Assembly: GCF_014653435.1 (NCBI RefSeq)
Contig: NZ_BNAO01000001.1
Coordinates: 507,739-531,738, forward strand
Origin: Alishewanella longhuensis
Lineage (GTDB): Bacteria; Pseudomonadota; Gammaproteobacteria; Enterobacterales; Alteromonadaceae
Length of the DNA: 24,000 nucleotides
Reading direction: 5' to 3'
The notes below the pieces were generated by a model. It was not told the DNA's origin, made no database searches, and saw nothing but the letters and a program-made list of their open reading frames with translations. The translations under genes and the position numbers were made by a program. Numbering within the stretch: position 1 is the first letter of the stretch; the number at the start of each line of letters is the position of its first letter. This document shows positions 1 through 24,000 of the stretch, piece after piece.

Positions 1-266
1 ATTCAACATACGCTTTCCTTACAGTTACTGTTTTAGCGACTTGATATGGCTTCTAATACTGATTGTCGCCAAGCTAAGATCATAAGGCCGCGATGTTGTG
101 AAACTGGTTATGCAGCCCAGAGCACCTTGTGCCAATGGGCATACTGTTTTGCTGGGTTTTGCTCACTGCTTATATAAATATTTACACTTAGGGGCACTTT
201 TGGCCTGCCCGAAATCAGGTTATTAGATTATGCTGAAATTACAATAATAAAACGAAGGATTGAAGT

Positions 267-1079
267 ATGCGCGAACTGATTGAAAAAGCAACAAACCTGC
301 CGTCAGTACCTAAAGTATTACAAGAATTAATGGCAGGTTTTGAGAGTAATACAGTTAATGGCGAGCGCCTTGCTACCTTATTGGCCAATGATCAAGCTAT
401 TACCGCCAAGGTATTACGCTTGGCCAATTCTGCCAAATATGGTGGTAACCGTAAAGTGGGTTCGGTAAAAGATGCGGTGTTGGTATTGGGCACCGATACT
501 TTACGCACTCTGGTGCTCTCGGTAAGTTTGTCGGGTACTTTTAAACCCCTTCCCAAGTTTGACTTAAATGCCTATTGGCGCTATTCGTTTAGAATGGCTA
601 ACCGCTGTAAGTATATGGCTAAAATGTTAAAAGTAGACGCTGAAGTGGCTTATACCTGTGGTTTGTTGCACGGTATTGGCGAGTACCTGATCCATATAGT
701 TAAGCCAGAGCAAGCCATTTTGATTGATCAGGAAGTGGCAATGGGTAACCGCCGTCGCGAAACTGAGATTAAGCATTTAGGCTTTGATTTTACCCAAGCG
801 GGTGCTGAACTAGCGCGCTTTTGGCGCTTTCCTGAACCCATTGCCTTGGCAATAGAGCACCAATATACGCCGGTTTATGGTGGCAAATTAGATCCCTATG
901 CCTCTTTAATTATGTTTGGTCGTTATTTGCTAGAGCATGAAAACGATGTAAAAGCCGAGCGGTATGAGTTATTCCCTGCTAAGTTGGCACACGCTTTACA
1001 TTTAAAACTGGAAGATACTTACAAACATATTACGCAAATGCCAGATTTGGATGCAGGGATCGACGACTTATTAAGTTAG
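267..1079 (+). CDS. HDOD domain-containing signalling protein
   Basis: 270-aa ORF. The N-terminal stretch LPSVPKVLQELM...NDQAITAKVLRLANSAKYGG and the later GLLHGIGEYL are typical of HDOD (degenerate HD-related) domains. A strong intrinsic terminator follows the gene. Confidence 0.85.
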   Translation: MRELIEKATNLPSVPKVLQELMAGFESNTVNGERLATLLANDQAITAKVLRLANSAKYGGNRKVGSVKDAVLVLGTDTLRTLVLSVSLSGTFKPLPKFDLNAYWRYSFRMANRCKYMAKMLKVDAEVAYTCGLLHGIGEYLIHIVKPEQAILIDQEVAMGNRRRETEIKHLGFDFTQAGAELARFWRFPEPIALAIEHQYTPVYGGKLDPYASLIMFGRYLLEHENDVKAERYELFPAKLAHALHLKLEDTYKHITQMPDLDAGIDDLLS

Positions 1080-1107
1080 TGTCCGGCTTTTCTGCTTTGA
1101 TTATTTA

Positions 1108-1141
1108 CAATCCCCGGCCCAAACCGGGGATTGTTTTTTTT
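1108..1141 (+). terminator. Rho-independent terminator of the HDOD gene
   Basis: Perfect 10-bp stem CAATCCCCGG (1108-1117) / CCGGGGATTG (1124-1133) with loop CCCAAA, followed by a T8 run at 1134-1141. It lies 29 nt after the stop codon. Confidence 0.9.
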
Positions 1142-1191
1142 AATGGCTAGCACCTAACATAAGTATATATCGCAATCTTGTGGAGAGTTTT

Positions 1192-1809
1192 ATGGATAAT
1201 CGTATGGTTTATTTTGACCAACAGCAACGCCTTAGCCTGCAAAGCGGCATAGCTTTACCGGCGGCGCAATCGCTTCTGCAGTTGGCGGGCCAGCAGGCAG
1301 TGGCTAGTACTTTAATTGCCATACCTAAGCCTGCTAGCCTGTTGGCCGAGCTTGAGCGAGCCTATAGCCAAGGCTATGAACAGCACGCCTCTACCGAGTT
1401 TGAACTGCAAGGTATTGCGGTTGCCGGTAGTGGTGATCCTTTATTGCATTTGGATTTGCTGGCCGAGGTAATACCGGCTTTTAAAGCCCAGCGGCATGGT
1501 GTGCCAGTAACGCTGGTCACTTATGGTTTAGTGGCACCGGCAGAGGCTGAGGTGCTTTGTCAGCAATTATTGGCGCTGGAAGTTGAAAAACTCGAAGTGT
1601 ATTTGCCCGCCGCTAACCCGCCAGCGTATCAACAAGCGGTGCAGCCCAAGCAGTTGGGCTTTGCGGAAGTGTGCCAGTTTATTCATACAGCGGCAGAGGC
1701 GGGTTTACCAGTAAGTTGTTTTGCTTATGCGCCCGTGAAACAGGTCAGCGAGTTGCGGGGACTGGCGAAAGAGCTGGGCGCACGCGAGTTTCTGCTGATT
1801 GGTAGTTGA
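1192..1809 (+). CDS. Hypothetical protein with a radical-SAM-like core but no CxxxCxxC cluster motif
   Basis: The ORF opens at GTG 1180, but ATG 1192 lies 6 nt after GGAG (1182-1185) and is preferred. GIAVAGSGDPLLHLDLLAEVIPAF...VTLVTYGL resembles the GGEPLL / beta-strand region of radical SAM TIM barrels. The protein has only three scattered Cys and no CX3CX2C. Confidence 0.6.
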   Translation: MDNRMVYFDQQQRLSLQSGIALPAAQSLLQLAGQQAVASTLIAIPKPASLLAELERAYSQGYEQHASTEFELQGIAVAGSGDPLLHLDLLAEVIPAFKAQRHGVPVTLVTYGLVAPAEAEVLCQQLLALEVEKLEVYLPAANPPAYQQAVQPKQLGFAEVCQFIHTAAEAGLPVSCFAYAPVKQVSELRGLAKELGAREFLLIGS

Positions 1810-1819
1810 ACAATGGTTT

Positions 1820-1854
1820 AGTTGCCAGTTAGCCTTAATCGGCAACTGGCAGCT
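1820..1854. terminator. Hairpin between convergent genes (possible bidirectional terminator)
   Basis: 1820-1830 AGTTGCCAGTT pairs with 1844-1854 AACTGGCAGCT (11 bp, one G-U). An inner GCC/GGC extension is present. There is no clear U-tract on either strand. Confidence 0.35.
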
Positions 1855-1872
1855 AGTAACATAGTGTGTGGG

Positions 1873-2574
1873 TTAAATACCGCTAACCCAATCCGGTAAA
1901 AACTCGATAGCCCATAGCTCTAACACTTTATCAAAACCGCTAAAAATCATCAGTGCAATTAACAACAGGGCATAACCAAGTAGTTTGCGGCCAAATTTAC
2001 CTGAGGTGCGCAACTTGGACAATTTTACTCCAGCAGCATAACCAACGGCTACTAGTGGCAGGGCAGTACCCAGGCCGAAAGCCAGCATCACACTAAACGA
2101 CATAAGCATACTTTGCCCGGTAGATGCTAACGCAATAGCTGCACCTAAGGTTGGTCCTACGCAGGGTAACCATACTAGCCCTAGCGAGCCGCCCACCACA
2201 AACTGAAAAGCTGGGTGATCAGTGTTTTCGGTAACTTGCCCACCTGAGGGTAGGTGGCTGGTTAAGCGTGAAAGCAACATCGAAAACTGCTGATTTAGCC
2301 AATCGACACTTAGAACCAAACCCATAGCTAACATAAAGTACGCCGCAAAGGTGCGCATAATCTCTGGCCCTAAACTCGCACTAAGTAATAGGTACGTTAG
2401 CAGAGATCCGCCAAGAGCAAAGGTTAAGGCCAAACCTGCAGCTAAAAACCATACTCCGGTGCGCGACGCGCGCATTGCCGAAGCGGTAACGGCAGGGATC
2501 ATCGGCAGCACACAGGGAGAAAGCAGGCTTAGTAAGCCTGCTAACAGTGCTAAAGGGATAGCAGTAAACTCCAT
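1873..2574 (-). CDS. ccdA: Cytochrome c biogenesis / thiol-disulfide electron transporter, CcdA (DsbD beta-domain) family
   Basis: 233-aa polytopic membrane protein. It carries the two signature membrane-embedded cysteines, LSPCVLPMIP and WLPCVGPTLG. Its start is 2 nt downstream of the thioredoxin gene stop, on the same strand. Confidence 0.9.
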   Translation of the reverse strand: MEFTAIPLALLAGLLSLLSPCVLPMIPAVTASAMRASRTGVWFLAAGLALTFALGGSLLTYLLLSASLGPEIMRTFAAYFMLAMGLVLSVDWLNQQFSMLLSRLTSHLPSGGQVTENTDHPAFQFVVGGSLGLVWLPCVGPTLGAAIALASTGQSMLMSFSVMLAFGLGTALPLVAVGYAAGVKLSKLRTSGKFGRKLLGYALLLIALMIFSGFDKVLELWAIEFLPDWVSGI

Positions 2575-2576
2575 AA

Positions 2577-3005
2577 TTAATCAGCTTTCTTATCGTGTTC
2601 AGCTATTGCTGCGAAAACGTCTTTTTCTTTGGTTTGTGCTACCGTTAACCATAGTTGTTCTTCACCACGGTATAACACTAAGGTAGATTGCCGCGGTGCT
2701 TTAAAATAGGTTACCCACTCCTTTTGGTTATCAAAATCGACTTCTAGCACCAGTAGTTCACTTTGCGGATTTGCTGCTAAATAGTCGTTTAGTACTGCAT
2801 GCTGTTTACGGCAAGTAGGGCACCACGGCGCAAACACATCAATCAGAATAAGTTTGCCGTCCGCTTGGGCCTGGCGAAACACATCTTCAGTAAAGGGTTG
2901 TTTATGCTTGGTTAAATGCTCAGCGGAAGCAGTTGCTGGATTGAAAAAGAAGATAGCACTAAGAATAGCCAAAACAGCCAGTGTTGTAGTTAGGATTGTT
3001 TTCAT
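2577..3005 (-). CDS. Exported thioredoxin-fold protein (WCPTC active site)
   Basis: I chose the internal Met (codon 35 of the supplied ORF, ATG at 3005-3003). It gives a classic signal peptide, MKTILTTTLAVLAILSAIFFFNPATASA, and has a GAGG Shine-Dalgarno upstream. WCPTC is a thioredoxin CxxC motif. The gene is co-oriented and nearly abutting with ccdA. Confidence 0.85.
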   Translation of the reverse strand: MKTILTTTLAVLAILSAIFFFNPATASAEHLTKHKQPFTEDVFRQAQADGKLILIDVFAPWCPTCRKQHAVLNDYLAANPQSELLVLEVDFDNQKEWVTYFKAPRQSTLVLYRGEEQLWLTVAQTKEKDVFAAIAEHDKKAD

Positions 3006-3090
3006 TTGAACCTCGTTAGTTAATAAAGCGAGGTCAGTGTAAGGTGAGGGGCTGAGCAGGGCATCAGCCAGAACAACGGTGTAATCAACC

Positions 3091-3151
3091 AAAACACCGG
3101 TTGGCACCTCAGAATAAACTTAGGTGTTTCGGTCGATTAGGCCGGTGTTTT
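3091..3151. promoter_or_regulatory. Repeated GGTGTTT/AAACACC motif in the divergent trx / DUF2282 intergenic region (candidate operator)
   Basis: AAAACACCGG (3091-3100) is the exact reverse complement of CCGGTGTTTT (3142-3151). A further GGTGTTT sits at 3123-3129, exactly 21 bp upstream of the copy at 3144-3150. A degenerate GCACCT lies at about 3104-3109. Confidence 0.3.
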
Positions 3152-3217
3152 AGTCAGGTTAGAAATACGCTCCGTCCGCTATATTGAAAGCGTACTATCA
3201 ACCCAGAGGTCTAAAAC

Positions 3218-3583
3218 ATGAAGCAAACATCACTTACCAAAATGCTACTCGCAGGCATTGCAATAGCAAGCATCACTGGTGTCGTGCATGCTGCGCCCAA
3301 CAGTCAGCTAACTCTTGCTGAGGGGGCGCCGGAGTCCGCGCGGCAAGATTTTAAAAAATGGACGGCTGGTGAGCGTGTCATAGGGCGTAGAGATAAATGT
3401 TATGGCATTGCACTTGCAGGTCAAAATGATTGTCGCGCTGGTGCGGGCACAAGTTGCGAGGGCTCCTCCACTATCGATTTTCAGGGTAATGCTTGGACTT
3501 TCACGCCACGTGGTCTGTGCGAGCATTTGATTACACCACATGGGCCGGGAGCTAAAACTGAACTGGCGCGGAATAATCCCTAA
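3218..3583 (+). CDS. bufA: DUF2282-family Sec-exported Cys-rich RiPP precursor (bufferin BufA-like)
   Basis: GAGG lies 8 nt upstream of ATG 3218. The signal peptide [25 protein letters not shown]|AP is followed by [44 protein letters not shown]. The four conserved Cys are codons 61, 72, 80 and 101, starting at nt 3398, 3431, 3455 and 3518. The stop overlaps the next gene start (TAATG). Confidence 0.85.
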
Positions 3584-4455
3584 TGACAGACTTTAATGCG
3601 TGTGCCATTACCTCTATGTCACTGGGTTGCGGCATTAGTCTGAAAATGCTGCATTACCCAGCAGTATTAGAGTTGATGGACGAGGCATTATGGTTTGAAG
3701 TTCATACCGAAAACTATTGTGGTATCGGCGGTACGAAAATCGCTGCGCTGCGCGATGTTGCTGAGCGTTACCCAGTTAGCTTTCACGGTGTTGGCGCCTC
3801 GCTTGGGGGGCCTTCTCCGCTTTGCCAAACTCATCTGTCTCAGGTTAAACGGCTGGTTAAACAATTTAATCCTGCTCTTGTATCAGAGCATGCGGTTTGG
3901 TCGCGTCTGGAACAAAGCTACTTTGCCGATTTGTTACCTCTACCTAGATGTAGTCAGATTTTTCGAAATCTGGCCTCAGGTATTCAACAATATCAGGAGT
4001 GTATTCAGCGCCCAATCCTGATTGAAAATCCGACACATTATCTGAGTATGCGGCATGAGATGACAGAACCTGATTGGTTAATCGAATTGTGCAGGTTTAC
4101 AGGCTGCGGTGTGTTGCTGGATATTACCAATTTATTTCTAAGCGAAGTTAACTGCGGAATTAATGCCAGGGCTTACATTGATGCCATGCCCGCTTCGTTA
4201 ATCGGCGAGCTGCACATCGCTGGTTACTCGGTTGATCCGATTGAGGGTAACGCTTTGCTGATTGATAGCCATGATCATGCCCCGCAGCCAGAAGTATTAC
4301 AATTGCTGGCTTACGCATTGCGGCGCTTCGGTACTAGACCGGTGTTATTGGAGTGGGACGACAAAATCCCAACCTTAACTGAGCTGTTAGTACAGCGGAG
4401 AAAAATTGCAGCGCTTGTTAAGAGCGAAACACAAGAGAATCGTGCTGATGCGTGA
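3583..4455 (+). CDS. bufB: DUF692 / MNIO (multinuclear non-heme iron oxidase) family enzyme, BufB/MbnB-like
   Basis: 290 aa with DUF692 hallmark blocks: WFEVHTENY, FHGVGASLGG, VSEHAVW, LLPLP, ILIENP, LLDITNL, ELHIAGY, IDSHDH, LLEWD. It is translationally coupled on both sides. Confidence 0.9.
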   Translation: MTDFNACAITSMSLGCGISLKMLHYPAVLELMDEALWFEVHTENYCGIGGTKIAALRDVAERYPVSFHGVGASLGGPSPLCQTHLSQVKRLVKQFNPALVSEHAVWSRLEQSYFADLLPLPRCSQIFRNLASGIQQYQECIQRPILIENPTHYLSMRHEMTEPDWLIELCRFTGCGVLLDITNLFLSEVNCGINARAYIDAMPASLIGELHIAGYSVDPIEGNALLIDSHDHAPQPEVLQLLAYALRRFGTRPVLLEWDDKIPTLTELLVQRRKIAALVKSETQENRADA

Positions 4456-5224
4456 TTACTACACAGCCTTTGCGGATTTTTTGCAGCAGCAGAATGCTGC
4501 TGTATTGCAGCCCTGGTTGGCCTGTGCACCCGAGCAGGTTAGGCGGTTGCTGGTTTATCGTAACAGCAGCCTTAAGTCGTGTACGCAAGCACTGATAGCC
4601 AACTTCCCCATCAGCTGCACTTTACTCACGCAAGATGTCTTTCTGCCACTGGCAAGAGCCTTTGTGCTGCGGTGTCGACCAGTTAACACGGGTTTAGCCT
4701 GGTACGGGCAAGATTTCGCTGATTGGCTTGCTAGCAACCAAATAGTCCAATCTTATCCGTGGCTGCCTGATCTGGCAAAGCTGGAACGTGCCTGGCTAAA
4801 TAGTTTACTGGCTGTCGATGCAGAGCCGATAACCCCGGAACAACTGATCTCAAAAGCAGATGCAGGAGTCTCGCTTGAAACCCTACACCTTGGTTTGCAT
4901 CCCTCCGCCCAGCTACTTCAGGTTGAACACGATGTATGGCCTGTATTGTTGGCCGCGCGAGAACATCCACAACAAGTCCAACAAGTTGGAGTGTATGCAG
5001 CGAGGTTGAATTTACTGCTTTGGCGAGATCCTTCTTTTAACATCAGATGCCAGCTGGTTTATCCAGCTGAGTATGTCTTTTTGACAGCGCTGTTACAGCA
5101 TGGCACTTCGCTAGATTTGGCATGCAGCGCAGCAACCCGCGTTGATAAAAACTTGGACATTAGCCATTGGTTTGCTTTTTTGCTTGGCTCTGATCTTTTA
5201 ATTCCAGCTAATTCAGAGGAATAG
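4448..5224 (+). CDS. bufC: DUF2063-family partner protein (BufC-like)
   Basis: The ORF opens at 4406. ATG 4448 (MRDYYTAFADFLQQQ...) forms an ATGCGTGA stop/start overlap with the MNIO gene, and that N-terminus is typical of DUF2063. The length and position immediately after DUF692 match the conserved pairing. Confidence 0.75.
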   Translation: MRDYYTAFADFLQQQNAAVLQPWLACAPEQVRRLLVYRNSSLKSCTQALIANFPISCTLLTQDVFLPLARAFVLRCRPVNTGLAWYGQDFADWLASNQIVQSYPWLPDLAKLERAWLNSLLAVDAEPITPEQLISKADAGVSLETLHLGLHPSAQLLQVEHDVWPVLLAAREHPQQVQQVGVYAARLNLLLWRDPSFNIRCQLVYPAEYVFLTALLQHGTSLDLACSAATRVDKNLDISHWFAFLLGSDLLIPANSEE

Positions 5225-5227
5225 TAT

Positions 5228-5758
5228 ATGAGTTGGTACATGAATGTGCAAAGCAGGTATCTAACAATCTCTGGCTTGATACAGCGTTGGTTGGAGCCGC
5301 TGGTATTACTCTCGGCTCGTCTATTGATTGCGAAAGTGTTTTTATACTCTGGGCTGTCGAAATGGCAAGGCTTTCTGCAGTTCGACAGTAATAAGTATGA
5401 TCTTTTTTTATATGAGTTTTTTTGTCCGGAAACGATCCGGCCAGGAGCCTTGGTACTCTGTGATTCGGAAACTATGGAATATGCCCAGGGGGCTTTTGGC
5501 CAGCAGTTGGCGGAGCTATTGGCATTCTCTGCAGGGATCTTGGAGGTTTTTTTGCCGATATTGCTGGTTATCGGGCTACTCAGTCGTATTAGTGCGCTTG
5601 GTTTATTAACGATGACGTTGTTCATCCAATTAGCGGTATACCCCGATTGGGCGCATTTCTGGAATCCGGCTGCATGGTGGCTTGTCGTGCTAATGCTCCT
5701 AATGGTGCGTGGACCTGGATCATTATCTATAGACCGGCTTTTGAGATTGGAGCGTTAG
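5228..5758 (+). CDS. bufD: DoxX-family membrane protein (BufD-like)
   Basis: GAGGAA (5215-5220) precedes ATG 5228. The protein has 4 predicted TM segments and the DoxX-type block LLIAKVFLYSGLSKW. It starts 3 nt after the DUF2063 stop. Confidence 0.8.
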   Translation: MSWYMNVQSRYLTISGLIQRWLEPLVLLSARLLIAKVFLYSGLSKWQGFLQFDSNKYDLFLYEFFCPETIRPGALVLCDSETMEYAQGAFGQQLAELLAFSAGILEVFLPILLVIGLLSRISALGLLTMTLFIQLAVYPDWAHFWNPAAWWLVVLMLLMVRGPGSLSIDRLLRLER

Positions 5759-5765
5759 TTAATCT

Positions 5766-6686
5766 TTAGGAGTGTATTAGTCGGAAGTCACCAGGTGAAG
5801 TGCCGTGTTGTTGTTTAAAGAAGCGGATAAAGGCGGTGGCGGATTGATAACCGACTTGTTCGGCGATGCGATCTAAGCTTTGTTCGGTATGAATCAGTAA
5901 GTAACAGCTTTTTTGCAGCCGCAATTGGTCTAACAACGATTTCGCCGTCATTCCCATGATTTTATTGCAGCGCTCGGCAAAAGCACTTTTTGATAAATAG
6001 GCCAGCTCAGCCATATTATCCACAGTCCAATTGGCTTCTGGTTTATCCATCACGGCCAATACTACGCGTCTTAATGCCGTATCTTGCAATGCTGCCAGCA
6101 GCCCTTGGCTGATGTGTTCATCGGTAAGTACCTGGCGGAGTAAGTGCAATACAACGACATCACTTAAACGACTGATCGCGGCTTGGTAGCCCGGCTGACG
6201 CAGAATGGTTTCTTCCTGGATAAGTGCGACAAGGGGCGCTAAACGGCTCGATTGTCGATCTGCAGGTAAGTGAATATAGTCGGGCATAATTTGTAATACG
6301 TTCGCGGTTAATGGGGACTGAATGGCAATGTCGTAGCACACTAAGCCGCGTTCAATATGTTCAGGAACGCAGAAGTTTTGCAATTTAACCGGCGTGCTTT
6401 GCGCAGTAACCGGTTGGTCGCTAAGCCAATGGCGAAGGCCATGGCTAAAAAAGATCGCATCACCGGCACGCAGTTGTATCTGCTCGGAAAGGCGTCCAGG
6501 GATTGCCATCCATAAACTGCCTTGCGTCACAATATGTAGAGCAGCCTTATCAGATTTATCACTTAGCAAATTCCAATTATCGCAAAAGCCTGATTCAAAG
6601 TGCAGCGCCGATCCAAATGCCAGCTGAGCCAACAGCTGATCTAATGCTTCCGGTGTTTCGGTTGATAAGGGCGTTGTTTTGGTCAT
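5766..6686 (-). CDS. AraC-family transcriptional regulator (N-terminal cupin-like sensor plus C-terminal dual HTH)
   Basis: 306 aa. The C-terminus, WTVDNMAELAYLSKSAFAERCNKIMGMTAKSLLDQLRLQKSCYLL...IAEQVGYQSATAFIRFFKQQHGTSPGDFR, is a canonical AraC HTH pair. The N-terminal HFESGFCDNW...AGDAIFFSHGLRHWL looks cupin-like. Confidence 0.9.
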   Translation of the reverse strand: MTKTTPLSTETPEALDQLLAQLAFGSALHFESGFCDNWNLLSDKSDKAALHIVTQGSLWMAIPGRLSEQIQLRAGDAIFFSHGLRHWLSDQPVTAQSTPVKLQNFCVPEHIERGLVCYDIAIQSPLTANVLQIMPDYIHLPADRQSSRLAPLVALIQEETILRQPGYQAAISRLSDVVVLHLLRQVLTDEHISQGLLAALQDTALRRVVLAVMDKPEANWTVDNMAELAYLSKSAFAERCNKIMGMTAKSLLDQLRLQKSCYLLIHTEQSLDRIAEQVGYQSATAFIRFFKQQHGTSPGDFRLIHS

Positions 6687-6732
6687 TGTGCGTTGTTGCC
6701 TGTCTTCCTACACTGCATCAACTAGTTAGTCT

Positions 6733-6754
6733 AAGGTTTGTGCAAGGTTTTGCA
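6733..6754. promoter_or_regulatory. Tandem direct repeat AAGGTTTGTGC / AAGGTTT-TGC in the araC-divergent intergenic region
   Basis: Read directly from the sequence: 6733-6743 AAGGTTTGTGC is followed immediately by 6744-6753 AAGGTTTTGC. It sits 25-45 nt upstream of ATG 6779. AraC-family sites are commonly direct repeats. Confidence 0.3.
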
Positions 6755-6778
6755 AAGCTAAAATATCAAAGGTGTGTA

Positions 6779-7228
6779 ATGACTCAAATTCTGCTGGCCC
6801 GCCCCCATCCTTTTATTGTGTCTGAAATGGTGCCATTTCTGCAGCAAAATAAAATACAAGCGCAAAAGCTGGAACAGCTCTCCGAGTTGGATACTAAGCT
6901 TAATCAAAGCAAAGCTGCAGTTATTTCGTTGGCCCTTTCATCGCCACTAGCTGCTACAGCAGAAGAGGTGTTAGCGGCAATAAAGCAGCGCGCACCCAGG
7001 ATGCCACTTGTATTTGCCAGTATGCTTCCACTAGAGCGTGTGCAAAAGCAGCTGCTGCAAATACTACAGCCGTACTTTAACTCACCTGTGCTTTTAGCGG
7101 TGGATACCAGAGTAGGTGTTGCTGAGCCTACTTCAACTAATACAGTGCTTTACTTTAGTAAAGCTGATTTAGCTGATATGCAAAAGCGTAATACCTTTGC
7201 GAAGTTACTGCATGGGCATGCACGCTAG
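6779..7228 (+). CDS. Hypothetical protein (149 aa), first gene of the HD-GYP/aminolipid block
   Basis: The supplied ORF (6503-7228) overlaps the araC-family gene on the opposite strand by 184 nt. The internal ATG 6779 (MTQILLARPHPFIV...) lies just after AGGTG and removes that overlap. I recognise no family. Alternating beta/alpha-like segments suggest a small alpha/beta fold. Confidence 0.55.
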   Translation: MTQILLARPHPFIVSEMVPFLQQNKIQAQKLEQLSELDTKLNQSKAAVISLALSSPLAATAEEVLAAIKQRAPRMPLVFASMLPLERVQKQLLQILQPYFNSPVLLAVDTRVGVAEPTSTNTVLYFSKADLADMQKRNTFAKLLHGHAR

Positions 7229-7256
7229 CTGATTAATACAAGCGAGGAACCATATT

Positions 7257-8183
7257 ATGCTTAACTGGTTTCAACGGCAGAAGTATATTGTGCCAACTAC
7301 AGTTGATGCTAACCAACTGAGTAAGGAGTTATTAGCAAGTTTAATGGTAATGGCCTGGTTTGTTGAAGCTAAAGACCCTTATACCGGCGGGCATTTATGG
7401 CGGGTGTCGCGATACGCTAACTTATTGGCGCTAGCAGGTGGCTTACCTGAAGTCGATGTAGCAAGAATTACCCTTGGCGCTTTCTTGCATGATTTAGGCA
7501 AGGTTGCGGTGCCAGACGCTATATTGGGGAAAACGACTAAATTGACTGAAGAGGAATTTGCGGTAATTAAAACCCATCCAGAGGCTGGAGGGCGTTTATT
7601 GGCTGGGCATCCGTTGGGCCACTTGGTGTTGCCTGCTGTTGAATTGCACCACGAGCGTCCTGACGGGAAAGGTTACCCCTATGGTTTAACCGCCGGCATG
7701 ATTCCGATAGATGCGGCTATTGTTGGTATTTGTGATGCCTTTGATGCCATGACAAGTTTACGACCATATCGTAAACCGCTGCCCTTAGCTGAGGTTGTTG
7801 CTATTTTAGCGGAGGGCGCAGGAAGTCAGTTTAATCCATTTTGGGTTGGTCGCTTTATTGAGCTGGTAGAGCAAGATCACTTTGCGAATATTATGGGGCA
7901 TACCGATGATGGTATTCCGCTGCATACCTGCCCGCATTGTGGTCCTACTGTGCAGCAACAACGGCATCAACATGCTGGTGATTTGCTGGCATGTGGTCTG
8001 TGCCATAGTGAGATGCAGTTAGTGGAAAAGCAGGAGCAGCTTACCGTAACCGTAACGGGTAAGAAAGCTGCGGCACATTTATTACAACCACAGGCTGACA
8101 ATAGGTTAATTAAAGCGGTGATTGAAGCCTCGTTAGCGCAAATTCCTATTTCTCAACTCGTAAGGTTTACTGCTCATGCGTGA
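7257..8183 (+). CDS. HD-GYP domain c-di-GMP phosphodiesterase with C-terminal CxxC-N17-CxxC zinc-ribbon-like tail
   Basis: GAGGAA SD. Motifs present: HDLGK, THPEAG, HHERPDGKGYPYGL (HHE plus GYP) and CDAFDAMTS. CPHC is at 7929-7940 and CGLC at 7992-8003. There is no REC or other N-terminal sensor domain. Confidence 0.9.
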   Translation: MLNWFQRQKYIVPTTVDANQLSKELLASLMVMAWFVEAKDPYTGGHLWRVSRYANLLALAGGLPEVDVARITLGAFLHDLGKVAVPDAILGKTTKLTEEEFAVIKTHPEAGGRLLAGHPLGHLVLPAVELHHERPDGKGYPYGLTAGMIPIDAAIVGICDAFDAMTSLRPYRKPLPLAEVVAILAEGAGSQFNPFWVGRFIELVEQDHFANIMGHTDDGIPLHTCPHCGPTVQQQRHQHAGDLLACGLCHSEMQLVEKQEQLTVTVTGKKAAAHLLQPQADNRLIKAVIEASLAQIPISQLVRFTAHA

Positions 8184-8400
8184 TCTGTTCCGTGCTTTAG
8201 CTAGACTGCAAATTATTTTAGCTGCAATAAAGGTGTCGTTAGTAGTGGGCACACTACTGAATATCATTAACCAATATGAAGCCATATTTGCAGAGCAGCC
8301 ATGGCGCTGGGGATTGGCATTAATGAATTATCTAGTGCCTTATGCGGTGTCGTCCTATAGCGGTGCACTACAACTAATCAAAAGGACTGATCGATGCTAA
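8176..8400 (+). CDS. Small two-TM membrane protein, NrtS-like (putative nitrate/nitrite transporter family)
   Basis: 74 aa. KVSLVVGTLLNIINQ...NYLVPYAVSSYSG resembles the NrtS family signature as I recall it (VVGT.LN.INQ ... VPY.VS.YS). It has an ATGCGTGA overlap with the HD-GYP stop and an ATGCTAA overlap with the next gene. Confidence 0.55.
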   Translation: MRDLFRALARLQIILAAIKVSLVVGTLLNIINQYEAIFAEQPWRWGLALMNYLVPYAVSSYSGALQLIKRTDRC

Positions 8401-8891
8401 AGCCTATCCTCGCAGAAAACCGTCGGCAATTAGCCTTTATTGATACTATCTTGCGGCAGATAAATGCTGCGGATTACCAACGTGAGTTTACTTTTGCAGG
8501 TGCGCCAAGTATTGGTAAGCATATTCGGCATGTGCTTGGGCATTATGCGCAATTACAACAGGCTATAAGTACCGGGGAAGTGGATTATCGGCAGCGGGAG
8601 CGAGACAGGTTGGTTCAAGCTAATCCCTTGGCGGCACTGGGCTTGTTGCAGCAGCAGCTGGATTGGCTGGATAGCTTGGCGCAGCAAATTATTGATCCTA
8701 ATTTGCGCTATCAATGTGCTGAAGGTGAAGGGACAACAAGTTTATTACGTGAGCTGGATTTTGTTGCCAGTCACGCAGTGCATCACCTGGCGTTATTGAA
8801 AATTTTGTTGCAGCAGCTTGGTTATAACTTGCCAGACACGGCAGGTGTTCATAGTTCTACCTTAGCGTATCTCAAGCCATGTGCACCTTAA
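8394..8891 (+). CDS. DinB-family (DinB_2-like four-helix bundle, metal-binding His triad) protein
   Basis: 165 aa. HIRHVLGHY near the N-terminus and ASHAVHHLALL near the C-terminus match the DinB/YfiT-type His triad. It overlaps the upstream gene by 7 nt and the downstream gene by 13 nt. Confidence 0.7.
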   Translation: MLKPILAENRRQLAFIDTILRQINAADYQREFTFAGAPSIGKHIRHVLGHYAQLQQAISTGEVDYRQRERDRLVQANPLAALGLLQQQLDWLDSLAQQIIDPNLRYQCAEGEGTTSLLRELDFVASHAVHHLALLKILLQQLGYNLPDTAGVHSSTLAYLKPCAP

Positions 8892-10489
8892 GTTGGCAGT
8901 ATCAAGCGGACGGCTTGCACTTATTGTTTAACCGTGACGAGCAATTAACTCGACCTATTGCGTTAATGCCAGAAGTTGTTACTGACAATGGGGTTACTGC
9001 AATTATGCCGATAGATCCGCAAGGCAGCGGTACGTGGCTGGCAGTCAATGAACGGGGGCAAGTGTGGTGTCTGTTAAATGATTATGCGGCGGCGACCAGC
9101 ACAATAGCAGTTTCTGCTATTAGCCGTGGTTTACTGGTTAAGCAATTGGCACATTGTCGCAATCGCCAACAGCAAGATGCGTTACTGCAGCAGGATAAAC
9201 TGCAGGGTTATGCTCCCTTTAACTTGTTGTTATTTACTAATTTGCAAGAACCAGAGCAATGGTATTGGGATGGTCAGCAGTTAAAACAGTATTTTGCAGT
9301 GCGTTCGCCAGTTTCCAGTTCTGGTCGTTGGCCCAAGCTAATACCTGCTTTAAGGCGCTGGTATTGGCGTATTAAGGTATCTGACTCAACCACTGCAGAG
9401 CAATTATTACATTTGCAGCGTACTGCTAAACCATTAAATAGCTTTATGGGCATTGCTATGCAGCGGGCAACCACGCAAACCGTTAGTACCAGCTATTTGC
9501 ATTTGCATAGGCATGGTGTCACCTTTAAATACTGGGATGGGCATCCCCGCGAGCAGGGAAAACAAGCGAATAGCGAAACCGCTTTATCCTGGTCGCAACC
9601 ATGTGAATCAAGCTACAGTGGTTTTCAACCGCTGCTTTTACCAGCTGTACTGGCAAAAACGTTACCCCAAGTGGCTGCCAAGCTGCCAAGATGGCAAATG
9701 CGATGTGTGCAGCATTGTTTGGCCGAGCGGCGACTCAACAGCGCATTGCAGCAGCTGAGCTTGCTGCCGGATCAGCATTTTTGTGACGGTGCTTTGCAAT
9801 ATCTAGGGATAACGCCGCAGGTTATTGCCTGTCGTTGGCCTGCTGCGCAAAGCCGCCCCGTGTTTATTTGTAATCACCCAACAGGGGGGCTAGATGGTTT
9901 GTTGCTGATCGCGTTGTTGCAAAAGCGTTATCCAGATCTGCAAGTAATTGCCAATAATGTGTTACTGGCTGTAGCACCCTTGGCACCTTTTCTGGTACCG
10001 GTGCCAGTTTTTGCGAAATCAGCAACGGCTATTCCACTGTTGGTTGAGGCTTTTGCCTCTGAGCAGCCACTATTAATTTTCCCAGCCGGTAGAACCGGGC
10101 GGTTAAATGCTCAGCAGCAAGTTGATGACGGGGTCTGGGCCAGATTAGCGGTAAGCCTTAGCCGCCGCTCTCAGCGTGCACTTACCTTGCTGCATATTGA
10201 TAGCCGAAACTCTCGGCTTTTTTATGCTCTGGCTGCACTTAGAAAATGGCTGCGCATAGATGTAAACCTGGAAATGTTGTTACTTAGCCGTGAAATGCTT
10301 AATCCAGCAATAAAACAGCCGAAAATTTTTGTCGATATTCCTATGCATCAGATAGAGCTGGAAGCACTGGCCGATACTGATTGGCAACGTGCACAACGTT
10401 TAAAACAACGCGGCATGCAGTTGCCTGCCATTTATAAGGAGCAGCAAGATGCAGCAGGCTACACCTCTTGCGGTCGAAGTACCCGCTGA
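8879..10489 (+). CDS. Fusion protein: N-terminal NRDE (TANGO2/DUF833-like) domain plus C-terminal PlsC-type (HX4D) acyltransferase
   Basis: Single uninterrupted 536-aa ORF. The N-terminus reads MCTLSW...LLFNRDE (Cys2 at 8882, NRDE at 8930-8941), then GSGTWLAVNERG, LLNDY, SRGLLV and YAPFNLLLF, all NRDE-family blocks. The C-terminus has FICNHPTGGLDG (HX4D at 9875-9892) and LIFPAGRTG, the lysophospholipid/OlsA-like acyltransferase motifs. Confidence 0.8.
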   Translation: MCTLSWQYQADGLHLLFNRDEQLTRPIALMPEVVTDNGVTAIMPIDPQGSGTWLAVNERGQVWCLLNDYAAATSTIAVSAISRGLLVKQLAHCRNRQQQDALLQQDKLQGYAPFNLLLFTNLQEPEQWYWDGQQLKQYFAVRSPVSSSGRWPKLIPALRRWYWRIKVSDSTTAEQLLHLQRTAKPLNSFMGIAMQRATTQTVSTSYLHLHRHGVTFKYWDGHPREQGKQANSETALSWSQPCESSYSGFQPLLLPAVLAKTLPQVAAKLPRWQMRCVQHCLAERRLNSALQQLSLLPDQHFCDGALQYLGITPQVIACRWPAAQSRPVFICNHPTGGLDGLLLIALLQKRYPDLQVIANNVLLAVAPLAPFLVPVPVFAKSATAIPLLVEAFASEQPLLIFPAGRTGRLNAQQQVDDGVWARLAVSLSRRSQRALTLLHIDSRNSRLFYALAALRKWLRIDVNLEMLLLSREMLNPAIKQPKIFVDIPMHQIELEALADTDWQRAQRLKQRGMQLPAIYKEQQDAAGYTSCGRSTR

Positions 10490-11351
10490 ATTAATTCAGG
10501 CGGAGTTACAGCAGTTAAAGCCGCTGGCTAATTTCCGGGGACTACAAATTTTTAGCGCCGATGCACATGATATTCCACATACTATGCAGCAAATTGGTCT
10601 GATCCGTGAGGCAGTTTTTCGGCAAGCCGGTGCGGGGCGTAATTTGCCACGTGATCTAGACGAACTTGATTATGCTGAACCGGCTTATCAGCAACTGGTT
10701 GTATGGGACCCGCAGCGTTTGCAGCTAGTAGCATTGTATCGTTATCAATTAGGCTGGCTCGCTGCACGGTATGGCCAGCAAATTTTGCGTACTAGCCAAC
10801 TATTTCGTTACAGCAAGGCTTTTACCGAGCAAGTATTGCCCTATGGCATAGAGCTGGGGCGCTCGGTGGTTAATCCTGCTGCTAAAGCCAGCAGCTTAGG
10901 ATTTTTTGCGCTATGGCTTGGATTGGGTGCCTTGTTGGTGCGTCATCCACAGCTGCAATATTTTTTTGGCAACGTAACGCTTTACCCGCAACTTGGCCAG
11001 GCTGCCATGCAGTTGATTGTACAGTTTTGTCAGCAGCTTTATTCGCCCCCTTCGCCGATGTTGCAAGCCAAGCCTGAACTTAGCTATAAAGCAACGGTGT
11101 TAACGATTGATGAGACAGTTCGGCAAGCCAGTGCTGCACAACGCGTTAAACATTTACAGGAAAGGCTTAAACCTTTGGCATGCCGTATTCCACCTGTGCT
11201 GCAGTCTTATCTCAGTGTGGGCAATGCTATCTGGTTTGATGATGCTGCACTGGATCACGACTTTGGCGGTGCTTATGAACAAAGTATCATAGTGCCATTG
11301 GCAGCCTTAAGTATTAGCTTTCGACAACGTTTTCTTGATTGTCATCTTTAA
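10449..11351 (+). CDS. OlsB-like GNAT-fold N-acyltransferase (aminolipid / putative-hemolysin COG family)
   Basis: AAGGAG (10436-10441) lies 7 nt before ATG 10449. The 300-aa protein has IREAVFRQAGAGRNLPRDLDELDYAEPAYQQLVVWD...LVALYRY and GIELGRSVVNP, typical of the lyso-ornithine-lipid synthase type N-acyl amino acid synthases. It overlaps the upstream acyltransferase ORF by 41 nt out of frame. Confidence 0.75.
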   Translation: MQQATPLAVEVPAELIQAELQQLKPLANFRGLQIFSADAHDIPHTMQQIGLIREAVFRQAGAGRNLPRDLDELDYAEPAYQQLVVWDPQRLQLVALYRYQLGWLAARYGQQILRTSQLFRYSKAFTEQVLPYGIELGRSVVNPAAKASSLGFFALWLGLGALLVRHPQLQYFFGNVTLYPQLGQAAMQLIVQFCQQLYSPPSPMLQAKPELSYKATVLTIDETVRQASAAQRVKHLQERLKPLACRIPPVLQSYLSVGNAIWFDDAALDHDFGGAYEQSIIVPLAALSISFRQRFLDCHL

Positions 11352-11364
11352 TGGAGATTTCTTT

Positions 11365-11901
11365 ATGCAACACTTCCCAATACTTGAACTTTCATCCGCA
11401 CCGGCTGATAGCCAACCTTTACTCGAAGCCTCACTAAAAAATAGTGGTCGTATTCCTAACTTATTTGCCGTAATGGCCGCAGCCCCCGGTTTATTAGCAG
11501 GGTATCAGGAGTTGCATCAGTTGGTGATGCAAAATAGTTTTAACGCCACCGAAAAAACGGTGGTTTGGCAAACCATTAATCAGGAGCATGGGTGCCATTA
11601 CTGTGTGCCTGCGCACTCGGCTATAGCGGCTATGCTGAAAGTCGACCCTGCCATTGACCAGGCGCTACGACAACAGCAAGCATTACCTGAGCCACTGAAT
11701 GCCCTGCGTCATTTCACATTATTAATGGTACGTCAGCGAGGTCAGGTAAGTGAAGATGATGTGGAAACTTTTCTGGCGGCTGGTTATCAACCCAGGCAGG
11801 TACTGGAGATTATCCAAATGCTGGCACAAAAGGTGATGAGCAATTATACCAATCATCTGGCGAAAACGCCGTTGGATGACATGTTTAAAGTATTTGTTTG
11901 A
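11365..11901 (+). CDS. Carboxymuconolactone decarboxylase / AhpD-like family protein (CxxC)
   Basis: ATG 11365 lies 8 nt after GGAG (11353-11356) and is preferred over the ORF opening at 11335. EHGCHYCVPAHS is the AhpD-core CxxC(H) motif. The protein is about 178 aa. Confidence 0.75.
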   Translation: MQHFPILELSSAPADSQPLLEASLKNSGRIPNLFAVMAAAPGLLAGYQELHQLVMQNSFNATEKTVVWQTINQEHGCHYCVPAHSAIAAMLKVDPAIDQALRQQQALPEPLNALRHFTLLMVRQRGQVSEDDVETFLAAGYQPRQVLEIIQMLAQKVMSNYTNHLAKTPLDDMFKVFV

Positions 11902-11937
11902 TCGATATGGTCCAATGTTGAGATTTAAGCCGATACA

Positions 11938-11968
11938 GTTTAGCAGCCAGCTTTTGCTGTCTGCTAAA
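11938..11968 (+). terminator. Stem-loop downstream of the AhpD-like gene (possible operon terminator)
   Basis: TTTAGCAGCCAGC (11938-11951), loop TTTT, then GCTGTCTGCTAAA (11956-11968). The stem is 13 bp with one mismatch. No U-tract follows, so the call is tentative. A 300-nt AT-rich spacer lies downstream. Confidence 0.4.
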
Positions 11969-12267
11969 CCCACAACTAACAGCTACAAGTCATAGCCATT
12001 TTATAGCTTGTATAAATTAGCCATCAGCTACCTACTTTGCACAACGTAAGAGTGCTGATTAATCAAAAGTAAAGTTTGATTTAGCGCAAGCGTTCTTCAA
12101 ATAAAAACAGCGATTAAATTTATGTTGTTGTTTTTTATTTATTTTATTCTTTTTCTCTTGGTGGCAATTAACCCTTTTGGGTATTGACTGTGTTGGTTGC
12201 TCACTATATAACCATGTTTAAATTGTGGTTTATCCGCCAATTATACAAATACCATGCAGGGAGCCGC

Positions 12268-13851
12268 ATGCAAAAAAATATGCCTGTTACCGGACAAGAA
12301 CAAGCTGTGCCTGAGCAGGCTAATATCTTGTCTACTACCGATTTACAAGGCCGCATCAAATACGTGAATGATAGCTTTGTGCAGATTAGTGGTTTTAGCA
12401 AAGCAGAATTATTAGCGCAGAATCATAATATTGTGCGGCATCCTGATATGCCGCCGGAAGTGTTTCGGCAGTTCTGGCAGCGGCTAAAAAAGGGTAGCCC
12501 TTGGATGGGCATTGTGAAAAACCGCTGCAAAAATGGCGATCATTATTGGGTAAACGCCTACGTCACGCCGATTAGCCATCAGGGAAAAATAACAGAATAC
12601 CAATCGGTGCGCCGCAAAGCTGAGCCGGTACAAGTTGCCAGAGCAGAGCAACTTTATCAGGCGATAGCGCAAAAAAAATCTTTGCGCCAATTAAAGCCAG
12701 GTTGGTCGTTTTCCTCTAAGTTGTTGCTGTTAACCATACTGCCAGTATTGAGTGGTGTGCTACTTGGACATTGGATAGCCTTACCTTATGCAAGCTTGTT
12801 ATTGCCATTAATCGGATTACTGTTAGCCGTCATGTTAAGTAGGCAGTTGCTGAAACCATTGCAACAGCTTTGCCGACAAAGTCGCAGTATTAGCCAAGAT
12901 GCGGTTGCGCGTTATGTTTATACCGGGCGTAATGATGATATCGGTCAGTTAATGTTGGCATTCCGCTGCCTGGAAGCCGAAACGGCTGGAGTGGTTGGGC
13001 GGGTGGCTGATTCGGCGAACTCATTGGCTGCTGGTATTGGCCAGTTAACCGGCTCGGTAAGTGCTTCAAGGCAGGAAATTCATGCCCAGTTTGCTGAAAC
13101 CGAGCAGATAGCCGCGGCTATTAATCAGTTAGCTACTAGCGTTCAGGATGTAGCTGGCAGCGCCCGCTCTTCGTCAGAGGCTGCGGATAGTGCCTATAAT
13201 CAGGCGCAAAGTGGCAAGGGGGTCGTTGATGTCAGTTTGCTGGCAGCTAAACAGTTGCAACAAGAGCTGACCGCGGCGCAACAAGACGTGCTTAAAGTTG
13301 CCGCGAGTAGCGAAGATATTCTGCAAATTTTAGATATTATTGGTGCCATCGCTGAGCAAACGAACTTACTGGCATTAAATGCTGCTATTGAAGCAGCTAG
13401 GGCCGGAGAAGCCGGGCGTGGTTTTGCTGTTGTTGCCGATGAAGTAAGGTCTTTGGCAACCCGCACGCAAGCCGCTACGGGCAATATTCAACAAAAAATT
13501 TCTCGTTTACAGCAAGATACCACTGCTGCTGTTGCTGCCTTAACACAAAGTAATGCGGGGGCCGAACGTTGTGCCACTACCAGTGCTCATACTGCACAGG
13601 TTCTGGAGCAAGTGTTAGCGGCAGTAAAGAGTATTACTGAACAAAATCAGCAAATTGCGGCGGCGGTTGAACAGCAAAGCCAGGTTGCGGAAGAGGTTAG
13701 TAAAAATATTACCAGTATTCGTGATTTAGCCGAGCGTAGCTTACTAAGCGCCGATATGACAGTGTCAGCAAGCGATGAGATGCATGGTATTACTCAGGGC
13801 TTTGATGCGCTAACCAGGCAGTTTTGGTCCAGGCAGCAGGTTAGGGTGTAG
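12268..13851 (+). CDS. aer: Aer-like aerotaxis/energy-taxis receptor (N-terminal PAS, TM hairpin, HAMP, MCP signalling domain)
   Basis: ATG 12268 follows AGGGAG (12257-12262). The ORF opening at 12184 is a TTG extension. The N-terminus closely parallels E. coli Aer: [22 protein letters not shown]...[54 protein letters not shown] hairpin follows ([16 protein letters not shown]...[14 protein letters not shown]), then the conserved MCP core [37 protein letters not shown]. Confidence 0.9.
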
Positions 13852-13853
13852 TT

Positions 13854-15962
13854 ATGCTAGTTGAATGTCAGCACGATCTAAAACAACTGCTTAATTTGTT
13901 TTCGGCTAATGTACCGGGGTTCTTCTTTCAATTGCTTCGGGCAGCCTCAGGGCAATACAAGCTATTACTGGTTTCTGACAACGCCGAGCAGGCACTGGGT
14001 ATACCGATTTGCTCTTTGTCTGAACAGGCTAAATTGGCGTTGTCGCGGGTGCATGCTGACGATCAGGCCGCGCTGCAGCAAAGCTTAGCGTACTCGGCTC
14101 AGCACATCTCTCCCTGGAGTCTGCAATTTCGGTACTTACACCCTGCTGGTGGCCAACGTTGGTTTGAAGGGCATGCTACGCCCACACAACATGAAGAGCA
14201 CAGTTTGTTATGGCATGGCTATATCAATGATATTACGCCGATCAAATTGAATGAATTGGCCTTGGCCGAGTATGCCAGTCAGCATCGCGAGATTGTTGAT
14301 AATATCCTTGATGCTATTATCACTATTGATGAGCATGGCATTATAGAAACCTTTAGTAAGGCCGCCAGTCGCATTTTTGGCTATCAAGCTGCAGAAGTTA
14401 TTGGTGAGAATGTTGCGCTATTAATGCCAGAGCCATATAGCAGTACTCATAATCACTATATGCAAAACTATCGCCAAACGGGTGAAGCCAAAATTATTGG
14501 GAAAAGTCGGGAAACTCAGGGGCTACGCAAGGATGGGCGCCTGTTTAATATGGAGCTGCGGATTGCCCGCATCCAACAAGCTGATCGTTATAAATTTATT
14601 GGTATGGTGCGCGATTTATCAGAGCGTAAGCGTACCGAAGTATTAATTGAAAAGCTGGCCTTTTATGATCCCCTTACGCAATTACCCAACAGACGCTTGC
14701 TAAAACAACGTTTAACCGCCGCTTTGCAAGAGTGTAAGCTGCAAAAAGGGCTGGGGGCTTTGTTGTATATAGATTTAGATAATTTTAAGCACTTAAATGA
14801 TTCTTTAGGGCATGGCATCGGCGATCAGTTGCTGCGCCAGGTTGCCAGCCGTTTGCAGCAAAGTGTGCGCCAGCAAGATACGGTGGCAAGGCTAGGTGGT
14901 GACGAGTTTATTATTTTACTACTCAACCTGTCATCTGAGCAGCAAACGGCGGTGCAACAAGCTGAAACCGTTGCTGAAAAGGTGCGGGTGGCGCTCAATA
15001 CGCCTTTTACGCTGGAACAGCTGAGTTATGTAAGCAGCCCGAGTATCGGCATTACGCTGTTTTCTGATGATAATAATTCTATAGACGAGTTATTGCAGCA
15101 GGCAGATTTAGCCATGTATCAAGCCAAAGCTGCTGGTAAAAATCAAACGCATTTGTTTGACGTGGCCATGCAGATAAAGGCATCGGCTCGAACTCAATTA
15201 GAGAGTGAGTTGCGTCAGGCCATTACTAAACAACAATTGCAATTGTACTTTCAGGGGCTGCATGATCAACATGGTCATTTAGTTGGCGCCGAAGTCTTGC
15301 TACGCTGGTTTCATCCTGAGCTTGGCTCTGTAAGCCCTGCGGTCTTTATCCCTATCGCAGAAGAGAGTGGTCTTATTTTTGAGATCGGTAGTTGGGTAAT
15401 AGAGCAAGCCTGCCAGCAATTAGCGCAGTGGCTTGAGCGAGCTCCTGACTTGCAGTTAAAATTGTCTATTAATATCAGTGCACGGCAATTCCATCAGGAC
15501 GGTTTTTTACCGCAGGTGCTACGCACGCTAGAGCGTTTTAACAAAGTCCGTCAGGCACTGCAATTTGAATTAACCGAAAGCATCTTGGTCTCCCGGGTTG
15601 AGGAGGTGGTAACCAAGATGAATGTCCTAAGAAATTATGGCATTGCTTTTGCGCTAGATGATTTTGGTACGGGCTACTCGTCACTCAGTTATTTAAAGCG
15701 CTTGCCTTTAGCCTTGCTGAAAATAGATAGAAGTTTTATTGATGACATCTTGCATGATCCAAACGATGCCGCTATCGCCAGTACCGTTATAGCGCTGTCA
15801 AAAGCGCTGGGGTTAGATGTGATTGCCGAAGGAGTAGAAACCCTGGCCCAGCGCAATGCCCTGGCCGAGCTGGGTTGCTATTTCTACCAGGGTTATTACT
15901 TTAGCAAGCCATTACCTGCCAGCGAGTTTATGCAGCTACACTGTCCCGAGCTGGCGCATTAA
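13854..15962 (+). CDS. PAS-PAS-GGDEF-EAL c-di-GMP turnover protein
   Basis: Starts 2 nt after the aer-like stop. It has two PAS-like regions; the second reads IVDNILDAIITIDEHGIIETFSKAASRIFGY. The GGDEF domain has RQQD (an I-site RxxD 5 residues before the motif) and RLGGDEF. The EAL domain has EVLLRW, DDFGTGYSSLSYL, KIDRSFI, AEGVET and QGYYFSKP. Confidence 0.9.
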   Translation: MLVECQHDLKQLLNLFSANVPGFFFQLLRAASGQYKLLLVSDNAEQALGIPICSLSEQAKLALSRVHADDQAALQQSLAYSAQHISPWSLQFRYLHPAGGQRWFEGHATPTQHEEHSLLWHGYINDITPIKLNELALAEYASQHREIVDNILDAIITIDEHGIIETFSKAASRIFGYQAAEVIGENVALLMPEPYSSTHNHYMQNYRQTGEAKIIGKSRETQGLRKDGRLFNMELRIARIQQADRYKFIGMVRDLSERKRTEVLIEKLAFYDPLTQLPNRRLLKQRLTAALQECKLQKGLGALLYIDLDNFKHLNDSLGHGIGDQLLRQVASRLQQSVRQQDTVARLGGDEFIILLLNLSSEQQTAVQQAETVAEKVRVALNTPFTLEQLSYVSSPSIGITLFSDDNNSIDELLQQADLAMYQAKAAGKNQTHLFDVAMQIKASARTQLESELRQAITKQQLQLYFQGLHDQHGHLVGAEVLLRWFHPELGSVSPAVFIPIAEESGLIFEIGSWVIEQACQQLAQWLERAPDLQLKLSINISARQFHQDGFLPQVLRTLERFNKVRQALQFELTESILVSRVEEVVTKMNVLRNYGIAFALDDFGTGYSSLSYLKRLPLALLKIDRSFIDDILHDPNDAAIASTVIALSKALGLDVIAEGVETLAQRNALAELGCYFYQGYYFSKPLPASEFMQLHCPELAH

Positions 15963-15980
15963 CCTAAGCGGTGCGTTAAA

Positions 15981-17318
15981 TTACGCTTTTAATACTGCAA
16001 TATTACGCCCGGCTTTTTTCGCGGCGTACAAGGCTTCATCGGCTCTTTTTAGGAGTTGCATAGGAGTTTCGCCTTTTTGTTTGATGCAGCAACCCAGGCT
16101 GATTGTAACGTTAACAGTTTTCTCAGCCGCACCGCTACCGCGCTGGGTTTTACCGGTATCGGCTTGGTTGGGGCGATCGGGTTTACGTATCACTAGCGGA
16201 TATTCGGCCACGGCTAACCTGACTTCTTCGAGCTTTTCTTGCAGTAGCTCAGGATTATTATGGCTAAAAACCAACGTAAACTCTTCGCCACCGTAGCGGT
16301 AAGCCTTTAACCCCTTAATGCTATTCAATATACTACCTAATAGTTTTAGTACCTGATCACCCACATCATGGCCATAGGTATCGTTAAACTTTTTGAAGTG
16401 ATCAACATCCAGCATACATACCGCACTCTTGCGTCCTAAACGATTTAAATGCGATAGCAAAGCCCGCCGCTGTGGTAGTTGCGTTAACTCATCAATATAA
16501 GCCAAATGCAGCATTTGAAAGGCGAGCGTGAGTAAGATAGCTAGAGTCGCCGCGACTATACTCCAGCCTGCAAATTCGGGTTTATAACTTACCTCCATGC
16601 CAATTATAGTGGCCAGCCATATTGCAAACTGCCCCCACTGTGCCGGATTGCGCATTTTGACATTAATAATAATGAGCCAGATCCCAGCGATAATTAGTAA
16701 AAACCATGCATGTAACCAGGTTAAACCTTGGCATCCTGGCAAGTGTTGCAATACTACTGAGGGTAATTGGGCTTTTGCTAACCAGACATTAAGCGGTAAA
16801 GCCACGCCCAAAAATAACAATGCCGGACCACTGAGTAACAGCAATATGCCGGCTGGCTTGCTCAGCAATGGTTTGGGGATTACTGCCAGCAGTAACATAG
16901 TGACGGCGGTTAACAGCGGAAGTACGGCAAGCTGAGTAATCTGTCCCTCTGCCATATTGCCCGTTACCGCACTATTAGCGGCACTGCTGAATTGCAGAGC
17001 CGCAAAATAGCTTGCTAAAAGCGCTAACCAATACAGCCAATCGGTTTGCCGCATTAATGCCGCTAATAAAGCTATGGTGGCCAATGCCAGATAGGCTGTT
17101 TCAGGAAAGGGGAGTATATAAAATACCGGTAGGTCGGGATAAAAGCACACTGCAATGAGAAGAAGTAACAGCGGAGATAGAATAATAAGTGGCACAATTA
17201 CCTCGGTGTGGCTGCAAGTGAGTTTGAAATGGCTTGCCAGAGCGCAGAATAGTGTAACAGTAACGAGCAGGCAAGTGTTTGCCAATCCCCGCCGTTTATC
17301 GCCAACCACGTTAAACAC
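15981..17318 (-). CDS. Integral-membrane diguanylate cyclase (multi-TM N-terminal domain plus GGDEF)
   Basis: About 280 aa of TM helices are followed by DELTQLPQRRAL...MLDVDHFKKFNDTYGHDVGDQVL...YRYGGEEFTLVF...ADEALYAAKKAGRN. There is no RxxD I-site before GGEEF. The ORF opens at a GTG (17318-17316), so the true start is uncertain. Confidence 0.85.
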   Translation of the reverse strand: MFNVVGDKRRGLANTCLLVTVTLFCALASHFKLTCSHTEVIVPLIILSPLLLLLIAVCFYPDLPVFYILPFPETAYLALATIALLAALMRQTDWLYWLALLASYFAALQFSSAANSAVTGNMAEGQITQLAVLPLLTAVTMLLLAVIPKPLLSKPAGILLLLSGPALLFLGVALPLNVWLAKAQLPSVVLQHLPGCQGLTWLHAWFLLIIAGIWLIIINVKMRNPAQWGQFAIWLATIIGMEVSYKPEFAGWSIVAATLAILLTLAFQMLHLAYIDELTQLPQRRALLSHLNRLGRKSAVCMLDVDHFKKFNDTYGHDVGDQVLKLLGSILNSIKGLKAYRYGGEEFTLVFSHNNPELLQEKLEEVRLAVAEYPLVIRKPDRPNQADTGKTQRGSGAAEKTVNVTISLGCCIKQKGETPMQLLKRADEALYAAKKAGRNIAVLKA

Positions 17319-17442
17319 CCTAATGCATTACTAAAGCAGGGCTGCTAAGATGCTCTGGTAATCTTACTAAGCCGGTTTGGTATGGACAGCAGTGAATCTA
17401 ATACGTAAATACCTTTTAGATCGTAAACTCGCTTTGCGAATC

Positions 17443-19296
17443 ATGCTTTCGCTAAGTTATCTATCAATGGCATTTGCCTTACTTACTGGCTGCGCCATGG
17501 TGTCGGTATCCAGTGTAGATAGCCGCGATTATGTAAAGCAGCGCCGTGGTGACGTATTAACTACCGGAGAGTTTAGTCAGTATAGTTTGGCAGTACTGCA
17601 AATCTTAGGGCAAGAACGCAGCGCTTGCGAAAAACGTGCAGCCGAGTGTGCCGAAATGCTGCATACCGCACTAGGGTTAACCATGCCACAGCGGTTGTCA
17701 GCTATGTCAGAGCTTTGGATGTATCAAGCGCTTTCTTTGGGTAAGCAACCGTTGCAAGGTGCTGAAGAAGAGGTAAATGCTTACCTAATGAGTGCGCGTT
17801 ATGCTTATGCTTATTTATTTTTTTCCGGTGTAGCGCCGTCCCAACGAGTGTTCGAAGATCGGCAAACGCAGGTAAGAGATTACTATAATTTTGCAGTGCA
17901 GCAGGTAGCCGTTTTGTTATTTGAGCATCAAAACAAAGTAAAGCAACAAAGCGGTCGTTATCAAATTGGCCATTGGCAAATTGACACTGAGTTCCAGCAT
18001 AGTCGTTATCATCCGCAGCGCTTACCAGAGCAGCTACTCCCTGCTGCAGCGCTCTCTTTTAAAGGGATCCGTAATCAGTTTCGCCGTGATGGCTTAGGTG
18101 CTGAGTTGGTTGCTGTAGCCGATACCTCAGTGAAGGCAGAAAACGTTTTTAGTATGTTACCGACGCCCATCGTCACGGCGTTATTGGCTTTTAATGGCAA
18201 TACCCTGTCTCAGTTACTGAGCAGTGATAGTGTGACGCTGGCGCTATTAGATCCTTTGCAGCACGCGTCTTTTCAAACTAATGTTGCTCAGGTGCCACTG
18301 GCTGCCAATTTTACCGCCAGTTATGGTTTATGGTTGGCCCGTTCAGACTTTTCCCGTCAAGCGTTTCGTAATTTGATGGGGTCAGCCAGTGCTTTGCAAA
18401 GCCCACATATTTTTATGCTGCAGCCTTATGATCCTAATCGCAAAATTATTTTAATGTTGCACGGTATTGCCAGTAGCCCCGAGGCTTGGGTTAATACGGC
18501 CAATGAGGTATTGGGTGATGCGGCGCTGCGTGAGCGTTATCAACTTTGGCAACTTTACTATCCCACCAACTTACCCTTGATTATTAATTTACAAAGTATT
18601 CGGGAAACCGTATTAACAACCTTGCAAACGGTTGATCCAACAGGGGGTGCTGCGGCGTCGGATGATATGGTCATTATCGGTCATAGCATGGGGGGCTTAT
18701 TAGCACGTTTGTTAGTATCGGAGGATGACGGGGCCTTTTTAGACAGACTTAGCGAGTTGTTGCAGTTGGATCCTCAGCGTAAAAGGCGTTTAGCAAGTCG
18801 CTTTAGTGCTGAGCTGACGATTACCCCTCTGCCAGGAGTCACCCGGGCGGTGTTTATTGCCGCACCGCATCGTGGTACCAGTGTGGCGGATTACCGGCTG
18901 GCACGCTGGTTAGCCGGTCTTATTACCTTACCGGTAAAAGTGATTGAAAAGGTGCAGCAGTTTGCTGAAGTGATACTAGAGCCTGAGCAGCAAATTGAAG
19001 CACCCAAAGTCAGGTTTACTAGTATTGATAACCTAAGTGAGCACGATAGCTTTATTCGGGCGGCAGTAGTTTTGCCGCTACACAGTAAGGTGCGCTACCA
19101 CTCAATTATTGCAGTGGAAAAACCCGCCTTGCCAATAGAGCAGCAGTCTGATGGGGTTGTACCTTACTTGAGCGCACATTTAGCGGGTGCTGAGTCTGAA
19201 ATGGTTATCCGATCTGGTCATAGCGTCCAGGAAACCTCGGCCGCTATTCTTGAAATCCGACGCATTCTTTATCAACACCTGACAGAGTTGCCTTAG
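17443..19296 (+). CDS. Lipoprotein alpha/beta-hydrolase (GHSMGG nucleophile elbow) with large N-terminal domain of unknown function
   Basis: Lipobox LLTG|C (Cys codon at 17491). The hydrolase core comprises ILMLHGIASSPEAW, IIGHSMGGLLARLL (Ser codon at 18685), APHRGT, SDGVVPY and RSGHSVQE. The start is ambiguous: ATG 17443 is used here, but GTG 17392 would add a positively charged n-region and TTG 17377 opens the ORF. Confidence 0.8.
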   Translation: MLSLSYLSMAFALLTGCAMVSVSSVDSRDYVKQRRGDVLTTGEFSQYSLAVLQILGQERSACEKRAAECAEMLHTALGLTMPQRLSAMSELWMYQALSLGKQPLQGAEEEVNAYLMSARYAYAYLFFSGVAPSQRVFEDRQTQVRDYYNFAVQQVAVLLFEHQNKVKQQSGRYQIGHWQIDTEFQHSRYHPQRLPEQLLPAAALSFKGIRNQFRRDGLGAELVAVADTSVKAENVFSMLPTPIVTALLAFNGNTLSQLLSSDSVTLALLDPLQHASFQTNVAQVPLAANFTASYGLWLARSDFSRQAFRNLMGSASALQSPHIFMLQPYDPNRKIILMLHGIASSPEAWVNTANEVLGDAALRERYQLWQLYYPTNLPLIINLQSIRETVLTTLQTVDPTGGAAASDDMVIIGHSMGGLLARLLVSEDDGAFLDRLSELLQLDPQRKRRLASRFSAELTITPLPGVTRAVFIAAPHRGTSVADYRLARWLAGLITLPVKVIEKVQQFAEVILEPEQQIEAPKVRFTSIDNLSEHDSFIRAAVVLPLHSKVRYHSIIAVEKPALPIEQQSDGVVPYLSAHLAGAESEMVIRSGHSVQETSAAILEIRRILYQHLTELP

Positions 19297-19359
19297 CCTA
19301 CGCTACTAAGCAACAACTTGCTTTTTATCACAAGTGGCGATATAAGTGCTGTAAATATA

Positions 19360-19399
19360 GAAAGTCCGTAGGCTAATGCCCGCGGGCTTTCTTTTTTTC
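19360..19399 (+). terminator. Rho-independent terminator of the hydrolase gene
   Basis: GAAAGTCCGTAGGC, loop TAAT, GCCCGCGGGCTTTC (14-position stem: 11 Watson-Crick pairs, two G-U pairs and one mismatch), followed by TTTCTTTTTTTC. Confidence 0.75.
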
Positions 19400-19425
19400 A
19401 GCAGCAAACTTTTTAGGAGTAGCGT

Positions 19426-19833
19426 ATGAGTTCGCAACCGGCAATTATCGTTTCGAGTCTGGATATGGATAGGATAGAGGCATTAATTGAAAAAATGCCG
19501 CGTCTCACCCCGGAGGTGGAACAGCTGGAAAACGAGCTGGATCGCGCCACGATAGTGGCGCCAGAAGCCATACCGGCAAATGTTGTCACGATGAACTCGA
19601 CGGTACGCTTTAAGTTTATTGGCGATGATAAAGTGTTTGAGAAAACCTTGGTTTATCCACATGATCTAAAACATGACGAACAGGTCTCTATTTTTGCGCC
19701 AGTAGGTAGTGCGTTATTGGGGTTAGCTGTTGGCCAATCACTAAATTGGCCCATGCCTAATAGCCAAAGCCGCACTGTAGAAATTTTAGAGGTGCTGTAT
19801 CAACCAGAGCGCGCTGGCGAGTATTTACGCTAA
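19426..19833 (+). CDS. rnk: Regulator of nucleoside diphosphate kinase Rnk (GreA/GreB C-terminal-domain family)
   Basis: AGGAG SD. The 135-aa protein is colinear with E. coli Rnk as I recall it: IIVSSLDMDRIEALIEK..., VVTMNSTVRF, LVYPHD, SIFAPVGSALLGLAVGQSLNW, and LEVLYQPERAGEYL at the C-terminus. Confidence 0.9.
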   Translation: MSSQPAIIVSSLDMDRIEALIEKMPRLTPEVEQLENELDRATIVAPEAIPANVVTMNSTVRFKFIGDDKVFEKTLVYPHDLKHDEQVSIFAPVGSALLGLAVGQSLNWPMPNSQSRTVEILEVLYQPERAGEYLR

Positions 19834-19871
19834 GCTCTGTAGCAGAAAAGTGGCCAGATGTACGCTACTGC

Positions 19872-19913
19872 TTGCGACAGATCAAGGCAGTAGCGGCTAG
19901 AGACTTTTATACT
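19872..19913 (+). promoter_or_regulatory. FNR/Anr-type class II promoter for hemN
   Basis: TTGCG-ACAG-ATCAA (19872-19885) matches 8 of 10 positions of TTGAT-N4-ATCAA. TATACT at 19908-19913 places the site centre about 41.5 bp upstream of a predicted TSS near 19920. The site sits inside a longer inverted repeat, 19863-19871 / 19887-19895. Confidence 0.55.
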
Positions 19914-19951
19914 GGTAGCCTTAAGTGATGCAGTGCAGGCAAGGGTACCAG

Positions 19952-21313
19952 ATGCAAAGATTTGAATGGGATGCGGCCTTAGTGGCTAAATACAATATTA
20001 ATGGGCCGCGTTATACCTCTTACCCTACCGCGTTAGCTTTGCAGACTAACTTTGAACAGGCGGCTATTGCCAGCGCAATACGAGGCGCCGGGCCAGAGCT
20101 GAGCCTGTATTTACACATCCCGTTTTGCCATAAGCTTTGTTACTACTGTGGTTGCAATAAAATTGTGACCCGCCATCAGCATAAAGCCGATCAGTATTTA
20201 GAAGCATTAGCGCACGAAATGGCTTTTTACCAGCCACAGGTAAGCAATAAAGTGATTAATCTTCTGCACTTGGGTGGCGGTACTCCGACTTTTTTAACGG
20301 AAGCACAATTAAGTCATTTGATGGTGTTACTGCGGCAGCATTTTACTATTTTGCCGGATGCTGAGATTAGTATTGAAATTGATCCCCGTAGTTGCAGTGA
20401 CAATAAACTTCGCCATTTAAAGCAACTAGGCTTTAACCGGGTTAGCTTTGGGGTGCAGGATCTGGATGAGAAAGTGCAGATTGCGATCAACCGGGTACAG
20501 GATACTGACTTAATCCGACATCAGGTAAAACTTTGTCGCGAGCTGGGTTTTAGCTCGGTCAATTTAGATTTAATTTATGGTTTGCCTTATCAACAACAGG
20601 ACAGTTTTGCCGAAACGGTGGCTGAAATTATCCGGCTGGATCCTGATCGTATTTCGTTATTTAGCTATGCCCATTTACCTGAGCGGTTTGCAGCTCAGCG
20701 CAAAATCCCCGATAGCAGCTTGCCGCAGGGGCCGGAAAAACTTGCCTTAATGCAGTTGGCTATTAGCCAATTTGTGGCAGCGGGTTACCAGTTTATTGGT
20801 ATGGACCATTTTGCCAAAGCTGATGATACCCTGGCCAAAGCGCAGCAAGCTGGCAAATTGCAACGTAATTTTCAGGGATATACCACCGCTGGACAGGACG
20901 CGCTGCTGGGCTTAGGGGTATCCAGTATTAGCCAGATTAATGGCGTCTTGTGGCAAAACAGCAAAGCACTACCGGCCTATTATGCTGCTTTGCTTGAGGG
21001 GAAATTGCCGGTAGAGCGGGGTGTTACTTTAACGCAGGATGATAGATTACGTGCGGCCCTGATAAGCCAACTTATTTGCCATTTCACTTTAGATATCACA
21101 ACCTTTAGTGCGCAATGGCAGCTCCCCCATTTTTGGGATTATTTTGATACTGCCTTACAACAGCTACAGCCCTTTATGGAAGACGGCCTGGTGGAAGTGT
21201 ATGCTGGGCGACTCCAAGTTACTGAACTGGGACGACTTTGGGTGCGCAGCATCTGTGCTTGCTTTGATGCCTACTTACTGCAAGGACAACAGCGTTACTC
21301 CAAGGTGGTGTAG
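19952..21313 (+). CDS. hemN: Oxygen-independent coproporphyrinogen III oxidase (radical SAM) HemN
   Basis: The protein is colinear with E. coli HemN from the N-terminus: WDAALVAKYNINGPRYTSYPTAL, LSLYLHIPFCHKLCYYCGCNKIVTR (CX3CX2C), and HLGGGTPTFL. ATG 19952 aligns with the E. coli N-terminus and leaves a roughly 30-nt leader from the predicted TSS. The ORF opens earlier, at GTG 19925 / ATG 19928. Confidence 0.93.
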   Translation: MQRFEWDAALVAKYNINGPRYTSYPTALALQTNFEQAAIASAIRGAGPELSLYLHIPFCHKLCYYCGCNKIVTRHQHKADQYLEALAHEMAFYQPQVSNKVINLLHLGGGTPTFLTEAQLSHLMVLLRQHFTILPDAEISIEIDPRSCSDNKLRHLKQLGFNRVSFGVQDLDEKVQIAINRVQDTDLIRHQVKLCRELGFSSVNLDLIYGLPYQQQDSFAETVAEIIRLDPDRISLFSYAHLPERFAAQRKIPDSSLPQGPEKLALMQLAISQFVAAGYQFIGMDHFAKADDTLAKAQQAGKLQRNFQGYTTAGQDALLGLGVSSISQINGVLWQNSKALPAYYAALLEGKLPVERGVTLTQDDRLRAALISQLICHFTLDITTFSAQWQLPHFWDYFDTALQQLQPFMEDGLVEVYAGRLQVTELGRLWVRSICACFDAYLLQGQQRYSKVV

Positions 21314-21537
21314 TACTTTAGTACTATTCTCCGGTTGGCGGCTCTTCTTTATGCAAACGACAATCTGGCTTAAACCCAGAGGCCTTCTGACGCCTTCCTT
21401 TATCTTTGTAAAACACTTGTATTCTTCAAGCAAACTGAGGGGGCTGAGTATATACTATAATTTTTAATAGCGGTTTCAGCACGGCTTGTCTTTTACTGCC
21501 ATAGTCATATGCTCTGAACAAGGATTGATAAGGCTAT

Positions 21538-22512
21538 ATGTTACTAAAAAACTTTAATGTTTTGGTATTAGATGACGTTATCCTAATGTGTGATTTCCTC
21601 TATGGTGTGGCCAATAAGGTTGCAGGATGTAAGGCATTTAAGGCGTTGGATGCCAAAACTGCCAGCGAAGTTTTGGAACACGAAAATATCGATTTATTAA
21701 TAACTGATATCGAGTTGAAAGGCCCAAGCGGTTTGGAGTTGCTCTCAAAAGTCCGCTCTGGGCTTTTTGCTAATACAGCTCATGATATTCCCATCATCAT
21801 TTTCTCAGGCAATGCTTATCGTGAGTTGATTCAACAATGTATTTTATTTGATGTGAATGATTTTTTGGCAAAGCCGTTAACCGCCGACCAATTAAGCAAG
21901 AAAATTCAGCATCATTTGCGACATGAAAAGCTTATCCAGCCCGCTGCGCACTATCTGGAAATGAAACAACGTATAGAGACACCTGCTGTTCAAGGTGATG
22001 AGGAAGAGGAGCGTCGCTTTCGAGTTGCGATAGTCAGAGAGCTGGCCCAAAAAGCAGAGCAGGAAGAAGCGGAGTTAGATGAGAATGGTCAACAGTTAGA
22101 GAAACGTGATTTTTTGTATTGGCCTGAAGATGCGACAACTGGCTACTATCAGCTAGATCGACGTTTGCGGAATTTGGCTTATAACTTGAGTTGTTTTCAC
22201 AATGTATTTATCAACAATTGCAAACCGGTAGCTATTGAAGCTGAGCGTAAAAGAGCATGTGCCGCAGCAGATTATTTATTGCATATTGTAAAGTCGATGC
22301 GACAGCGCGAACAGCGGCCGGAATTTTGGAGCATGCTGCAGATACGCCTGGATAAACTGAGCGCGTTAATGGCAGAGCTCGCTGTGATTAATGTAAAACA
22401 TCATAATAACATTTTGGCGCTTTTGAAGAAATTCGCTTATTGGTGGATGCAAACCTGCAATAAGCCCTTAATTCAGCGGACGGATGGCAGTGATGATAAA
22501 TCTTCCAGATGA
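21538..22512 (+). CDS. Response regulator: N-terminal REC domain plus about 190-aa C-terminal domain of unknown function
   Basis: REC hallmarks are present: VLVLDD, DLLITDIELKGPSGLELL (phospho-Asp), IIIFSG and LAKP. An acidic linker follows (QGDEEEERR...EQEEAELDENG), then a helical region I cannot assign (YQLDRRLRNLAYNLSCFHNVF...YLLHIVKSMRQ...). Confidence 0.8.
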   Translation: MLLKNFNVLVLDDVILMCDFLYGVANKVAGCKAFKALDAKTASEVLEHENIDLLITDIELKGPSGLELLSKVRSGLFANTAHDIPIIIFSGNAYRELIQQCILFDVNDFLAKPLTADQLSKKIQHHLRHEKLIQPAAHYLEMKQRIETPAVQGDEEEERRFRVAIVRELAQKAEQEEAELDENGQQLEKRDFLYWPEDATTGYYQLDRRLRNLAYNLSCFHNVFINNCKPVAIEAERKRACAAADYLLHIVKSMRQREQRPEFWSMLQIRLDKLSALMAELAVINVKHHNNILALLKKFAYWWMQTCNKPLIQRTDGSDDKSSR

Positions 22513-22855
22513 TGCCACTATTCTTGACTTGGACGTGCTGACCGCGATGTATGGTGACAGTAGTGAAGAGACGATAGTGTTTGCGCTAACGGGGTTTTAT
22601 CTGGCGGCTTCCGGCTACATGCAAGATATTCAACAGGCGATGAAAGCGAGTAATCTGACTGCTTTAGCGATTGCAGCGCATAGTTTAAAAGGTATCTGTG
22701 GTTTAGTGGGGGCGAAACCCATGGCGGGACTCAGTAATCAGTTAGAGCACGCGGCACGTAGCGGTGATACTGAACAATTACAGAAAGCATTGCTAATGCT
22801 GCCAGAGAGCTGGCAGCTACTACAACAGCAGTTAAAGTTAGTATTAAAGCAATAA
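22484..22855 (+). CDS. Hpt (histidine phosphotransfer) domain protein
   Basis: AAHSLKGICGLVGA contains the canonical HSLKG phospho-His motif (His66 when counted from ATG 22484). The protein looks like a four-helix bundle of appropriate size. The start is either 22484 or 22493, and both overlap the preceding gene. Confidence 0.8.
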   Translation: MAVMINLPDDATILDLDVLTAMYGDSSEETIVFALTGFYLAASGYMQDIQQAMKASNLTALAIAAHSLKGICGLVGAKPMAGLSNQLEHAARSGDTEQLQKALLMLPESWQLLQQQLKLVLKQ

Positions 22856-22864
22856 GGAGAGTCC

Positions 22865-23221
22865 ATGCCGGAAGTACTTTTTGTCGATGATGAGCCTTTT
22901 GTGTTGGATGCTTATCGGCGTATGCTAAGAAACAGTATTTTCCGATGTCATACGTTGGCAAAAAGTCAGGATGTGTTGGCGTATTTGCAGCAGCACAATA
23001 TTGATATTGTGGTAGCTGATCAACAAATGCCACACCTTTCCGGCATTGCTCTGCTTGAAACGCTGCAAGATAAGTATCCAAATATTAAGCGAGTATTGAT
23101 AAGCGGTAATCTTAACTTAGTTCAGCAAGCTCCTGGCACCTTGCTCGATACTGTATTAGAAAAGCCTTGTAGCCAAGCTACATTGATTGCCAATCTGGAG
23201 TTATTGGTCAACACTGCATGA
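22865..23221 (+). CDS. Stand-alone CheY-like receiver protein
   Basis: AAGGAG SD spans the Hpt stop codon. Motifs are VLFVDDEP, DIVVADQQMPHLSGIALLE, RVLISG and LEKP. The protein is 118 aa with no output domain. Confidence 0.85.
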   Translation: MPEVLFVDDEPFVLDAYRRMLRNSIFRCHTLAKSQDVLAYLQQHNIDIVVADQQMPHLSGIALLETLQDKYPNIKRVLISGNLNLVQQAPGTLLDTVLEKPCSQATLIANLELLVNTA

Positions 23222-24000
23222 GTGTCACTATGTTTAGTAAAGTACCAGGTAATTTTCGCTTAATGATTGGCTTTAGTTTATTTTATAGCAGCTTAGCTTT
23301 GTTGCTATTTGGTACTCTGTTGGTCATTTTTAACCAGTTGTTGTTTCGTGACCCAGGCCATTTACGGGTAATATTTCCTATTTCTGGTATTTTGTTATTT
23401 ACCGCTGCGGTGTTTACGCTTATTGCCGCATTGAACAAGCGTGGCAGCTGGTTGTGGTGTTCTCTGGCAGTTTTATCGTTAACTCTATTCTTTTATTCGC
23501 CATTTATTACATGGTTTCTTCCAAACGCTAACATTGAATTCTTACCAGGCTTGCAGCTCTTTTGCTGGTGTTTGTTTATTGTGGGTCAGTTAACTGGCTT
23601 TAAAGTACGTAAACTTGGCATCCAACGTATAAGACGTATGCGAAGTATCAGTAATCTTTGTTTTGGGTTGCTGCTGGTGCTGGTTGTTTTTGTCATCTTG
23701 GAAGATACTGGAACCCTTTATGGCTATAAGTTAGGTGGGGCACCTTCCGTAGCGCTTAACACTGCAATTTTCCTTCTTTTCTGCGCTTTAGCGGGTTTAA
23801 CCGCACCCTTTGCCTCTACTTTTCGCTTAGCTGAGCACAAAAGCAGCCCTGGCAGCTGGCTGGCCTTGTTCCTTAGTATTGCAACCATGATGCTTTGGCT
23901 TAATTTTATGCATCAATTATCGATTACGAATAAAAAGGTTGTGGCGGAGACGACGGAAAAGTTTCAGCAACAACTTGATCAGATCATTAATGAGCAGCGG
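23218..24000 (+). CDS. Partial (3'-truncated by window) polytopic membrane sensor protein, probably a histidine kinase N-terminus
   Basis: This ORF is absent from the supplied track because it has no stop in the window. I translated it by hand: ATG 23218 overlaps the REC stop (ATGA). The translation is MSVTMFSKVPGNFRLMIGFSLFYSSLALLLFGTLLVIF... It has about 6-7 hydrophobic helices, then a coiled-coil-like stretch (TNKKVVAETTEKFQQQLDQIINEQR) running in frame to nt 24000. Confidence 0.65.
   Translation, partial: MSVTMFSKVPGNFRLMIGFSLFYSSLALLLFGTLLVIFNQLLFRDPGHLRVIFPISGILLFTAAVFTLIAALNKRGSWLWCSLAVLSLTLFFYSPFITWFLPNANIEFLPGLQLFCWCLFIVGQLTGFKVRKLGIQRIRRMRSISNLCFGLLLVLVVFVILEDTGTLYGYKLGGAPSVALNTAIFLLFCALAGLTAPFASTFRLAEHKSSPGSWLALFLSIATMMLWLNFMHQLSITNKKVVAETTEKFQQQLDQIINEQR

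Follow-up and report, generated by a model that had tools for sequence, protein, structure and literature searches.

Introduction

No known group of MNIO RiPPs is larger than the bufferins, whose catalogued clusters number in the thousands (PMC11626156, PMC12452194). Clusters of the Buf1 type, whose products are also termed captophorins, were described between 2024 and 2026 and have been recorded from thousands of genomes. The founding member, buf1 of Caulobacter vibrioides (bufA1B1C1D1, CCNA_03363-03366; PMC11626156), encodes a Sec-targeted DUF2282 precursor containing four cysteines, an MNIO, a DUF2063-RRE protein and a DoxX protein. Its peptide showed a -10 Da shift, corresponding to two thiooxazoles and one disulfide, and bound copper, whereas DoxX was dispensable; copper tolerance is the only phenotype demonstrated for a bufferin (PMC11626156). 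The central cysteines are modified and the outer cysteines form the disulfide (PMC12452194), and 5-thiooxazoles are broadly installed by MNIO-PME1 clusters (PMC13097082). The gold-induced (gig) operons known from Cupriavidus metallidurans and Legionella pneumophila have homologous gene content and respond to metal stress, with Au and Cu as inducers (PMC5413113; cited in PMC11626156). Other systems, namely, Hvf/oxazolin of Haemophilus influenzae, gonophorin and fontiphorin, combine thiooxazoles, copper binding and induction by oxidants such as HOCl (PMC11252979, PMC13097082).

Gene content of the operon

We analysed a 24-kb stretch of DNA from Alishewanella longhuensis, referred to here as the window. 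Positions 3218 to 5758 of its + strand carry four translationally coupled genes whose families and order are those of Caulobacter buf1. A preliminary description had recorded four tightly packed, co-directional genes, and the open reading frames at 3218-3583, 3583-4455, 4448-5224 and 5228-5758, all on the + strand, agree with this. The junctions were also as described: the bufB start overlaps the bufA stop in TAATG at 3581-3585, the bufC start overlaps the bufB stop in ATGCGTGA at 4448-4455, and doxX is preceded by a GAGGAA Shine-Dalgarno sequence, a TAG stop and a 3-nt gap before its ATG at 5228. Pfam scores were judged against gathering cutoffs and NCBIfam models against their own cutoffs. 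All four products exceeded their Pfam cutoffs, with 71.4 bits for DUF2282 (cutoff, 22.4), 268.4 bits for MbnB_TglH_ChrH (25), 53.5 bits for DUF2063 (27.2) and 48.2 bits for DoxX (23.6).

Placement of the locus in the DUF2282-MNIO-DUF2063-DoxX bufferin (gig-type) system, as in the preliminary description, is supported by these four models, by MNIO_BufB as the top NCBIfam match, by a predicted BufC fold like that of the structurally solved MNIO partners TglI and NGO1945, and by retention of the four-gene core in approximately 28 of 33 related loci. The latter are long-form loci (see below) of gamma- and alphaproteobacteria, and across all 33 we found no other recurrent neighbour of the core. On sequence grounds, positions 3218 to 5758 are a canonical Buf1-type bufferin (captophorin) biosynthetic operon, an additional member of a described group. 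It should be noted that public annotation of these genes (DUF2282, DUF692, hypothetical protein) trails the literature.

Among the open reading frames of at least 100 aa in the 24 kb, copA-, cueR- and cusRS-like genes were absent, as had been stated previously. No metal-resistance genes were found near the operon among the window's reading frames, which sets the locus apart from the metal-induced gig operons.

The precursor and its long-form clade

The first gene, bufA (3218 to 3583, + strand), encodes a Buf1-type bufferin precursor of 121 aa that matches WP_189429661.1 of A. longhuensis exactly. DUF2282 covers residues 59 to 104; a newer Pfam release names this family (PF10048) "BufA1." A Sec signal peptide cleaved after VHA at residue 25 had been proposed, and reading of the sequence agreed: Lys2 and Lys8 precede a hydrophobic core at residues 9 to 23 (mean Kyte-Doolittle value, 2.3), V-H-A occupies positions -3 to -1, and by the same reading the signal peptide has no lipobox cysteine. 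Relatives share an A-x-A cleavage site followed by PN. The four-cysteine core C-X10-C-X7-C-X20-C is likewise present, as Cys61, Cys72, Cys80 and Cys101, each of which aligned with an invariant or near-invariant cysteine column in 33 relatives, and G, N, D and other core residues were invariant as well.

The mature peptide consists of 96 aa, compared with 68 residues in Caulobacter. The difference lies in an N-terminal extension of about 30 residues, here a conserved stretch of 33 (residues 26 to 58) ahead of the DUF2282 core. This precursor had been called atypically long, a view that did not hold: its 121 aa put it at the upper edge of the published range of 80 to 120, and about 80 of the 98 BufA relatives recovered from the database with this long query are 115 to 127 aa long and carry the same conserved extension. 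Judged by these alignments, the segment of about 30 residues between signal peptide and first cysteine defines a long-form clade in gamma- and alphaproteobacteria. We interpret it as a structured addition specific to this clade, which may act as a built-in recognition segment, and not as a peculiarity of this gene. As a weaker point of novelty, it could serve as a noncleaved recognition segment for the RRE domain of BufC. The structure model of BufA was moderately confident (pLDDT, 64.5), with the Cys loop at residues 69 to 84 below 50.

Modification enzymes and the DoxX protein

The second gene, bufB (3583 to 4455, + strand), encodes a multinuclear non-haem iron oxidase (MNIO/DUF692) of 290 aa. 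The DUF692 blocks listed in the preliminary description (WFEVHTENY, FHGV, SEH, ENP, LLDITN, HIAGY and DSHDH) are all present in its translation. The closest solved structure was 3BWW (E value, 1e-29), and the His/Glu/Asp/Asn-containing blocks FHG, SEH, ENP, DITN, HIAG, DSH and LEWD aligned with counterparts in both 3BWW and MbnB; we take these to be the carriers of the metal ligands in MbnB-type enzymes. The best NCBIfam model was MNIO_BufB at 295.6 bits, just below its equivalog cutoff of 310, followed by HvfB at 180.

The product of bufC (4448 to 5224, + strand; 258 aa from ATG) is a DUF2063 and RRE-like partner of PME type 1. Its Pfam match to NGO1945_C fell below threshold, and searching the PDB by sequence alone gave no match. 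Its AF2 model (pLDDT, 79.8; pTM, 0.74), submitted to Foldseek, matched TglI (8HCI/8HI7; E value, 2e-7) and NGO1945 (3DEE; E value, 6e-6; TM score, 0.70) over nearly its full length, spanning about 226 to 254 alignment columns.

The operon is closed by bufD (5228 to 5758, + strand), which encodes a DoxX-family membrane protein of 176 aa; the DoxX gene holds the same position in 28 long-form loci. The Pfam match extends over residues 27 to 138 for 84 profile positions, and Cys66 and Cys78 lie in a stretch of about 28 aa inserted behind the first transmembrane segment. Of 29 DoxX proteins encoded by long-form clusters, 83% have this cysteine pair. In most long-form loci across genera, DoxX is more similar in identity to the window protein than BufB and BufC are to theirs. 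DoxX is a conserved membrane accessory of these clusters.

An MNIO, a DUF2063 (PME1) protein and DoxX are also shared with the Hvf/oxazolin, gonophorin and fontiphorin systems. Those captophorins derive from precursors with EGKCG repeats, in contrast to the folded DUF2282 domain here, and the NCBIfam Hvf models scored below their cutoffs at this locus (HvfB, 180 versus 360; HvfC, 48 versus 142; HvfX, 40 versus 80).

Proposed biosynthesis

By homology to Caulobacter Buf1, the following route can be proposed. Cytoplasmic BufB, an iron enzyme, would act together with BufC, its DUF2063/RRE partner, and use O2 to convert Cys72 and Cys80 to 5-thiooxazoles. BufA would then be exported by Sec and cut by signal peptidase after Ala25, Cys61 and Cys101 would form a disulfide, and the 96-residue periplasmic peptide would sequester copper through its thiooxazoles. 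The Cys61-Cys101 disulfide and the two thiooxazole sites are predicted by homology (PMC11626156, PMC12452194), and thiooxazole formation on the central cysteines with a copper-binding product is inferred from PMC11626156 and PMC13097082. The predicted product, with two thiooxazoles, one disulfide and periplasmic copper chelation, matches that of Caulobacter buf1 in chemistry and role. The biology given in the preliminary description, namely, thiooxazoles made from cysteine, Sec export and copper sequestration, agrees with PMC11626156.

BufB might instead install another modification, such as an oxazolone-thioamide or a change to other residues, on the long-form precursor, or the product might bind a metal other than copper. 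MNIO reactions are diverse and the heterocycle assignment is disputed (PMC13097082; bioRxiv 10.64898/2026.06.05.730506), fusion of some bufferin domains to MerC hints at other metals (PMC12452194), and BufB falls slightly under the BufB equivalog cutoff. We nevertheless regard this as very improbable: all characterised MNIO-PME1 (DUF2063) clusters yield 5-thiooxazoles (PMC13097082), and long and short forms have essentially the same Cys loop, LAGQNDC.AGAGTSC.

Predicted bipartite operators

Genes for an ECF sigma factor and its anti-sigma factor NrsF are common accessories of Buf1 clusters, although not part of their core (PMC12452194), and in Caulobacter the buf1 operon is under the control of SigF, an ECF sigma factor, and NrsF, an anti-sigma factor. 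No Sigma70_r2, Sigma70_r4 or NrsF domains were found among the reading frames of the window. No sigma-70-type -35/-10 pair was called in the intergenic region upstream of bufA. This region contains a bipartite site comprising two GGTGTTTYRGTY half-sites 21 nt apart, followed after 24 nt by a -10-like hexamer. The operator motif occurs five times in the window (0.26 expected), and the full bipartite module occurs exactly three times, compared with a mean of 0.003 in 300 shuffles. Half-site spacing, orientation and distance to the -10 element are identical at all three sites.

The first copy is the predicted activator-dependent bufA promoter (3123 to 3185, + strand), with half-sites GGTGTTTCGGTC at 3123-3134 and GGTGTTTTAGTC at 3144-3155 and, 24 nt after the second, a -10-like TATATT at 3180-3185. 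The second, which mirrors it as inverted repeat I1, is the predicted divergent trx-ccdA promoter (3036 to 3098, - strand), with a half-site at 3087-3098, a degenerate copy at 3066-3077 and, 24 nt further on, a -10-like TACACT at 3041-3036. The third (6652 to 6714, + strand) overlaps the start codon of araC, with half-sites at 6652-6663 and 6673-6684 and, 24 nt beyond, TACACT at 6709-6714, and it faces orf149 and an HD-GYP gene.

The loci L001, L002 and L082-84, from related genera, retain the arrangement before both bufA and trx-ccdA. The module occupies the same three positions in L001 and L002, whereas none of the other 78 genome-derived loci contains it, and it is identical in L082-84. L090 has a pattern match at the position corresponding to the bufA promoter. 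The copy at the araC start is kept in L001, L002 and L082-84 and in L094, L112, L114 and L116, and among metagenomic relatives the module always accompanies the araC 5' end. As the araC-start copy lies within coding sequence, its conservation could be partly at the protein level.

The adjacent AraC/Cupin_6 regulator

Downstream of the operon, and convergent with doxX (stop codons 7 nt apart), lies a gene for an AraC-family regulator of 306 aa (5766 to 6686, - strand) with an N-terminal Cupin_6 domain (113.5 bits) and HTH_18 (70.4 bits). Cupin_6 and an AraC helix-turn-helix are the architecture of RclR, the HOCl-sensing regulator of Escherichia coli, and of its Pseudomonas aeruginosa namesake (PMC7464077, PMC7950407). 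The best NCBIfam model, chlor_reg_RclR, reached 93.5 bits, far below its cutoff of 400, and its alignment with E. coli RclR covers 272 aa at 24% identity (E value, 7e-22); we therefore call it RclR-like in architecture only. RclR activates adjacent stress genes, and the same is predicted here, with bufferin, trx-ccdA and HD-GYP genes as targets in place of rclABC and rclX.

Based on its adjacency and on the copy of the site at its own start codon, the AraC/Cupin_6 protein is a candidate regulator binding the predicted sites. It would bind the two direct-repeat half-sites and activate the bufA promoter. The operon appears to be driven from an activator-dependent promoter by the adjacent regulator, with its own predicted operator, rather than by an ECF sigma/anti-sigma pair. 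Regulation and inducer had both been left open in the preliminary description. For regulation, a conserved putative operator now connects buf with the neighbouring AraC/Cupin_6 gene and with the divergent thioredoxin-ccdA unit.

The motif could be real and yet be bound by a regulator encoded elsewhere, or be a promoter element of an alternative sigma factor, leaving the adjacent AraC protein a bystander. Consistent with this, the araC-proximal copy lies within coding sequence and the araC-buf linkage is confined to one lineage. On the other hand, the motif pair is found at the araC 5' end in all relatives that include this end, even in L116, where no orf149 or HD-GYP homologue was found. The constant geometry of the three sites also argues against a bystander, and two direct repeats spaced by 21 nt fit an AraC/XylS dimer better than a sigma -35/-10 pair. 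Direct repeats spaced in this way and abutting the -35 position are typical of AraC/XylS activators. We consider a bystander role rather unlikely and retain the adjacent protein as the candidate regulator. Linkage of trx-ccdA and araC to buf was found only in the Alishewanella/Arsukibacterium lineage, so that the adjacency could reflect common descent and not a functional tie.

Neighbouring genes in the putative regulon

The divergent unit consists of a gene for an exported or membrane-anchored thioredoxin with a WCPTC motif (2577 to 3005, - strand; 142 aa; Pfam Thioredoxin, 37.6 bits) and the co-oriented ccdA, with the shared operator upstream. A thioredoxin start at GTG 3107, giving the longest reading frame, was rejected in favour of ATG 3005, as the gene caller gives 142 aa in relatives. 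The ccdA gene (1873 to 2574, - strand) encodes a CcdA-like DsbD transmembrane domain protein of 233 aa (DsbD_TM, 45.6 bits; DsbD_2, 45.2 bits) with the Cys motifs SPCVLP and LPCVGP, which is likely the electron donor for the thioredoxin. This pairing distinguishes the locus from Caulobacter buf1. Scs (suppressor of copper sensitivity) systems of the ScsB/ScsC type, which are linked to envelope copper stress, pair a membrane electron shuttle resembling DsbD with a thioredoxin-fold protein of the periplasm. We presume the trx-ccdA pair to be comparable to such periplasmic reductase systems by description, although its CcdA-type membrane component is minimal and has no periplasmic domains.

A probable third target unit (6779 to 8183, + strand) comprises orf149 (6779-7228), which matched no Pfam family, and a gene for an HD-GYP c-di-GMP phosphodiesterase (7257-8183; HD_5, 104 bits) with the motif HHERPDGKGYP. 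For this unit, the gene caller predicts products of 149 aa and 308 aa in relatives. L001 and L002 additionally carry an AhpC/TSA peroxiredoxin-like gene directly 3' of doxX. The operator shared between bufA, trx-ccdA and the araC start would define a small envelope regulon responding to copper or oxidant stress.

Copper or oxidants as possible signals

In this lineage, the bufferin might mainly defend against thiol-reactive oxidants of the HOCl/HOSCN type, or against oxidants and copper together, with the RclR-like regulator sensing them through its cysteines. RclR is activated by oxidation of Cys21-Cys89 (PMC7464077). The regulator has the RclR architecture, and its invariant Cys117 aligns with the redox-active Cys89; Cys21, however, aligns with Ser32, the nearest cysteine being Cys35, three residues away, and the score of 93 bits against a 400-bit cutoff also weakens the parallel. 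The predicted co-regulated partners, a periplasmic thioredoxin and CcdA, fit oxidant defence, as does the peroxiredoxin-like gene after doxX in L001 and L002. Moreover, the related H. influenzae MNIO-DUF2063-DoxX operon is induced by HOCl (PMC7907618), thiooxazole pathways are frequently induced by oxidative stress (PMC13097082), and RclA ties HOCl to copper toxicity (PMC7527725). Cupin domains, on the other hand, can bind metals directly, which makes a copper signal equally possible, and copper tolerance is the sole bufferin phenotype demonstrated so far. We judge a mainly oxidant-directed role to be on the unlikely side. It partly overlaps with the explanation that we prefer.

That explanation, in which a canonical Buf1 operon is combined with biosynthesis deduced by homology and with regulation by the AraC/Cupin_6 protein as suggested by the sequence, is in our view highly probable when taken as a whole. 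A further proposal is tentative and somewhat short of an even chance: the Alishewanella/Arsukibacterium bufferin operon may have moved from ECF-sigma control into an autoregulated RclR-like AraC regulon together with trx-CcdA, HD-GYP and, in sister genera, the peroxiredoxin-like gene.

Implications

As a cluster, the operon adds little, since bufferins are already the largest family of MNIO-modified peptides and this is a typical member. What is new is that its sequence suggests activation by an adjacent regulator resembling an oxidant sensor, in place of the stress sigma factor that is usual for such operons. Should this hold, bufferin clusters would have their first described nonsigma regulator and operator, and a single oxidant- or copper-sensing switch would link the chelation of copper and the repair of periplasmic thiols to c-di-GMP signalling.

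With three predicted operators and a candidate sensor, the locus offers a testable regulatory model for a bufferin operon without a sigma/anti-sigma pair, which could show whether bufferins respond to oxidants besides copper. The long-form Buf1 clade, with its extended precursor and a DoxX protein carrying a conserved cysteine pair, could help to explain precursor recognition and the role of DoxX, two questions left by the bufferin papers.

Organization and identity of the bufferin cluster

Four consecutive ORFs on the + strand coincided with the gene positions proposed in the preliminary description: bufA at 3218-3583 (121 aa), bufB at 3583-4455 (290 aa), bufC at 4448-5224 (258 aa counted from ATG), and doxX at 5228-5758 (176 aa). 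The junctions were likewise as described, with TAATG at 3581-3585 between bufA and bufB, ATGCGTGA at 4448-4455 between bufB and bufC, and GAGGAA, a TAG stop, and then three bases preceding the doxX ATG. The profile searches it had called for placed all four proteins above their Pfam cut-offs: DUF2282 in BufA (71.4 bits, cut-off 22.4), MbnB_TglH_ChrH in BufB (268.4 bits, cut-off 25), DUF2063 in BufC (53.5 bits, cut-off 27.2), and DoxX in the product of the fourth gene (48.2 bits, cut-off 23.6). In a newer Pfam release, PF10048 is named "BufA1" and PF09836 "HvfC_N". BufA, BufB, and the nearby AraC-type regulator are exact matches to the Alishewanella longhuensis records WP_189429661.1, WP_189429663.1, and WP_189429669.1, which are publicly annotated as DUF2282, DUF692, and AraC family only. 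An Arsukibacterium protein with 74% identity to BufA carries the NCBI name "BufA1 family periplasmic bufferin-type metallophore." Together, the Pfam matches, the top-scoring MNIO_BufB model, the fold of BufC, and the gene order support the assignment of the locus as a DUF2282-MNIO-DUF2063-DoxX bufferin cluster.

Scanning one genome per species yielded at least 589 relatives. Among the best 80 of these loci, the order BufA-BufB-BufC-DoxX was recurrent, and no other gene family recurred beside the four core genes, including at 33 loci with a long-form precursor. Published work likewise names these four genes as the core. The portions of the supplementary files of PMC12452194 available to us contained neither the accessions of this cluster nor the genus name. 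In three gammaproteobacterial MAGs (L006, L007, and L020), a second, more distant MNIO gene, 34 to 35% identical to BufB, was located approximately 1.8 to 2.2 kb upstream of bufA, just 5' of a long-form buf1 cluster. In L006 it was accompanied by a second DUF2063 gene. These loci may represent an adjacent second bufferin-type cluster.

Maturation proteins and predicted product

All DUF692 sequence blocks quoted in the preliminary description were found in BufB. Its best NCBIfam model was MNIO_BufB ("bufferin maturase") with 295.6 bits, just under the equivalog cut-off of 310 and far above the scores of HvfB (180), ApyH, MbnB, and ChrH. The nearest solved structure was 3BWW (E 1e-29). The blocks FHG, SEH, ENP, DITN, HIAG, DSH, and LEWD, in which the metal ligands of MbnB-type enzymes are expected to lie, align with the corresponding blocks of 3BWW and MbnB.

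For BufC, PDB sequence and profile searches returned no solved relative, and a fold search alone succeeded. The AlphaFold model used (pLDDT 79.8, pTM 0.74) was built on a shallow alignment, since a word-indexed homologue search gave only five proteins. It matched the MNIO partner TglI (8HCI/8HI7; E 2e-7 to 5e-7) and, over nearly its full length, the DUF2063 protein NGO1945 (3DEE; E 6e-6, TM 0.70). With 258 aa, BufC also fits the range of "PME type 1" proteins, which are DUF2063-RRE fusions of 250 to 260 aa (PMC12452194).

The buf1 operon of Caulobacter vibrioides has the same genes in the same order; there, BufB1 together with BufC1 is both required and sufficient for turning two BufA1 Cys into 5-thiooxazoles (PMC11626156). 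The product shows a shift of -10 Da, corresponding to two heterocycles and one disulfide; it is exported by the Sec pathway, cleaved at the signal-peptidase site, and chelates Cu(I) and Cu(II) (PMC11626156). In bufferins, modification falls on the central Cys, and a disulfide joins the first Cys to the last (PMC12452194). By analogy, Cys72 and Cys80 of A. longhuensis BufA are predicted to be modified and Cys61 and Cys101 to form a disulfide. Formation of 5-thiooxazoles has since been extended to all characterized MNIO-PME1 clusters, for which the class name captophorins was proposed (PMC13097082). We infer the same thiooxazole chemistry, as well as copper binding, for A. longhuensis.

In the region of residues ~48 to 92, DoxX contains an insertion of about 28 residues after its first transmembrane segment, and Cys66 and Cys78 of this insertion are conserved in 83% of DoxX proteins from long-form clusters. 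Although DoxX is dispensable in Caulobacter (PMC11626156), its identity to the window protein across genera exceeds that of BufB or BufC in most long-form loci.

A long form of the BufA precursor

The signal peptide and the four-Cys spacing noted earlier for BufA were recovered. The N terminus has two lysines and a hydrophobic core of 15 residues that averages 2.3 on the Kyte-Doolittle scale, then V-H-A up to residue 25, followed by Cys61, Cys72, Cys80, and Cys101 in the spacing C-X10-C-X7-C-X20-C. For the predicted mature peptide, residues 26 to 121, the calculated monoisotopic mass is 10,194.96 Da. No NCBIfam model matched BufA even at an E value of 10. Since P0003, a protein named BufA1 by NCBI, was likewise unmatched, this silence reflects a gap in the library and is not counter-evidence on family membership. 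PDB sequence and profile searches yielded no solved relative of BufA. Its AlphaFold model (pLDDT 64.5) was confident for residues 31 to 60 (block means of 80 to 87), including a helix at residues 39 to 49, and fell below 50 in the Cys loop spanning residues 69 to 84.

The precursor had been described as atypically long. This did not hold: DUF2282 proteins comprise 80 to 120 residues (PMC11626156), and 121 aa lies at the upper edge of that range, not beyond it. A homologue search returned 98 proteins, about 80 of which measured 115 to 127 aa, although the query is itself a long form and biases the search toward such proteins. From the cleavage site to the first Cys, long forms share the pattern A-x-A, cleavage, (K/A)PNxQL(S/T)(L/I)..AP....F..W..GE...GR(K/R)DKCYG, and many end in a C-terminal ELxRNNP, whereas short forms (87 to 107 aa) lack this segment before the first Cys. 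Long forms occur in the gammaproteobacterial genera Alkalimonas, Arsukibacterium, Arenicella, Paraglaciecola, Pseudoalteromonas, Marinomonas, Reinekea, and Neptunomonas and also in alphaproteobacteria (Hyphomonadaceae and Algimonas). BufB proteins of long-form clusters are 42 to 61% identical to the window BufB, compared to 36 to 42% for short-form clusters. The corresponding values for DoxX are mostly 49 to 64%, with a few at 37 to 44%, against 31 to 40% or no match. The shared BufA segment and the closer BufB and DoxX indicate that the long-form clusters are a coherent clade.

As the extension holds no conserved His, Met, or Cys, it is unlikely to provide metal ligands. Its probable role is either structural or that of a recognition segment that escapes cleavage. 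The latter reading fits with Caulobacter, where the signal peptide is dispensable and recognition of the precursor involves the core (PMC11626156).

Genes surrounding the operon

No sigma/anti-sigma pair was present among the window ORFs of at least 100 aa and, as previously noted, neither were copA-, cueR-, or cusRS-like genes. Upstream of bufA and divergent from it are genes for an exported thioredoxin with a WCPTC motif (2577-3005, - strand, 142 aa) and a CcdA-type DsbD transmembrane protein (1873-2574, - strand). The thioredoxin start was assigned to the ATG at 3005, which is preceded by GAGG and matches the calls in relatives; the longest ORF (GTG at 3107, 176 aa) overruns the promoter region and was rejected. 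Downstream, doxX converges with araC (5766-6686, - strand), which encodes an AraC-type regulator containing a Cupin_6 domain. Comparison of 33 long-form loci showed that linkage of trx-ccdA and araC to the buf genes is lineage specific, and both were therefore rejected as general members of bufferin clusters.

The stops of doxX and araC lie 7 nt apart (5756-5768), and read-through from the buf operon would run antisense to araC. A terminator scan found no convincing terminator 3' of doxX and called no terminator-like hairpin between the two genes; an Rfam search of the window gave no matches. In the sister-genus loci L001 (4106-4672) and L002 (11601-12158), a gene for an AhpC/TSA peroxiredoxin-like protein (185 to 188 aa, CPFC motif) lies between doxX and araC. 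Neither the window nor the closest Alishewanella-like contigs have this gene, and in those contigs, too, 7 nt separate the two stops.

Beyond araC, the + strand carries orf149 (6779-7228), which belongs to no Pfam family, and a gene for an HD-GYP phosphodiesterase with a Cys-rich C-terminal stretch, CPHCGP...CGLC (7257-8183). The longest version of orf149, from TTG at 6503, was rejected as an over-extension into araC. A small ORF without a Pfam family (8176-8394, about 73 aa) overlaps the HD-GYP stop and is kept in L001 and L002 (55% identity), being called as 74 aa in relatives; the L001 homologue appeared hydrophobic by eye.

Genes related to c-di-GMP and signaling are abundant in the window (267-1079, 7257-8183, and 12184-17318). 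They encode HDOD and HD-GYP proteins, a PAS-MCP, a PAS-GGDEF-EAL protein, and one further GGDEF protein; genes for response regulators and an Hpt protein follow at 21538-23221. The position directly beyond ccdA is occupied in the window by orf1180 and an HDOD gene, whereas three Alishewanella-like metagenomic contigs (L082 to L084, ~1544-4519) carry a Tn3-family transposase gene there, with KfrA_N or integrase genes nearby.

A repeated operator module and its proposed regulon

A promoter scan called no sigma-70-type promoter upstream of bufA. When this region was aligned with those of the two closest genera, the conserved blocks proved to be a repeated 12-mer. Allowing up to one mismatch, the window contains five copies of the sequence GGTGTTTYRGTC, compared to 0.26 expected, and no shuffle out of 100 had as many. 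In the full module, the half-site GGTGTTTYRGTY is followed by 9 nt, a second half-site, 24 nt, and then a -10-like hexamer, which places the half-sites 21 nt apart. Exactly three copies of the module are present, against a mean of 0.003 in 300 shuffles. The first (3123-3185, + strand, hexamer TATATT) lies 5' of bufA and the second (3098-3036, - strand, TACACT) 5' of trx-ccdA. The third (6652-6714, + strand, TACACT) covers the araC ATG at 6686 and faces orf149 and the HD-GYP gene, both of which lie downstream of it.

All three modules recur at homologous positions in L001, a MAG labeled Bacterioplanes, and in L002, an Arsukibacterium MAG, and eight of the nine hexamers in these three genomes fit TAnnnT. 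The module was found in none of the other 78 of the best 80 genomic bufferin loci. In close metagenomic relatives the modules are identical, and every metagenomic contig holding the 5' end of araC has the module there, a conservation partly constrained by coding. One such relative, L116 (1-1061), keeps the module over the araC start; the gene following araC is DinB, and no homologue of orf149 or the HD-GYP gene was found on it. Scanning metagenomes for the bipartite operator gave 32 loci. Of these, 27 were unrelated contigs, nearly all of them with near-identical tandem half-sites. The five from the Alishewanella lineage were all at already known positions, yielding no new regulon members. The shuffles and the distribution among relatives indicate that the module is real and specific to this lineage.

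Two direct repeats spaced at 21 nt and bordering a weak -35 region make up the layout that is classic for AraC/XylS activators. From sequence pattern and conservation, the AraC protein is predicted to activate bufABCD, trx-ccdA, and orf149/HD-GYP, and we lean toward it as the regulator of the operon. Transcription would be expected to begin about 7 nt beyond positions 3185, 3036, and 6714. The module over its own start suggests autoregulation of araC.

Candidate signals of the AraC regulator

The best NCBIfam match of the regulator was the HOCl sensor RclR, with 93.5 bits against a cut-off of 400, and its identity to E. coli RclR was 24% over 272 residues. Oxidation of its Cys21 and Cys89 switches RclR on (PMC7464077). 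In the alignment, Cys89 falls on Cys117, a residue that is invariant in the three orthologues, and Cys86 falls on Cys106. Cys21 aligns with Ser32, the nearest Cys being Cys35, three residues off. On the basis of the score and the Cys21 position, a true RclR orthologue was rejected. Which adjacent genes an RclR homologue controls varies between bacteria; in Pseudomonas aeruginosa, where the identity is 30%, an example is rclX (PMC7950407). A parallel between rclX and the additional gene of L001 and L002 was dismissed, since the latter is of AhpC/TSA type and RclX is AhpD-like and non-homologous (PMC7950407).

That the regulator senses an oxidant is possible, if rather doubtful. Its proposed coregulated partners, thioredoxin and CcdA, hint at envelope thiol or oxidant stress, as does the peroxiredoxin-like gene directly 3' of doxX in L001 and L002. 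Moreover, the related MNIO-DUF2063-DoxX operon of Haemophilus influenzae is induced by HOCl via RpoE2 (PMC7907618), and thiooxazole pathways are frequently induced by oxidative stress (PMC13097082). Alternatively, a metal may act directly as the signal through the cupin domain of the regulator.

By 2026 the bufferin cluster itself counts as textbook knowledge; the proposed regulatory wiring and the long-form clade add to it in a small way that is open to testing.

Follow-up and report, generated by a model that had tools for sequence, protein, structure and literature searches.

Which task a TANGO2-family domain performs in front of a lipid acyltransferase is the question raised by a locus of Alishewanella longhuensis, located in a window (the whole stretch of DNA analysed) of 24,000 nucleotides. 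Deficiency in TANGO2 causes a severe metabolic disease in humans, and what the protein does at the molecular level is disputed. It has been proposed to be a heme chaperone, an acyl-CoA binder or a Cys-Ntn hydrolase. Two crystal structures from 2025-2026 reportedly gave the fold, with no substrate. Here, an NRDE/TANGO2 domain is joined to an acyltransferase, and this fusion, together with a conserved neighbourhood with aminolipid synthases, points to a lipid-acylation reading of TANGO2. The locus comprises the following features:

5766..6686, minus strand: divergent AraC-family regulator (Cupin_6 and HTH_18)
7257..8183, plus strand: HD_5 (HD-GYP-type) protein, just 5' of the DinB-like gene
8394..8891, plus strand: DinB-like four-helix-bundle protein of 165 aa (Pfam DinB, DinB_2), its stop overlapping the fusion start by 13 nt
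8879..10489, plus strand: whole fusion ORF of 536 aa with NRDE/TANGO2 domain, linker and Acyltransf_2 O-acyltransferase (HMMs, AF2)
8879..9589, plus strand: NRDE/TANGO2-family Cys-Ntn domain, residues 1-237 (PF05742, fold match)
8882-8884, plus strand: Cys2 codon
8930-8941, plus strand: N18-R19-D20-E21 codons
9590..9646, plus strand: poorly conserved linker, residues 238-256, a coil in the AF2 model
9647..10408, plus strand: Acyltransf_2 (GlsA / OlsF-N type) lyso-aminolipid O-acyltransferase domain, residues 257-510 (PF19576)
9875-9895, plus strand: H333-x5-D339 block
10079-10099, plus strand: FPAGRTG block
10449..11351, plus strand: GlsB/OlsB-type N-acyltransferase of 300 aa (PF13444), overlapping the fusion ORF by 41 nt
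11335..11901, plus strand: AhpD/CMD-like 'peroxidase-related' protein, a possible fourth, non-core operon gene (TIGR01926 49.7 bits, under cut-off)

The single uninterrupted ORF of 536 codons, from which the preliminary description had started, was confirmed as one frame. All motifs quoted at that time are present, namely M1-C2, FNRDE (17-21), GTWLAV (51-56), SRGLLV (82-87) and PFNLLLF (113-119) in the N-terminal half and NHPTGGLDG (with H333 and D339) and FPAGRTG (401-407) in the C-terminal half. The fusion architecture with the start MCT(L/V)SW was found in 21 species, in isolate genomes and MAGs assembled independently of each other. These genomes, from Gammaproteobacteria and Balneolota, span two phyla, and the length of the fused frame is 530-546 aa throughout, isolates included. 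Both halves are under purifying selection, with dN/dS values of about 0.13 (N-domain) and 0.10 (acyltransferase). The fusion is a real, functional and conserved gene. That assembly or annotation joined two separate genes is hardly conceivable, since 21 independent species assemblies have the same frame and the Aliidiomarina ORF is really 536 aa long. Nothing was counted in favour of such an artefact. The sole seemingly unfused close relative (P0014, 343 aa), which might be taken as evidence of fission, is a truncated gene call, and the true ORF (4663-6273 in L004) encodes 536 aa. A crude neighbour-joining tree, unrooted and without bootstrap, groups all 31 fused N-domains with 8 of the 70 stand-alone ones, by which one origin of the fusion is only roughly supported. 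The architecture had been thought to be undescribed. This holds for the literature, where no paper on it was found, but the protein is already present in sequence databases as 'NRDE family protein'.

The assignment of the N-terminal half to the NRDE family was upheld by HMM, as PF05742 (TANGO2) covers aa 1-181 with an E-value of 2.6e-15 and 57.7 bits against a gathering score of 22.6. The domain is complete. Its residues 1 to ~230 can be aligned to whole stand-alone NRDE proteins of 235-265 aa, to which it is 31-42% identical, and the strands of the AF2 model run on to residue 237. Identity in the linker goes down to 12-37% in distant orthologues. For the two-domain fusion the AF2 model has a pLDDT of 87.5 and a pTM of 0.88. 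The predicted structure of the N-domain is an alpha-beta-beta-alpha Ntn fold, for which TANGO2 is the nearest solved one. Its best Foldseek matches are human TANGO2 (9BWA, 8SV7) with E-values of 4e-10 to 4e-9 and target-normalised TM scores of 0.55-0.65, followed by CV2077, acyl-CoA:isopenicillin N acyltransferase (2X1D), bile-salt hydrolases and acid ceramidase. 2X1D, the nearest solved fold once TANGO2 and CV2077 are set aside, is an acyl-CoA-dependent acyltransferase. Sequence searches of the PDB found no match with the profile of the full-length fusion family and human TANGO2 only at E 0.58 with the single N-domain; the profile with stand-alone members added aligns to 8SV7 at E 2.9e-5.

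C2, R19, D20 and E21 are invariant among 16 fused representatives. Across fused and stand-alone members, Cys2, R19-D20-E21, R25 and R83-G84 are invariant or nearly so. Each of the 19 long (fused) proteins, and almost every stand-alone one, matches NRDE from residue 1 onwards. This fits an Ntn enzyme, whose nucleophile sits at the mature N-terminus, so that no other domain can precede it. An initiator Met followed by Cys can be cleaved off. A few lineages with the synthase have a degenerate N-domain or none (L025, P0021, P0023, L026, P0024). Cys2 and/or NRDE are missing in L025, P0021 and P0023, where the domain is still kept in frame, and N. operosum, P0024 and Wenzhouxiangella have DinB and the synthase but no N-domain.

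For the C-terminal half, two labels of the preliminary description had to be corrected. It had been called PlsC-type with an HX4D motif; PF01553 scores 16.9 bits against a cut-off of 23, and the spacing is H-x5-D (H333-P-T-G-G-L-D339). The right family is Acyltransf_2, as PF19576 covers aa 257-498 with E 2.2e-34 and 119 bits against a gathering score of 27. H333, P334, G336, D339, G340, G404, T406 and R408 are invariant in the acyltransferase family, and the F401-P-A-G-R-T406 block is likewise kept throughout. The resemblance to squash GPAT (1K30) with a Foldseek E of 2e-5 is only a fold similarity at the superfamily level. Among the NCBIfam models, GlsA reaches 154 bits (equivalog cut-off 260) and the N-half of OlsF 118 bits (cut-off 620). 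Because both scores are under the cut-offs, the C-half is a homologue and not an equivalog of GlsA/OlsF.

The fusion is very probably the middle gene of a tight operon with the DinB-like gene and a GlsB/OlsB-type N-acyltransferase gene, in which the acyltransferases are homologous to the halves of OlsF and to GlsA/GlsB. The OlsB-like N-acyltransferase noted earlier directly after the fusion is indeed there and can be specified as GlsB / OlsF-C type, based on PF13444 and NCBIfam scores of 195 bits for GlsB and 156 bits for the C-half of OlsF, both under cut-off. A PF13444 N-acyltransferase follows immediately 3' of the fusion in every related locus. The O- and N-acyltransferase are located on two ORFs in different frames, so that the window does not encode a bifunctional OlsF. 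Of the relatives, only Alishewanella agri (L006) has the AhpD/CMD-like gene directly 3' of the operon; in Arsukibacterium (L008) it is located elsewhere. The synteny of the operon includes the AraC-family regulator in Alishewanella, Alkalimonas, Arsukibacterium and Aliidiomarina, and the HD_5 protein in many genomes of this group. A promoter and terminator scan of positions 7900-12300 gave nothing beyond shuffled controls.

The DinB-like partner of the NRDE unit had been overlooked in the preliminary description. Its structure, modelled from alignment A6, has a pLDDT of 91 and matches the folds of YfiT, DinB and mycothiol-dependent maleylpyruvate isomerase. The invariant residues are G41-x-H43-x-R45-H46, R68, R70, R119-E120 and H127-x-x-H130-H131. 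A sequence search against PDB chains gave no detectable match. With the metal-dependent thiol S-transferases of the YfiT/BstA/DinB superfamily the protein shares the four-helix bundle and conserved His residues; it differs by an identity of 12-17% and by an obligate pairing with NRDE, which is not described for that superfamily. The structure 3QTH from Colwellia 34H is among the fold matches. Profile A5, which contains the Colwellia partner sequence, does not match 3QTH, and 3QTH therefore represents a different DinB paralogue. DinB lies directly 5' of NRDE in all fused gammaproteobacterial loci, in Balneolota and in 70 of 71 stand-alone loci. In N. operosum and P0024, DinB is itself fused to the acyltransferase.

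Stand-alone NRDE genes of the same clade were sought in a metagenome scan with alignment A4, and 71 stand-alone loci, 32 of them long, were analysed. In 19 of the 32 long loci, a bifunctional OlsF-type synthase lies in one cluster with the DinB-NRDE pair, and stand-alone pairs near OlsF-type synthases are also present in Grimontia, Marinomonas and one MAG. OlsF and/or VTT plus the ATP-grasp set were found in 23/32 long loci. Eight (type B) combine DinB-NRDE with ATP-grasp ligases and have no synthase within reach, which is a caveat to the link with acylation. ATP-grasp amide ligases accompany the pair in both cluster types, and YHS (seleno)protein-family, DoxX and AhpD-like genes are among the neighbours. 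Modified aminolipids may be the product of the larger conserved cluster, which encodes a VTT/DedA-family protein together with an ATP-grasp ligase and a YHS protein.

Clusters of the ancestral type have the gene order NRDE...OlsF, with the O-acyltransferase half first. Since an Ntn enzyme needs a free N-terminus and the O-half of OlsF comes first, the fusion to the O-acyltransferase in particular may be positional. The acyltransferase and N-acyltransferase of the window are 25-32% identical to the cluster OlsFs, and an unrelated Aeromonas OlsF is equally close. An origin of the fused synthase by deletion from a type-A OlsF cluster is therefore unsupported. The synthase of the window belongs to a different lineage from the cluster OlsFs, and the association thus spans two synthase lineages. 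It is this combination of fusion and gene neighbourhood across both lineages that links the TANGO2 family to lipid acylation. The tie that the preliminary description drew from the fusion has been strengthened by conservation, selection and the 19 OlsF clusters, while its reading as a whole is partly supported. No paper was found linking an NRDE/TANGO2 fusion or its gene neighbourhood to aminolipid acyltransferases, and the aminolipid reviews of 2024 and 2026 do not mention NRDE and DinB as components.

Judged by fusion and neighbourhood, the NRDE domain and the DinB-like partner are likely accessory components of an aminolipid pathway. OlsF and GlsA/GlsB are two-step synthases of acyloxyacyl aminolipids (ornithine- or glycine-lipid type). 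They first attach a 3-hydroxyacyl group to the nitrogen of an amino acid, which gives the lyso-aminolipid, and then O-acylate its 3-hydroxyl. We propose that methionine aminopeptidase strips Met1, as Cys is a small second residue, and so would expose Cys2 as the N-terminal nucleophile, with R19-D20-E21, R25 and R83 lining its pocket. The NRDE domain would capture a fatty-acyl donor, either an acyl-CoA or an acyl-ACP thioester, perhaps hold it briefly as S-acyl-Cys2 as in acyl-CoA:isopenicillin N acyltransferase, and hand the acyl group to the H333/D339 site of the fused O-acyltransferase. There it would esterify the lyso-aminolipid supplied by the downstream enzyme. As characterised members of its fold class activate thiols, the putative metal-binding DinB-like protein may aid thiol chemistry on CoA, on the phosphopantetheine of ACP or on Cys2. 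A comparable architectural logic is known from class II glutamine amidotransferases like asparagine synthetase B, where a Cys2 Ntn domain stands ahead of a synthetase and passes an intermediate to it. Asparagine synthetase B differs in the Ntn family, in the partner domain and in its intermediate, which is ammonia.

This mechanism as a whole, from donor capture by Cys2 to handover, is plausible, and we put it forward with some reserve. Human TANGO2 binds C16:0- and C18:1-CoA, whereas its NRDE-to-AGAA mutant does not, and by itself the protein does not act as a lysophospholipid acyltransferase (PMC11867700). When TANGO2 is lost, lysophosphatidic acid increases and phosphatidic acid decreases (PMC10042531). 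Which acyl donors OlsF uses has yet to be established, and the characterised OlsF and GlsA/GlsB produce lipids in E. coli without an NRDE or DinB protein (PMC12971839). Therefore the NRDE domain is not essential; it would improve or gate the second acylation and would not be strictly required. Further observations also speak against the mechanism. The N-domain is degenerate or missing in some lineages that keep the synthase, the long loci with ATP-grasp ligases and no synthase within reach (8/32) fit amide chemistry as well as thioester chemistry, and the well-characterised Cys-Ntn relatives all cleave or form N-acyl amides and do not perform O-acylation.

Human TANGO2 (8SV7, 9BWA) belongs to the same Pfam family (PF05742), is the best structural match and shares Met-Cys2 and the NRDE motif. 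Its C2, R26-D27-E28, R32 and R88-G89, proposed as catalytic and anion-binding residues in TANGO2 crystal structures (PMC13044924), correspond to C2, R19-D20-E21, R25 and R83-G84 of the window, and from motif spacing, N157/K166 probably correspond to S148/R159. The rise of lysophospholipids upon its loss concerns the same type of step as the one assigned by homology to the fused partner. The human protein is, in contrast to the acyltransferase-joined domain found here, stand-alone and mitochondrial and has no DinB partner; a transfer of function from it is risky because the identity is only ~15%. The only studied bacterial homologue is HtpA (SO0126) of Shewanella oneidensis, which belongs to a related order. 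This cytoplasmic NRDE-family protein reportedly serves in heme trafficking, unlike the role proposed here, and its paper is silent on acyltransferases, DinB and lipid genes. Both acyltransferase parts are homologous to GlsA/GlsB of Bacteroides (glycine lipid) and to OlsF of Serratia, Vibrio and Flavobacterium (ornithine/lysine lipid), and OlsF has the same order, O-acyltransferase then N-acyltransferase. The window differs by its scores under the NCBIfam equivalog cut-offs, by separate overlapping ORFs in contrast to the single polypeptide of OlsF, and by the additional N-terminal NRDE domain and DinB partner.

As the other of the two leading options, Cys2 might attack the amide of the lyso-aminolipid or of the finished aminolipid, and the NRDE domain would then be an N-acyl amide hydrolase or transamidase after the model of bile-salt hydrolase, penicillin V acylase, N-acylethanolamine acid amidase or acid ceramidase. 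It could edit wrong products, exchange head groups or recycle lipids; for the larger marine clusters this would mean an ATP-grasp ligase that adds head-group amino acids and an NRDE enzyme that removes or swaps them. The fold neighbours that follow TANGO2 and CV2077 are Cys-Ntn enzymes acting on N-acyl amides, glycine conjugates included (PMC13044924, PMC12359130), and the adjacent GlsB-type enzyme yields a compound of just this kind, an N-acyl amino acid. The amide ligases next to DinB-NRDE in both cluster types also fit, and R25 and R83 could bind the head-group carboxylate. We nevertheless regard an amidase as rather unlikely. No such activity is reported for any TANGO2-family protein, the human data favour acyl-CoA binding, the reduced operon of the window has no ATP-grasp ligase, and a synthase fused to a hydrolase of its own intermediate seems futile unless it is regulated. 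The Cys-Ntn enzymes named, isopenicillin N acyltransferase among them, are 9-15% identical to the NRDE domain, and most expose their Cys by autoproteolysis, while Met1 removal is predicted here. Even less probable is an independent DinB-NRDE module with a thiol, metal, redox or small-peptide function that is co-regulated with membrane remodelling and became fused by deletion, with no catalytic coupling. The type B clusters without synthase (8/32), the YHS (seleno)protein-family, DoxX and AhpD-like neighbours, the thiol S-transferases among the solved DinB-fold relatives and the decay or loss of the N-domain in some lineages are in line with it. However, the fusion is kept across phyla under purifying selection as strong as that of the acyltransferase, DinB was independently fused to the same acyltransferase, the pair is tied to two different synthase lineages, and OlsF and/or VTT plus the ATP-grasp set occur in 23/32 long loci. 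The pTM of the modelled fusion also suggests a fixed domain interface.

The invariance of C2, R19, D20, E21, R25 and R83 in most members would be unexpected of a scaffold, and it appears improbable that the N-domain is mainly non-catalytic, i.e. a structural, membrane-docking or regulatory lipid-sensing module for the acyltransferase, even though degenerate N-domains without Cys2 and/or NRDE are retained in frame in L025, P0021 and P0023. Still further from the data is a chance fusion of an HtpA-like heme-trafficking chaperone to a lipid enzyme, which we consider very improbable. Heme binding and assistance in cytochrome c maturation have been reported for a bacterial TANGO2 homologue (PMC10470608). 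But heme binding to human TANGO2 was nonspecific in a crystallographic study (PMC13044924), the role is disputed (PMC12782551), and no recurrent heme or cytochrome-maturation neighbour was present among more than 100 loci examined.

Taken further than the accessory role, the acyl-handling reading leads to a tentative proposal, which we hold to be possible. The DinB-like and NRDE/TANGO2 pair would be a dedicated, undescribed accessory module of acyloxyacyl-aminolipid synthases, and the ancestral task of TANGO2 would be Cys2-dependent fatty-acyl handling at lyso-lipid acylation. If true, such acyl handling would explain the build-up of lysophospholipids in human TANGO2 deficiency. Bacterial aminolipid pathways would gain two unrecognised components, NRDE and the DinB-like protein, and the three-gene bacterial system makes the biochemistry of the TANGO2 family simple and cheap to test. 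No usable literature was found on the polar lipids of Alishewanella, Alkalimonas or Arsukibacterium. The fused form occurs in soda-lake taxa and the clustered form in many marine Gammaproteobacteria.

For the domain assignment of the NRDE fusion, we combined the ORF listing of the window with Pfam and NCBIfam profiles. The fusion is a single unbroken ORF of 536 aa at 8879..10489 (+), as the preliminary description had claimed, and every motif reported there is present. The operon genes and the motifs of the fusion are:

8394..8891 (+), DinB-family protein (Pfam)
8879..10489 (+), fusion of an NRDE/TANGO2 domain (residues 1-237), a linker and an Acyltransf_2 O-acyltransferase (residues 257-510)
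10449..11351 (+), GlsB/OlsB-type N-acyltransferase
fusion residues 1-2, M1-C2
fusion residues 17-21, FNRDE
fusion residues 51-56, GTWLAV
fusion residues 82-87, SRGLLV
fusion residues 113-119, PFNLLLF
acyltransferase half of the fusion, NHPTGGLDG, with H333 and D339 inside the motif
fusion residues 401-407, FPAGRTG

Residues 1-181 match PF05742 (TANGO2) at 57.7 bits (cut-off 22.6; E-value 2.6e-15), and by every feature open to computation the N-terminal half belongs to the NRDE/TANGO2 family. The C-terminal half had been called PlsC-type with an HX4D block. However, its PF01553 (PlsC) score of 16.9 is below the cut-off of 23, the catalytic block is spaced H-x5-D, and residues 257-498 match PF19576 (Acyltransf_2) with an E-value of 2.2e-34. 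In NCBIfam this half is homologous to the lyso-glycine-lipid O-acyltransferase GlsA and to the N-terminal half of OlsF; the ORF 10449..11351 is homologous to GlsB and to the C-terminal half of OlsF, in each case below the equivalog cut-offs. The fused acyltransferase is a member of Acyltransf_2 and not a GlsA or OlsF equivalog. OlsF carries both acyltransferase activities on one chain, whereas in the window they sit on separate ORFs; for this reason the window protein does not count as an OlsF. The assignment of the parts, domains as well as operon members, is nearly certain: the system is an aminolipid synthase extended by a TANGO2-family domain and accompanied by a DinB-like partner.

A search with fusion residues 1-256 against 1.84 billion representative proteins (E <= 1e-3) revealed 3259 relatives. 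The best 150 of these are mostly stand-alone proteins of 230-265 aa with 31-42% identity, which align from the first residue to about residue 230, and around 19 of the 150 are 525-605 aa long. In all long proteins the NRDE match begins at residue 1, as is expected for an N-terminal-nucleophile enzyme, which needs a free N-terminus. Pfam confirmed two unusually long relatives. In an alignment of 15 long relatives with the window protein, C2, R19, D20 and E21 are kept in all, and H333, D339, G404 and T406 of the acyltransferase throughout. The AlphaFold model of the fusion (pLDDT 87.5, pTM 0.88) finds human TANGO2 as its top solved-structure match (9BWA and 8SV7, E 4e-10 to 4e-9), followed by CV2077, acyl-CoA:isopenicillin N acyltransferase, bile-salt hydrolases and acid ceramidase; the C-terminal half matches plant glycerol-3-phosphate acyltransferase. 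A profile of the N-domain and its stand-alone relatives also matches 8SV7 (E 2.9e-5), and places N25-R26-D27-E28, R32 and R88-G89 of the human protein opposite N18-R19-D20-E21, R25 and R83-G84 of the fusion. These human residues are the proposed catalytic centre and anion site beside the Cys2 nucleophile (PMC13044924, PMC12359130). The TANGO2-family domain in the N-terminal half of the fusion is complete.

A hypothetical protein of Alishewanella longhuensis shares 100% identity with the window protein, and the same architecture (523-546 aa) was found in Alishewanella, Alkalimonas, Arsukibacterium, Aliidiomarina, Salinispirillum and Natronospirillum, in MAGs labelled Rheinheimera, Bacterioplanes and Saccharospirillum, and in three Balneolales/Cyclonatronaceae MAGs. 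In a scan of species-representative genomes, at least 21 loci align from fusion residue 1 and start with MCT(L/I)(S/T)W, which is a lower bound because the scan patterns were drawn from the acyltransferase half. In comparisons of the window with its closest orthologues, dN/dS is 0.13 across the NRDE/TANGO2 domain (residues 1-237) and 0.10 across the O-acyltransferase (residues 257-510); the ratios are approximate, since dS is near 1 in these pairs. The conservation of the short linker is far below that of either domain. Recurrence across genera together with low dN/dS excludes the assembly artefact that the preliminary description had considered, and both halves are under maintaining selection. 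In a crude NJ tree of the N-domains, a split sets 31 of 31 fused domains and 8 of 70 stand-alone proteins apart from the rest, a pattern that fits one or a few fusion events within one NRDE subclade.

P0014 from an Aliidiomarina MAG, a "hypothetical protein" of 343 aa, was the only close relative to appear unfused and was rejected as such. Its public gene call is truncated, and the true ORF (4663-6273 of locus L004) encodes a 536-aa NRDE::acyltransferase fusion.

Going by their genus names, most hosts of the fusion are probably alkaliphiles or soda-lake organisms. Among loci L005-L034, nearly all hosts of a fused or DinB-linked split synthase bear names of this type (Alkalimonas, Natronospirillum, Cyclonatronaceae, Alkalispirochaeta, Arsukibacterium, Wenzhouxiangella). 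The host names, together with general knowledge, suggest horizontal spread of the synthase within alkaline or soda-lake habitats.

The stop codon of the DinB-like gene overlaps the start of the fusion by 13 nt. The fusion and the N-acyltransferase ORF overlap out of frame by 41 nt (10449-10489). Such an overlap could serve translational coupling or be the trace of an old frameshift that divided an OlsF-like ancestor in two. Mapping of the window proteins on related loci showed that the order DinB-like gene, fusion, N-acyltransferase is kept in every gammaproteobacterial locus. In Balneolota, a small unannotated ORF 5' of the fusion is a DinB-like homologue (BLASTP E 1e-11). Invariant in the DinB-like family are G-x-H-x-R-H, R68, R70, R119-E120 and H-x-x-H-H. 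No PDB chain was detectable for this family in a sequence search; the model (pLDDT 91) is a four-helix bundle nearest to YfiT, DinB and mycothiol-dependent maleylpyruvate isomerase. Characterised members of this fold class are metal-dependent, thiol-using enzymes.

The nearest stand-alone NRDE genes occur in marine Gammaproteobacteria. A DinB-like gene lies directly 5' of NRDE in all six contexts inspected, and in three, those of Grimontia, Marinomonas and a MAG, the pair is clustered with a bifunctional OlsF-type gene (PF19576 + PF13444) and with VTT/DedA-family, ATP-grasp-like (about 375 aa) and YHS-domain genes. A further sample comprised 80 stand-alone NRDE loci from a metagenome scan; 71 of them include at least 500 nt of upstream sequence, and in 70 of these DinB is directly 5' of NRDE. 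In 32 loci the sequence reaches at least 5 kb upstream and 4 kb downstream. An OlsF-type synthase is present in 19 of these 32 (type A), in the order VTT, ATP-grasp, DinB, NRDE, YHS, an uncharacterised 150-aa protein and OlsF, or alternatively VTT, ATP-grasp, OlsF, DinB, NRDE. Four loci have the VTT and ATP-grasp genes and no synthase within reach. Eight (type B) have no lipid synthase in the cluster and show the order YHS, an uncharacterised 167-aa protein, two ATP-grasp-like genes (one cyanophycin-synthetase-like), an uncharacterised 399-aa protein, DinB, NRDE. The remaining locus (1/32) has none of the OlsF, VTT/ATP-grasp or type-B sets. The obligate pairing with DinB and the statistical association with aminolipid synthases are thereby shown.

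Type-A-like cluster of 6-7 genes, conserved in marine Gammaproteobacteria and metagenomes: L044, L053, L059, L062, L066, L068, L069, L079, L081, L084, L103, L108, L114, L119, L120 (also L038, L039, L042)
Type-B-like context: L040 (Colwellia psychrerythraea 34H), L041, L047-L051, L061, L072-L074, L086, L087, L101, L104

The type-A cluster has the look of a so far undescribed locus for a modified aminolipid. Its YHS gene is of the YHS (seleno)protein family, and its 150-aa protein is homologous to the 167-aa protein of type B. The window acyltransferases are only 25-32% identical to type-A OlsFs and stand no nearer to these than to an unrelated OlsF from Aeromonas; their closest relatives are split enzymes of other soda-lake taxa. 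By these sequence comparisons, the DinB-NRDE pair is therefore tied to two different aminolipid-synthase lineages.

Some N-domains have lost Cys2 and/or NRDE and are still fused in frame. They appear to be pseudo-enzyme remnants. Natronospirillum operosum and one further protein carry a DinB_2::Acyltransf_2 fusion without an NRDE domain, a second, independent fusion onto the same acyltransferase.

L025 (Natronospirillum MAG), 4833-6326, N-domain starting VDALTWQ, NRDE absent
P0023 (metagenomic protein), Cys2 present, NRDE absent
P0021 (metagenomic protein), N-terminus MPSLSWQ
L026 (N. operosum), 4410-5870, and P0024, DinB_2::Acyltransf_2 fusions of about 490 aa

Wenzhouxiangella combines DinB with an unfused acyltransferase and the N-acyltransferase, and several Spirochaeta/Alkalispirochaeta MAGs have the two acyltransferases alone. 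The core thus consists of the two acyltransferases, with DinB and NRDE as accessory parts, of which NRDE can decay.

GlsB, OlsB and the C-terminal half of OlsF attach a 3-hydroxy fatty acid to an amino acid by N-acylation, and GlsA, OlsA and the N-terminal half of OlsF esterify the 3-hydroxyl in a second step; the acyl donors of OlsF are not yet determined (PMC12971839). Human TANGO2 binds C16:0- and C18:1-CoA, its NRDE-to-AGAA mutant does not, and the protein by itself does not acylate lysophospholipids (PMC11867700). Upon TANGO2 loss, lysophosphatidic acid rises and phosphatidic acid falls (PMC10042531). A role of DinB-NRDE in the aminolipid pathway is probable. Its mechanism can be proposed tentatively, at somewhat less than even chances. 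Removal of Met1 would leave Cys2 in a pocket of R19-D20-E21, R25 and R83. There Cys2 could capture the thioester that donates the fatty-acyl group, possibly holding the acyl group briefly as S-acyl-Cys2, as in acyl-CoA:isopenicillin N acyltransferase, and would then pass it on to the fused O-acyltransferase at its H333/D339 site. Help with the thiol chemistry may come from the DinB-like protein.

In the main rival reading, NRDE would hydrolyse or transamidate N-acyl amides, with the lyso-aminolipid or its head group as the target. We consider this reading rather unlikely; it matches the chemistry of characterised Cys-Ntn relatives and the constant presence of ATP-grasp amide ligases in the larger clusters. 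Still less probable is an independent DinB-NRDE module that is merely co-regulated with membrane remodelling. Type-B clusters without a synthase and the decay of the N-domain in some lineages would fit such a module, but the fusion is conserved, the DinB::acyltransferase fusion exists and the pair is linked to two synthase lineages. The link of NRDE to lipid acylation, which the preliminary description had drawn from the fusion, holds beyond it in the DinB-NRDE clusters with OlsF-type synthases. All Rosetta-stone arguments call for caution here: an Ntn domain can only be N-terminal and the O-acyltransferase half of OlsF is nearest downstream in type A, so the choice of fusion partner may be positional rather than mechanistic.

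The architecture is already catalogued in public sequence databases, where the sequences are named "NRDE family protein" or "hypothetical protein". A literature description was not found: the TANGO2 structure papers (PMC13044924, PMC12359130), an acyl-CoA-binding study (PMC11867700) and a bacterial HtpA study (PMC10470608) mention neither the fusion nor DinB or aminolipid genes, and recent aminolipid reviews (including PMC12971839) and a combined keyword search yielded neither the fusion nor the DinB/NRDE link. The finding is broader than first noted and extends to stand-alone DinB-NRDE clusters. Aminolipid biosynthesis gains unrecognised components, NRDE and the DinB-like protein, whose mechanism we infer, and the contested function of a protein family implicated in human disease is opened to a simple bacterial experiment.

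Left of the operon, 3218-5758 holds DUF2282, MbnB/TglH/ChrH-family (PF05114), DUF2063 and DoxX genes, resembling an HvfA/B/C-type cluster. This set, or DoxX alone, is also found upstream in Aliidiomarina (L004) and on metagenome contig L037. It is followed by an AraC-family regulator gene (5766..6686, -), which the 5' end of ORF 6503-7228 (241 aa) overlaps on the opposite strand. This ORF, located before the HD_5 gene, has no Pfam match, and because only its last 150 or so residues are conserved in the Alkalimonas and Arsukibacterium loci, its real start is probably near 6776. The window is rich in signalling genes (267-1079, 7257-8183, 12184-17318 and 21538-23221), comprising HDOD, HD-GYP-type HD_5, PAS-MCP chemoreceptor, PAS-GGDEF-EAL, GGDEF and response regulators with an Hpt protein. 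A GGDEF-EAL gene is also located 3' of the operon in Salinispirillum (L003).
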